A stretch of 52,779 bases of DNA from a virus (Duplodnaviria; Caudoviricetes): positions 1 to 52,779 of the IMG/VR virus record IMGVR_UViG_3300014827_000174. One strand, 5' to 3'. The notes under the pieces were generated by a model. It saw only the letters and a list, made by a program, of their open reading frames with translations, was not told where the DNA came from and searched no databases. The translations under genes were made by a program, and so were the position numbers. The first letter of the stretch is position 1; the number at the start of each line of letters is the position of its first letter. Shown in pieces: positions 1 through 52,779 of the stretch.

Positions 1-147
1 GGATTATCACCTAATGAAGCGATTATAAGTGCAGTCTTATTGATACCAATGAGTTTAATAATGGGTTACACAATGATAAAAACTGAAAATATTTTAGCAC
101 CTGGTATATACCATTCAATTCATAATTGGATAAATGTATTATTGTAA
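1..147 (+). CDS. CPBP (CAAX/Abi) family intramembrane metalloprotease, 3' end only
   Basis: Frame 1 reads ...LIMGYTMIKTENILAPGIYHSIHNWINVLL*; hydrophobic with the HxxxN motif 4 of CPBP proteins. Confidence 0.7.
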   Translation, partial: GLSPNEAIISAVLLIPMSLIMGYTMIKTENILAPGIYHSIHNWINVLL

Positions 148-370
148 ATGTATTAGATAAGGTTATATCAATTGTTGTCCTGTATTTTCATTGCCCCACA
201 TAATCTATTTATGGGTGACAAGGGGTATGGCACTCTAATTGACGGAGTCTTACAACTTTGGAGAGCTCTTTAGACTCGCCCAAACGTTAAACTCACATTA
301 TTTTAAAAAATATTACTCTGGAGTGGAGCTACATCAACGACATACGCAGAAACAGCTAGGAGGTAAAATA

Positions 371-997
371 TTGATTGTTGATGGACTAGTAAATGCAATT
401 GTTAATCTTATAATGTTTAGCGTTATGATCTTATTTATAAAAAAAATGCAATCAATTAGAAAAAAGAATTATACGCCGGCTGGCTGGATAAGTATAGACA
501 AAAATGGTATTAAGTTATTATTCTTGGGAATGTTTGCAGCATTATTTTATAAGTCAGTGGTAGGGTTAATTGGAATTATAAGTGGAACGATGATTTTCAC
601 TATAAATCAAGCAAGTATAATAGATACATTAATTTTTATGCTTGCTAGTTGTTTTGGCTATTTAGGTGTGGCGTTGTTTGAAGAAGGATTATTCAGAGGA
701 TATATGATGCAAGTGATATTAAGGAGGATGCCTATATTACTTGCGATAATTATACAGGCAGTGGTATTTGGATTGATACATTATAGTAATTATTCAGGCC
801 AGCCACATGCTTTGGTAAAGATTCTTGATGCAATCTTAATAGGTTTAATATTTGGGATTATTGTAGTAAAAATGAAATCAATTATGTTAGTTATAGGGTT
901 TCATTTAATGAACAATGTTGCAGAAGAAATATTGTTTTTGGATAAATTACATGTATTTAACAGAGCTGTTTATTTCCAAAAATCCAATTTTTATTAG
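371..997 (+). CDS. CPBP (CAAX/Abi) family intramembrane metalloprotease
   Basis: EExxFRG (FEEGLFRG), FGLIH and HLMNN motifs; TTG at 371 follows GGAGG, preferred over the ORF-track start 239. Confidence 0.85.
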   Translation: MIVDGLVNAIVNLIMFSVMILFIKKMQSIRKKNYTPAGWISIDKNGIKLLFLGMFAALFYKSVVGLIGIISGTMIFTINQASIIDTLIFMLASCFGYLGVALFEEGLFRGYMMQVILRRMPILLAIIIQAVVFGLIHYSNYSGQPHALVKILDAILIGLIFGIIVVKMKSIMLVIGFHLMNNVAEEILFLDKLHVFNRAVYFQKSNFY

Positions 998-1429
998 ATA
1001 TTGGAATTTATAGAATTGATTTTATTAATTATTATATTTATATCTTTAACATTTTTATTTCGCAAGGACATTCTTTACAAGCGTCTGATTCGTGCTACTT
1101 GATAAATATGGCCATATAACACGACATTTATGATTGCAGTGGATAGGACAGAGAACTGAGTAACTCACATTACAGTTAGTTCACTTTTCGTATGTTTTGA
1201 CGCATTAGTACTATATAGCGGGTGCGATCTTTGAGGTGAAACCCAACCTCTGATTATCCATATACCCGTAACCACAGACGTTCAAGTGAACCTCCAGTTA
1301 TCCTACTACTGCGAAGAAATATTCTTTTTATCTGCGCCAGGACGGTGCGGTCAATGCGTACGGTTTCGTATAGCTACGGAATGTTTTACGAAAGAAAATA
1401 TCTCTTTGCTAAATTGGAATTTGTGATGG

Positions 1430-1741
1430 TTAGCTCTCCTTGTACTCTTTTACAATTTTGCTAAGATTCTCAATTAAATATTCGTAAGCACGCATTTGAA
1501 TTATGTCTTCATCTGAAGGGTTGTTGTAGAAATTATTTTCGTAAAGTTCTTTCCTCTTAAGATTGATATTGTGCATAGTGTTAACCAATATATTATCAAG
1601 AGTGGCTTCGACTAGTTCATGATATGTATCAATTTGCCCTTGCTTATATGCTTCTTGCAGTTTTTCCTCTAAAACATCTAGAGTTATTTCTCTCCCTTGA
1701 TTAAGTAGCCAGATAGCAATTTCCTTTATTCTGTTAGTCAT
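1430..1741 (-). CDS. hypothetical protein
   Basis: 103-aa ORF with GGGGGAG RBS; no recognised motif. Confidence 0.6.
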   Translation of the reverse strand: MTNRIKEIAIWLLNQGREITLDVLEEKLQEAYKQGQIDTYHELVEATLDNILVNTMHNINLKRKELYENNFYNNPSDEDIIQMRAYEYLIENLSKIVKEYKES

Positions 1742-1752
1742 TGTACTCCCCC

Positions 1753-1815
1753 CTAATATTGCGACTGAATATACGGCGCCTTCCAGTCACTTAACATCTT
1801 TCTTGCTTTTGGCAT
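1753..1815 (-). pseudogene. truncated 5' fragment resembling a putative immunity (Imm5-like) protein
   Basis: AGGAGG RBS then MPKARKMLSDWKAPYIQSQY*; resemblance is from recall of Firmicutes 'putative immunity protein' N-termini, not a search. Confidence 0.4.
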
Positions 1816-1893
1816 GCTCACCCTCCTATTTTTCGTAATTAATTTCACCACATCTAGCCTGCTCTATCGCCGGACTATAACTTCAAAAGTGAA

Positions 1894-3585
1894 TCATCCT
1901 AACAACTCACGCATTTTTTCCGCGAGTATTTTTTTTCTTGCTTCATAAAATGTTTCATAGTCTTCTATTTCAAGTGAAACATCCTGCGGAATCATAGCCT
2001 GTTTACAAAATTCAGCCTTTTGCCCATCATTCATATCATTGTAATAATCAACAAGGCGCATATCATTTTTGCTCCCATTACTTCTACCTTCAAGCAGATG
2101 TAAATTAGGAAGGCGATTACGCGTTCCTCGCCATCTTCGCCAATCTTCCATAGAAACAGAAATAGGTTTGCCTTCGTTGAATCTGTTGTCGGGGTGAAGA
2201 TGGTCTTGCTCATATTTAAAGTTTCTATTTATCCAGTCAAGGTTCAAGTAGTAAAGAACTTCTCCAGCAACTCTGCTGCCTTTTTCTGTGTTAAGTACAT
2301 CTTCAATTTTTCCATCTGTGACTCTCAAATCATTCATCTGATCGAGCATTTCAATAGTAATTTCATATTCAAAGCTATTAATATTACTCTTCATCTGTTG
2401 CAGCTTACCTGTAGTACCTGATTGGAAATAAGTAAAGAATATCGCTCTAAGTAAATAAGCACGAACACCCTTAATGTTTTTATCGTAATCAGGATTATAG
2501 TAAATATAGTAGATAATCGGCAAAAGCACGTTCCAACTACTTGAAAAACGGCTTATATCGATTTTCATTTCCTTAAGTAGACTTTCTAAATTTGTCAGTG
2601 CTTTCTTGAACCCATTCCAATCGTTTTTCATATCCTCTGCTATCTTTTTGTTAATGTTTGATTTTACAACATCCCCATACAACATCAGAGCAGAACGGAT
2701 GATAAAGTCCGAACCAAATCCTTCATATGAATCAACGAGAATTTTCCCAAACTCGGTTTTTGCACTTGGCCAGTATGCCTCAAGAATTGACATCGTTATT
2801 TCGAATTTACGCAGTGCTTTACCACCACTATTAAACCTTACAAACATCTCAAGAGCATCATCTTGTTTCATGTCTGTAATTTCCGTATATCTAACCAGCT
2901 TTTCAACAAAAAGCTTTTTATACAGCTTTTGCAGTATGTTTCTAGCGTATTCCTTGCTATCTGTTGGAACATTCACGATGGCTTCTTCAATTGCTTTTTC
3001 TCTTGTGGTTTCATCTTGGAATTTCTTATCAACGATGTTTTTTACCTCAAACTGGGTCGGACTCAATTTCCCAACCTTATCACTAAACTTAATGTCGAAT
3101 TTTTTGGTGTTGTATTCTTCTTCATCGACTGATATCTTATTTTTATTCAGTTCTATTAGTAGCTTTGTTACAATCTTACTTCCATTATTTCTTCTAGCAT
3201 AATTCGGACGCAAGTATGCTTCGCCAAACAATGATAAAAACAGTGAGGTTAGCCTTTGCTGTCCATCCAATATGGCTGTATCGGTATTAGTAACGTTTAT
3301 GCTTGTCAACTCATAATTGACACTGTCAGCCTGTTTTCTGCTATCAAATGTAACATCTGATAAAAAGCTACAAAAATATGTATCCCATGTCACATTGGAG
3401 TCATCAACGTGCCAAAATAGAAATGTAGCAATAGGGTAATCCAGCAAAATGGAATCCCATAGTTTTTCAATTTGCTCCATACCCCAGACAAATTGTCTTT
3501 GAAACGCAGGCATTACATATTTTCCGTCTTTGATGCTTTGCAAAGCCTCATGTATCGTTATGCTGTTATCTATTAATCTGCTCAT
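1894..3585 (-). CDS. GmrSD-like (DUF262 + DUF1524/HNH) restriction endonuclease
   Basis: MPAFQRQFVW, LDGQQRLT and FVRFNSGG DUF262 motifs; C-terminal EQDHLHP...NLHLLEGRSNGSKN; ATG 3585 after GAGAGG. Confidence 0.85.
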   Translation of the reverse strand: MSRLIDNSITIHEALQSIKDGKYVMPAFQRQFVWGMEQIEKLWDSILLDYPIATFLFWHVDDSNVTWDTYFCSFLSDVTFDSRKQADSVNYELTSINVTNTDTAILDGQQRLTSLFLSLFGEAYLRPNYARRNNGSKIVTKLLIELNKNKISVDEEEYNTKKFDIKFSDKVGKLSPTQFEVKNIVDKKFQDETTREKAIEEAIVNVPTDSKEYARNILQKLYKKLFVEKLVRYTEITDMKQDDALEMFVRFNSGGKALRKFEITMSILEAYWPSAKTEFGKILVDSYEGFGSDFIIRSALMLYGDVVKSNINKKIAEDMKNDWNGFKKALTNLESLLKEMKIDISRFSSSWNVLLPIIYYIYYNPDYDKNIKGVRAYLLRAIFFTYFQSGTTGKLQQMKSNINSFEYEITIEMLDQMNDLRVTDGKIEDVLNTEKGSRVAGEVLYYLNLDWINRNFKYEQDHLHPDNRFNEGKPISVSMEDWRRWRGTRNRLPNLHLLEGRSNGSKNDMRLVDYYNDMNDGQKAEFCKQAMIPQDVSLEIEDYETFYEARKKILAEKMRELLG

Positions 3586-3695
3586 TCTCTTACCTCTCAA
3601 TCACAAAAATTCGATTTGTATTTCATGAGTATATCTTCTACCTAGTGCCAAATCGTTACTGTTTCACCTTCATCCTCAAATGCCTTTCCAAGGAG

Positions 3696-4037
3696 CTATT
3701 TAATCCTTTTAAGTTCTATTGGTTTAATTCCTTTATGTATTAAATGTTTCTCATTTACCATAATTGCAGCAATTGCAGATGCATGTCTTGGGCTAAAACT
3801 TGTACTTATCTTTGAAACATATTCACCCAATCCACCTCTAATCGGTACAGTCATTGAAGCTCCTAACAGATACCACTTATCAGCATCTATAAAAAACTCA
3901 TTCAAAATTTTATTGTAAAGACTATCATCTATTTTAAAGACAATATTTCCCCATTTGACAGATACGCTTTTCAATTCTCTAAGAAATGAGATATCTTTTC
4001 CTCTACCTGACAAGGGTCTAATTTCAAATTCTTTCAT
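3696..4037 (-). CDS. hypothetical protein
   Basis: Basic ORF; ATG 4037 after GAAAGGA. Confidence 0.6.
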   Translation of the reverse strand: MKEFEIRPLSGRGKDISFLRELKSVSVKWGNIVFKIDDSLYNKILNEFFIDADKWYLLGASMTVPIRGGLGEYVSKISTSFSPRHASAIAAIMVNEKHLIHKGIKPIELKRIK

Positions 4038-4294
4038 TGTTAATATTCCTTTCAATTAAACTTGGGCATAAAGCCTCGTCGTCGAAATTTTAACAGCAGA
4101 TAGCTCTACATTTACCTAAAACCAAGTCGATTTTGTCTTATTTCACCGAGTTAATCATTTATATCTTTTCTACAGTAATCTACAAGATAATTAAAAGCTT
4201 CTTCGCATCATTATCTTCTATTACAAATTCTTGTCAACTACAAGCTCTATATAATTTCTCTAAAATTCAGCAATATCCTTCCATTTCCATAAAT

Positions 4295-4345
4295 AAAATA
4301 GCCGTCGCTCAAGAAGTTATTCCCATCAAGCGACGGCCAGTTTTA
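4295..4345. terminator. intrinsic terminator after the recombinase operon (possibly bidirectional)
   Basis: gccgtcgct...agcgacggc inverted repeat with A- and T-rich flanks. Confidence 0.75.
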
Positions 4346-4349
4346 TTCC

Positions 4350-5921
4350 TTATATTTCTATATCAATTTCAACGCAAGATTTAAACTCAATGGTCAGCTT
4401 ATCATCAAATACCGAAATCTTTTCTATGAGCCTTCTTACCAACTGCTCATCATATTCCTGTAACTCTCCTGACTGCTCCATTAGAAATTCGGTCATTTCC
4501 TCAATCCGCTGCCTTTTCCCTTGACGCTCTGCATTTTGTACAAGAGAATTTTGTTTTAGTTCCCGCAGTCGATAAATCTCATCAGCCAGGTTGTTATAAT
4601 CAGCTTTGGAGTTTGCCAACCTCAGCAGTTCATTTTGCAATTCATTCAATTTGCCATCAATATGGTCTGTACTTTTATCGTTCTCTTCATCTAATACAGT
4701 AGCTATATTATTCTGCAAAGTGGAAAGAAAAGCATCCTTGCTGCATAATATATCGTTTATAGCCTTGACCACTGCTCTTTGTAGAATCTCCTCATTTATA
4801 GTCGGAGAAGAACAATCTGAACCTTTCTCTTCAAGGCGACTTACACACCTCCAAACAATTGACTTATTACCCCTATTGTTCCAATGTATTCTTCTGTAAA
4901 TTTCACCACACTCTCCGCAATATACAATACTGGATAGCGCATATCTGCTGCTGTAGACTCGCTTCTTACCACTTTTACCTGTATGTAAATTTGCCCGACG
5001 CACCATCTCTTCCTGTACCTGCATATAAAGTTCGCGAGGAATAATTGGCTCGTGGCTGTTTTCTACATAATATTGAGGAACAATACCATTGTTAACCACT
5101 CGTTTCTTTGAAAGGAAATCGACAGTGTAGGTCTTTTGCAGCAATGCATCACCAATATACTTTTCATTTTGTAGCATTTTTTTAAGGGTTTCAGGTCTCC
5201 ATTTTGCCTTTTCGGCAGCGGTTAATATCCCATCCGCTTCCAGTCCTCGTGCTATTTGCAACAAACTTGCTCCCTCAAGGTACTCTCGGTAGATACGCTT
5301 AATTATTTCTGCCTCTTCAGGGACAATGACCAGATGCTTATTTTCATCTTTGGTGTATCCCATAAATCGATTGTGGTTTATTTGGATTTCACCTTGCTGG
5401 TAGCGGAACTGAATGCCAAGCTTTACGTTTTGGCTTAAGGACTGGCTTTCCTGCTGAGCCAATGATGCCATGATGGTTAGAAGTACTTCACCCTTAGAGT
5501 CCATGGTATTAATATTTTCCTTTTCAAAAAATACCTGGATGTTTTTATCCTTGAGTTGGCGGATATATTTTAAGCAATCCAGCGTATTCCGGGCGAACCT
5601 GCTGATTGACTTGGTAATCACCATATCAATTTTGCCTTCTAAACATTCTTCTATCATGCGGTTAAACTCATCACGCTTTTTCGTATTTGTACCGCTGATA
5701 CCATCATCCGCAAATATTCCAGCTAGGTCCCATTCAGGATTGCCCTTAATATAACTTGTGTAATGCTCAATCTGGACTTCGTAACTGGATGCCTGCTCCT
5801 CACTGTCTGTTGAAACACGGCAGTATGCAGCAACTCGCAGTTTTGGCCTTTCTTTAGAATTTGTATTATTGCCCATGCGTGAACGCGCCGGTATCACCGT
5901 AACATTTCTGTTATTAGCCAT
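4350..5921 (-). CDS. large serine recombinase
   Basis: AYCRVST catalytic motif, KSISRFARN, recombinase domain, CGECG zinc ribbon, coiled coil. Confidence 0.95.
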
Positions 5922-6339
5922 CTGTTATCACCTCGCTTTCAATTAAATTATAGGCATATTCTGCTTGCTTAAAGGGATCATCGTAAAGTTGCTGCGGTGA
6001 AGGCGTGGAAAAGTGCAGTCTTTGGATAGTTGTTTCTTGCATCTCCGCATCATGAATTCTGCCAAGAATCTTCGCCCGTCTTAATCTTTCAGTTTGTACC
6101 TTTTCAAAAGTGTCATTATCAATTATCCGAGGATAGAAGCCATCTTCAACGTATTGCTTATTTGTCAGCATCTTGGTAATGGAAGCATGATAGCGTTTGA
6201 TGCCCACCTCTTTCGCAGAGTCCGATAAAGAAAGTCCTGAAAGATAAGCATGAAACAGCTCTCTTATTTGTGCCGCCGCCCTTTCATCGATAACTGCTTT
6301 TCCGTTTTTAATGACATAACCGTATGGTGTATGCCCCAC
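5914..6339 (-). CDS. recombinase-domain accessory protein (no catalytic Ser domain)
   Basis: Starts MGHTPYGY; [14 protein letters not shown]; lies between two large serine recombinases. Confidence 0.8.
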
Positions 6340-7917
6340 TTATCTCACCAGCCTTTCTTTAAGGGTAATTCCACATTTCATTTTGAAACCTATCTCTTCT
6401 TGTGAAAAAACAATGATTTTTTCTATGAAGCGGTCAAATAACTCTCCGTCAAAGCTTTCTATCTGATTATTAGCCTTGGATGCAAATTTCAAAAGCTGTT
6501 CCACTTTGACCACTGTGGCCATTCCACCGTTTACCGAATGAGAAAGAGCTACTTTTTGCTCTTTTAATATAGTTGCTTCCTTGCGCAGTTCATTGTTCTG
6601 CTTAATAAATAGAGCGGGGTCCAGGTACCCTTTGGTCATAAGACCCATGAGTACCTGACTGTGCTCCTTATTTTCTTCAATCTTCACTTCAAGCTCCTGC
6701 ATCTGAACAATATTGTCTGAATAGTTCACTGCCCTTAAGCTCCGCAGCAACGGTTTTAGGATAGACTTATGTCCGAAGATTAGCTTGTTTGTCATGGTTA
6801 TAAAAGCCTGATGAATGAAGTCCTCACGAATAAAGCGCATAGAGCACTCTGAAACATCATTGATATGTTTGGAACAACACCAGGCAATGTATTTGCTATC
6901 ACCACTACCATGAGTTCTGCGTTTAAAGGTGCCTCCACACTCTGAGCACTTTATCTGTCCAGAGAAAGGATAGCGGTTTTGATATTTACTGTTTCCCTTT
7001 CCTATACCTTTCTCTTTTCCATGCTGCTCTAATATCTCCGCACACGCTTCATAATCCTCATGAGTGACGATTGCTTCATGATGGTTTTGAATAAGGTATC
7101 GATCCTTTTCACCATAGTTATAATGCCTGTTAAAATGCTCATCAGTATAAGTTTTTTGCAGTATTACATCTCCTGTGTACTTCTCATTACCAAGAATGCC
7201 GCGAATAGTGGATGCTGTCCAGTGCGTTCCACGTTTTGCAGGTATGCCCTCTGCATTCAGGTTATCGGCAATCTTCTGTGTCCCTTTACCGGATAAGGCC
7301 TGGGAAAAAATTCTCCTAACAACCTCTGTTTGTTCCTTATTCACAAGCATTTGCCCGTCTGAATAATTATACCCATATGGAGGGTAAGACAGCTTGTATG
7401 TACCGTTTTGAAACCGACGCTGAATTGACCATTTATTGTTTTGAGAAATAGAAACTGATTCACTCTCCGCAAGGCTGCTCAGGATTGTCAGCATCAATTC
7501 ACTTTCCATAGACTGTGTATTGATGTTTTCCTTCTCAAAGTATATAAAAACACCGAGGCATGTCAGCCTTCGTACTATTTCCAGGCAGTCTGTTGTGTTT
7601 CTTGCAAACCTGCTGATAGACTTGGTTACAATGAAATTAATTTTCCTATTTTCACAGTCTGTCAACAGTCTTAACAGTTCTGTGCGCTTTTCTTTATGAG
7701 TGCCGGAAATCCCCTCATCATAATAAAGACCTGCAAATTCCCATCGCTGATTTGCCTTAATGTATGATTCGTAATGGTTTTTTTGTGTTTCCAGACTGAC
7801 TAATTGCTCATCACTATGTGTAGACACTCGGCAGTATGCCGCTACCCGCAGTTTTGGCTGCATAGCAGCCAATGCCCTATTTCCTGATGTTTTTGTTACC
7901 TTTCTCATCATCTTCAC
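6340..7917 (-). CDS. large serine recombinase
   Basis: [26 protein letters not shown]. Confidence 0.95.
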   Translation of the reverse strand: MKMMRKVTKTSGNRALAAMQPKLRVAAYCRVSTHSDEQLVSLETQKNHYESYIKANQRWEFAGLYYDEGISGTHKEKRTELLRLLTDCENRKINFIVTKSISRFARNTTDCLEIVRRLTCLGVFIYFEKENINTQSMESELMLTILSSLAESESVSISQNNKWSIQRRFQNGTYKLSYPPYGYNYSDGQMLVNKEQTEVVRRIFSQALSGKGTQKIADNLNAEGIPAKRGTHWTASTIRGILGNEKYTGDVILQKTYTDEHFNRHYNYGEKDRYLIQNHHEAIVTHEDYEACAEILEQHGKEKGIGKGNSKYQNRYPFSGQIKCSECGGTFKRRTHGSGDSKYIAWCCSKHINDVSECSMRFIREDFIHQAFITMTNKLIFGHKSILKPLLRSLRAVNYSDNIVQMQELEVKIEENKEHSQVLMGLMTKGYLDPALFIKQNNELRKEATILKEQKVALSHSVNGGMATVVKVEQLLKFASKANNQIESFDGELFDRFIEKIIVFSQEEIGFKMKCGITLKERLVR

Positions 7918-7960
7918 CTCCTTCAGGTATGTGACATGTTACCTCTGAATGCCCAGTATA

Positions 7961-8182
7961 TCAAGCCATAATCTGTACCAACAAAGGTGAGAAAGATTGA
8001 CGATTTAATACGTCAATTTTGTTGAATTCCACCTCTGAAATAAGACCTGCCTTAAGCATCTTTTGAAGGATTTTCTTAGACCGCCAATAGTCGATTTCTC
8101 TTTGAAGCTCATCAGATGTTATTTTTCTGCTTGTTGGTATAGATTGACCATACGGTCTATTGATAATTTTTGTAACCTGCAT
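7961..8182 (-). CDS. SHOCT-like small protein of the recombinase cassette
   Basis: MLKAGLISEVEFNKID motif; usual position upstream of triple recombinases. Confidence 0.75.
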   Translation of the reverse strand: MQVTKIINRPYGQSIPTSRKITSDELQREIDYWRSKKILQKMLKAGLISEVEFNKIDVLNRQSFSPLLVQIMA

Positions 8183-8222
8183 TCCAGATCACCTCCGCTT
8201 TCAGCCGGAAAAACTCCTGCAC

Positions 8223-8254
8223 CTATATGCGGAAAAACAATGCAATCCGAACCC
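8223..8254 (-). promoter_or_regulatory. candidate phage-sigma promoter, copy 3
   Basis: Minus strand GGGTTCGGA-N14-CGCATATAG, same spacing as the copies at 39642 and 43934. Confidence 0.6.
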
Positions 8255-8272
8255 TTCAAATCAAAAAAGGAC

Positions 8273-8308
8273 AAAAAAATGCCCGCAGAGCTTTTAAACT
8301 CCGCGGGC
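8273..8308 (-). terminator. intrinsic terminator ending the late/lysis transcript
   Basis: gcccgcagag/ctccgcgggc stem followed by a T run on the minus strand. Confidence 0.8.
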
Positions 8309-8573
8309 TGTGATTTAGTAATAAATTATATAGGCATCGCTGAACCCTGCCTTAAGACCTTAACTTCAGTTTTGCTGCCTTTTTCTTGTTTTTTTCTATC
8401 TGGGTTAAGTTCATACCCAATAAAAATACAAATAAAAACTATTTATAATCAGTAATAGGCCTATTTTAATCCTACCTGCTAAACGCCATGATTGTAGCAT
8501 CAAAGCCTTCTAAAATACTGATTCCTTCATTAGATAAGGATACTACTTATTATAGAAGGAAACTGAAAGCCCA

Positions 8574-8735
8574 TTACCCACACTTCGACCAATCACCAGT
8601 TATGCATTCTGTACAGCCTCCAACCCGGATGAGTTTGTTTTGGCAAACTGGGCATTTGTTGTTCTCAATTAACCCTTGTTCACAAGGCTCCATGCAATAA
8701 GCCTTTCGGTTACAGTCAACGCAAACATCGTTCAT
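8574..8735 (-). CDS. small Cys-rich zinc-ribbon protein (53 aa, not in ORF track)
   Basis: MNDVCVDCNRKAYCMEPCEQGLIENNKCPVCQNKLIRLGGCTECITGDWSKCG*; GAGGCGG RBS. Confidence 0.6.
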   Translation of the reverse strand: MNDVCVDCNRKAYCMEPCEQGLIENNKCPVCQNKLIRVGGCTECITGDWSKCG

Positions 8736-8808
8736 TTTATCCGCCTCACACATTCATCTGTTTAATGAGGTTAACCCCTCATAGTTCTATACTTGTTTGA
8801 CAATTTGT

Positions 8809-9204
8809 TCACACCATGGTGGGATCTGGAGTTGCAACGGATACAGGTGTGGCTACAACCGGGCTAATAGTAAACGGTTTAATCTTAGCAAGTTCTTGAG
8901 CTATAATTCCTTTAAACAAAGCCAATATCTCTTCCATGGGAAGGTTCTTTCCGAATCCGGTTTTGGCTATTTCTGTTTGAATAATATTGGTCACGGAATT
9001 AGCTAAATCAACCGATGGCAAAATCCCCCCCACTTGCTGCTTAGCATCGACAAAGCCCTGGCCTAAGATATAAGACGATGAGGCAATCACAAGATAGAGC
9101 ACATCTTCCGGCGGCATACCTAGTTTCAATACGAAGTTAAGCAATACGATTAAGACAATTCCAACGAACGCCCATAGTTTACGAGACTTAAGTTTTTCGG
9201 ACAC
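8809..9204 (-). CDS. holin-like membrane protein
   Basis: KLKSRKLW followed by two hydrophobic helices; directly downstream of the endolysin. Confidence 0.65.
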   Translation of the reverse strand: MSEKLKSRKLWAFVGIVLIVLLNFVLKLGMPPEDVLYLVIASSSYILGQGFVDAKQQVGGILPSVDLANSVTNIIQTEIAKTGFGKNLPMEEILALFKGIIAQELAKIKPFTISPVVATPVSVATPDPTMV

Positions 9205-9240
9205 GATTAATTCCTTCTTTCTTTTTTGAGCAAAATAAAT

Positions 9241-9259
9241 AGCAGGTCATTTACCTGCT
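9241..9259 (-). terminator. hairpin/terminator after the endolysin
   Basis: agcaggt-cattt-acctgct with a T-rich tail on the minus strand. Confidence 0.45.
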
Positions 9260-9297
9260 TAAACCTTCTGAGCTATTCACATTAGGGTTTGAGGGCT

Positions 9298-10344
9298 CTA
9301 AAACTTACTAAATCCACCGTTCCATGCTACATAGCCACTTTTTGTGTTAGCTCCTTTGTTAGTGGCATAAACGACATGCAATTTACCTTTCTTCCTGTAG
9401 AGTGGTGTTGCTGATTCTCTAGGATTCAAAGACCCTAAACTACCACCAATCTCATCGAGAACCGCTTCCATTGTAGAGCCATTCTGCCATTGGCTTTGGT
9501 AGATATACTGGATACAGCTAACTACATTGGCTACGTATCCACTTTTTACGCCTGTCGGTGTGGGATACTCAACTAGGCATAACTGCTTTGAACCGCTGAC
9601 ATCTAGGACAGTTATCCTATCCCCTTTGGAAACATATCTTCCTGGAATTGTATTCCCGTTTGCATCCCTAATATAAAGGTCGTCATTGATAACCTTGGCG
9701 TTGTTGGGATAAGTGTATTTTAGTGTAGCAACGGGAGGAACTGAAACAGGTACAGCGCTGGGAGCAGGACCATCTACATAAGCAATACCAAAGTAGTCAC
9801 AAATGCCTTTTGCGTGGGCTACAGCGATGGTGTCTAAGAATGGCTTTGATTTTAACTTGGAAGCATCAGAAGAAGAGTCAATAAATCCACTTTCAGTTAA
9901 AATGGCAGGCGCATTGGTATTAGGGCCCGTTACATAATCATGCGCAATCTTAACCCCTCTGTTTGCCCACTGGCCTGCATTTACAAGATAAGGGAGAACC
10001 CTTTTGGCTAAAGTTTCTGCCTTGCCACCTGTACCATAAATTAAAATTTCTTGTCCTGTTCCCCCTCCTGCATTAATATGAATTGCCACAAATATATCTG
10101 CATTGACGTTATTAGAAATATCACATTTTGCTTGTAGAGATTGAACTAATGAAAAACCAGACGATAATCCTGTTACAAGGTCCCCATCTCTTGTGAGGAC
10201 AACCTTGAATCCATTTAGTTCAAGCATGGGTTTTAGCTTTCTACAAATATAGAGTGTTAAGTCTTGCTCTAGTAACCCATTACCTTCTGCCCCTGTGTCA
10301 TGACCATATGAGTTATGCCCTGGGTCTAAAACTACAACTGGCAT
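9298..10344 (-). CDS. endolysin, N-acetylmuramoyl-L-alanine amidase (Amidase_3) with C-terminal SH3-like wall-binding repeats
   Basis: LDPGH, E, AIHINA and ILTESGF zinc-amidase motifs; Pro/Val linker; two repeats ending KSGYV. Confidence 0.9.
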   Translation of the reverse strand: MPVVVLDPGHNSYGHDTGAEGNGLLEQDLTLYICRKLKPMLELNGFKVVLTRDGDLVTGLSSGFSLVQSLQAKCDISNNVNADIFVAIHINAGGGTGQEILIYGTGGKAETLAKRVLPYLVNAGQWANRGVKIAHDYVTGPNTNAPAILTESGFIDSSSDASKLKSKPFLDTIAVAHAKGICDYFGIAYVDGPAPSAVPVSVPPVATLKYTYPNNAKVINDDLYIRDANGNTIPGRYVSKGDRITVLDVSGSKQLCLVEYPTPTGVKSGYVANVVSCIQYIYQSQWQNGSTMEAVLDEIGGSLGSLNPRESATPLYRKKGKLHVVYATNKGANTKSGYVAWNGGFSKF

Positions 10345-10682
10345 TACTTTATCAGTCCTTTCAAAACCATACTATAATAAAAAGTCCAGAGATTAGTTAA
10401 TGCAAAAAATACAAGAGTTACAGTTCCCGCTATAATCGCATTTTTTAGTTTGTTATACGTTTGCAAAGGTCGTTCGTTTATTTCTTTAACCTCGGTCGTT
10501 ACCTTTGCTAAATTAGTCGTAAGGATTTTTGTTGCTTCCAAAACCTTATCGACAGTGCCCTCCATTCTAATATTAGATTTCTCTATATCTACTAGACTTT
10601 TAGAGTGGCCTTTGTCATTATCCTTAAGTTCAGAACAATCATCCTCTACGTGCTTAAATCTTCGGTCAATGTCCTCTTCCAT
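10344..10682 (-). CDS. holin / XhlA-like protein
   Basis: N-terminal coiled coil plus C-terminal TM helix; stop overlaps the endolysin start (TAATG). Confidence 0.65.
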   Translation of the reverse strand: MEEDIDRRFKHVEDDCSELKDNDKGHSKSLVDIEKSNIRMEGTVDKVLEATKILTTNLAKVTTEVKEINERPLQTYNKLKNAIIAGTVTLVFFALTNLWTFYYSMVLKGLIK

Positions 10683-10744
10683 CCCAATACTTACCTCCTG
10701 TTTTCAGAAAACTTCTGCATCGGAGGGAAATACAATTTATTGTA

Positions 10745-10785
10745 TAACCCACAAGGGTACAGGGTGCGTACTACCTTGTGGGTTA
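10745..10785. other. strong hairpin upstream of the lysis genes
   Basis: taacccacaagg...ccttgtgggtta 12-bp perfect stem with inner gtac/gtac. Confidence 0.7.
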
Positions 10786-10806
10786 CCGTCCCGCAAGTGA
10801 TTTAGA

Positions 10807-10854
10807 TTACATGCCTACCACAGATACAACGGATAGCCATAACCACCACCACAT
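10807..10854 (-). CDS. 15-aa Trp-rich hydrophobic peptide (leader peptide or type I toxin candidate)
   Basis: Perfect AGGAGGTGAT RBS then MWWWLWLSVVSVVGM*. Confidence 0.55.
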   Translation of the reverse strand: MWWWLWLSVVSVVGM

Positions 10855-10937
10855 AAGATCACCTCCTAATAAAGAAGGGCAAAGAAAAAAGACTATCTCT
10901 AGTCCCTGCTTTACCCTTGTTCATTTAATTAGACTAC

Positions 10938-11096
10938 TTACATAGCAATTTGCGCTTCGGTCATTTGAGGAGTCGTTAAAATCATGTCGCATTCTGACTG
11001 GGTAATACGAGCTGGAACTTTACTTTGAAGATAAACTTCGTCTACTTTTCTCATAATCCAAAGATTGAGAATGAACGCATAAGCTGGACTTTGCAT
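10938..11096 (-). CDS. XkdX-like small phage protein (52 aa, not in ORF track)
   Basis: MQSPAYAFILNLWIMRKVDEVYLQSKVPARITQSECDMILTTPQ...; GAGGTGG RBS; usual position after tail fibre genes. Confidence 0.65.
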   Translation of the reverse strand: MQSPAYAFILNLWIMRKVDEVYLQSKVPARITQSECDMILTTPQMTEAQIAM

Positions 11097-11126
11097 TGAT
11101 ATTCACCACCTCTCATCGCTTCAACT

Positions 11127-11366
11127 CTACAGAAGCGTCATCATAAAATCCTCCAACGCTGATATTCGTTCTCCGTCAGAGGGAGGGGATACAGCTCTTG
11201 TTTGGGCGTTAAGGATAACTTGAAACTCAACGTCGGTTACTTCTTTTGCGTCGAGTTCGTCAGTTGTAAAACCAGCGCTCATAGCATTCGCAAGCTCCAT
11301 TTCCACGGTATTACAAGATGAAGAGGTTAGCACCCTTTTCGTGGCTATTTCGACGACGACGACCAT
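11127..11366 (-). CDS. small tail-associated protein (possible fibre chaperone)
   Basis: C-terminal PSDGERISALEDFMMTLL, typical of genes preceding XkdX. Confidence 0.6.
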   Translation of the reverse strand: MVVVVEIATKRVLTSSSCNTVEMELANAMSAGFTTDELDAKEVTDVEFQVILNAQTRAVSPPSDGERISALEDFMMTLL

Positions 11367-11379
11367 TGTAATTTCCTCC

Positions 11380-13938
11380 TTATTGGCCCCATACTTGAAG
11401 AGACATTTGAATCGTATCCGTGGGTATATAATAACTAGGGTTACCCTGTAAGTCCCAGTTTAAGGTGAACCCTGTCGCGTTAAATACAACCCCCGCTTCC
11501 GTAACAGCCATCCCTGAGTGCATTAGTATTATTCGTGCCGTATTTACAGCTGTATGGCTATCTCCAAATCTAAACCAACAGTTGTGCTGAACTCCGTCGA
11601 AAGAACCATCAGAATCATAGTAAGAGTTGGGACCAGCACCCGCCGTCAACGATGCTCTTATTCTTATGAAGGAAGGCGTAAACCCCGTTGTAAAAGCTTG
11701 GGCTCCCGTGGTATTCGTAGCGTGAGTTCCTGAACCACTCCAAACCCTACATAATATCTGAGAAGCCCCGTGAGTAGGGTTAGTCAAGAACATTTGTCCT
11801 GCGGATGAAGTCATCCTTATAGGAGAATCTATACCATCATTCGTTACGTCATGGAAGTCAATATATTTACCAATTTCCATAACACCGTCCGTTTTAACGA
11901 CGGGTATATGTGGCCAAGTACCCCCGTTTGCGCTAGTACCCCCTAGTCTAAATCCACCGAGCATGTCTGAATTTAGATTAGTATTTAGTACCCCATTTGA
12001 TACGGGTATATTTCCCGTTGCGTTCCCTGCCGCATATCCTCCGTGCAAGGCTGAGTTTAAATTAGGAACAACCGTGGTAGAGGTAACGATCAAGGGGGGC
12101 GTACCTATCGCGATATTACTGACTAATTGAGTCGTTGTGATGGTATCCGTGGCGCTAACTTTGCCGCCTACGGTTAACTTTGAAATCCCATCGGGAAGAG
12201 AGTTAATCCCAACGCCGTTACTTCTAAGAGCAAGCATCGGAATATAGGAATTAATGGCTTGGGATAATATCGTCGATAACGCGCCAAGAGTCCCCTCGAT
12301 AGCTATGCTCGCGGTGTCCTTAACCGTTAAAATATACGTTCCAATGGAAGTATCAAGTAACCCAGATAGCGTGGTCGTAAAGGTGAATGTTCCAGCTACC
12401 CAGCCCGAGTTTGTAACCGCCCCGCCATTATATTGATACGTTGGATTGGTTATCGTCAGCCCTGTTGTTATGCTTGTATTAAGCTTAATAAGCCCCGTTA
12501 TGATGGCTGTTGTTTGTGCCCTTTGAACAGGGATGACCAGGGGGGTAATCGTCCCATAAGTAATCGTTGAAGGGTTATAGTAATTCAACATTATCTGGGT
12601 GGCGCTGGCAGCTAAATAGTTCCCATAGGTGGCTTTTGATGTAACCCTGACGACGCAGGTAGACGATAGTGCAACCGCCGTTAGAAAAAAACTAGCCGTC
12701 AAAACCGATAAGTCTGTACAGCCTGTTACGTTGGTAAAAGCCCCGCCCGCTATACTAACCGCTACGTCATACTTGATTGCTGCTGCACCCAATTGGTCTG
12801 TGGCTGCATTCCAAGTTACCGTTATCGCCTTTCTATTCGGAATATAATACAGCGTTCCTCCGACGTTATAAGTTCCCGAGGTCACTAATCCCGGAGTGGT
12901 CCACAGGGGGTTTACCCGAAGATCAACCGCAATCGTTTTTGTAGACGTACCCGAACTCCCGAAGGCGTTTGTTGTGGTAAGGGTGAAACTTAAATTCCCC
13001 ACATAATTTGAACCGCTAAATAGAGCCTTAAGTTCCGTCATGCTAATAGGGATGGTCACTGCTCCCGCCGTAACGGTTATGGGATTAGTAATCGTTATTC
13101 CTAAACAAGCGAGGCTATAAGTAAACGCCGTACTCCCCTGAGTATTTGCCGCTCCGGTTACCGTAAGGGCTAGCGATGTTGCCCCGAAAGTAAGGCTCGC
13201 GGAACTTCCTAAAGTAGCCGGTGTGAATGTATTCTTGGTAATAAACCCAGAAAAGAGAAAGCCCGATTGTGCCGCACTGGTATCGAAACAACTTACGGCG
13301 TACCGCACTTGATGGCCCTGAGCTAGAGAGGAAATATTGTCCGTATAAGTTGGGGTTCCAACGGATATTCCGCTAGCTATTACAGGCCATGATCCGCTTT
13401 GATCCGTTTCTTTCTGGACCGTATAAGTAACCGTTGATTCGTTATCATTAGCGCCCCATCCATTCAGGGTAACGCTTGATAAGTTTTCTGCCACTATACC
13501 TGCAACGGGGTTGAGAGTGATGGAGCCTAACATTTGAGGAGCAGTGTTCCACACTGACACGGTAACCGATCCTCCAACAGTCGCATTAGGAGAAGTGGCA
13601 CCCCCGTTATTACAGTACCATTCTACGCTTGCTGAATAAGTCCCTCCCCCAGAACCCGCGCCAACTGAGGTGTCGATGATGGCGGTTCTAGTTTCATTGA
13701 GTCCCCAAGTATTTCCTCCTCCGAAACCAACCCAACCGGAGGTTGTACCGTTGACTGTAACCCTAGCCAACATATACGTGCCGTAACCAAAACTACCTTC
13801 TGTCATTTTCAAGGTTACTTCAAAATGATGGTTTACAACTGATCCGTTTCTTCCACTTTGCCAGTATCCAATACCATGGTTCCAGTCTGGTGCCCCAGAG
13901 TTTACTGTGTTTACGGAATAATTATTTAAATCACCCAT
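11380..13938 (-). CDS. tail tip / receptor-binding protein with FN3/Ig-like beta domains
   Basis: Thr/Ser/Gly-rich beta domains, ITVTWNAATD FN3-like segment, NLNS fibre motifs; last large tail gene. Confidence 0.75.
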   Translation of the reverse strand: MGDLNNYSVNTVNSGAPDWNHGIGYWQSGRNGSVVNHHFEVTLKMTEGSFGYGTYMLARVTVNGTTSGWVGFGGGNTWGLNETRTAIIDTSVGAGSGGGTYSASVEWYCNNGGATSPNATVGGSVTVSVWNTAPQMLGSITLNPVAGIVAENLSSVTLNGWGANDNESTVTYTVQKETDQSGSWPVIASGISVGTPTYTDNISSLAQGHQVRYAVSCFDTSAAQSGFLFSGFITKNTFTPATLGSSASLTFGATSLALTVTGAANTQGSTAFTYSLACLGITITNPITVTAGAVTIPISMTELKALFSGSNYVGNLSFTLTTTNAFGSSGTSTKTIAVDLRVNPLWTTPGLVTSGTYNVGGTLYYIPNRKAITVTWNAATDQLGAAAIKYDVAVSIAGGAFTNVTGCTDLSVLTASFFLTAVALSSTCVVRVTSKATYGNYLAASATQIMLNYYNPSTITYGTITPLVIPVQRAQTTAIITGLIKLNTSITTGLTITNPTYQYNGGAVTNSGWVAGTFTFTTTLSGLLDTSIGTYILTVKDTASIAIEGTLGALSTILSQAINSYIPMLALRSNGVGINSLPDGISKLTVGGKVSATDTITTTQLVSNIAIGTPPLIVTSTTVVPNLNSALHGGYAAGNATGNIPVSNGVLNTNLNSDMLGGFRLGGTSANGGTWPHIPVVKTDGVMEIGKYIDFHDVTNDGIDSPIRMTSSAGQMFLTNPTHGASQILCRVWSGSGTHATNTTGAQAFTTGFTPSFIRIRASLTAGAGPNSYYDSDGSFDGVQHNCWFRFGDSHTAVNTARIILMHSGMAVTEAGVVFNATGFTLNWDLQGNPSYYIPTDTIQMSLQVWGQ

Positions 13939-13953
13939 TAAGTTTCACCTCCT

Positions 13954-15375
13954 CTAAAACATAAAATCTACGCCGTCCGCCCTTTTTTGAATAAACATAT
14001 TACCCATGATTATCTTGTCGTTAACTTTCATCTGTCCGTCAATAACGACCGAAACATCGTTTGCCGTTCCTTGTTTAGCAAAAATGAAGTCGTCAGCAAT
14101 GGCGCTGTTTGACTGTAATAACAAGGCGCTTGTTACAGGGTCTTTCTTGACATTGAAGCCGTTATTATACATCTCAATTAGATTCGCGTTGGCGATATCA
14201 TTGGGGAATATTACGTTTGAGTTCGCGTCCTTAGATATTTCCAGCCTTGCCATAATGGTGGCTTTACTAAGGGCGGGGTTGAATACCATCGACGTCCCGA
14301 TGCTTACAGGGTTGTTGAAAGTACAGGCGGCCTCGTCAATACCAACGATAAGCGAAGCGTCATTATTGGAGTTCATATGAATTGAGCCCGAAGTCGTGTT
14401 TGTGTCGACAATATGGATATTTCCAACGTGCAAAGCGCCTGAAAATGTTCCCCCGAAGTTACCCGTGAGAGCCGTCATCGTACCGTCTTGCTGTACCCTG
14501 AACGGAGCGATTTCTTTGTTAGCCTCGATATCTCCCGCCCATATTCTCACGGGATTCAAACCGGTCATATCGGTTGTCATACCCGCGTTGGGTAAGACTA
14601 CTTTACCCCGAACGATCGCGGTATTGATTTCAGCGTTTCCGTTTTGGAGAAGTTGCCAACCCGCTACGCCAGCGGCGTAATTAATTGACTGTACATTGCC
14701 CGCGAGTGTAACTGATCCCTCAGAACCTACTACAAATGTTTGATCGTTATTCGCATTGGTAATGATTAAGCCCTTAGCATTCATCTTATCGGCTGTTACT
14801 GCTCCTACTGCAATACTTTCAGCCAGAATTGATCCGACTAATATCTCTGCGGCGGTGATACTTCCGGCCATTATTTCATTGGCAGTGATACTTTTTGCGG
14901 CGATCTCTCTGGCTGTTATTGCATCAATAACCATTTTGTCCCCGGTGATCGTTCCAGCACAAATAGCGCCTACTCCGATGGCATCCGCTGCGATTGAACC
15001 TGCGGTAATTGATCCAACGGCCATTTGATCCGCAGTAATACAACCCGTTGCCAGAGCATCTGTTGTGATGGCGTTTGCGGCGATTGCATTGGCTACTATT
15101 GAACCGGGAACGATTAGATCCCCATCGATCACCGTTGAGTTGGGAACAGTGATGGCAATTCCTAGCTTATTCAAAAAAACCAAGCAATCTGAATCTGTTA
15201 AAGTTGGGTAGGCATCAGATACCACTAAGATTGTTGGAGTTGCCGCTAACCAATAGACATAATGATAGTCTGTGTGTCCATCAGGAAGGCCATAGGAAAC
15301 TCCCTTATAAACCATCGTTAATCCTGCCCATTGGATTTCTAAGGATGTGGGCATATGATTTGCAATCGTGTACAA
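13954..15375 (-). CDS. tail fibre protein C (N-terminal 'socket' domain + 10-residue repeats)
   Basis: IxAxxITAxx repeats; N-terminal domain paralogous to that of 15417..16790; TTG start after AAGGAG. Confidence 0.75.
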   Translation of the reverse strand: MYTIANHMPTSLEIQWAGLTMVYKGVSYGLPDGHTDYHYVYWLAATPTILVVSDAYPTLTDSDCLVFLNKLGIAITVPNSTVIDGDLIVPGSIVANAIAANAITTDALATGCITADQMAVGSITAGSIAADAIGVGAICAGTITGDKMVIDAITAREIAAKSITANEIMAGSITAAEILVGSILAESIAVGAVTADKMNAKGLIITNANNDQTFVVGSEGSVTLAGNVQSINYAAGVAGWQLLQNGNAEINTAIVRGKVVLPNAGMTTDMTGLNPVRIWAGDIEANKEIAPFRVQQDGTMTALTGNFGGTFSGALHVGNIHIVDTNTTSGSIHMNSNNDASLIVGIDEAACTFNNPVSIGTSMVFNPALSKATIMARLEISKDANSNVIFPNDIANANLIEMYNNGFNVKKDPVTSALLLQSNSAIADDFIFAKQGTANDVSVVIDGQMKVNDKIIMGNMFIQKRADGVDFMF

Positions 15376-15405
15376 ATTTAATCATCTCCTTTTGAGAAAG
15401 CAAGA

Positions 15406-15437
15406 GCGAAACATTTCTACATAAGTAGATGTTTCGC
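15406..15437 (-). other. hairpin enclosing the stop codon of fibre gene B
   Basis: gcgaaacat...atgtttcgc 9-bp stem with inner ctac/gtag. Confidence 0.6.
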
Positions 15438-16790
15438 CATGTTTAAACGATCCGATGCAACCGATCCTGCTCCGATTTGTGTTCCTGTCACCGTGCCATT
15501 GACTAAGTTTGCCCCGGTAATTGTCGTTCCTGCGATCTTTGCCCCGGTTACGGCATTGGAGGCTATTTCCGTTCCTGTTACTGCGTTTGCCGCAATCGTT
15601 GCCGTTGTGATTTGATTGGCTCCAATGGCAGCGGTTAATACAGCCCCCGCTCCTATTTTAGTAGCGATAACTGCTCCTGCCCCTAAAGCCGTCGCATCAA
15701 CATTTCCTGCTAAAATTTTTGCCGAAGTAACTGCTCCTGCTCCCAAAGCTGTAGCGGTAACTGCCCCTACTCCTAGCCCGGCGGCAACTACTGCCCCGGC
15801 ACCTATCCCTGCGGCGACAATTGCCCCCGCTCCGATAGCACCCGCAAGAACTGCTCCTGTAGCAATTTTAGTTGAAATAACCGCATTTGCCCCTAGTTCA
15901 TTGGCTGTAATGGCCCCGGTATTTATTGCTGCTGTATTGACGACACTTGCCGCAAATTGAGCTGACGCAGAAATGCCTCCTGTGGCAATTTTTCCTGCGA
16001 TAATTGCGCCTGATCCGATAGCGCCTGAATCAACGACGCCTGCCGTGAATTGATTGGCTGCTGAAACCCCCCCGACAGCAATCTTTCCTGCGATAACGGC
16101 CCCTGCTCCAATTTCTAAAGACCCTACTGCCCCAGTCGCAATTAAGGCTGTTGTTATTTGATCGGCCCCAATGGCCGCCGTTAATACGGCGCCTGCTCCT
16201 ATTCCATTTGCGATAACCGCCCCGGTTGAAATATGCGTTGATGTTATGGCATTTCCTGCAATATTTAAGGAACCGATCCCACCCGTTTTGACTTCACTTC
16301 CACTAACCGTTCCGTCAAGTAAAGCAGAGCCTGTACTCATTTGTCCCATAACTGTACTATGTTTTCCACCATCATTAATGAAGACTAAAACATCATCTTC
16401 AGTCAAAGTCGGCTTAATAGCACTTGTTAAGAAGGTTGTTTTATCTGCTTGAAGCAGTGTCCAATAAATAAATTTATTGGCTGAGTTTCCGTCTATGATC
16501 GCATAATTAATCCCTTTAAAAACCACATTACATGCAGCCCAAGCAACTGATCCCACAATTGGCATATTATCTGCGATGGTATAACCGTCTAATTGATGCC
16601 TCGGCAGATTTAAGTCTCTACTTCCAAATTTTCCAGTCTGGCCTGCTTTTGTGTAAAGACAATCCAATCTGTACTCGATGTCATGGAGAATACTTTTGAA
16701 CTTGAAATCCATCGCGTGATTGATTGATTTCGTGACCAACACTTCTAACTGTTTAATTTTTGAGTTTCTTCTCACACGTTTCATCAACAA
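15417..16790 (-). CDS. tail fibre protein B (propeptide-like N-terminus, 'socket' domain, Gly/Ala 10-residue repeats, C-terminal 'plug')
   Basis: Long IGAGAVxAxK repeat tract; shares motifs with both neighbours. Confidence 0.75.
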   Translation of the reverse strand: MLMKRVRRNSKIKQLEVLVTKSINHAMDFKFKSILHDIEYRLDCLYTKAGQTGKFGSRDLNLPRHQLDGYTIADNMPIVGSVAWAACNVVFKGINYAIIDGNSANKFIYWTLLQADKTTFLTSAIKPTLTEDDVLVFINDGGKHSTVMGQMSTGSALLDGTVSGSEVKTGGIGSLNIAGNAITSTHISTGAVIANGIGAGAVLTAAIGADQITTALIATGAVGSLEIGAGAVIAGKIAVGGVSAANQFTAGVVDSGAIGSGAIIAGKIATGGISASAQFAASVVNTAAINTGAITANELGANAVISTKIATGAVLAGAIGAGAIVAAGIGAGAVVAAGLGVGAVTATALGAGAVTSAKILAGNVDATALGAGAVIATKIGAGAVLTAAIGANQITTATIAANAVTGTEIASNAVTGAKIAGTTITGANLVNGTVTGTQIGAGSVASDRLNMAKHLLM

Positions 16791-16801
16791 ATCCCTCTTT
16801 C

Positions 16802-19126
16802 TTAAACCAAGATATGTTTCGCAAGATTTAGCTTATTAGCCGCAATAGCTCCTAAAGCTAATTTATTGTCAGTGACTATGCCATCTTTTAATTGTGTCGC
16901 CGTAATGGCTCCAACAGCAATATTTCCAGTATGAACGGCGCCTGCCGCAAGATTCGCGGTATCAATTTGACCTGCTCCTATTTGAGTCCCGTTAATTGTT
17001 CCAACCGTAATATTCGCAGCATGAAGATTTATGACATCAATCTCACCGCAATCAATCGTTCCTGCTGTAATCTTAGAAGCGGTTAGATCCACGATTTTTC
17101 CGTCAGTAATACTTGAATCGGCAATTTGCACCGTTCCGATGGCTCCGTTTTTGATAAGTGCTGTGGTAATGGCGCCTAACTTAATCTGGGCTGTATCTAC
17201 CGCTAGGAGGGCTATTTGAGCACTATCTACCGCCAGTAAACCGATCTTTGCATTCGTTATACTCGCATTGGCTATATCGGCAGTTCCTACCACGAGTTTG
17301 TCAATCGAGGCGCGGTCAATCTTGCCGTTAGTTATTTGAGCATCGCCAATTTTCGCGGTTGTAATCGTGGCATTGGCGATCTTGGCCGAGTCCACAGCTA
17401 GATTATCGATCTTAGCATTCGTAATAGCAGCACTTGCTATTTGAGCTGAACCAACCGCTAAATTATTAATCTTACCCGTGGTCACCGCAAGGTCGTTAAT
17501 GACAGCACTCGTAACCGCGAGCAATCCGATTTTCGCCGTGGTTATATTTGCATCAGCTATCTTTGCTGTTATGATTGCAGCATCTTGAATATTGGCGCTG
17601 CCTAGAATATCAATTTGATCAGCAGCAATCGTAATGGTTTCAGCCGATAAGTTAATCGCCTTTATGATTTGGGCCGGGTCTACTTTGGAATCAGCGGTTT
17701 GCTTTGCTATATCCGCGAGGGACTTAGCCTTCAATGCTATAGCGTTCAAGAGGTTAGAACGCGCATCGTAATAAGCCGTAAACGCGGCCCTAAGTTCCGT
17801 TCCTACCATATCTGTCGTGATAGTCAGGTCGGTAATTAGCGGCACGATATAGGCGCTTAAGGCAAAGTATGAATTGTCATATGGGGTCTTTTCGGTGATA
17901 CCTATGAAGGTGTCCGCTTGATGGTCATTGATCGCCACCTCGGATACTATGGCATCGAATTCTTTCTTGATCGCCTGTTTTTCTTGGGAGGTTAACTTAT
18001 TATCGTTTGATAAATCGGCTAGTATGGCACTAGAGACTGAGGCATCAATGACTGATTGTTGCCATACCGTTTTATCCGCTACTACGGTATCAGTTAGGAC
18101 CGCGATAGAGTTCTCAATATTCGTCATCGAGCTCATTAAGTTCTTTTGGAAACTACCCAGCTCAATCTTTTCGATTCGCGCGGTTAGGTCGTTTCTAATA
18201 ATAGAGATTACTTTACACTTCAGGTCAAGCATCAACTTCAGGTGTCTTACCATGACGGTATCGCCAATCGCTACGCTTTCAAGTACAGAGTAGTTTTTGT
18301 ACTCCTGAGTCTTAGAAAGTTCCAAGAAGTCTACCGTATAGTTGACCAGAGGAATATCACATAATGTATTAACAAAATAGGCTTGAGCGGCAGTTCTGAG
18401 GTCAACTTCTAAGTCTACAGCAAAGGATACTTCTTTGATCTTGGGATTGGCGAATAGGCCAATGCTAGGACTATCAACATATCTTTCAGGAAGTAGTAAC
18501 CCATTATTTCCAACGGGATATATTCTAGTGACGAGACTACCAAAATCAATGACCTCATCGATTCCAATAATGTTCTTCCCGTAGGATACCAAAACACCTT
18601 GATCAATTCCTCTAGCAACGAGTAGCTTTATCAAGAAGTTATCCCGTACAAGTTCCCCACCCCAGAGTGCTATAATGCCGTCTTTTGCCATGATTGCGTC
18701 AACGGGGTTTCTTTTGGTAAATTGTTTTGTCTGTACCCCTCCCACATCACCTGAACTTATGAAGGGATGGGTGTATTGAGTATGAGTCAGGATCCAACCA
18801 AGAGCGCCAGACCCCGATTGATCCGTCGGCGTGACGTCTTCTAAAAAGTTGTCTGCTAGGTCGTAGAATATATGCCGAGCATTTGTTTGGATACCGGAGA
18901 GCGTTTTGGATTTATGATAGATTCTAAACAACTGTCCGTCTGCGTTTTTGACGATATTTCCTTCGACGATGAACTGCCATTTACCCCTATTATCCAGCGG
19001 ATACTCAAACGCAACTTCGTACAGGTCGTTGAACCGCTCCGTCGTCAGAAAGGACTTGCAGTCAGAAAGAACTGCAAGCCCGTTTGTAGCAAAATTGGTT
19101 TCCGTAGGCAAGTATATGCAAATCAT
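16802..19126 (-). CDS. Tal-like minor structural/tail spike protein with repeat extension (fibre protein A)
   Basis: N-terminal phage minor structural domain (NGLAVL...FEYP, WGGELVRDNF, VTRIYPVG); ITTAKIxxxA repeats; ATG overlaps the Dit stop (TAATG at 19126). Confidence 0.85.
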   Translation of the reverse strand: MICIYLPTETNFATNGLAVLSDCKSFLTTERFNDLYEVAFEYPLDNRGKWQFIVEGNIVKNADGQLFRIYHKSKTLSGIQTNARHIFYDLADNFLEDVTPTDQSGSGALGWILTHTQYTHPFISSGDVGGVQTKQFTKRNPVDAIMAKDGIIALWGGELVRDNFLIKLLVARGIDQGVLVSYGKNIIGIDEVIDFGSLVTRIYPVGNNGLLLPERYVDSPSIGLFANPKIKEVSFAVDLEVDLRTAAQAYFVNTLCDIPLVNYTVDFLELSKTQEYKNYSVLESVAIGDTVMVRHLKLMLDLKCKVISIIRNDLTARIEKIELGSFQKNLMSSMTNIENSIAVLTDTVVADKTVWQQSVIDASVSSAILADLSNDNKLTSQEKQAIKKEFDAIVSEVAINDHQADTFIGITEKTPYDNSYFALSAYIVPLITDLTITTDMVGTELRAAFTAYYDARSNLLNAIALKAKSLADIAKQTADSKVDPAQIIKAINLSAETITIAADQIDILGSANIQDAAIITAKIADANITTAKIGLLAVTSAVINDLAVTTGKINNLAVGSAQIASAAITNAKIDNLAVDSAKIANATITTAKIGDAQITNGKIDRASIDKLVVGTADIANASITNAKIGLLAVDSAQIALLAVDTAQIKLGAITTALIKNGAIGTVQIADSSITDGKIVDLTASKITAGTIDCGEIDVINLHAANITVGTINGTQIGAGQIDTANLAAGAVHTGNIAVGAITATQLKDGIVTDNKLALGAIAANKLNLAKHILV

Positions 19127-19821
19127 TAAAGCCACCTCCAGTTCGGCGTAACCTGAACTGAAGTCACTGTACCCATCCAACTGATCGTATTATTGCCCGG
19201 TACTAATACCGGAAAATCACCCGCCATTTTATTATTTTGTAGTACCGAGTCATTGTACGCATCACGTAGAACGCTATCTATTGTGATAGAACCAACGACG
19301 CTTACCAAATTTACAGCCGTACCGTTTATCATCAATGTGATATTCCCACTACCCGTAACAATTATGACGGGTTCACTTGCAGCCGTTCCGGGGTTGATTA
19401 ATACTCCTGCGTTGGCAAGGGCTAGGGGTGTGTTACTCGTTGAATATTTGAAGGGTTTACATCTGAAGTTAACCGTGAAGCGTCCAAACACTTTCCACTC
19501 TTGAGCAATATCGAATTGATCTGAAACGTGGGCAAGATAATATTTATCCGGCTGATTGCTGAGTATTAAAGGCCCTTCTCCCCCGTCAAGCCAAGCTTTG
19601 ATCACATCCGCCTTGTCAGCAACACCGTCATCCTTGAAGCCGCATTTGAAAGGTATAATAATATCTTTGTAGGTTAAGTCATCCACTCTGAGGCTTCCGT
19701 TTCTACCAGGCACCTCAATGTAATTAATGTTCCTTGCGGGCTTAGGGATAACAGGACGTTTCTCGATTAGAATTCCATAGTCTAGAAAGCTGTCCTTAGA
19801 TATAAAATTAAAACCGTACAC
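19126..19821 (-). CDS. distal tail protein (Dit)
   Basis: IEVPGRNGSL, FRCKPFKY, FPVLVPGNNTISW; follows the tape measure. Confidence 0.85.
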   Translation of the reverse strand: MYGFNFISKDSFLDYGILIEKRPVIPKPARNINYIEVPGRNGSLRVDDLTYKDIIIPFKCGFKDDGVADKADVIKAWLDGGEGPLILSNQPDKYYLAHVSDQFDIAQEWKVFGRFTVNFRCKPFKYSTSNTPLALANAGVLINPGTAASEPVIIVTGSGNITLMINGTAVNLVSVVGSITIDSVLRDAYNDSVLQNNKMAGDFPVLVPGNNTISWMGTVTSVQVTPNWRWL

Positions 19822-22410
19822 TTACGCCCCTCCCCTCGCCGAAGCAACCTGCCCTCGGTAGAATTCTAGTTTATACGCCAAATCCTTTATATCCATATCG
19901 TTTGCGATGACAAGTTTATCAACCCGTAATAGGGCACCGATTGTATTGCTTACCGGTGGAGCAATACTTTTATTCGTTCCCAAGATATCGGCAGTTATTG
20001 CTCCGTTACCAGCATAAGGCGTTGCTTTTACGCCTATTTTCATGTCAGTTGACAGGCCTTTTATCGCGCTGTTAACTAAATGCTTTGAGTTCTGAATCCC
20101 CTTGGCTAATCCTCCCATGAAATCAGGCATCCAACTTTCATAGTCTACCAGCGGTCCTTGATCGGGAACACTGAAATGCAAAAAGCTCCTTATGGTATCC
20201 GCGACCCCTGATACCGCTGTGCCTACGCTTCCGATCATGGATTTTATACCTTTTATTAATCCCTGGATCATGTCCCCGCCCCAACTGTACATTTTAGAAG
20301 GTAACGCAGTGATCCAGTCCAGCGCTGATTGAATCCCACTGACGATCGCACTCTTGACTCCCGTCACTGTATTTGCTACGCCGTTTTTCATTGATGTGAA
20401 CATATTGACTGCCGTATTATAAAGCTTTTGAGGAAGTTCTCCGAACCAGGTAATAAGACCGTTCCAGATATCCTTTGCTCCTTGAATGATCTGATTCCAA
20501 AAATTTATGATCCAAGTCTTGAAACTCGTCCACGCGGTTGTTGCGGTGGTCAATATGTTACCCCAGGCAGTCTTCAATAACCCCGCTATTGCTTGAATGG
20601 TACCAGAGAATATTTGTTTAATTCCTTCCCATATCTGGCCAAAGGCTACTTTCAAATTATTGAATATGCCTACCGCATCCGTTTTCAGTTGTGTAAAGTT
20701 CCCGGTGACTAGATCAAGGATTAGAAGAACTGCTCCGAGAACTACGTTTTTTATAACATCCCAAATCCCTGTGAGGTAAAGTTTAAATCCTTCCATGACT
20801 AACTTTATTCCGTCTGCCATAGAATTCCAGAGGGTTAAGATTCCTTGAATAAACGGGGTGACTATTACCATGACGCCTGTGACTATTGCGGCCCAGACGG
20901 TCGATAGGAAATCTTTAATACCGTTCCAGGCAGTTTGGGTTGCCGTTACTATCCCGGTCCAGATGCTGGATAAGAAAACTAAAATTCCGCTCCAAGTAGC
21001 TTCTGTCGATGTCTTAATTCCATTCCAAGTCGTTGTGAGGAAGGCTCCGATGTTTGAGAAGATCAGTTTGAGGGATGTCCACAATTCCTGGGCCTTGGCT
21101 TTGATGGTGTCCCAGTTTTTATAAAGCTCATAGCCTGCAAAGGCTACGAGTGCAATCGCGGCGACGACTCCGAGAACTGGCAATACTAACGATCCCATTG
21201 TAATTCCAGCCGTGCTCATTACTGCGCTCAAAGGACCGAACGCTGCCGCCAGAGTATTGACCACGCTTGCTCCACCGACTAAGGTCCCGAGTAATGCCGT
21301 AATTGTGAGGATTGCTGCTGTGAAATTTGGATTCTGCTTAATAAAATCGGCAATAGGAATGATGATTTTCGCCATGGCTACCGCGAATTGGGCGAGTATT
21401 GGCAGAAGGGCTGACCCAATGGCTGTTTTAGCAGAGTTCATTTGGTTTTCCATTTGTTTCATTTGTCCGGAGTAGCTTCCAAGGTCTGCCTGAGCTGATC
21501 CTGCGAATCGATCATTTAACCGCTCTTGAACGTCAGCCATCGTTATCGTTGCCGTTTCGCTGTTGCCTAATTGCTTTACTTCTTCTTTTGAGAGTATGCC
21601 GAGACTTACAAGAGCCCTTGCTTTGCCGTGGTATGCGTCTGCCACCATATTTGCCGCATCGCTGAGTGATGAGTTCTGGCCTGCTGCAACATTAGCGAGC
21701 GTGCCCTCCATTCCTAATGCTTTTGAAGCGTCAATCCCTTTTTCAGTCAACGTCTGTAATGCGGCCTTAGCATCTCCAGCTGAAAATGAGGACATTTTTG
21801 TGATGGCCGAGGTGAAGCTTTTGATGTCTTTACTCGCGTCGGCAGCGGAGAGTCCTTGATCTTGTAGTAAATTCGTTAATATACTGGTGCTTTGCTGCGC
21901 GTCCGTTGCTGACTTGACTGCACTTGCCAGAAACGCTCCCGCCGCTAAACCGACGGTTCCGAAGGCTGCTTTTAGATTTTGAAGTTTACTGCCTGTCGTT
22001 TCAGTCGACTGTCCCAGCGCTTCTTGGTGAGTGACGCCTTCTTCCAGTAATCGGTTGGTCTGTCCTAGTTCTGTTTCCATTCCCGCTAGAGCTGCTTTGG
22101 CGTTATTTAGTTTTATCTGTAGGTCCTGAGTCGCCTTTGCGTCGAGTCCCTTTTTTTCTGCTGATTCCTGAAATGCTTGCTCAAGTGATGACACTTTTTG
22201 TTTCTGGAGATCGATCTGTTGGTTGAGGCTACTACTTTTAAGTCCTAACTGCTCCGTGCTGGTCCCGAATTCTCCGAGTTGGGCTGATGCCAGTTTAAAT
22301 TCAGATTGAACCACTCTCATTTGGGTATTGATTCCGCTGATCCCATTTTGGAAGCCTGTACTATCCAGGCTGATCTTTACTGCAAGGTTGCCAAGTTCTC
22401 CACTTGCCAT
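19822..22410 (-). CDS. tail tape measure protein
   Basis: Coiled-coil N-terminus, TM segment, Trp-periodic repeats, LHFSVPDQGPL motif. Confidence 0.92.
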   Translation of the reverse strand: MASGELGNLAVKISLDSTGFQNGISGINTQMRVVQSEFKLASAQLGEFGTSTEQLGLKSSSLNQQIDLQKQKVSSLEQAFQESAEKKGLDAKATQDLQIKLNNAKAALAGMETELGQTNRLLEEGVTHQEALGQSTETTGSKLQNLKAAFGTVGLAAGAFLASAVKSATDAQQSTSILTNLLQDQGLSAADASKDIKSFTSAITKMSSFSAGDAKAALQTLTEKGIDASKALGMEGTLANVAAGQNSSLSDAANMVADAYHGKARALVSLGILSKEEVKQLGNSETATITMADVQERLNDRFAGSAQADLGSYSGQMKQMENQMNSAKTAIGSALLPILAQFAVAMAKIIIPIADFIKQNPNFTAAILTITALLGTLVGGASVVNTLAAAFGPLSAVMSTAGITMGSLVLPVLGVVAAIALVAFAGYELYKNWDTIKAKAQELWTSLKLIFSNIGAFLTTTWNGIKTSTEATWSGILVFLSSIWTGIVTATQTAWNGIKDFLSTVWAAIVTGVMVIVTPFIQGILTLWNSMADGIKLVMEGFKLYLTGIWDVIKNVVLGAVLLILDLVTGNFTQLKTDAVGIFNNLKVAFGQIWEGIKQIFSGTIQAIAGLLKTAWGNILTTATTAWTSFKTWIINFWNQIIQGAKDIWNGLITWFGELPQKLYNTAVNMFTSMKNGVANTVTGVKSAIVSGIQSALDWITALPSKMYSWGGDMIQGLIKGIKSMIGSVGTAVSGVADTIRSFLHFSVPDQGPLVDYESWMPDFMGGLAKGIQNSKHLVNSAIKGLSTDMKIGVKATPYAGNGAITADILGTNKSIAPPVSNTIGALLRVDKLVIANDMDIKDLAYKLEFYRGQVASARGGA

Positions 22411-22425
22411 GGTCTCACCACCTTT

Positions 22426-22620
22426 TTAAAAGACCGTATCGATATAATGTTTTGGTTCCTTTTTATTGGCTTTAAAAATTAAGAGGTCCATGTAATAGAA
22501 AAAATCTATTTCATCAATATCGTTTAGGGCCCATCCTTGGTCGATTAATTGTAAATAGGTTTCTTTTATAAACTCTGCCAGAGTCAAAGGCTCGCTTATG
22601 ACTCCGTCGGTACGTTTGGG
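22426..22620 (-). CDS. -1 frameshift extension (gpT-like) of the tail assembly chaperone
   Basis: Slippery C CCA AAC at 22620-22614; the -1 frame stays open 64 codons (PKRTDGVISEPLTLAEFIKETYLQLIDQGW...) to TAA at 22426. Confidence 0.75.
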   Translation of the reverse strand, partial: PKRTDGVISEPLTLAEFIKETYLQLIDQGWALNDIDEIDFFYYMDLLIFKANKKEPKHYIDTVF

Positions 22621-22904
22621 AATTGCTCTGCTTTGGCTCCGATCTGTCCGACCACGCTATTGATGCATTCCATAATTGTGGGGATTAATTTGTCAGCATC
22701 AAGGCCATCATAAAGCTCATCAATCGTGAATTGGTCGCCAAATAACTTCGCGACGTAATCCACTAGGTTGTCGAGATCAGCTGATTTGAGATCATTGAAG
22801 TTTGTCTTCTCGGTCATTTCGATGGCCTTACGGACCATTCTGCCTTTCGCTGGTGGAGCGATGTAGGTTCTGTCATTTAGAATAAGTTGCATAGGTGCCT
22901 CCAA
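22596..22904 (-). CDS. tail assembly chaperone (gpG-like)
   Basis: Between the major tail protein and tape measure; FGDQFTIDELYDGL. Confidence 0.85.
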   Translation of the reverse strand: MEAPMQLILNDRTYIAPPAKGRMVRKAIEMTEKTNFNDLKSADLDNLVDYVAKLFGDQFTIDELYDGLDADKLIPTIMECINSVVGQIGAKAEQFPNVPTES

Positions 22905-22947
22905 ACTAAAAGAGCCCCCTTAAGGACTCTCTCGTTACTCTCACTCA

Positions 22948-23832
22948 TTAAGCTGTCGTGAAATTCGTAATATTGGTCGCTACTAAATAGTTTCCGGCGA
23001 CATCGGATACATTGGTCGTGCAAATTGCGACATACGCAGTGGCAGCCGTTAAGACCGCTGTTGGGTGGAGGGTTAAAATCTTGCTCGTACCGTCAAGTGT
23101 CAACGTGCCAGGGATAATTGTTCCGTCAGTTGCTTTTAATAGGAAGAAGTTCGCAGAAGTTACCTTCGATGGGTCAATGGCTTCATTGAACGTCCAGATC
23201 ATGTTGGCGGTGATTGGCACCGCTGCTGCAGCATCGGCTGGGGTGGTAATAACCGTCGGCGCGGTTGTATCAACCGTCGGGATTGTTACGGCTGAAAACC
23301 AAGTTGAATCGATCCCCACGGGGCAGTTCGTGTCGATTGAATCGACATGGTATTCCCACATTCCGTTGTATTGAGTGGTTTGAAAAAGTGCTTTTACTTT
23401 GGGCGCTTGAAACTTCACTTTCCCTTGCTGTCCTTCCAAGTTGTCATCCGGAAGTTGGAAAGCTCCTTTGTAAAGCACTCCGTAACGTTTGGCACCCCCG
23501 CGCAGAGTTGCCTTATAGAGTAAGGCTACATAAGGGGCAATGTCTGACCCTGAGGCATAAACCCCACCCGTCACTGCGGTGGTTTGACCCAGCAATTCTA
23601 CTCTTTGCGCACTGGTCAGATCAGCAAGATCGACTTCTATGTCGACACTATCGAGCGTGGTTGCCTGATCCCAAAGAATATTCTCTGCAAATAGTTTTTC
23701 GGTGTTTTGCTTAGGCTTGATGCCTAATGTTTGAACTCCGGCATAGTATTTTGGCACGGCATAGGTGAGTCCTGTGATATCGTCTTTTGTTTGTTTTGCC
23801 ACGTACAGTTTTTCTATACCAATAATCGGCAT
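22948..23832 (-). CDS. major tail protein (phi13 family) with C-terminal Ig-like (Big_5-type) domain
   Basis: IGIEKLYVA, APYVALLY, YGVLYKGAF; C-terminal DTTAPTV...TFNEAID; probable ATG 23832. Confidence 0.88.
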   Translation of the reverse strand: MPIIGIEKLYVAKQTKDDITGLTYAVPKYYAGVQTLGIKPKQNTEKLFAENILWDQATTLDSVDIEVDLADLTSAQRVELLGQTTAVTGGVYASGSDIAPYVALLYKATLRGGAKRYGVLYKGAFQLPDDNLEGQQGKVKFQAPKVKALFQTTQYNGMWEYHVDSIDTNCPVGIDSTWFSAVTIPTVDTTAPTVITTPADAAAAVPITANMIWTFNEAIDPSKVTSANFFLLKATDGTIIPGTLTLDGTSKILTLHPTAVLTAATAYVAICTTNVSDVAGNYLVATNITNFTTA

Positions 23833-23854
23833 ACCATGCTTCACTCCTTCTCCA

Positions 23855-24175
23855 CTAAATGACATAATAAAAGCGCATGGCCTTGTGATAAATCTGAGTA
23901 TCAGATTCATACAGGTCTAGCGCTGTTGTTCGTTTGAAGCCTACTGCTTCCAAAGTCAATTTAACTTGATCAACCAGCGATGAGTTGTCGCCCTTTGACC
24001 ACACATCCACTTGCATATAATAACCCGTGGCTATTTCGTCGTTCTCTGCCCAAGCCTCACCCTGCTCGTTATAGCAAAAGAAGGTAATGTAAGACGTCGC
24101 CGTCCCTAAATACGTTTGCCAGAATACCGGAACGCCCAGGGGTTTGAGAGCGTTCACTAGGATGCTGTTAATCAT
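23855..24175 (-). CDS. tail terminator / completion protein
   Basis: YITF, QVDVWSK, LYESDTQIYHKAMRF; position. Confidence 0.75.
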   Translation of the reverse strand: MINSILVNALKPLGVPVFWQTYLGTATSYITFFCYNEQGEAWAENDEIATGYYMQVDVWSKGDNSSLVDQVKLTLEAVGFKRTTALDLYESDTQIYHKAMRFYYVI

Positions 24176-24558
24176 AATCCCAAGGACTTCACAATCGTGT
24201 GTTTCATCGTTTCTTCAGCCTCTGCTTGCTTGTGTTCATAGGCTGGTTGAACAAAGGGCTGGGCTCTCATCTTGCTTGTCCCCCATTCCAAGAATTTAGC
24301 TCTCCAGTTCGTGGTTTTACCAGGACCGATTTCGAGATATTTGACGCCATCTTTCGTTTTAACGCCGGATATTTGGATGTCATCTCGGATGTGGGGGTGG
24401 CTGATCGAGCTCACCTTGACGAGACTCTTCATTTCATCTGCAATGGGTTGAGCAGCGGCCTTGAGCGCCTGATTCTCGACCCTACTGGCCTTATCACTGA
24501 CTTCCTTAAGCTGGTTTAAGATTTCATCAAGTCCCTGAAGTTCCATCTCAGCCGCCAT
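24172..24558 (-). CDS. HK97 gp10-family neck protein
   Basis: KFLEWGTSKMRAQPFVQPA; probable ATG 24558. Confidence 0.88.
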   Translation of the reverse strand: MAAEMELQGLDEILNQLKEVSDKASRVENQALKAAAQPIADEMKSLVKVSSISHPHIRDDIQISGVKTKDGVKYLEIGPGKTTNWRAKFLEWGTSKMRAQPFVQPAYEHKQAEAEETMKHTIVKSLGL

Positions 24559-24886
24559 TTTGTAACACCTCCCTTGTGTGTATTTCAAGCCAGCGTCTTC
24601 GCCCTGTAGTATCAACCGGGGGCACTTTAACCTCAAACGAATCTGCGCCATGGATTAGTCTCATGCCTGCTTTGATGCCTTCGCGATAACGAATAGTAAA
24701 CAGAATATCCGTCTCGGCTTGTGCTGCTGCAGCCTGATAAAACAATTTCCCTTTAAGCCCGGTTCTTTTTGCATAGGGGGTCATAAGCGTTTGCCAATCT
24801 TCCAGTGGGTTGCCGTTATCGTCCGTCTGGTCAAGGGCCGCGTTATATTGAATCATGATTTTATGTCTTAAATCCCCCGAATTCAT
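24548..24886 (-). CDS. head closure protein (SPP1 gp16-like)
   Basis: MNSGDLRHKIMIQ, FTIRYREGI. Confidence 0.85.
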   Translation of the reverse strand: MNSGDLRHKIMIQYNAALDQTDDNGNPLEDWQTLMTPYAKRTGLKGKLFYQAAAAQAETDILFTIRYREGIKAGMRLIHGADSFEVKVPPVDTTGRRRWLEIHTREVLQNGG

Positions 24887-24898
24887 AGCAGCCCTCCT

Positions 24899-25492
24899 TT
24901 ACACAGGCGCTATTCTGTCCAACCATAGGAGCGCCGACACTGCAAAAGCTATCTCCCCTGGTGCTTGGCCTGTGTCACTTAAGATCGCTCGATTCTCATA
25001 CCAATGGCTGACGAGTAGTTTCATGGCTTGCTTTACCTTTTGCGGGACAGTCTCTGCGGTATCGCCATAACCACATGTAAACTCAATCACGACCGCATCG
25101 AGTGGGAACGGTACGAACGAAGGCCATGGCTGTGCATAAGGAGGAGTTACCCTACCCAAAACTCCGCACGTGCTGACAACATATTGTTGGGTTTCAGAAA
25201 GTGTTGTCACGATTCCGGCGGAGTTCTTATAAGTGACTCGGTCGACGGTTTGCAGGTTTCCTCTTGGTAGTTCAATCACTCGACTTTGCCAGTCATCAGA
25301 ACTCATTTGCCAAGTTTGAGTGATGTAGGCACGGTTTTGAAACGCTTCACAATACTCCCGAGCGGCTGTAATTATGGCGCTCAGGTAGTCGTCCTCGACA
25401 GTATCAGTCACATCATCCAGTCTAAGATAAGTCTTTATTTCCTGAACCCCCAAGGGCTCAATGGCGGGTGGTGTCTTTAAGACTAAATTCAT
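24899..25492 (-). CDS. head-tail connector (gp6-like)
   Basis: PAIEPL...LRLD, QAMKLLVSHWYENR. Confidence 0.88.
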   Translation of the reverse strand: MNLVLKTPPAIEPLGVQEIKTYLRLDDVTDTVEDDYLSAIITAAREYCEAFQNRAYITQTWQMSSDDWQSRVIELPRGNLQTVDRVTYKNSAGIVTTLSETQQYVVSTCGVLGRVTPPYAQPWPSFVPFPLDAVVIEFTCGYGDTAETVPQKVKQAMKLLVSHWYENRAILSDTGQAPGEIAFAVSALLWLDRIAPV

Positions 25493-25521
25493 GGCACCCT
25501 CCTTGTTAGTAACACCGGCCT

Positions 25522-25552
25522 AAAAATAAGGAGCAGGTGTTAGCTGCTCCTT
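25522..25552 (-). terminator. intrinsic terminator after the capsid genes
   Basis: aaggagcag...ctgctcctt stem with a T run on the minus strand. Confidence 0.7.
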
Positions 25553-25559
25553 GAATCAA

Positions 25560-26021
25560 TTAAACTAAGACTGTGTCCATTACTTCGTTCTCAAAACGGC
25601 CATCAGTGAGTACTACGACAACCCCGCCAGTTATTGCGCCTACGACTACCTCTGTGGACTTAAGTCTTACATAGCCATAACCTGCCATGGCGAGCATTGA
25701 GTCATCAACCTCGACCTTATATAGTTTGTTGATCGCGGCTACGGTTGTAAAACCTGCAACCGGTGCTTGCTTGATAGGGCCGAATGTATCTCCGGAGATG
25801 CATTCCTGATAAAAGAAACCGATGGGGGTTACTGCCGTTGGAGTAACATCGCTGCATGCCTCAACAGTGATCGTTGCTGTTCCCACTGCTCCAGCTCCAC
25901 ATTGAACAAGGAAACTGGCGTGCTGCCAGTTCTTCATGTTGATAACGGCAGTAGGCGTAACCCCGGCGAAAGCGTTCGCTATCGGTGGTAGAACATTAGC
26001 GACATGATAAAGATCATCCAT
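25560..26021 (-). CDS. hypothetical structural protein, possible capsid decoration
   Basis: Beta-rich 153 aa with strong RBS, between the capsid gene and its terminator. Confidence 0.6.
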   Translation of the reverse strand: MDDLYHVANVLPPIANAFAGVTPTAVINMKNWQHASFLVQCGAGAVGTATITVEACSDVTPTAVTPIGFFYQECISGDTFGPIKQAPVAGFTTVAAINKLYKVEVDDSMLAMAGYGYVRLKSTEVVVGAITGGVVVVLTDGRFENEVMDTVLV

Positions 26022-26050
26022 TTTGATTATTCCTCCTCAATTTTTAATGA

Positions 26051-27340
26051 TTAGCGTGCAGCTAAGGTAACGAATGGGCTGAGGGTGTTACTGCCCTTGA
26101 ATGGCACGAGTGCTGATTTCCAAATTGGCTGACCATCTACGCGATAGATAAAACGGAAGACACTTTCGTCATAGAGAAAACGGACATGGATCGAGGATGC
26201 GGCGTTGATACCGCCTTTGTCGATCAGGAGATACTGCGAAAGGTCAACCAACGAAATGTCCCCTTGTGATCCGATGGTGTTGGCTTGCTCAACTGGGATC
26301 ACAGGACGACCGAACAGGGTGCTATATGGAAGCCCGGATAATCCACTGGCAGGCATATAGACCGGGATACCACCAGTACCTACGTTGAGGGTCAGTTGAC
26401 TTAGTTGCGGCTCTACGTCTTGGTTGATTAACCAAACAGCGTCTTGACGAGACCTTCCCCAGCAACGAGACCACATCTTTAGAATGTTCTGGGTTACGAT
26501 GGTTCCGGCGACCTGGCTTGTTTCCTTTGCGACACTCACGAGTGCCCCACTGTTCATAAATCCAAGCGGCTGCCCAGCGCCGAGGCCGTTCATGATTGCA
26601 TCGTCCATTCGGAAACCAAATTCTTCTGCGAATGCCTGACCAATGATTGCCTCAAGAGCCACGGCATCTTGGAGAAGTTCGTCTGTCGCGTAGCAGAGGC
26701 CCGTTAATTTTTTGAGTTTCAATTCCACTTTATTGAATTTAGGCTTTTTGCCACTCAAAGCGTCAGCTTCGTTTTCCCAGAAGGATTGAATACCGCCCCA
26801 ACGAGAGCCGTTGGCACGACTGCTTTCATCGATGCCGTTTGCTTCAAGGGCGTTTGATGTAGGACTAATGGGAATCTTTCGGCACTTGGACGCTAGAACA
26901 CCCGTCTCATAGGTTTTCTGGAGCAACTCTTTTGCAAAATCTTCTCCAACAAGGAACCCACCATCCGAGGGGACTGATTCGCCCATTCCGGACGCTGCAT
27001 TTTGCATCAGAAGCCTTTGGTCAGGCGTTGCACCTTGTTTGGATGCTGCATAGACAGCAGAGAGAAATTCACTGTTATTTTTCCAGATTACTTTAGAACG
27101 ATCTTTAGGTTGTGCCCAAAGAGGCTCGTTGACCGCCTTTTTGGCTTCAGCTGCAGCCTTTAGTTCCTCGGCTACCATCACGTCAACCTGTTTTTGTACT
27201 TCAATCTTGGCATTTACGGCTTTGATTTCCGCAAGTACGGCGTTTATCTCATCGGTGGTAGCATCTTCCCTCGCTGTGATGCCCTGTGCTTTTGCTTTCA
27301 AACTTGCTTTAAGAGCCAACAATCGTTCCATTTCACTCAT
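26051..27340 (-). CDS. major capsid protein, HK97 family
   Basis: Coiled-coil delta domain, SDGGFLV, TDELLQD, TLFGRPVI. Confidence 0.93.
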   Translation of the reverse strand: MSEMERLLALKASLKAKAQGITAREDATTDEINAVLAEIKAVNAKIEVQKQVDVMVAEELKAAAEAKKAVNEPLWAQPKDRSKVIWKNNSEFLSAVYAASKQGATPDQRLLMQNAASGMGESVPSDGGFLVGEDFAKELLQKTYETGVLASKCRKIPISPTSNALEANGIDESSRANGSRWGGIQSFWENEADALSGKKPKFNKVELKLKKLTGLCYATDELLQDAVALEAIIGQAFAEEFGFRMDDAIMNGLGAGQPLGFMNSGALVSVAKETSQVAGTIVTQNILKMWSRCWGRSRQDAVWLINQDVEPQLSQLTLNVGTGGIPVYMPASGLSGLPYSTLFGRPVIPVEQANTIGSQGDISLVDLSQYLLIDKGGINAASSIHVRFLYDESVFRFIYRVDGQPIWKSALVPFKGSNTLSPFVTLAAR

Positions 27341-27382
27341 TCTTGCTTGCCTCGCTTTCTTTTTTGGGTCGTAAAAATAACC

Positions 27383-28147
27383 TTAGAGTTCGCACTCTAA
27401 GGCTAGGATCGCTTTTGCTTTTGCGTTCTCTCCCGCATCGATTGGATCAGTTTGTTCAACAGGATCGACATGCTTAGATGGATCTTCAGCGATGATCTTG
27501 ATAAATCTAGGCGTGTTTTTATATCCCGCCAGGATTTCAAAGTCTCTAACGCTGGCAGCGATTGCTATCTCTTCGCCCACAACGTCGCACAGGCCAAGGT
27601 CCAAGCACTCCTGCGCAGTCAGCCAAGTCTCAGCATCGAGTAATGCCACAAGATCCTGTGTTTTCATGCCCGAGGCTTTCGCTAGGTATGTTTCCTGGAT
27701 GCTCTCGCTTACTTTGTCTAAAGTGTCGGCCATGCTCCGCATTTCATGGGCGTTTCCATAGACTCCACTCATTGGATGATGAATCATCATCATGGCGTTG
27801 GCTGGCATAGTGATCGTATCGCCCGCCATAGCAATAACCGAGGCGATTGAGGCAGCCAAACCATCGATGTGCATATTTACCATTGCCGGGTGCCTCTTTA
27901 ATTGTGAGTAAATAGTCTGGCCCGCAAAGACGTCGCCGCCTGGGGAATTCATGTACACGTTCAGGGCCGTTATATCGCCGAGGGCATCAAGTTCTGCCTT
28001 GAACGATGTCGGGGTTATTTCATTACCATCGCTAAACCAGCCACCTTGTGAATCCGCAATCTCTCCATAGATTGTTAGCTCGCTTTCGTTATTGGTCAGT
28101 GCCTTGAACGCCCAGTATTTCTTTTTTGCAGTCTTTTTCTTTGCCAC
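27383..28147 (-). CDS. ClpP-type prohead protease
   Basis: NSPGGDV, GLAASIAS, MIHHP, ETWLTA; GTG 28147 after AGGAGG. Confidence 0.92.
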   Translation of the reverse strand: MAKKKTAKKKYWAFKALTNNESELTIYGEIADSQGGWFSDGNEITPTSFKAELDALGDITALNVYMNSPGGDVFAGQTIYSQLKRHPAMVNMHIDGLAASIASVIAMAGDTITMPANAMMMIHHPMSGVYGNAHEMRSMADTLDKVSESIQETYLAKASGMKTQDLVALLDAETWLTAQECLDLGLCDVVGEEIAIAASVRDFEILAGYKNTPRFIKIIAEDPSKHVDPVEQTDPIDAGENAKAKAILALECEL

Positions 28148-28209
28148 TCTCTCACCTCCTTTCAAGGCATAATAAAAAGCACCCTATAGGTGCTTAAAAA
28201 TTGCTTTGT

Positions 28210-29463
28210 CTAATTGGTCATCATTTTATGGATTGCTTCCACCATCGCTTTCGATTGGTCTGCTGGTTGGATTTCACCCGCCTCGCCCATGTTTAAAGGT
28301 TGCATATAAACATCACCATTCGGTAAAGACGGCATGTTTTCAAGCTTGCGGATATCATTCACACTCAACCATCCCCACTGTCTGCCTGTTGCGTATGATG
28401 TCGCCCGGCTTACCGCGTCGCCTCGAAGTAGCGAATCCATTTTGAACTCTACATAATAACCCGCTTTTCTTTCTTGGTCGGAGAGCAACTGCATGTTAAT
28501 ATTTTCTTCAAACCTCTTGAAGATTGGGAGCATGGTATACATAACGAACTCAAGACTCTGCTGCTCAATGTTGTTGTTTGTGGAGCGCCCAAGGAGTTGA
28601 ATCAAGTGCTGCGGGACCCGATAAATACGACATATATCTTCGGCTTGAAAGGACTTACTCTCCAATAGTTGGGCGTCTACTGGGTTGATCGTCATGGGTG
28701 AGAATTTCATCCCGCCCTCTAACAACATCGGTGTGCCAGTACGCTTAAGCCCTGCGTAATTGTGCTTAAGCTCCTTCTTGAGTCGGTTGAACGATTCTTC
28801 GCCGAGTTCTCCAGGGACTTCAAAAGACCCACTTGGATTTGCACCATTTTTGTACAGGTTAACCCCAAACTGTTCATAGGACACACCCAGTCTGATCGCT
28901 GATGCAGCATAGGTGATCGGGGACAATCCAATGATGCCATCAAAACTTAAGTTCGGAACATGAAATACCTCGTTCCTTGTCAGGTTTTTCTGCGAAGTTC
29001 CTTGTTTTATAACATAGATGAGTCCTTTGGTATCAGGATCTCTTTTAATCTCCACCCCTGAATATTGATAAGGATACAACCCGACCAACTGACCTTTGTT
29101 ATTGACTAACCTCTCACAGACTGAATTCCCCCCGAGATTTATTGAAGTCATGCAAGCCTCTTTAAAGTTGAAAGGCGACATCTCTTCATTGGGTTTGTTG
29201 TGCAAAATATCAAAGATGGCAAGATCGTTAACTGCCTCGCGCTCACCGTTGTTGTCTTTCCGATACAATACTACTGGCATACACGCGAAGGTTTCCGCTA
29301 GAACTTTGTTACATGCAAAAACCGCCGTATATTTCATGGCGGTCACTGGATCAATGTTATCCCCGAGGGTTGTGTCATCAAGATCGGCCCCTGACATAAA
29401 CCTTTGGATATATTCCTCCATATTATCTTTGAATAACAGTTTTACCTTTTCAGTGAACCTCAC
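28210..29463 (-). CDS. portal protein, HK97 family
   Basis: GLSPI, LLEGGMKF, ICRIYRVP, LLRGD. Confidence 0.93.
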   Translation of the reverse strand: MRFTEKVKLLFKDNMEEYIQRFMSGADLDDTTLGDNIDPVTAMKYTAVFACNKVLAETFACMPVVLYRKDNNGEREAVNDLAIFDILHNKPNEEMSPFNFKEACMTSINLGGNSVCERLVNNKGQLVGLYPYQYSGVEIKRDPDTKGLIYVIKQGTSQKNLTRNEVFHVPNLSFDGIIGLSPITYAASAIRLGVSYEQFGVNLYKNGANPSGSFEVPGELGEESFNRLKKELKHNYAGLKRTGTPMLLEGGMKFSPMTINPVDAQLLESKSFQAEDICRIYRVPQHLIQLLGRSTNNNIEQQSLEFVMYTMLPIFKRFEENINMQLLSDQERKAGYYVEFKMDSLLRGDAVSRATSYATGRQWGWLSVNDIRKLENMPSLPNGDVYMQPLNMGEAGEIQPADQSKAMVEAIHKMMTN

Positions 29464-29478
29464 CCTACCACCCCCTTT

Positions 29479-31167
29479 CTAGAGCAGACTTCTCATACCA
29501 CGTTTTTCATAGATGGATTTTTCCTCTATGAGCACCGCCCGAGCGTGCGCGTTAATTAGGGCCGCGATGGGATCAATCCTGTGCGTAGATTTTGACTTGT
29601 CCAGCATAAAGGTTTCATTGGGAGCCATTTTGGTGATTGAATTACCAATCGCCCACGTTAAGACTGGGTTGTTGTTGTGTACCACGTTTCCCTTGTACAC
29701 TTCTTCTCGGAAGCTCTTTGTTGGCTCCCCCAAAGACTGCATTCCTTGTCTGATATCGACGCATGTATACCCAAGGTTTGTCATTTCCGTACCAAACATA
29801 TTGGCATTCCATTTGTCGTAACAAAGTTCCTTGGGTATAAAACCCAGTTCCTTGGTGGTGGAGTTGATGTACTCCATCACAAAGGCATAGTCCACAACTT
29901 CTCCTGGGGTTAGAGTGATCCAACCTTGCTCCACCCACAAACCATAAGGAACTTTATCTGTCGACATCTTTTCTTTTAACTTTTCTTCAGGCATGAACGA
30001 GTGACATAGCACGTAATATTTATTGTCAATCTTGAACTCATGGGCCACGCTGGTTAGGTCTAAGGTGGCCGATAAGTCCGCGCCGATAATACAATTTTTA
30101 CCCCGCAGCATTTCCAAGTCGAAGTCCTGCCCACATTTAGCCCACTTGCTAAGATCCATATATCCAAACTCCCTCATTTGTACCCACCGGTTAACGGTCT
30201 TTGTGAGGAAATCGCGCATCTTTTCAGGTGCTTCTAACGCTAGATCGAGCCTTCGCCTGATGGACTCGACCCCCTCAGGGTAGGAACACACAATTGGGTT
30301 AGCTTTGGCCCATACTGTTTCGTCCTTTATGTCGTCATCTGCGTCGATCTCGTTCACCATGACGAAATAATTTTCGTTCTCATAAGGGTTGTCGGGGTCG
30401 AGTATGTGTGTGATGAGTTTATATTCAACTGAATAACAAGGATTCGCCAGGTTAAACCCGGCGGTGGTTATGACCATTAGTAAGGGTTGGGGCCTTGCGA
30501 CCATGCCGCTGTCGATGATGTCATACATCTCACTGGTTTTGTGCGCATGATATTCGTCTATAACTCCGCACTGAGGATTTAGTCCGTCTCCGGTTTTCTC
30601 ATCCTCTTTACTTAGTGCGTCCATGATCGATCCAGTTTTGATGTGCTTGATCTGGCCGTAGGCAATTTTGAACTTTCCTTTTAAATCGGGGCATCCCAGA
30701 AGCATGGCTTCTGTTTCTTCCCAAACGATCCGGGCTTGTTTCCTTTTGGTCGCGGTGCAGTAAACCTCGGAGGTTCCTTCCCCGAAGGCCATTAGTTCGT
30801 AACTCCCCACGCACGCCAGGGATTGTGATTTTGCATTTTTTCGGCCTACTTGCCAATATGCTTTACTGAATCTGCGGTATCCGGTATCCTTGTGAACCCA
30901 TCCATATATGTTCCCAAACACAAACTTTTGAATGGCATGCGGTTCAATGTGCTGACCCTTGAGGACTCCTTTGCGGTGCTTGAATATCCGCATCCAATCG
31001 AGAAACTTTTCTGCTTTTTCCTCGACAAAAACAAAAGGAAACCCTACGGTTTCCTGATTGGCTATGTCATTGAGAAATCTTTGACAGGCCCATTTATGTT
31101 TCTGGCAAGAAATTATTTCATCGGATAGAACGGCCTCTGAATACTTGATTAGTTCTTCCGTTAGCAT
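29479..31167 (-). CDS. terL: terminase large subunit
   Basis: GRKNAKS Walker A, VIDEYH Walker B, ITTAG, GADLS, RIDP. Confidence 0.95.
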   Translation of the reverse strand: MLTEELIKYSEAVLSDEIISCQKHKWACQRFLNDIANQETVGFPFVFVEEKAEKFLDWMRIFKHRKGVLKGQHIEPHAIQKFVFGNIYGWVHKDTGYRRFSKAYWQVGRKNAKSQSLACVGSYELMAFGEGTSEVYCTATKRKQARIVWEETEAMLLGCPDLKGKFKIAYGQIKHIKTGSIMDALSKEDEKTGDGLNPQCGVIDEYHAHKTSEMYDIIDSGMVARPQPLLMVITTAGFNLANPCYSVEYKLITHILDPDNPYENENYFVMVNEIDADDDIKDETVWAKANPIVCSYPEGVESIRRRLDLALEAPEKMRDFLTKTVNRWVQMREFGYMDLSKWAKCGQDFDLEMLRGKNCIIGADLSATLDLTSVAHEFKIDNKYYVLCHSFMPEEKLKEKMSTDKVPYGLWVEQGWITLTPGEVVDYAFVMEYINSTTKELGFIPKELCYDKWNANMFGTEMTNLGYTCVDIRQGMQSLGEPTKSFREEVYKGNVVHNNNPVLTWAIGNSITKMAPNETFMLDKSKSTHRIDPIAALINAHARAVLIEEKSIYEKRGMRSLL

Positions 31168-31664
31168 TACACATCACCGAATTTCCTCTCGAACTCCGTC
31201 GGTGGCTTAATTAGTTCTTTAGGGTTTGCCAGTCTCAACCTTGCCGCAGGAGTCAGTCCGAATTCAGTACAGTATCGTTTATATATCTCACCATATTTAT
31301 TTGATAAGGCCACGTAGGGGTTGGGTACTATGTTTTTATTCCCGCCCTTGTTTGTGTAAGTTACCAGCATCCCATGTTTCTCGATTTCATTATTTGATTT
31401 AATGAACTTAGAAAAAGCATCGCAGCAAATGGCAAGTGCCCCCACGTCTACGTTGGTCAATAAATCCATTTCCTGTAGTTCTCGGCTTAATATTTTCCAG
31501 TGTTTTTTTGAATCGGGGTCGAGCCAAGTTGGGCATCGGACTTTGTCCCTGTTGGGTTGGTATTTTTGTTCAAGTCGTCTTCGGGCTTCGATTTCGGCTT
31601 TAGTTAGATGTTTTCTTCCATCCAATACAACCACATCGATTGGCTTTGGTGGTCTGCCTGCCAT
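31167..31664 (-). CDS. terS: terminase small subunit, P27 family
   Basis: GRPPKP, CPTWL, NP, EFGLTPAAR. Confidence 0.92.
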   Translation of the reverse strand: MAGRPPKPIDVVVLDGRKHLTKAEIEARRRLEQKYQPNRDKVRCPTWLDPDSKKHWKILSRELQEMDLLTNVDVGALAICCDAFSKFIKSNNEIEKHGMLVTYTNKGGNKNIVPNPYVALSNKYGEIYKRYCTEFGLTPAARLRLANPKELIKPPTEFERKFGDV

Positions 31665-31782
31665 GATATCTCTCCTTTCTTACCCCCCTTTTGGTTTATA
31701 AAGGGAATTTTTTGCGAGCTGACCTTGGCATCGGTCCCGCTTTGATAGGCTATAAGGAAATGAACCCCCCTACCCCTCGGTG

Positions 31783-32130
31783 TCACTCACCCTTGCCAGT
31801 CCTAACGCTGTGACATGCTTTGCACAAGCACATTAAATTGCTCTTCACCAACCGCAGCGCGGGGTTCTCCCTTACCTTCTTGATGTGGTGTACCTCACTC
31901 GCTGATGTCAACCTCCCGCTACTTAAACAGTCGTGGCACAAGGGGTCTTTCCGAAGAACTAGTTTCCGTAACCTCTCCCAGTTGCGATCGTACCCGCGTT
32001 GCCTCGCCGATCCTCTGTACCTTTCGTACTCATTGACAACGTGCTGATGATCAGCGCATTGCCCATTTGCTTCACCTGTTAGTTGGGTACATCCTATCTG
32101 TTTGCAGGGCCTAAGTGCTCTCTCTGGCAT
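31783..32130 (-). CDS. terminase-associated HNH endonuclease
   Basis: RGYDRNW, CHDC, EVHH, NLMCLCKACHS. Confidence 0.92.
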   Translation of the reverse strand: MPERALRPCKQIGCTQLTGEANGQCADHQHVVNEYERYRGSARQRGYDRNWERLRKLVLRKDPLCHDCLSSGRLTSASEVHHIKKVRENPALRLVKSNLMCLCKACHSVRTGKGE

Positions 32131-32132
32131 AC

Positions 32133-33386
32133 TTACTCACCCACATCTTGGTAGGATATCGTTTTCCCACCACGCAATAAAAAAACACCAGCATCGCTGC
32201 CAGCGCTTTCGACGAACCTTTTCACAATAACATCGGCATACTTTTCGTCGAGTTCCATTGAGTGGCACACTCTTTCTGTCTGCTCTGCCGCGAGGATCGT
32301 CGTCCCAGAACCACCAAACAGGTCGAGAACCAAATCGCCTTTATGACTTGAGTTGAGGATGGCCTTTGCCACCAATACAATCGGCTTCATCGTCGGATGC
32401 AGTTCGGATCGCTTCGGCCTTGGTATATCCCAAACGTCGGTCTGCTTTCTATCTTCAAGAGGTACAAGCCTGGCGCTGCCCTCCAACCATCCATACCATA
32501 TCGGTTCGTATTGAGTGTGGTAATCCTTTCGGGATAATACCAGCGAGTCCTTTCTCCAAATGACTGTACTCGACCAGTGGTATCCTGCGTCGGTCAAAAC
32601 ATTCATTAGGCTGCCCCACTCCTGGGCACTCATGACCACATAGGTCATGCAGCCCGGTTCGCACACAGCTTTCATAGCACTGAAGGTTTTCTCCATAAAT
32701 TCCTTGAATTGATCGGTCGGCATACTGTCGTTAAGTATTGTGCGCGACTTCCAGCTTGGGTGATTGGTACTGGAACCATAGTCAACATTCCAAGGCGGGT
32801 CTGTAAAAACGTGCCGGGCCCTTTTGCCGTTCATAAGAACTCCGACATCTTCAGGAGAAGTGCTATCCCCACACATCAATCGGTGCTTCCCGAGGAGCCA
32901 AACGTCGCCGCGCTGACTTATTGGGGTTTTAATATCCGCAAGTGCCTTATCCGCGTCGAAGTCGTCTTCTTCAATGTCCTCACTTGTGGGGTCAGTCTCA
33001 ACAAGTAATTCGCTTAGGTCAAAACCCGTTAGAGAAACATCAAATCCGCTGTCGCTGAGGTCTTTCAACAGGTCCTCTAAAAGTGGGGCATCCCACTCGC
33101 CGGATACCTTATTGAGTGCAATATTCAGGGCCTTTTCCTTTTGCACATCCATATCAACCACAACACAGTCAACTTCCGTTGCACCTTGCTCAGTCAATAT
33201 TTTAAATCGTTGATGGCCTCCCACAATGCTTCCTGTTCGCTTGTTCCAAATAACGGGTTCAACGTATCCAAATTCCTCGATGCTCCTTCGGAGTTTCTCA
33301 TACTCTGGATCACCGGGCTTTAGGTCTTTGCGGGGATTGTATTTTGCTGCCTTTAATTGATTGATGGGTATTTTCTGTATGTCCAT
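32133..33386 (-). CDS. ParB-like N-domain + N6A/N4C DNA methyltransferase
   Basis: YNPRK...VGGHQR; DPPW motif IV before DLFGGSGTT motif I; HPTMKP. Confidence 0.9.
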   Translation of the reverse strand: MDIQKIPINQLKAAKYNPRKDLKPGDPEYEKLRRSIEEFGYVEPVIWNKRTGSIVGGHQRFKILTEQGATEVDCVVVDMDVQKEKALNIALNKVSGEWDAPLLEDLLKDLSDSGFDVSLTGFDLSELLVETDPTSEDIEEDDFDADKALADIKTPISQRGDVWLLGKHRLMCGDSTSPEDVGVLMNGKRARHVFTDPPWNVDYGSSTNHPSWKSRTILNDSMPTDQFKEFMEKTFSAMKAVCEPGCMTYVVMSAQEWGSLMNVLTDAGYHWSSTVIWRKDSLVLSRKDYHTQYEPIWYGWLEGSARLVPLEDRKQTDVWDIPRPKRSELHPTMKPIVLVAKAILNSSHKGDLVLDLFGGSGTTILAAEQTERVCHSMELDEKYADVIVKRFVESAGSDAGVFLLRGGKTISYQDVGE

Positions 33387-33660
33387 GTTTTCCTCCCAAA
33401 CTTAAGAACGTGCTGGTGTAGCGCGTAGTAATAATAAAGCCGTTAAGAAACCTTGTTTCGAAAAAATCGGGCATAAATGTGTTTTTCCATACGGTAGTAT
33501 GAATAGTAGATGCCATACTTGATTTCATTGGAGTAACAACCAGTGCTCAGCATTAGTAGTGATAATGGAGTGACTGATGATTATGAATCCTTAAGATTAA
33601 TTAAGTTAGCTAAATGATACTTTTTCATATAACCATTCCATTTACCTGTTTCCACGCATA

Positions 33661-33695
33661 GAAAAAGCCCCTGGAAATCGTGTTTCCAAAGGCCT
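33661..33695 (-). terminator. terminator-like hairpin after the ArpU-like gene
   Basis: tggaaa/tttcca core stem with flanking pairing and a T run on the minus strand. Confidence 0.5.
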
Positions 33696-33720
33696 CATTG
33701 TTTTCATTTCTTTCATACTA

Positions 33721-34155
33721 CTATTTTATCACATGACGAGCGGACAAAGCGGACAGCTTTTGATTCTTTTTGCAAAACCTGTCATGCGCTTTCCGCACAC
33801 TGCTCTCCGTAGCATAAACGCTGATGCTTGCCGCTACTTGATTCCAAGTGAGTCCATTTACGTATCGAAGAGCAATAATCTGCCGCATTTCACTGTCATC
33901 AATGCTTTGTATATAGCGGTTAATCCTGTTTAGCTCGTAAAAGCACTTCTTAATGTTAAGATCGATAAGTCCCTTGAGGTCAATAATTTCTGCCACATAC
34001 TTACACAACCTCTCCGTGATGCCGGAACTTCCAGGCATACCCGTAATGTGCGAAGTGCATGAGGTAGCAAGACATTCCAACTCATCAAGCCGTCGTTGCT
34101 GTTCTTCAATTTCCCTATTCAGCGAATAAAGCTGTGACAGTTCTTTTTTCGTCAT
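33721..34155 (-). CDS. ArpU/RinA-like late transcriptional regulator
   Basis: LRYVNGLTWNQVA C-terminal HTH; position before the packaging genes. Confidence 0.8.
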   Translation of the reverse strand: MTKKELSQLYSLNREIEEQQRRLDELECLATSCTSHITGMPGSSGITERLCKYVAEIIDLKGLIDLNIKKCFYELNRINRYIQSIDDSEMRQIIALRYVNGLTWNQVAASISVYATESSVRKAHDRFCKKNQKLSALSARHVIK

Positions 34156-35509
34156 GCAATTCCTCCTTAAGGCATACCTTTACTGCATCAATCAAAGCAG
34201 CCTGGGTTGTATCCTTACATTTTAAAGCTTTCATGATATCTTCATCGATGGTTCCTTTTGCGATAAGGTGGTGAATGACCACTGTATCTGAAGCTTGTCC
34301 TTGCCTCCAAAGACGGGCATTTGTCTGCTGATACAGTTCAAGACTCCAGGTTAACCCGAACCAAATGAGGGTTGACCCTCCCGCCTGAAGGTTGAGACCA
34401 TGTCCTGCAGAAGCAGGATGAATAACTGCTACTGGTATTTCTCCGCTATTCCACCGCTTTATGGAATCCGCGCTGTCAAGCTTCACAACTTCAAATCGCT
34501 TGCATATATGTTCAAGGTCATGCTTAAACCAATACGCCACTAGTACGGGCTTTCCGTTTGCCGCTTCGATTAGATCCTCAAGGGTATCCAGCTTGCGGTC
34601 ATGAATGTGAATGACTTTACCACCCTCGCCGTAGACCGCACCGTTTGCCATTTGTACCAGCTTGTTTGAAAGTCCCACAGCACTGGCGGCATCCACATCA
34701 TCGCCGTTCATTGTTAGTACCAGATCAGTCTTTAAGGTTTTATAGCAAGCCATTTCACTTTCCGACAGCCTTACGGGGTATTCACTGTAGCTGCATTCAG
34801 GCATCTTGAGAAAGTCAGTGCTTTTCATGCTGATGGTGATGTCGGAAACAAGCCTGTATATTGCTTCCTCCGCACCAGGCCTTGGCTTATATGAAAAGAC
34901 TATTTGCTGATTCCGTTTATCCGGCACGAAGTAGTTATTGCGATAGTGAGATATGAACCGTCCAAGTCTTTGTCCCAAATCAAGAATGCGGTACTCTGCC
35001 CATAAATCCATGAGTCCGTTTGAAGAAGGCGTTCCGGTTAATCCGACAACCTTTCTGATCGTAGGTCTTACCGACAGTAGACTGCGGAACCGTTTTGCCT
35101 GGTATGACTTGAATGAACTTAATTCATCAATGACCAGCATCTCGTAATCAAATGGAAGTTCACTTTTTTCTACCAGCCACTCCACATTTTCACGGTTAAT
35201 CATGTAAATGTCAGCTTTCTGCAAAAGCGCTGCTTTCCTTTGTGCTTCGCTACCAATCGCCACTGAGTAATTTAGGCCTTTGAGGTGATCCCATTTTTCG
35301 ATCTCAGCAGGCCAGGTATCTCTTGCCACTCGTAGTGGAGCAACTACCAGCACTTTTCGTATTTCAAAGCTATCAAATAACAAGTTAAATATTGCAGTAA
35401 GCGTTATTACACTTTTACCAAGTCCCATATCCAGGAAAATAGCAGATACGGGATGACGGGTGATGTACTCCGTTGCATAAACTTGATAGTTATGAGCTTC
35501 GTATTTCAT
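34115..35509 (-). CDS. SNF2-family helicase
   Basis: DMGLGKS, VIDELS, LTGTP, HGLNLQ, QTNARLWRQGQ; probable ATG 35509. Confidence 0.92.
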   Translation of the reverse strand: MKYEAHNYQVYATEYITRHPVSAIFLDMGLGKSVITLTAIFNLLFDSFEIRKVLVVAPLRVARDTWPAEIEKWDHLKGLNYSVAIGSEAQRKAALLQKADIYMINRENVEWLVEKSELPFDYEMLVIDELSSFKSYQAKRFRSLLSVRPTIRKVVGLTGTPSSNGLMDLWAEYRILDLGQRLGRFISHYRNNYFVPDKRNQQIVFSYKPRPGAEEAIYRLVSDITISMKSTDFLKMPECSYSEYPVRLSESEMACYKTLKTDLVLTMNGDDVDAASAVGLSNKLVQMANGAVYGEGGKVIHIHDRKLDTLEDLIEAANGKPVLVAYWFKHDLEHICKRFEVVKLDSADSIKRWNSGEIPVAVIHPASAGHGLNLQAGGSTLIWFGLTWSLELYQQTNARLWRQGQASDTVVIHHLIAKGTIDEDIMKALKCKDTTQAALIDAVKVCLKEELHDEKRTVTALFAE

Positions 35510-35771
35510 CGAGTATCCCTCCAATCTGTGTGATTTCATCTATGCAGTAAACCGAAAAGCCGAGTGACTCTAACTGGCTTTTTCGCTTTACCTGAAGTGG
35601 CCTTAAGGTTTTGCCCGGTGCCTTCAGTTCAACGAAGGCAAATTTCCTACCGGGTAGAAGAACCAAACGGTCGGGCAATCCATCTAAACTAGGTGATATA
35701 AGCTTGATGGCAAGGCCACCCATTTCTCTTACTACTTTTTTTAGTTTATTTTCAATCATGCTTTCTCTCAT
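35490..35771 (-). CDS. VRR-NUC domain nuclease
   Basis: GLPDRLVL...FVELKAPG. Confidence 0.9.
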   Translation of the reverse strand: MRESMIENKLKKVVREMGGLAIKLISPSLDGLPDRLVLLPGRKFAFVELKAPGKTLRPLQVKRKSQLESLGFSVYCIDEITQIGGILDEIRSS

Positions 35772-35792
35772 TGCTTCACCTTCCATGTAATC

Positions 35793-36053
35793 TGTTCCGA
35801 TGAAACGTCTCGCGCGTGTATATAGGTAAAATGCCTGTATATGATGCTCTTGTTCTATTTATCTTATATTTTCAATTTATATATAAGTTTTGGAACAATG
35901 GTACAGGGTAGCTGTTTTCTCATATATATAAAGGGTTTATTGCTGTTCCGAGAAAAGAATTTATTGGTTCATCTTGTTTCATCGGAACAGCTGTTTTTTG
36001 TTCCATTTATGTGAGTGTTCCAAATGTTCCTACCATTTCAGTCCATTGGAACA
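35793..36053. repeat. candidate replication origin: eight TGTTCC/GGAACA hexamers around an AT-rich core
   Basis: Copies at 35793, 35892, 35944, 35984, 35999, 36016, 36025, 36048. Confidence 0.55.
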
Positions 36054-38386
36054 TATAGCCGCTGTGGTCCGTACAGTGGAATGCGGTCTTTCTTTATAAG
36101 CTTGCTCCAGCCGCCGATACGAGCCATTATTGATGAGATGTTGCTGCTTTCAATTCTGTTAAGGTTGGCTCGGTCTTTGCCAAAGCACTCGCACCAGATT
36201 TCAATATTGGACACAGACTCACGACGGTAGATACCTTGCTTATCGACGCCACCAAAATCACTGCCATTTAGGAAATTGCGTCGTTCAAATAAATCCATGC
36301 TTGTCCAATCCTCCGGTAAAAGTGCATCAAGGTATTCACGCACCAGGCCTTCACGCTCATCACTTTCCATTGCTTCTCGCTGCTCAGCTTTTGCGAGATC
36401 TTCCATATCTGCTTCAAGGTAGAGTTTTTCACCCTTATTAACATATATAAGAACCTCTGCCCATATCTGTAGTGCTTCCTGCTGTGTCATCTGCCATGAA
36501 GGTCTACCGCTGCCGCCAGGTGTTTTAACTGGCCAGAATCTACGGTTTCCCGTAGTATCGCGCAGATACCCTTTCTCGGCATTGGTTGTACCAAAGAAAA
36601 TGCACTGTCTAAAGTGAGGAGTGGCTCTCTTACCAAAGCTAGCGCGATAGATGTCGTTTTGTCTTGTCAGAAAGCTACGGAGCGTTTCCACCTCGGCTTT
36701 TTTAAGCCCAGCTAGTTCACAGATCTCCAGTATCCAATAGCCCTGCAGTTTTTCTGCTGCGGTTTTGTCCTTGGTATCACCGAGGTTTAAACTGTCGGAA
36801 AACCAATCACCAGCAAGTTTTGATATTAGGGTACTTTTGCCGACGCCCTGCGGGCCATTTAGCACCAGCATGGAATCAAACTTGCAGCCGGGATGTAGCA
36901 CACGACTGATTGCCGCACAAAGCGTTTTTCTTGTAACGGCACGGACATATTTATTGTCCTCCGCCCCGAGGTAATCAATAAGCAGCGTTTCCACACGTTC
37001 TGTACCATCCCATTTCGGCAATGAGTCAATATACTCGCGGATAGGATGATAGGAACGGTCATCGGTTACAGTCATTACTGCCACATCATAATTTCTTTTG
37101 GAAAATACACCATAACTCGAATCAATATACCGGATTAGCTGCGCATCGTCAGCATCTCTCCAGAACTTCGATGGATGCGCCCACGGTACGGAATCCTTGA
37201 TTTCCATGCCATCAAGCAGTTGATTAAACACAATGCTTTTCAGACTTTCGTCATTTTCCAAAATAAGAGCGAGGTTTTGCAGAGTGTTTTGAATTGTTCC
37301 TGTTTTATCGAGTGATAGCTGACTTTGCCATTCGTCTGTATCCATAAATTCCTGTTTTGCCTGCGCCTTGCGCTCTTCGGCAAACTGCGACTTGACCCTT
37401 TCATCTTTTACTGCAAGTTCGCTCATAGCTTTGAAGGACGGCAGTTTGGAGGGAGGCGTGTTATCAGCTGCCTTATCATCAAGGCCGCTAAACTTGTGCA
37501 GCCTCACAAGGTCAAAAGTGTTCAGCAGCTTGCTACTGGCAGGATCAGTAGCGTGGTGCGAGAAGGCAAATTTGTTGTCATATACAACAAGACCTGCTGA
37601 GGAATCTGCAGGAATGTAGTCATAGCGACCTTCCATTACGCTTGGCTCATATACATCTGTTAGGAAGGTCTCAATGGCATCCTCAATGGGATAAGCCCTG
37701 CAGAAAGCGCCAACTACACCTTCTTTTGATAGGGGATCTGCCTGCTGTGTAATGCTGCGTTTTACCACCTCTGACTGACGAGATGACACCGGCCATGTTG
37801 AGGTATCCCTCCAATCCTTATACATTGCGAGATACTTGTCTGGGTCGAGCGGGGTTCCGTCTTTTTCTTTATAGAAGAATTCACCGTCTAATGGTGTAGA
37901 TGGCCAATACATAAGCCTTACTGGCTCGTAGGTGGTATCATCGAATAGATCTATCCCGATTTCCTTTGCCACCATGCGGCTAACCGCCGGATACTCGTCC
38001 TCCGATATTTCACGGGAGAGTGGAATAATTAGGCGAAGTCTTGGATTTTCATTTGTATGTTTATGTGTGGAATAAGTGCTGCACTTGAAATCATGAAGCA
38101 TGGTGATCCCATCCCAAATACCCGGTGTGGCATAGTCCATGTCGAGTGTCAGCAGGTCACGACAGAGGATATGGCCGTTTTTCCGTTTACCTTCCTTTAA
38201 CGCTCCTCCGACGAAACCTCCGACATCCTTAATTGCATCCTGCTTATTTTTTGTCATTTTCCTGTACTCCGATACAGTTTCTGTGGTGCGGATAGTGGCG
38301 CTCACACGGTTGCAGAAATCCTCCCATGAGATATCCTTGTTCTTCCACTTTTTATCCATACGGCTGTTGCCGACTGCTATTTTCAT
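36038..38386 (-). CDS. VirE (virulence-associated E) primase-helicase
   Basis: N-terminal LTLDMD/STHKH prim-pol motifs; GPQGVGKS Walker A; DTTGNRRFWPV. Confidence 0.9.
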   Translation of the reverse strand: MKIAVGNSRMDKKWKNKDISWEDFCNRVSATIRTTETVSEYRKMTKNKQDAIKDVGGFVGGALKEGKRKNGHILCRDLLTLDMDYATPGIWDGITMLHDFKCSTYSTHKHTNENPRLRLIIPLSREISEDEYPAVSRMVAKEIGIDLFDDTTYEPVRLMYWPSTPLDGEFFYKEKDGTPLDPDKYLAMYKDWRDTSTWPVSSRQSEVVKRSITQQADPLSKEGVVGAFCRAYPIEDAIETFLTDVYEPSVMEGRYDYIPADSSAGLVVYDNKFAFSHHATDPASSKLLNTFDLVRLHKFSGLDDKAADNTPPSKLPSFKAMSELAVKDERVKSQFAEERKAQAKQEFMDTDEWQSQLSLDKTGTIQNTLQNLALILENDESLKSIVFNQLLDGMEIKDSVPWAHPSKFWRDADDAQLIRYIDSSYGVFSKRNYDVAVMTVTDDRSYHPIREYIDSLPKWDGTERVETLLIDYLGAEDNKYVRAVTRKTLCAAISRVLHPGCKFDSMLVLNGPQGVGKSTLISKLAGDWFSDSLNLGDTKDKTAAEKLQGYWILEICELAGLKKAEVETLRSFLTRQNDIYRASFGKRATPHFRQCIFFGTTNAEKGYLRDTTGNRRFWPVKTPGGSGRPSWQMTQQEALQIWAEVLIYVNKGEKLYLEADMEDLAKAEQREAMESDEREGLVREYLDALLPEDWTSMDLFERRNFLNGSDFGGVDKQGIYRRESVSNIEIWCECFGKDRANLNRIESSNISSIMARIGGWSKLIKKDRIPLYGPQRLYVPMD

Positions 38387-38802
38387 TTAGGCCCTACCTC
38401 CTTGCAGTTTTCGGTGAAGTATCTGGTGGTAATATGATGCTTCGTTGCTTTATCGATTTCTGTTCGCATCCTGCTTGAGATATGACTACCAAACACCCAT
38501 ATCTGATAACATTTTCTAAGCCATACCATGCCACAATAAAGGCCCAATTTTCTCTCATCTGGGTCATGGTCATCCATTACCTGCGGGTATAGCAGATGAG
38601 GAGCAAAGGGTATTGCTCCTTTATCCACCGCGAACCGCAAGTATCTTTTTGCTTTATCGACATTAGTTTTTATATCTCCGGCGTAGGGTGAACAGATGAA
38701 CACGCAAGGTCTATAGCTTTTAGCTTTTTCATCTCGGACCACGTTGGCCAGCGCTTTTACTGCTGTTGGATCTGGGTAACCTTCTGCGTTGTACTTTTCC
38801 AT
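38383..38802 (-). CDS. DUF4406-like (nucleoside deoxyribosyltransferase-fold) protein
   Basis: EGYPDPTA, FICSPYAG, PFAPHLLYPQ. Confidence 0.7.
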   Translation of the reverse strand: MEKYNAEGYPDPTAVKALANVVRDEKAKSYRPCVFICSPYAGDIKTNVDKAKRYLRFAVDKGAIPFAPHLLYPQVMDDHDPDERKLGLYCGMVWLRKCYQIWVFGSHISSRMRTEIDKATKHHITTRYFTENCKEVGPK

Positions 38803-38814
38803 AGCTACAGCACC

Positions 38815-39597
38815 TCAACATTCATATTCTTGTTCAATGAGCGGGAGGATACTATGTGATTTCAGCAGTTCGTAGATGAATAAACGGCCTTTCTGAGTCC
38901 AGTAAGTATGGACCTTTGAGTGCATGGTTCCGTCGCTTGCTGGATAACTATGAGTCCTGGTTGCGGTATATCCTTGCTGAGCGTGTTTCTGATAGATAAG
39001 CCAGATATTTCCCTGACGAAATTGCACACCCTGTTGGTGTAGATACTCATTAAGCCAGCGACCGGATCTCCCGTAATCTTTCGCAATTGATGTAATGGCG
39101 ACAGCATCTTTGCAGTTGAGCACAATATCGTAATAACTTGCTTTAGGCCGCATTTCAGTTATCTGCTGTTCCTGAATGCTGATGGACACTTCAAGAGCAG
39201 CATTTCTTGTCCTCTCTGCTTTGATTTCCTGTAATGCCCTGATCAAAGCGTCTGGATTGTCAAGCAGTTCATCAATCGCATAGAGTCCATGTTTTCGAAT
39301 AGAAGGAAGCACTTCACGGGTTACCCAACGTTTGAACTTCTTAGTTTCGGGTTTATCAGAGCGAAGAATCACATTGTAAAGACCGCTTTCGTTGATACCG
39401 ATCATTTCCTGTGCCCCACCAAGGGTGTCCACCCTGACCGACACCCTTTCGTCTGGGTCAAGTCTTTCCGCAGTGTCTCGGTAGTTAGATATGCCAAGCA
39501 CTGCACAAACATCTTTCAGTACCCACAATGTATCCCCGCTGTTCCGAACGGTACGCACCTCTTTACCTTCGTAGCTGAAAATTGTTAAATTGTTCAT
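38815..39597 (-). CDS. phage antirepressor (BRO-N + KilAC)
   Basis: INESGLY, FKRWVTREVLPSIRKHG, WTQKGRLFIY. Confidence 0.92.
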   Translation of the reverse strand: MNNLTIFSYEGKEVRTVRNSGDTLWVLKDVCAVLGISNYRDTAERLDPDERVSVRVDTLGGAQEMIGINESGLYNVILRSDKPETKKFKRWVTREVLPSIRKHGLYAIDELLDNPDALIRALQEIKAERTRNAALEVSISIQEQQITEMRPKASYYDIVLNCKDAVAITSIAKDYGRSGRWLNEYLHQQGVQFRQGNIWLIYQKHAQQGYTATRTHSYPASDGTMHSKVHTYWTQKGRLFIYELLKSHSILPLIEQEYEC

Positions 39598-39641
39598 AGT
39601 GGCCTCCTGCTATAGTTGTAGGGCGCATGATTTGCCCTCAT

Positions 39642-39673
39642 CTATTAGCGAAAAATGGGAGGTATTCGAACCC
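39642..39673 (-). promoter_or_regulatory. candidate phage-sigma promoter, copy 2
   Basis: GGGTTCGAA-N14-CGCTAATAG upstream of the antirepressor. Confidence 0.65.
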
Positions 39674-39682
39674 CCCAAAAAA

Positions 39683-41617
39683 TTAATCTTTTTTATAAAA
39701 GTTACAGATGTATCCATCCGCGCGGAGCTGCAGTCCTTTAGCCCATGCAGGAGTTTCGCCCATGATGCGGCATATCGTTTCAAGCGATGTGTCTGAGGGT
39801 GCTTCGATTACAACTTCGTCATGGACGTGCATTACGATGCGATATCCACTACTGTTTAAGCGCCGCATGGCATCCGTGAGGATATCCCTTGAGGCTGCCT
39901 GCACGATGTTTTCCACGAATTTAGGACCATAGCTTTCAATCCGCATCCACTTCTTCGATTCTCCAATGCCCTCATATGTGACAGACTCATTACCGTATCG
40001 GTTAAGTTCAATTTTGGGTTTTACATAACAGAGGTTTCTGCCTGACGGCAGCGTGATGAAAAGCATACCGCTTTGGTATGTAAACCGGATACCATGCGTT
40101 TCGGTAGAAGTCCGCTCACGCACGACTTTAATAGCCGCTTTATCGACAGCCCACCAAAATCTTACGATATGGGGATTGGCGTTTCGCCAGGCATTTACCA
40201 ACGGCTGGAGTTCATTTTCGGAAACACCCATACCGAGTGCGCCCATTGCTTTTAACGCTCCGACAGAGCCGCCATAACCGAGAGCCAGTTCAGAGATCTT
40301 ACCTTTCTGACGCAGCGGACTGCCTTTGCTTATTTCCTCTATTGGCACATGGAACATCTGCGATGCTGATGCTTCGTAAATCTTGCCGTGAGAAGCGAAT
40401 ACTTTCATACGCCACTTCTCTCCTGCTAGCCAGGCAATTACTCTTGCTTCAATTGCGGAGAAGTCAGCTACATAAAACCTACAGTCGCGTTTCGGTACAA
40501 ATGCTGTCCTTATAAGCTCTGACAGTACCATCGATACAGAATCGTATAGCATTTCAACAGCGGCAAAATCGCCTTTGTGTATTAGGCTTCGCGCTAAATC
40601 CAAATCGGGTAAATGGTTTTGCGGCAGGTTCTGCACCTGGATGAGCCTTCCGGCAAATCTCCCAGTACGGTTTGCACCATAGAACTGCAATAGTCCTCTC
40701 GTTCTACCGTCCGAGCAGACCGCGTTTTCCATAGCGGTGTATTTCTTAACGCTTGACTTGGCAAGTTCCTGCCTGAGTTCCAGTGCTATTTCAACCTCAC
40801 CAGCGGCTTCTTCAAGCAGTTCAAGCACAGCAGCTTTATTGAGCGATTCTGCTAGGACTCCTTGTTCAGCGAGCCATGTCTTCATCTGCTGCGTTGAATT
40901 TGGGTTTTCAAGCCCTGTGATTTTTCTTGCCTGGTCTATATGTGTATTTCTGAATTGCTCATCACAGCGGGTTGCCTGTTTCACGAGCGTCATATCAAGT
41001 TGTATCCCTCGGTCATTGATTTCCTGATCAAGGCTATAGTTTCTCCACTCGATATCCGGGACCGGAAATTTCAAAAACTTCACCTGCAGAGCCATTTCTG
41101 TTTCCACATCTCTGAGGTTGTATGCTTTATAAATCTCCCATTTTTCCAGATTGTCGGCAGGCATGTTTCGTATACGTCCGCCGTTAATTTTAGTTGGTCT
41201 GCAGGGTATCGAAAAGTAACGGATCAGTTCCTTACCTTCCTTTAACTTCTGCTTTTCAAGACCGACAACAGAGCCAACACCCTCAAGAGATAACGGCAGA
41301 CCGAGCGTTGCCGCCCAGACCATTGTGCATCTCCACGACTGTGGGGATAGCCATAGACCAAGATGGCGTGAAAGGCATATCCTCTCGAACTGAGCATTGA
41401 AAGCCCATTTCATCACCGAAGGGTCAATCAATGCATTTGCTATTTCCGTTGGCAATTTTTCACCGCAGGCAAGATCAGTAACCTTCACTGCACCGCCGTC
41501 GACTGAATATCCGAACAGTAATATTTCAAAATCATCAGCCTCACAGTAACGGTAAACTCCACTTTTGGGCAGGCTTATTGATGAATAAGTTTCAATATCT
41601 ATGGATATGTTTTTCAT
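39683..41617 (-). CDS. phage DNA polymerase, family A
   Basis: IDIET exonuclease motif, ADFSAIEAR motif A, KISELALGYG motif B, HVHDE motif C. Confidence 0.95.
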   Translation of the reverse strand: MKNISIDIETYSSISLPKSGVYRYCEADDFEILLFGYSVDGGAVKVTDLACGEKLPTEIANALIDPSVMKWAFNAQFERICLSRHLGLWLSPQSWRCTMVWAATLGLPLSLEGVGSVVGLEKQKLKEGKELIRYFSIPCRPTKINGGRIRNMPADNLEKWEIYKAYNLRDVETEMALQVKFLKFPVPDIEWRNYSLDQEINDRGIQLDMTLVKQATRCDEQFRNTHIDQARKITGLENPNSTQQMKTWLAEQGVLAESLNKAAVLELLEEAAGEVEIALELRQELAKSSVKKYTAMENAVCSDGRTRGLLQFYGANRTGRFAGRLIQVQNLPQNHLPDLDLARSLIHKGDFAAVEMLYDSVSMVLSELIRTAFVPKRDCRFYVADFSAIEARVIAWLAGEKWRMKVFASHGKIYEASASQMFHVPIEEISKGSPLRQKGKISELALGYGGSVGALKAMGALGMGVSENELQPLVNAWRNANPHIVRFWWAVDKAAIKVVRERTSTETHGIRFTYQSGMLFITLPSGRNLCYVKPKIELNRYGNESVTYEGIGESKKWMRIESYGPKFVENIVQAASRDILTDAMRRLNSSGYRIVMHVHDEVVIEAPSDTSLETICRIMGETPAWAKGLQLRADGYICNFYKKD

Positions 41618-41671
41618 TGATAACCTCCTTTAAGGAGGACAGTCGAAACCATCCTCCCCTTGAGTTAATTG

Positions 41672-42217
41672 TTAGGATAAAAAATCATCATCGACTTCAG
41701 TGGTGAAATCATCAGCTGCATTGGATTTGCCACCAAGAGGTTCACCATCACGGATCTTCTGGATATTACTGAGACCGCAGGCAATACCACGATTTCCGTT
41801 GGAGTTGAATGCGTAGAAGTTAATGGACACTCTCGCATAAACTCCGGAATATAACTCGGAGCGGTCTAGTATTGGATTTACTGACCGGTCAACAACTTGA
41901 GGAGCGGTTGAGCTGTTGGCATTAAGGAAATAACAGCCTTTATATGCGTCATCGTCACGCTCCGCATCGCCATCACGAAGTGGTAGTTTCAAAGCGGCTT
42001 TGCTCGGGATCTTACCTCCGAATTTTCCTTTGCCTTCCTCAATTGCGCCATCCACAGCGGCGTTGATAGCACTAAGTGTTTTGGTATCGGACTTGGAAAC
42101 GATAAGGCTGACGCTGTATTTCTCGGTACCTCCGTTAATGGATTTAGGCTCCCACACGTTTGCGTAGGACAGACGAACAACACCTGTAACAACTTTTGTA
42201 GCAACTTGATTTTTCAT
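41672..42217 (-). CDS. DUF2815 (T7 gp2.5-like ssDNA-binding) protein
   Basis: RLSYANVWEP, LRDGD, acidic tail DDDFLS. Confidence 0.9.
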   Translation of the reverse strand: MKNQVATKVVTGVVRLSYANVWEPKSINGGTEKYSVSLIVSKSDTKTLSAINAAVDGAIEEGKGKFGGKIPSKAALKLPLRDGDAERDDDAYKGCYFLNANSSTAPQVVDRSVNPILDRSELYSGVYARVSINFYAFNSNGNRGIACGLSNIQKIRDGEPLGGKSNAADDFTTEVDDDFLS

Positions 42218-42220
42218 ATT

Positions 42221-43357
42221 TTAATCCTCCATAATTTCATTAAATTCATTTTTTGCACTTGATGTATTGATAACTGAACGCTTGTCTCCAGCAGGAACGA
42301 ACGTCGGCTTACCCGGTGGTTTGAAAATTAGGCCGCCGAGAACCTCCTTGAATGTCTTTTTCCCCATCAACTTTTCCATTTTGGTAAGGGGGATGAGACT
42401 TTGTTTGTAGATGTCGCGGTAACCAGCACCCATTGCAGTATCCGCTACAACAACTTCATCTGTGTACTTGCGATTGGATCGTCCCTCAACCACCTTGAAG
42501 CCCGACCACTGTTTGCCATGATTGATTGCTGCATCAGCGGCATAAGCCATGATTCCATTTGCCCACTTTGTCAGGTCATTGATGGAAAAAAGGACATCTT
42601 CGATTTCCACATCGGTTAATAATGGAGGGAGAGCAAACTCAAAACTTGCAAGTTTCAATTTTGCCTCAGCTCTCGCGCGACATTTAACTGAGGCTCGGCA
42701 GAAGGTACACCATTCGCCTGGACAGTAGCTTCCTTCTCCTTTATATGCAAGAGCCGCTTTTGGTTTCAGCACCGTTTCCGCCCACTTTTTAAGATCGTCC
42801 ACGGGGATTGTCCATGTGCTGATATTTTCACGTCGTGGCTGATAGATGGTCATTGAAACCTCTGATATGTCATATAGACTATCGAAAATTTCCAGCGCAC
42901 CTAGCGCGTAAAGCATTATCTGAGGGTTTTTCTCCACATCGACCAGAACACCCAAACCGTACTTAAAATCAATGATATGGAGTCGTTCGTCACCAATAAT
43001 GATGGAGTCACCGGTCCCAAAGCCTTCTGGCACATAACTAGAAAAGTCGAGATGCTGCTCAATCAACACAATCGGGTCGTTGCATTTTAGTTTCGCTTGT
43101 GCCAAGGACTCAAGCACATAATCCACATACTCATCGGTGTATAGGTCCATCTCATCGCAGTCATACTTTGAGATTGGCTTCTTGGAACGCATTTTAAGTG
43201 CCTTACGCAGCTTATGTTCCCCTAGTTCGTGTGCAGCTGTTCCTTCTGCTGCGGCTTCCGTTTCGTTGTTGCTAAATTCCAACTCCAGCCTTGCCGAAGG
43301 TGGGCAGTTCAGCCAACGGTGAGATGCGGAGGCAGAAAGTACTGCGTGATTACCCAT
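42221..43357 (-). CDS. DUF2800 (Cas4-like PD-(D/E)xK) exonuclease
   Basis: LSASASHRWLNCP, GTGD, IIDFKYG, CTFC...C. Confidence 0.9.
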   Translation of the reverse strand: MGNHAVLSASASHRWLNCPPSARLELEFSNNETEAAAEGTAAHELGEHKLRKALKMRSKKPISKYDCDEMDLYTDEYVDYVLESLAQAKLKCNDPIVLIEQHLDFSSYVPEGFGTGDSIIIGDERLHIIDFKYGLGVLVDVEKNPQIMLYALGALEIFDSLYDISEVSMTIYQPRRENISTWTIPVDDLKKWAETVLKPKAALAYKGEGSYCPGEWCTFCRASVKCRARAEAKLKLASFEFALPPLLTDVEIEDVLFSINDLTKWANGIMAYAADAAINHGKQWSGFKVVEGRSNRKYTDEVVVADTAMGAGYRDIYKQSLIPLTKMEKLMGKKTFKEVLGGLIFKPPGKPTFVPAGDKRSVINTSSAKNEFNEIMED

Positions 43358-43688
43358 TACCGAGTCCCTCCGCATCTGTCAGAAGGTCGGCATATTTTAC
43401 TGAGTCAACCTCGCTGAGTTTCTTTGCACCATATTTACCGAGTAATTCTCTGACCTCTGCGGTAAGGTTGTTTCTGCTCTTTTCCGCAAGTACCATTCTG
43501 ACTTGTTCCAGCGTTACTGTTGGCTGCAGCGGATCAGGTTCTGTTTCTGTTTTTGGAGTGGAATCATTAATAGAGGCAGCTACTATGTTTTCTTCGTTCT
43601 GCAGCATTGTCTCTGCTACAGCCTGTACGGTGTCAGCAAGACTGCGCATATCAGACACCACATCGAACAGCTGTTTTATTTTACTCAT
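43350..43688 (-). CDS. conserved phage protein of the PolA/DUF2800 module
   Basis: TLEQVRMVLAEKSR...LLGKYGAKKLSEV. Confidence 0.75.
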   Translation of the reverse strand: MSKIKQLFDVVSDMRSLADTVQAVAETMLQNEENIVAASINDSTPKTETEPDPLQPTVTLEQVRMVLAEKSRNNLTAEVRELLGKYGAKKLSEVDSVKYADLLTDAEGLGNG

Positions 43689-43890
43689 TGAACTCACCTC
43701 TTTCCTTGATTTCTTTGATTTCCACCGTTTCGACCGTATTGCCCGGTGTCAAGACAATCACTCCGACTTTCTCGCCGAACAGAAAGTCTAGCAGCCGGCT
43801 TCGAATCTGCATTGTGCCACTTCTGATTACCGGATTCTTGCTGCCATCCTGGTGGGTCACATTGATGTACACTTTGTGCCTTAAGCCCAT
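43681..43890 (-). CDS. small conserved phage early protein
   Basis: RLLDFLFGEK...PGNTVETVEIKE; AAGGAG RBS. Confidence 0.7.
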   Translation of the reverse strand: MGLRHKVYINVTHQDGSKNPVIRSGTMQIRSRLLDFLFGEKVGVIVLTPGNTVETVEIKEIKERGEFNE

Positions 43891-43933
43891 GGCTTTCAGC
43901 TCCTTCCGGAGGTTTTGTTTTCTCGACCTCCAT

Positions 43934-43965
43934 CTATAAGCGATAAATCGGGGGTATTCGAACCC
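43934..43965 (-). promoter_or_regulatory. candidate phage-sigma promoter, copy 1
   Basis: GGGTTCGAA-N14-CGCTTATAG immediately after the sigma gene stop. Confidence 0.65.
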
Positions 43966-43971
43966 CCCTTT

Positions 43972-44463
43972 TTAGGAGAAATATTTTCGCAGTTTCTCAT
44001 TGATTTTTTTTAGACGATTGCGAATGGCAGCCTCACTCACGCCTTCTTCGGCTGCGATATTGGTGTTGGTACGCCTGTCTACATAAATCTTCTTGAAAAG
44101 CTCTATCTGCTGAGGTAGAAGGCATTGCATAGCAGTTGCCAGCGTATCAAGCTGAGATTGACGAGTTTTAACATTCTCTTGTTCTATGGCAATGATTTCC
44201 GGATTCATGCTGTCATCTGCGAGGTAGGTATTGCGATCATCGGCTTTCTTACCGTTGCCATCATGGTATGCATCAAGGCTTGAGGTCCGGTAATCAGAAC
44301 GACGCTGTTCATCGACTTCGGCATCATCCATTTCATGAAGCAAATCAATATTCGCTTCGGTAACTCCTTTTTCGTCGGGAGTAAGAATAATTCGATCTCC
44401 CTCGGAGGTGTAATAGATATAGCTAGTGCGATTCTTTTGGCTGGTTTTGAATTGTCTTGACAT
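43972..44463 (-). CDS. sigma-70 region 4 domain sigma-factor-like protein
   Basis: LLPQQIELF...IAAEEGVSEAAIRNRLKKI HTH. Confidence 0.85.
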   Translation of the reverse strand: MSRQFKTSQKNRTSYIYYTSEGDRIILTPDEKGVTEANIDLLHEMDDAEVDEQRRSDYRTSSLDAYHDGNGKKADDRNTYLADDSMNPEIIAIEQENVKTRQSQLDTLATAMQCLLPQQIELFKKIYVDRRTNTNIAAEEGVSEAAIRNRLKKINEKLRKYFS

Positions 44464-44499
44464 GATTTGACTCCTTTGTTTTTCAAAATTTGGCTTTTG

Positions 44500-44601
44500 A
44501 AATCCGCAGGAGCCGAATCAATCCGTAGAACGAAAAACGACGGCCAGGATAGTCCTCTGTTATGAGAACTAATCCTGGCCGTCGTGCAGCTCTGCGGATT
44601 T
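44500..44601 (-). promoter_or_regulatory. nested structured leader RNA / attenuator upstream of the sigma gene
   Basis: Inner stem acgacggccaggat/atcctggccgtcgt (44537-44585) with minus-strand U tract; outer stem aaatccgcag/ctgcggattt. Confidence 0.65.
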
Positions 44602-44621
44602 GCTATTTACTTGGTTGTATC

Positions 44622-44831
44622 TTATGCTGCGCAGTGGTGGCTTTCGATATGGAAAGCGTTGGTGCTGATGCGACTAACCATTGTTACAGTGCCTTCCCGT
44701 TCGATTGTGAACGTTCCACCAACAGGCAGGTGTGTACTGTTTCTGCAACGCTTATATGCAACTTCTACAAGCCCTGTAGTCGCGTTTCCCTTGCAGGCAA
44801 TGCGACCGTTGCAATCACGAATCTCCTCCAT
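44622..44831 (-). CDS. small hypothetical early protein
   Basis: AAAGGAGG RBS, MEEIRDCNGRIACK. Confidence 0.6.
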   Translation of the reverse strand: MEEIRDCNGRIACKGNATTGLVEVAYKRCRNSTHLPVGGTFTIEREGTVTMVSRISTNAFHIESHHCAA

Positions 44832-45023
44832 GAGATATCCTCCTTTCTGCAATTCTTCTCTTTTGCGTCTGTTTCGTTTCCGTTCGTGAATATTGCATCG
44901 ACAAACGCAAATTCAAGTTATATAATGTAAAATATTAGTGTATTGTGGCTTTGACAGTGATTCCAACTCGCCCGCCAACTGATCTTTCTGACTTTATTAT
45001 AGAAAAAATCAGCCTTCGCATCG

Positions 45024-45058
45024 CGGAGGGCAACGGAGAGTTTCGGAGTAAAACGGAG
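45024..45058 (+). repeat. four CGGAG direct repeats at exact 10-bp period (candidate operator)
   Basis: CGGAG at 45024, 45034, 45044, 45054. Confidence 0.65.
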
Positions 45059-45080
45059 CTTTTATAGAGGAGGAGCCAGC

Positions 45081-46067
45081 GTGTATCTTAATAAGTTTGT
45101 TCAGTTGCTTTATCCGTATTTAGGTGATGGGAAATCGCCATCTGAATACCTAAAGACACTCTTTGATAATTTTATGGAAGAGCCAAACGGCAGTCAGGAC
45201 GTAAACGGCAACTATAATCCTCTTTATGATCTCACGTCGGACTTTCTCAATAGAATCTACAATGGCACGGAGAAGCTCGCAAAAACACGCGCGACCACAA
45301 TACTTGGTCGTCTGGACAAAAGCAAATTCTCCGATTATTTCAATGACACGCTGGCGCTGGATGCGATAACTGCTATTGAGGAGCAATTTGGAAAGCATCA
45401 AATACAGATGACCGTAACCGAAGTGCCGGGAAAGTGCATCGAGATACTTACGGGCATATTGAATGAGATAGCAAGCGGCACAAAAAAGAAAAGCACCAGT
45501 GACGCATCTTCTCTACAAGGAAAAATGATGCTATCACAGGTGCCATCACCAAGTGTCAGTGTTAAAGATGGAAAAATCTATATTGGCGGGCAAAATATAG
45601 AATTACCTAAAAATTTAAAACTGCCAGTGGATATTGCGCCAACGGAACTACCCTATGTGGAAGAGCTGTTTGCCGCTTATGCTCAAGCAGAGCATAAGGG
45701 AAGCGTAACAAAGGACATGTTACCGCAGATGCCTACAAAATATGAGCGCAATTTTACAGAGCAGCGGGAGAATTATTATAACGCCGAAAGTATCCGGCGG
45801 TCGGTTCGTGAAGTATTCAGCGGTGGTGAAGATGATTTTAATCGCTTGAAAGACGACACATATGATGGTGTCAGCGACACCTGCTGGGATGACTATGAAC
45901 ATGGGTACGCCCGTTTGGTGGCTGTACTTAAGCAAGTATCACAGATAACGCTTTCAAAGTCTTACTTGGCGCAAATTTCCAACTGGATTGGAAACAGTGA
46001 AAAGAAAGGCGTTTGCCATATGCTGGTGAACGATGGCAGAATCCATTGGGTGGTTGATGATGAGTGA
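45081..46067 (+). CDS. ABC three-component (Lamassu-like) effector/CTD protein with a possible N-terminal HTH
   Basis: C-terminal QRENYYNAES...KKGVCHMLVNDGRIHW resembles ABC-3C CTDs; first gene of an overlapping 3-gene operon. Confidence 0.7.
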   Translation: MYLNKFVQLLYPYLGDGKSPSEYLKTLFDNFMEEPNGSQDVNGNYNPLYDLTSDFLNRIYNGTEKLAKTRATTILGRLDKSKFSDYFNDTLALDAITAIEEQFGKHQIQMTVTEVPGKCIEILTGILNEIASGTKKKSTSDASSLQGKMMLSQVPSPSVSVKDGKIYIGGQNIELPKNLKLPVDIAPTELPYVEELFAAYAQAEHKGSVTKDMLPQMPTKYERNFTEQRENYYNAESIRRSVREVFSGGEDDFNRLKDDTYDGVSDTCWDDYEHGYARLVAVLKQVSQITLSKSYLAQISNWIGNSEKKGVCHMLVNDGRIHWVVDDE

Positions 46068-46521
46068 CTTGTTTAATACGCCTTTTGAGATTTCTATGCG
46101 CATTTTATTGACGCTCTTTGTTTGCAGCGGAAAAAGCAGAACAGTCGATATGATTGCTGCGGCGGATTTCTTAACTATTTACAGCCGCAATTTTGGAATC
46201 GTAGATTACAACCTTCACGGAGAGAATTCTTTTAATTTCAGCGAACTTGCTTCACGACGCAAGCTCATGAACGAGGCAATAAAGCAGTTGGTCGTTGATG
46301 GGTTGATTGCTGTTGTCTGGGGAAAACAGGGCTTTCAATATAAGCTGAATTCACCTGGTCGACAGGTATGCGATTGTTTTTCGACGGTCTATGCAGCGGA
46401 GTATATTTGGCTGGCACAGGCCGTCTATGACTTTATTGACGACAAGACGGAGCTTGAAGTAATACGCCTGATTAACAATCGAGCCACTATGACGAGGGAA
46501 AGGAGAACGGACAATGGCTAA
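46057..46521 (+). CDS. ABC three-component system middle component
   Basis: FNTPFEISMR, DFLTIYS, NLHGEN. Confidence 0.75.
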   Translation: MMSDLFNTPFEISMRILLTLFVCSGKSRTVDMIAAADFLTIYSRNFGIVDYNLHGENSFNFSELASRRKLMNEAIKQLVVDGLIAVVWGKQGFQYKLNSPGRQVCDCFSTVYAAEYIWLAQAVYDFIDDKTELEVIRLINNRATMTRERRTDNG

Positions 46522-48313
46522 CTTTTATATTCAGAAGATAACCGCGTCAGGCAACGGAAAAAATAATTCCATTGTTAAGTTCAATCCTGGCCTGAATGTT
46601 ATTTACGGACGCTCCAACACAGGAAAGACCTGCATTGTCAAGTGTATCAATTTTATATTTGGAGGTTCCGTACTTCCTTTTTCTGAAAAGACAGGATACA
46701 CCTGCGTGCAGATGGACGTCAGGACGCTAAGCGGTCATTTGATTCTGGAAAGAAAACTTGACGAGAATAAAATATCCGTTTTCAGCACTGATGAAAATAT
46801 CGAGTCCGGGAAATATAATTCAAAAAAAGGGAAAAATCTAATCAGCTCTGTATTGCTAAAGCTGATGGGAATTGAAGACGACCATCAGATTATTTCAAAT
46901 GAAAACTTTAAAACGAAGCACCTTACATGGCGTACCTTTGTGCATATGTTGATAGTTAATGAGCGCGAAATCGACAGAGAAAGCTCTATCATTCTGCCGA
47001 AAATGCCACAGCACCAAACGGCGTTTCTCTCCTCGCTGCTCTTCCTGTTATATGACAAGGACTTCTCGGGGTTTGATGAGCGTGAAAGCAAAAAGGAAAA
47101 AGCTATTCGCAAGGCCGCCGTGGAAAAATACATCAACGGCGAACTAAGTTCCTTTGCCGAACGTAAGCAAGTCGTAACGGATAACTTGAGCAGATTTGAG
47201 GAAATCAATGTTGAGCGAAAAATTGAAGAACTTGTCGATTCCCTTAGCAAGACGGAAGACCGTATTTCCGAAGCTATGACTCGAAGCAAAACGCTTTTAG
47301 AGGAAATGCTCCAAATGCAAGAAAGTCTAGCAGAGTGCAGTATGCTGTTTTCTCGTTATCAATCGCTGAAAAGCCAATATGCAGCGGACATCAAACGGCT
47401 GACATTCATTGTCGATGGCGAGGCAGCAATGCATAGTGTACCGCATGATGCGAAATGTCCGTTCTGTGACGGGAATTTGCCCTTAAAGGAGCAAGAATCC
47501 TATACAGATGCCGCCAGCGCCGAACTGAGCAGAATCGTCGCGCAGTTGGGAGGCCTGAATGAGTCTGAGCAGGATTTGGTGCAGCGCCGTGCTGACCTTG
47601 AACTGAAGATAGCCAGTCTGACCGATGAAAAATCGAATGTTGAAGCTCTGGTCAATTCGGAACTCAAGCCAAAAGCAAAAGATCTGGCCGAGTCCATCAA
47701 CGGATATCGTGACTACATTCAGTTGCAAAACGAACTGGATATCATTCATCGCCTGTCGGATGGCTGGACTACCGACTTGCGAGGTATGCAGAACGAAGAG
47801 GACTCGCAGATAAAATACAAACCGAAGGATTTCTTTGATGATAACTTTTGGAAAACAATAGATGCATATTTGCAGGAAATTTTATTTGAGTGCAACTACA
47901 CGCCATTGGTTTCGGCTCGACTCTCCAAAGAGAACTTCGATATCGAAGTAAATGGCAACAAGAAAGCCGTAAATTATGGTAAGGGATACTGCGCTTTTTT
48001 AAACACGGTGTTGACGCTTGCATTCAGGAAATATCTTGCGATGAATGCGGTATATAATCCGGGAATATTTGTGATAGATACGCCTTTGCTGGGCTTGGAC
48101 GAAGGCACACACAACGAAGCTCCAGACAGCATTCAAAGGTCTTTATTCCAGTATTTCATCGACCATCAGGTCGAGGGTCAGCTGATTGTTGTGGAAAACA
48201 TAAACACGATACCGAAATTAGACTATGCCGCTTCGGGTGCGCAAGAGATCGTCTTCACCAGAGGCCTATCAGAGGGCAGATATGGATTTCTTGACGGTGT
48301 TAAGGATCTATGA
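46514..48313 (+). CDS. SMC/Rad50-like ABC ATPase (LmuB-like)
   Basis: GRSNTGKT Walker A, coiled coils with CPFC zinc hook, YGKG signature variant, FVIDTP Walker B. Confidence 0.85.
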   Translation: MANFYIQKITASGNGKNNSIVKFNPGLNVIYGRSNTGKTCIVKCINFIFGGSVLPFSEKTGYTCVQMDVRTLSGHLILERKLDENKISVFSTDENIESGKYNSKKGKNLISSVLLKLMGIEDDHQIISNENFKTKHLTWRTFVHMLIVNEREIDRESSIILPKMPQHQTAFLSSLLFLLYDKDFSGFDERESKKEKAIRKAAVEKYINGELSSFAERKQVVTDNLSRFEEINVERKIEELVDSLSKTEDRISEAMTRSKTLLEEMLQMQESLAECSMLFSRYQSLKSQYAADIKRLTFIVDGEAAMHSVPHDAKCPFCDGNLPLKEQESYTDAASAELSRIVAQLGGLNESEQDLVQRRADLELKIASLTDEKSNVEALVNSELKPKAKDLAESINGYRDYIQLQNELDIIHRLSDGWTTDLRGMQNEEDSQIKYKPKDFFDDNFWKTIDAYLQEILFECNYTPLVSARLSKENFDIEVNGNKKAVNYGKGYCAFLNTVLTLAFRKYLAMNAVYNPGIFVIDTPLLGLDEGTHNEAPDSIQRSLFQYFIDHQVEGQLIVVENINTIPKLDYAASGAQEIVFTRGLSEGRYGFLDGVKDL

Positions 48314-48346
48314 TAACGCACACCGCACATAACAAGGAGGCAAAAA

Positions 48347-48565
48347 ATGTATATCAGTTACAATAAGCTGTGGAAATTGTTGATTGACAGGAACATGAAC
48401 AAGCAGGACTTGAAGAAAGCAACCGGCGTCAGCTCCGCCTCCATTGCCAAATTGGGTAAAGGCGAAAACATCACAACAGATGTACTGATGAAGATATGCA
48501 AAGTTCTTGATTGTGATATTGCAGATATAATGGAAATAGTAAATGATGAAGACAAAACCCAATAA
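48347..48565 (+). CDS. Cro/C1-type HTH regulator
   Basis: SYNKLWKLLID...GVSSASIAKLGKGENI. Confidence 0.9.
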   Translation: MYISYNKLWKLLIDRNMNKQDLKKATGVSSASIAKLGKGENITTDVLMKICKVLDCDIADIMEIVNDEDKTQ

Positions 48566-48667
48566 CAGCTGAATCCGTTATAGAAATAGCCAATAGATTT
48601 AGAATTATTGTGCCGAATTAATGACAGATATATAAGAGTGCCACTTGGCACAGAAGCGAGGAACTTT

Positions 48668-51106
48668 ATGGCAGTTAAGAAAAGTGCCTTATACAGCTCT
48701 CTTTGGGCGAGCTGTGATGCATTAAGAGGCGGTATGGATGCCTCACAATACAAGGATTATATATTGACCCTCTTATTCGTGAAGTATGTTTCGGACAAGT
48801 TTAAGGGTGTTGCTTACGGCGACATCGATGTTCCAAAAGGGGGTAGTTTTGACGATATGCTTGCGCTGATTGGCAACAAGAACATCGGCGAAGAGATTGA
48901 CAAAATCATCGCCAAACTCGCCGAAGCAAACAACCTCCGAGGGGTTATTGACAACGCGCACTTCAACGACGAGGACAAACTCGGCAAGGGCAAGGAAATG
49001 GTCGACAAACTGAGTGAGTTGCTCGGCATATTCCGCGACCAAATGCCGGACTTCAGCCGCAATCGCGCCGACGGCGACGACATAATAGGCGACGCATACG
49101 AATACCTTATGCGGAACTTCGCCACCGAGAGCGGTAAGAGCAAGGGGCAATTTTACACGCCCGCCGAAGTGTCACGCATACTCGCAAAAGTCGTTGGAAT
49201 TGAGCATTCCAAAGCGGGCGAAACCACCCTGTACGATCCAGCTTGCGGCTCTGGCTCCCTATTAATCCGCGCGGCCGAAGCCGCTCCGGTCGATGTAGCC
49301 ATATACGGCCAAGAAAAAGAAGGCACCACTGCCGGTCTTGCCCGTATGAACCTTGTTCTGCATAACCGAGCGACTGCCGAAATTAAAGGGGGCTACAGCA
49401 CGTTCTCCGATCCGCAGTATAAGAATCCTAACGATGATGGGGCATTGCGTCAGTTTGACTTTGCAGTGGTTAATCCTCCGTTTTCCGATAAGAATTGGAC
49501 GCACGGCTTGAAAGAATACGGACGTTTTGATGGCTACGGCGACCGCCCACCCCAGAGGAGCGGTGATTTCGCTTGGCTGCTCCATATTATTAAGTCGCTT
49601 AAGCGCAACGGCAAGGCGGCGGTGATACTTCCCCACGGCGTACTCTTTCGCGGTAACGCCGAGGCGACCATACGGCAATCGCTTATAGCCAAAGGCTATA
49701 TTAAAGGCATCATAGGCTTACCCACGAACCTGTTTTACGGGACTAGTATAGCTACCTGCATTATCGTCATCGACAAAGAGAACGCCGACGAGCGGGACGG
49801 CATTTTTATGATTGACGCGAGCCGCGACTTCATCAAGGACGGCAACAAGAACCGTTTGCGCGAGCGCGATGTTTATAAAATCGTTACAACTTTCAACGAG
49901 CAGATCATAACTGATTCAAAATACGCCCGCTTTGTGCTGGATGACGAGATAAAAAACAAAAACGCCTACAACCTTAACTTAACGCGTTACATAAACGGCG
50001 GCGCGGCTGAGGATTTGCAGAGCATTGACGGTCACTTAAACGGCGGCATACCGAGCGCAGATGTTGACAGCCTGTTGCTCTATTGGGATACGTTCCCGAA
50101 CCTGCAATCTGCGTTGTTCAAGCCGATCCGCGATGGGTTTTATTCGCTCGCCGTGGACAAAGATGCTATTCGTGACACCATTTATGGCGACTCAGACTTT
50201 TCCGCATACGCCGATAAGGTAGAGAAAGCCTTTGAGAGTTGGAAAGCCTGCGTTGACAGCAAACTCTGCGGCATAGATAGCAAGACAAAACCCAAGTTGC
50301 TGATTACAGAGATTGCCGAGCAAATCTTGGGGGAATACGAGCCTGTCACGCTTGTGGATAAATACGATGCCTATGAGGTGTTGCTGTCCTACTGGAACAA
50401 CGTAATGGCCGATGATGTTTATATGCTTGTTCAGGATGGTTACAAAGCCGTCCGCGATATTGAGGTATTCACCAAGACGACCACCAAAAAGAAAAAAGAC
50501 AATACGGAAGAAACAAAAACGACAGAAACGGGCTGGGACGGCAAACTTGTGCCGAAAGCCCTTGTTATAGAGATGTTCTTCTCTGCGGAGCAAAAAGTGA
50601 TAGACGACACCGAAATAATCATCGTGTCGGTGCAAGCCGAACTAGACGACTTGATAGAGAACGCCGAAGACGATTCTGTCATTAACGACGTGCTTAAAGA
50701 CAACGGCAATCTTGATAAGCCGGGACTTAAGAAAAAACATAAAGATAAGACGCTCGACGCAGATGACTGGAAAGTGTTGCAGACCCTGTCCAAATTAGTC
50801 GTTAGGGTTGATGAGGGTACGAAGACGCTAAAAGATCTCCGCGCCGCCCTAGACAAGAAAACCCGAGAGCAGTATGTCAAACTCACCGACGAGCAGTGTG
50901 TGGAACTGCTCCTTGAACGCAAGTGGTATCGCTCGCTTGTGAGCGGCGTATATGCACTGTATATGGCGGTGAGCCATCGCATTGCTGAGCGGGTGACGGA
51001 ACTCGCCGAACGCTATGAGCGGACGATACCGGAGCTTGAAACCGAAGTCACCGAACTTGAAAGCAAGGTGAAATTCCATCTGGAAAGGATGGGTTTTGTA
51101 TGGTGA
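48668..51106 (+). CDS. hsdM: type I R-M methyltransferase subunit
   Basis: GQFYTP, DPACGSG motif I, NPPF motif IV, PHGVLFRG; ATG 48668 after GAGG. Confidence 0.95.
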   Translation: MAVKKSALYSSLWASCDALRGGMDASQYKDYILTLLFVKYVSDKFKGVAYGDIDVPKGGSFDDMLALIGNKNIGEEIDKIIAKLAEANNLRGVIDNAHFNDEDKLGKGKEMVDKLSELLGIFRDQMPDFSRNRADGDDIIGDAYEYLMRNFATESGKSKGQFYTPAEVSRILAKVVGIEHSKAGETTLYDPACGSGSLLIRAAEAAPVDVAIYGQEKEGTTAGLARMNLVLHNRATAEIKGGYSTFSDPQYKNPNDDGALRQFDFAVVNPPFSDKNWTHGLKEYGRFDGYGDRPPQRSGDFAWLLHIIKSLKRNGKAAVILPHGVLFRGNAEATIRQSLIAKGYIKGIIGLPTNLFYGTSIATCIIVIDKENADERDGIFMIDASRDFIKDGNKNRLRERDVYKIVTTFNEQIITDSKYARFVLDDEIKNKNAYNLNLTRYINGGAAEDLQSIDGHLNGGIPSADVDSLLLYWDTFPNLQSALFKPIRDGFYSLAVDKDAIRDTIYGDSDFSAYADKVEKAFESWKACVDSKLCGIDSKTKPKLLITEIAEQILGEYEPVTLVDKYDAYEVLLSYWNNVMADDVYMLVQDGYKAVRDIEVFTKTTTKKKKDNTEETKTTETGWDGKLVPKALVIEMFFSAEQKVIDDTEIIIVSVQAELDDLIENAEDDSVINDVLKDNGNLDKPGLKKKHKDKTLDADDWKVLQTLSKLVVRVDEGTKTLKDLRAALDKKTREQYVKLTDEQCVELLLERKWYRSLVSGVYALYMAVSHRIAERVTELAERYERTIPELETEVTELESKVKFHLERMGFVW

Positions 51107-52275
51107 ACTGCTGGAGTATTCAAAAGTTATCAGACCTTTCAAACATGAAAAGTGGGTTGGGCATAACAGAGGAAAATATCGAAAAATCTGGGAATTATCC
51201 TTGTTATGGCGGTAATGGGTTGCGTGGCTTTACGTCCGAATATACTCATGATGGGCAATTTGCACTTATTGGTCGTCAGGGTGCGCTTTGCGGCAATGTT
51301 GCATTAGTTTCAGGGAGATTCTTTGCTTCTGAGCATGCTGTTGTTGTCACTCCCAAGTCAAACACGGATATAGTATTTCTGTCCTACGTCTTGATAGATA
51401 TGAGATTAAATCAATATTCTGAGTCATCGGCTCAACCCGGATTGTCAGTTAAAAAAGTTCTTGAAATCGAGTACTATGCTCCCAATGACAATTCTGAACA
51501 ACGCGCCATCGCCGCCGCGTTGTCGGATTCAGACGCATACATCACCGCGCTCGAAAAGCTGATTGCCAAGAAACGCACCGTGAAGCAAGGTGCAATGCAG
51601 GAACTGCTCACGGGCAAGCGTCGCTTGCCGGGATTTAGTGGTGTGTGGGACACTTTGAAACTTGCGGCAAACTCAACACTAAAAGCAAGAATCGGTTGGC
51701 AAGGCCTGACAACAGCAGAGTATCTTGATGAAGGATATTCTTACCTTATCACTGGCACAGATTTCTCAAATGGCAAGATAGCGTGGAGCGGTTGCCATTA
51801 TGTAGACAAAAGTCGCTATGACCAAGACACGAATATTCAAGCGGGCAACGGTGACGTTCTGATAACAAAAGACGGAACTATTGGCAAGGTCGCTATCGTA
51901 AACGGCTTGACAAAAAAAGCAACGCTTAATAGTGGTGTCTTTGTAGTCCGTCCGAAAAACGAAGCGTATGAAAGGACATACATCTATTATGTCTTGCTTT
52001 CGCAAATCTTCGCCGATTTCCTTGCTAAACTGTTGGCGGGTTCTACAATTAACCACTTATATCAAAAGGACTTTGTAAACTTCGAGTTTAAAGCCCCGGT
52101 CGCAATCGCCGAACAAACCGCCATTGCCGCCGTTCTCTCCGATATGGACGCGGAGATTGACGCGCTGATACAAAAGCTCGAAAAGGCGAAGTGCATAAAG
52201 CAAGGTATGATGAGCGAACTACTGATGGGCAGAATACGATTGATACAGGAGGACACGGACAATGGCGAAAATTAA
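51100..52275 (+). CDS. hsdS: type I R-M specificity subunit
   Basis: Two TRDs, each followed by an EQxAIA..LSD...KQGxMxELLxG helix. Confidence 0.95.
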   Translation: MVNCWSIQKLSDLSNMKSGLGITEENIEKSGNYPCYGGNGLRGFTSEYTHDGQFALIGRQGALCGNVALVSGRFFASEHAVVVTPKSNTDIVFLSYVLIDMRLNQYSESSAQPGLSVKKVLEIEYYAPNDNSEQRAIAAALSDSDAYITALEKLIAKKRTVKQGAMQELLTGKRRLPGFSGVWDTLKLAANSTLKARIGWQGLTTAEYLDEGYSYLITGTDFSNGKIAWSGCHYVDKSRYDQDTNIQAGNGDVLITKDGTIGKVAIVNGLTKKATLNSGVFVVRPKNEAYERTYIYYVLLSQIFADFLAKLLAGSTINHLYQKDFVNFEFKAPVAIAEQTAIAAVLSDMDAEIDALIQKLEKAKCIKQGMMSELLMGRIRLIQEDTDNGEN

Positions 52276-52779
52276 CGAAGCTGAGCGTAAAACACAAGAC
52301 CGTTTACTCGCCTTGTTCCGCGACAGGTCGACTCTTGGATATGAATATTATGGCGATTTACGCCACCAGTTAAACGGCAATGTCATAACTGAAAAGCTGA
52401 TGTCGTTCCTGGTGAGTAAGCAGAAGTACAGCGTAACCCTATCCGCAAAAGCGGTTGATGCTCTTGTCCAGGCGGCGGGCAATCTGCAACAGGGGCTGTA
52501 CAAAGCAAATCAGGACGCGTATTCACTCCTCAAATACGGTGCGAAAGTCAAGGAGAATCCCGGCGAGCCTGAAAAGACCGTTTACTTCATCGACTGGGAA
52601 CACTCCCACAACAACGAGTATGCCATCGCCGAGGAAGTGACGATAAAGTCGGGCAGCGAACGCCGCCCTGACCTTGTCGTGTATATAAACGGAATCGCCA
52701 TCGCGGTAATTGAACTGAAAAAATCCACCGTGTCGGTGTCGCAGGGCATACGGCAGAACATCTCCAACCAGAACGAGCA
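52262..52779 (+). CDS. hsdR: type I R-M restriction subunit, 5' part (runs off the window)
   Basis: MAKINEAERKTQDR...RRPDLVVYINGIAIAVIELKK PD-(D/E)xK motif. Confidence 0.92.
   Translation, partial: MAKINEAERKTQDRLLALFRDRSTLGYEYYGDLRHQLNGNVITEKLMSFLVSKQKYSVTLSAKAVDALVQAAGNLQQGLYKANQDAYSLLKYGAKVKENPGEPEKTVYFIDWEHSHNNEYAIAEEVTIKSGSERRPDLVVYINGIAIAVIELKKSTVSVSQGIRQNISNQNE

What the first reader, a model, noticed from the sequence alone, without database searches (positions are those of the whole stretch)
13954..19126. Plug-and-socket tail fibre: three genes whose ends suggest head-to-tail chaining, with a middle subunit that could polymerise
Seen: Tal (A) ends GAIAANKLNLAKHILV*. Protein B ends GSVASDRLNMAKHLLM*. 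B also has a third, internal copy near residue 53-68, GKFGSRDLNLPRHQLD (consensus Gx[IVF][AG][AS]xxLN[LM]x[KR]HxL). That copy runs directly into GYTIADNMP..W..VFKG..Y...DG.....IYW...PTLTEDDVLVFIN, a paralogue of the N-terminus of protein C (MYTIANHMP..W..VYKG..Y...DG.....VYW...PTLTDSDCLVFLN). The register is exact: D aligns with the last residue of A and B, and G aligns with the Met of C. So B = propeptide + own plug + socket + repeats + plug; A has only a plug; C only a socket. Inference: the plug completes the socket domain in trans (donor-strand-like complementation, as in type V or chaperone-usher pili), giving A-(B)n-C-RBP. B would be self-blocked until its N-terminal piece is cleaved or displaced near D|G, allowing an optional or variable-length central fibre. 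I know of no description of this in phage tails.
Basis: partly seen in the sequence, partly recalled or inferred. Interest (0 to 1): 0.85.

Follow-up and report, generated by a model that had tools for sequence, protein, structure and literature searches.

The report
Snap-together segmented phage tail fibre
Three neighbouring tail genes of this phage encode pieces of one fibre that most likely join because the last strand of each piece completes a small domain at the start of the next, a conserved connector that I found in no paper searched.

Summary
Tal (A, 16802-19126) and protein B (15417-16784) both end in G-x-[IV]-A-x-x-[KR]-L-N-x-A-K-H-x-L plus one residue. B carries a third copy at residues 53-66, running straight into a beta domain that is paralogous to the first 80 residues of C (13954-15375).

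The layout recurs in 44 distinct related phage loci. The domain profile finds 1394 proteins. These include long proteins in which 'repeats, strand, domain' is one continuous chain, several times over, and natural A-C fusions. A trimer co-fold of the B C-terminus with the C N-terminus scored ipSAE 0.74 against 0.02 for the best control. The terminal strand pairs with C residues 19-27, next to C's N-terminus.

The core reading holds: the C-terminal strand completes the next protein's domain in trans.

- B is optional.
- No tandem B genes or naked-socket-plus-plug proteins were seen, so (B)n polymerisation has no support.
- Nothing indicates cleavage at D|G.
- Isolated B is modelled as self-plugged.
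- Open: does A displace B's own strand (linear A-B-C, which I favour), or is B a separate branch?

I rate it a new variant of a known kind, non-covalently joined fibre segments.

The parts
19126..19821 (-). Dit (distal tail protein), context
   Evidence: PF05709 E 1.5e-09; phrog_33 E 1.3e-51. Its stop overlaps A's ATG.
16802..19126 (-). A: Tal with a C-terminal fibre extension, 774 aa from the ATG at 19126
   Evidence: PF06605 Prophage_tail E 5.1e-24; start checked.
16835..17605 (-). A: fibre repeats with a 5-residue hydrophobic period
   Evidence: BLASTP to B's repeats, E 1e-19; autocorrelation peaks at lags 5, 10 and 20.
16805..16834 (-). A terminal strand ('plug'), KLNLAKHILV
   Evidence: Translation. 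A plug-like end is present on the gene upstream of B in all 44 distinct loci.
15417..16784 (-). B: middle fibre segment, 455 aa
   Evidence: There are 74 B-like cluster representatives among the top 150 profile hits.
16641..16772 (-). B: basic N-terminus and long helix (residues 5-48), with D35 and R39 invariant in 51 B-types (Y38 also invariant in the 14-row A2)
   Evidence: AF2: helix 2-46, pLDDT 75-94; invariant columns.
16587..16616 (-). B: internal (cis) copy of the strand, DLNLPRHQLD
   Evidence: In the AF2 model of isolated B, residues 64-66 form a strand and block pLDDT is 78-92.
16347..16586 (-). B: beta 'socket' domain (G67 to about M146)
   Evidence: pLDDT 92-97; paralogue of C residues 1-80; phrog_11032 profile positions 2-88.
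15450..16346 (-). B: fibre repeats with a 5-residue period; length varies among homologues
   Evidence: B-types range from 278 to 457 aa.
15420..15449 (-). B terminal strand ('plug'), RLNMAKHLLM
   Evidence: L447, N448 and H452 are invariant in 51 aligned B-types. Residues 447-455 form the co-fold interface.
13954..15375 (-). C: distal fibre segment, 473 aa, TTG start with an AAAGGAG ribosome-binding site
15130..15375 (-). C: naked N-terminal socket (residues 1-82)
   Evidence: Co-fold contacts are at C residues 1-2, 19-27, 42, 64, 66, 76 and 79-81.
11380..13938 (-). D: 852-aa downstream protein, presumed receptor-binding part (context; its joint to C is not of the plug-socket kind)
   Evidence: No Pfam family above cut-off. 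Its position after C is the only basis for this reading.

Best explanation
A, B and C are successive trimeric segments of one tail-tip fibre, held together without covalent bonds by a split beta domain. The domain consists of a leading strand (K-L-N-x-x-x-H-x-L plus one residue) and a beta body of about 80 residues. In many phages the whole unit lies inside one polypeptide and is repeated like beads along a fibre. Here the chain is cut exactly between strand and body. The strand is the last ten residues of the upstream protein (A, B), and the body is the first domain of the downstream protein (C). The strand pairs with the edge strand of the body (C residues 19-27), next to C's N-terminus, so C hangs on the end of B. 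In phages without B, C hangs directly on A. These steps are shown or well supported. Inferred: B sits between A and C, as the gene order suggests. B folds with its own N-terminal coiled-coil helix and cis copy of the strand in its socket. This self-plugged state keeps B, which has both plug and socket, from joining to itself. On assembly, A's terminal strand takes the place of the cis strand by strand exchange, without cleavage. The result is a fibre of fixed composition, A-B-C-(D), whose length is set by B's repeat number and not by polymerisation.
For: Conservation at exact termini:
- There are 44 distinct B-type genes. 41 of the 42 complete ones end in the strand.
- All 44 have a strand-ended gene upstream: 42 by pattern, plus L040 with a variant and L028 with an inserted ORF.
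- 33 are followed by a gene whose socket starts at residue 1-4.
- The terminal pattern hits no other ORF (80 of 1728, all A-type or B-type).

Covalent versions of the junction:
- 34 of 150 representatives have 2-4 internal 'repeats, strand-like stretch, socket' junctions.
- 8 more have one internal junction.
- P0103, P0105, P0116 and P0136 are A-adaptor-socket fusions of proteins that are split in L032 and L040.
- L053 has A then C with no B.

Co-fold of B 366-455 x3 with C 1-130 x3:
- ipSAE was 0.78, 0.74 and 0.71, against 0.02 for the best of 3 controls.
- Partner pLDDT was at least 88, and the runs agreed in at least 96% of contacts.
- That mark was reached by 58 of 80 solved complexes and 2 of 110 mismatched pairs in the tool's calibration. 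The calibration holds only roughly here, because I used my own alignments and 3+3 chains.
- The interface is B 439-440, 444-445 and 447-455 with C 1-2, 19-27, 42, 64, 66, 76 and 79-81. It includes the invariant L447, N448 and H452, the invariant G25 and W42 of C-types, and the nearly invariant Y23 and T81.

For the inferred part:
- The gene order A-B-C is fixed, and B never occurs without an upstream strand-ended gene (44 of 44).
- None of 29 naked-socket representatives ends in a strand, whereas 53 of 74 B-like ones do.
- L034 and L036 have only self-plugged sockets, yet A and B keep their terminal strands.
- The cis strand is more degenerate than the terminal one: Pro in 15 of 95 against 1 of 95, and Asn at position 3 in 66 against 88 of 95.
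- The AF2 model of isolated B has the cis strand as a strand at pLDDT 78-92, while the terminal strand is undocked (modelled as a helix, pLDDT 60-63).
Against: - No contact between A's strand and B's socket was predicted or measured, because the single co-fold job went to B-C.
- A cis strand has a large entropic advantage over a trans one, and no protease or trigger is known.
- The invariant D35 and R39 of the helix (Y38 too in the smaller alignment) suggest a specific partner that this model does not name.
- Some proteins with helix, cis strand and socket lack a terminal strand (P0055, P0060, P0070, P0072, P0091). So the cis strand is not only a guard against self-joining.
- In the window, A's and B's terminal strands are nearly identical. 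Specificity for B's socket rather than C's socket is therefore not evident.
- Sequence likeness of A's strand to the cis or to the terminal strand does not discriminate (24 against 11 of 35; within-locus excess 2.3 against 3.0).
- The His count for terminal strands is circular, because the selecting pattern required it.
- The structure prediction output gives no contacts, so 'cis strand docked' rests on pLDDT and strand state alone.
Confidence: 0.5

Rival explanations
1. Branch model. B stays self-plugged for good. Its N-terminal coiled coil and basic tip anchor it elsewhere on the tail tip (Dit, Tal or the side of A). A and B each end in a strand that holds a copy of the same C trimer. The phage then carries C(-D) both on the central Tal fibre and on B side fibres.
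For: - Isolated B is modelled with its cis strand in place.
- The helix carries invariant polar residues D35 and R39 in 51 B-types, and Y38 as well in the 14-row alignment, as expected of a binding site.
- In the window, A's and B's terminal strands are nearly identical (6 of 10 residues the same), so both should fit C.
- A's strand is closer to B's terminal strand than to the cis strand in 24 of 35 loci.
- A docks straight on C in B-less phages (L053, and the L013 fusion).
Against: - In L034 and L036 the distal protein also has a cis strand, so neither terminal strand would have a free socket, yet both are conserved.
- B is never found without an upstream strand-ended gene (0 of 44).
- Many A strands form a class of their own (N-W-x-T-H) that is unlike B's terminal strand in the same phage (listing).
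- No anchor site is known, and profile comparison found no likeness between B's helix and the N-terminal anchor domain of small A adaptors.
Confidence: 0.25
2. No trans docking. The motif is only the natural end-cap of the repeat fibre, and the shared termini are conserved junctions that allow recombinational exchange of fibre modules. The proteins would attach to each other by other surfaces.
For: The strand always follows the same repeats and is part of their hhalign match. Distal parts after the socket are swapped between close relatives (L034 against L036; P0089 against P0090).
Against: - The cut lies at the same residue in loci that share only 30-45% protein identity.
- The cis copy in B follows a helix, not repeats.
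- Covalent forms show strand and socket as one unit.
- The co-fold puts the strand on conserved socket residues, with controls at 0.02 or less.
Confidence: 0.08
3. B is activated by cleavage near D|G and then polymerises head to tail, giving A-(B)n-C fibres of variable length.
For: B has both a socket and a terminal strand. In the window, B's terminal strand is nearly the same as A's, so it could fit B's socket if that socket were freed.
Against: - No tandem B genes were seen in 44 loci.
- B's repeat number varies instead, with B-types of 278-457 aa.
- None of 29 naked-socket representatives ends in a strand.
- The D-G pair is also kept (as D/E/T/S then G) in uncut multi-socket chains, so it looks structural.
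- No protease is encoded in the tail module.
Confidence: 0.07

Closest known systems
Lateral tail fibre attachment in T5-like phage DT57C (LtfA into the LtfC collar); PMC10713586, passages read
   Same: A fibre protein is fixed by donating beta-strands to the sheets of another tail protein. The authors call this unusual among solved phages, where joints are otherwise between globular domains.
   Different: In DT57C, N-terminal strands of the fibre enter a dodecameric collar ring. Here, the C-terminal strand of one trimeric fibre segment completes the first domain of the next. The proteins differ, and no sequence relation was tested. I did not see that paper's supplements.
T4 long tail fibre gp34-gp35-gp36-gp37 (recalled, no call)
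   Same: Consecutive genes encode fibre segments that join end to end in gene order.
   Different: The sequences are unrelated. I recall no split-domain joint or self-plugged middle segment there. T4 needs assembly chaperones.
N-terminal 'shoulder' or base domains of phage receptor-binding proteins: lactococcal p2 RBP (2wzp_A), SPP1 gp22 (2xc8_A), cyanophage A-1(L) fibre (8kec_A), HFTV1 fibre (9h5b_BG)
   Same: They are the only non-helical matches to the socket model. Z is 5.2-6.0 with 77-95 residues aligned, and the matches were reproduced with two models. All are beta domains at the start of a trimeric fibre that fix it to another protein. [quoted passage not shown]
   Different: The similarity is weak (Z under 8) and there is no sequence match. 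In those phages the holder is a Dit arm or a hub terminus, not the end of a preceding fibre segment.
Donor-strand complementation and exchange in chaperone-usher pili, and strand exchange after removal of the N-terminal strand in type V pili (recalled, no call)
   Same: This is what it works like: an incomplete beta domain is completed by a neighbour's terminal strand. If B's cis strand is displaced, a placeholder strand is exchanged, as in those pili.
   Different: No homology (Pfam finds nothing). Here the fibres are trimeric with a fixed set of segments and do not polymerise. There is no chaperone, usher or protease.
Other split-domain fibre joints noted earlier in this scan (e1-5466342, e1-5992219, e1-5933583, e1-5814624; unchecked AI notes)
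   Same: The principle is the same: a small domain is cut at a gene boundary between fibre proteins.
   Different: The domain families differ (Ig-like, collagen knobs, cadherin-like). No look-alike of B was found in the scan by sequence. In those notes the next protein brings the missing last strand, whereas here the previous protein brings the first strand and the middle link carries its own copy.

Membership tests
Tal / Prophage_tail (PF06605) | N-terminal hub domains matching the Pfam model above its gathering score | tested here: met
   A residues 105-355 (792-aa numbering): E 5.1e-24, 85.7 bits against a cut-off of 31.3. PF18994 scored 22.5 bits against 23.6, just below cut-off.
phrog_11032 'tail protein' | The socket matches the N-terminus of the profile | tested here: met
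   B 72-160 to profile positions 2-88, E 8.1e-06. C 7-79 to profile positions 5-77, E 0.0029. The family has no described function.
Plug-socket fibre module (the family defined here) | Terminal strand [KRQ]-[LMFI]-N-x-x-x-H-x-[LIM] plus one residue at the exact C-terminus of the upstream protein | tested here: met
   Met by A and B of the window. 41 of 42 complete B-types and 42 of 44 upstream genes match by pattern, plus 2 variants.
Plug-socket fibre module (the family defined here) | The socket starts within 4 residues of the start codon of the downstream protein | tested here: met
   Met by C of the window. 33 of 44 loci show it; 6 have an internal socket, and in 5 none was seen, mostly because the locus ended.
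Plug-socket fibre module (the family defined here) | The strand docks on the socket in trans | tested here: inconclusive
   Prediction only: ipSAE 0.74 against 0.02 for the best control. No measurement exists.
Chaperone-usher or type V pilins | Pilin fold families, plus a chaperone and usher or a processing protease | tested here: not met
   No pilin, chaperone or usher family was found in A, B, C, D or the neighbouring genes at E up to 0.1 or 0.01. The likeness is in mechanism only.
Lactococcal p2-type RBP shoulder domain | Shared fold with a clear structural score | tested here: inconclusive
   2wzp_A scored Z 5.7-5.8, rmsd 3.1-4.7, 87-93 residues aligned. Foldseek against PDB gave nothing at E up to 0.001.
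Fibres with a C-terminal S74 intramolecular chaperone | Peptidase_S74 domain at the C-terminus | tested here: not met
   No such Pfam match in C or D. The motif I saw at the end of TVCOM_ph1 CDS0021 was recognised from memory only.
DT57C LtfA/LtfC joint | Homology to LtfA or LtfC | not tested
   Only passages of the paper were read. No sequence comparison was made.

The most novel reading that the evidence does not exclude
The middle segment B is a self-complemented subunit. Its N-terminal coiled coil and cis strand act as a built-in placeholder, and the terminal strand of the segment above swaps it out during tail assembly. This would be a chaperone-free donor-strand exchange in a trimeric phage fibre. 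It would enforce the order of assembly, prevent self-polymerisation, and allow optional spacer segments to be inserted between Tal and the receptor-binding end.
Probability: 0.35. Interest if true: 0.8.

Novelty: new variant of a known kind. Interest (0 to 1): 0.62.

Why it matters
Phage host range is set by the end of the fibre. A short, conserved and precisely placed connector (ten residues on one side, an 80-residue domain on the other) would explain how these phages swap distal receptor-binding parts and insert spacers without disturbing the tail. It would also give engineers a natural plug-and-play joint for exchanging receptor-binding proteins. The profile finds about 1400 cluster representatives, in split, fused and multi-copy forms, and almost none comes from an isolated phage. 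The module is therefore widespread but unstudied. The self-plugged middle link offers a testable case of strand exchange outside pili.

Tried and rejected
- PDB by sequence: no match to B. C matched only through its repeats, to a 'J central straight fiber' chain at E 4e-4.
- Foldseek against PDB: nothing at E up to 0.001.
- Foldseek against BFVD: the best hits were two uncultured-phage proteins at E 3e-3 and 5e-3.
- VIA wide search: Z no higher than 6.0.
- Pfam: no family above cut-off for B, C or D.
- Isolated phages: only Terrisporobacter phage TVCOM_ph1 holds B and C homologues. It was 1 of 1 record for each of two window queries. An actinophage-type B query hit 7 records, 6 of them through repeats only.
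- Genome-contig scan: 1 locus, the same prophage.
- 399 scored genomes of that class: 2 with a match, one of them the prophage's own genome. Two further genomes were not scored.
- hhalign of small A adaptors against B: only the repeats and strand aligned (95.7%). There was no sign that B's helix is related to the adaptor's anchor domain.
- Plug likeness test, A's strand against the cis or the terminal strand: inconclusive.
- One search gave 78 distinct loci. I set aside 23 as contigs already seen. Of the rest, only 24 had a socket by my HMM and were read. The others matched through repeats only.
- L088 and L120 have a naked socket without a recognisable strand on the gene upstream. I could not explain these.
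- Literature: 'tail fiber' with 'strand complementation' found 0 papers, with 'strand augmentation' 0, and with 'donor strand' 1, which concerned host fimbriae. A general search listed 15 of 103 papers, none on this joint by title or abstract. The NF5 paper, read as passages, had nothing on it. The TVCOM_ph1 source paper, PMC11253131, was seen only as a search listing. Its text and supplements, which may hold virion images, were not read.


Full report
**What is there**

The window is a viral contig, an IMG/VR record estimated 93% complete. It carries a classic siphophage tail module on the minus strand:
- a tail tube protein with an Ig-like end;
- the tape measure protein;
- Dit at 19126-19821;
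- Tal, called A here, at 16802-19126;
- B at 15417-16784;
- C at 13954-15375;
- an 852-aa protein D;
- small ORFs, and an Amidase_3 endolysin.

A starts at the ATG that overlaps the Dit stop. B most likely starts at the ATG at 16784. C starts at a TTG behind an AAAGGAG site.

- A ends KLNLAKHILV.
- B ends RLNMAKHLLM.
- B residues 57-66 read DLNLPRHQLD and run directly into G67-YTIADNMP.
- That stretch aligns with C from residue 2 at 33% identity, E 7e-23.

The core motif occurs only at these three places among 261 ORFs of the window. Shuffles gave a mean of 0.34.

**It is a conserved module, not a relic**

The only isolated phage with homologues is Terrisporobacter phage TVCOM_ph1, and it has the same three-gene layout. 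Scans of viral contigs gave many more loci.

After removing duplicates there are 44 distinct B-type genes:
- 41 of the 42 complete ones end in the strand.
- All 44 have a strand-ended gene upstream. 42 match the pattern. L040 has a variant, and L028 has an ORF inserted in between.
- 33 are followed by a gene whose socket begins within four residues of its start codon.
- 6 are followed by a gene with an internal socket. In 5, no socket gene was seen, mostly because the locus ended.

The terminal pattern hits 80 of 1728 distinct ORFs in these loci, and all 80 are A-type or B-type.

The upstream protein is very varied. It can be Tal, or a small adaptor of 131-311 aa, some proline- or glycine-rich, or a 1392-aa protein. 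These share only the last repeats and the strand.

**The junction also exists as one chain**

An exhaustive profile search with the helix-strand-socket alignment found 1394 cluster representatives at E up to 1e-3, and 825 at E up to 1e-10. I classified the best 150:

| Class | Count | Ends in a terminal strand |
|---|---|---|
| B-like | 74 | 53 (several of the other 21 look like fragments) |
| Socket at residue 1-4 (naked) | 29 | 0 |
| Starts with a strand, then socket, no helix | 5 | not counted |
| 2-4 internal 'repeats, strand-like stretch, socket' junctions | 34 | not counted |
| One internal junction | 8 | not counted |

P0103, P0105, P0116 and P0136 fuse the same adaptor that stands alone in L032 and L040 to a socket-led fibre. 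L053 has A followed directly by a naked-socket protein.

So strand plus socket is one structural unit. It is sometimes cut exactly between the two parts, and B is dispensable.

**Structure**

AF2 on B with 51 aligned homologues gave the following:
- a helix at residues 2-46;
- the cis strand as a beta-strand at 64-66, with block pLDDT 78-92;
- a beta domain at 67-147, with pLDDT 92-97;
- poorly modelled repeats;
- an undocked C-terminus, modelled as a helix at pLDDT 60-63.

The tool gives no contacts, so 'self-plugged' rests on these values alone.

The repeats have a 5-residue hydrophobic period.

The socket has no clear solved relative. The only non-helical matches are weak ones (Z 5.2-6.0) to the N-terminal anchoring domains of phage fibres: p2 RBP, SPP1 gp22, and the A-1(L) and HFTV1 fibres.

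**Docking test**

I co-folded B 366-455 in three copies with C 1-130 in three copies, each with its own alignment.
- ipSAE was 0.78, 0.74 and 0.71, against 0.02 for the best of three controls.
- Partner pLDDT was at least 88, and the runs shared at least 96% of contacts.
- The tool's mark was reached by 58 of 80 solved complexes and 2 of 110 mismatched pairs. Those counts hold only roughly here.
- The interface is B 439-440, 444-445 and 447-455 with C 1-2, 19-27, 42, 64, 66, 76 and 79-81.
- H452-L454 pair with C 20-23, and the chain end lies next to C's first residues, as in the uncut form.
- It covers the invariant L447, N448 and H452, and the conserved Y23, G25, W42 and T81.

This is a prediction, not a measurement.

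**What B is**

Two readings remain.

*Linear.* A's strand replaces B's cis strand, giving A-B-C. In favour:
- The gene order is fixed, and B never occurs without an upstream strand-ended gene.
- No naked-socket protein ends in a strand. Such a protein would join to itself.
- In L034 and L036 even the distal protein has a cis strand, yet A and B keep their terminal strands.
- The cis strand is more degenerate: Pro in 15 of 95 against 1 of 95, and Asn in 66 against 88 of 95. The His count is circular.

*Branch.* B stays self-plugged and is anchored by its conserved helix. A and B both carry C. In favour:
- The helix has invariant D35 and R39 (Y38 only).
- In the window the two terminal strands are nearly identical.

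Comparison of strand sequences did not discriminate.

I found no support for polymerisation of B or for cleavage. There are no tandem B genes, B's length varies through its repeat number, and the D/E/T-Gly pair is also kept in uncut chains.

**Comparison with what is known**

It works like donor-strand complementation, but it is not a member of the pilus systems (no homology).

Among phages the nearest described case is DT57C, where LtfA donates strands to the LtfC collar (passages). HFTV1 fibres are held at the N-terminus of hub subunits (passages). T4's end-to-end fibre is recalled only.

My text searches found no paper on this joint. Supplements were closed, and the TVCOM_ph1 paper was seen only as a search listing.

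Earlier notes of this scan describe split-domain joints in other fibre families. They are unchecked, and none is a sequence relative.

**Verdict**

- The trans-docking core has about 0.8 odds in my judgement.
- The full linear-exchange statement has 0.5.
- Novelty: a new variant of a known kind.
- Interest: 0.62.

Noticed in passing
L034:7953-8010 and L036 (same gene family; P0089, P0090): The distal fibre protein starts (GTG, with AAGGA 9 nt upstream) with MIPSLF-LNINHHLID-G and then the socket. This is a cis strand without any helix. In these phages no socket is naked, yet A and B keep their terminal strands.
   Followed up: partly
P0008, P0013, P0014, P0019, P0023 and 29 further representatives: Long proteins (up to 2686 aa) carry 2-4 strand-socket units 120-260 residues apart, like beads on a fibre. 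The strand is often degenerate there, for example K-L-T-T-Y-N-F-L-L-S-A.
   Followed up: partly
L032:6372-6788, L040, L042, L047, L050, L038 (alignment A6): A family of small adaptors (131-195 aa) begins MAGEQDVIQLP...NRNFxEIERxLSxLQxY and ends in an N-W-x-T-H type strand. They follow a gene of about 470 aa that begins M-x-x-x-EW-x-I-x-DFSGGL. The same adaptor is fused to the fibre in L013 (P0116).
   Followed up: partly
L120:3697-5388 and 5526-11783; L088:5995: A naked N-terminal socket on a fibre protein (at least 2085 aa, cut by the locus end, in L120), but the upstream Tal ends ...YDKINRELL without the usual His strand. In L088 there is no upstream ORF on that strand. These are unexplained exceptions.
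   Followed up: no
L032:7818-10991, L040:7780-12084, L038:8408- (P0156 type): The protein after B has its socket about 375-410 residues in, preceded by ...TFDLTLRDK... and not by a strand. This may be a free socket that is not at the N-terminus.
   Followed up: no
window 22948-23910 (-): The tail tube protein has a C-terminal Big_5 Ig-like domain (E 1.9e-17).
   Followed up: no
window 1-4000 and about 44000: G+C is 33-35% in the first 4 kb, against 41-49% elsewhere. GC skew and coding strand switch near 44 kb.
   Followed up: no
window 11380-13938 (-), and L003:7994-10672: D has no Pfam family. C ends ...KRADGVDFMF and D starts MGDLNNYSV..., so the C-D joint is of another, unknown kind. In TVCOM_ph1 the socket-led protein is a single 892-aa chain whose end looks like an S74-type chaperone motif (recognised from memory only).
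   Followed up: no
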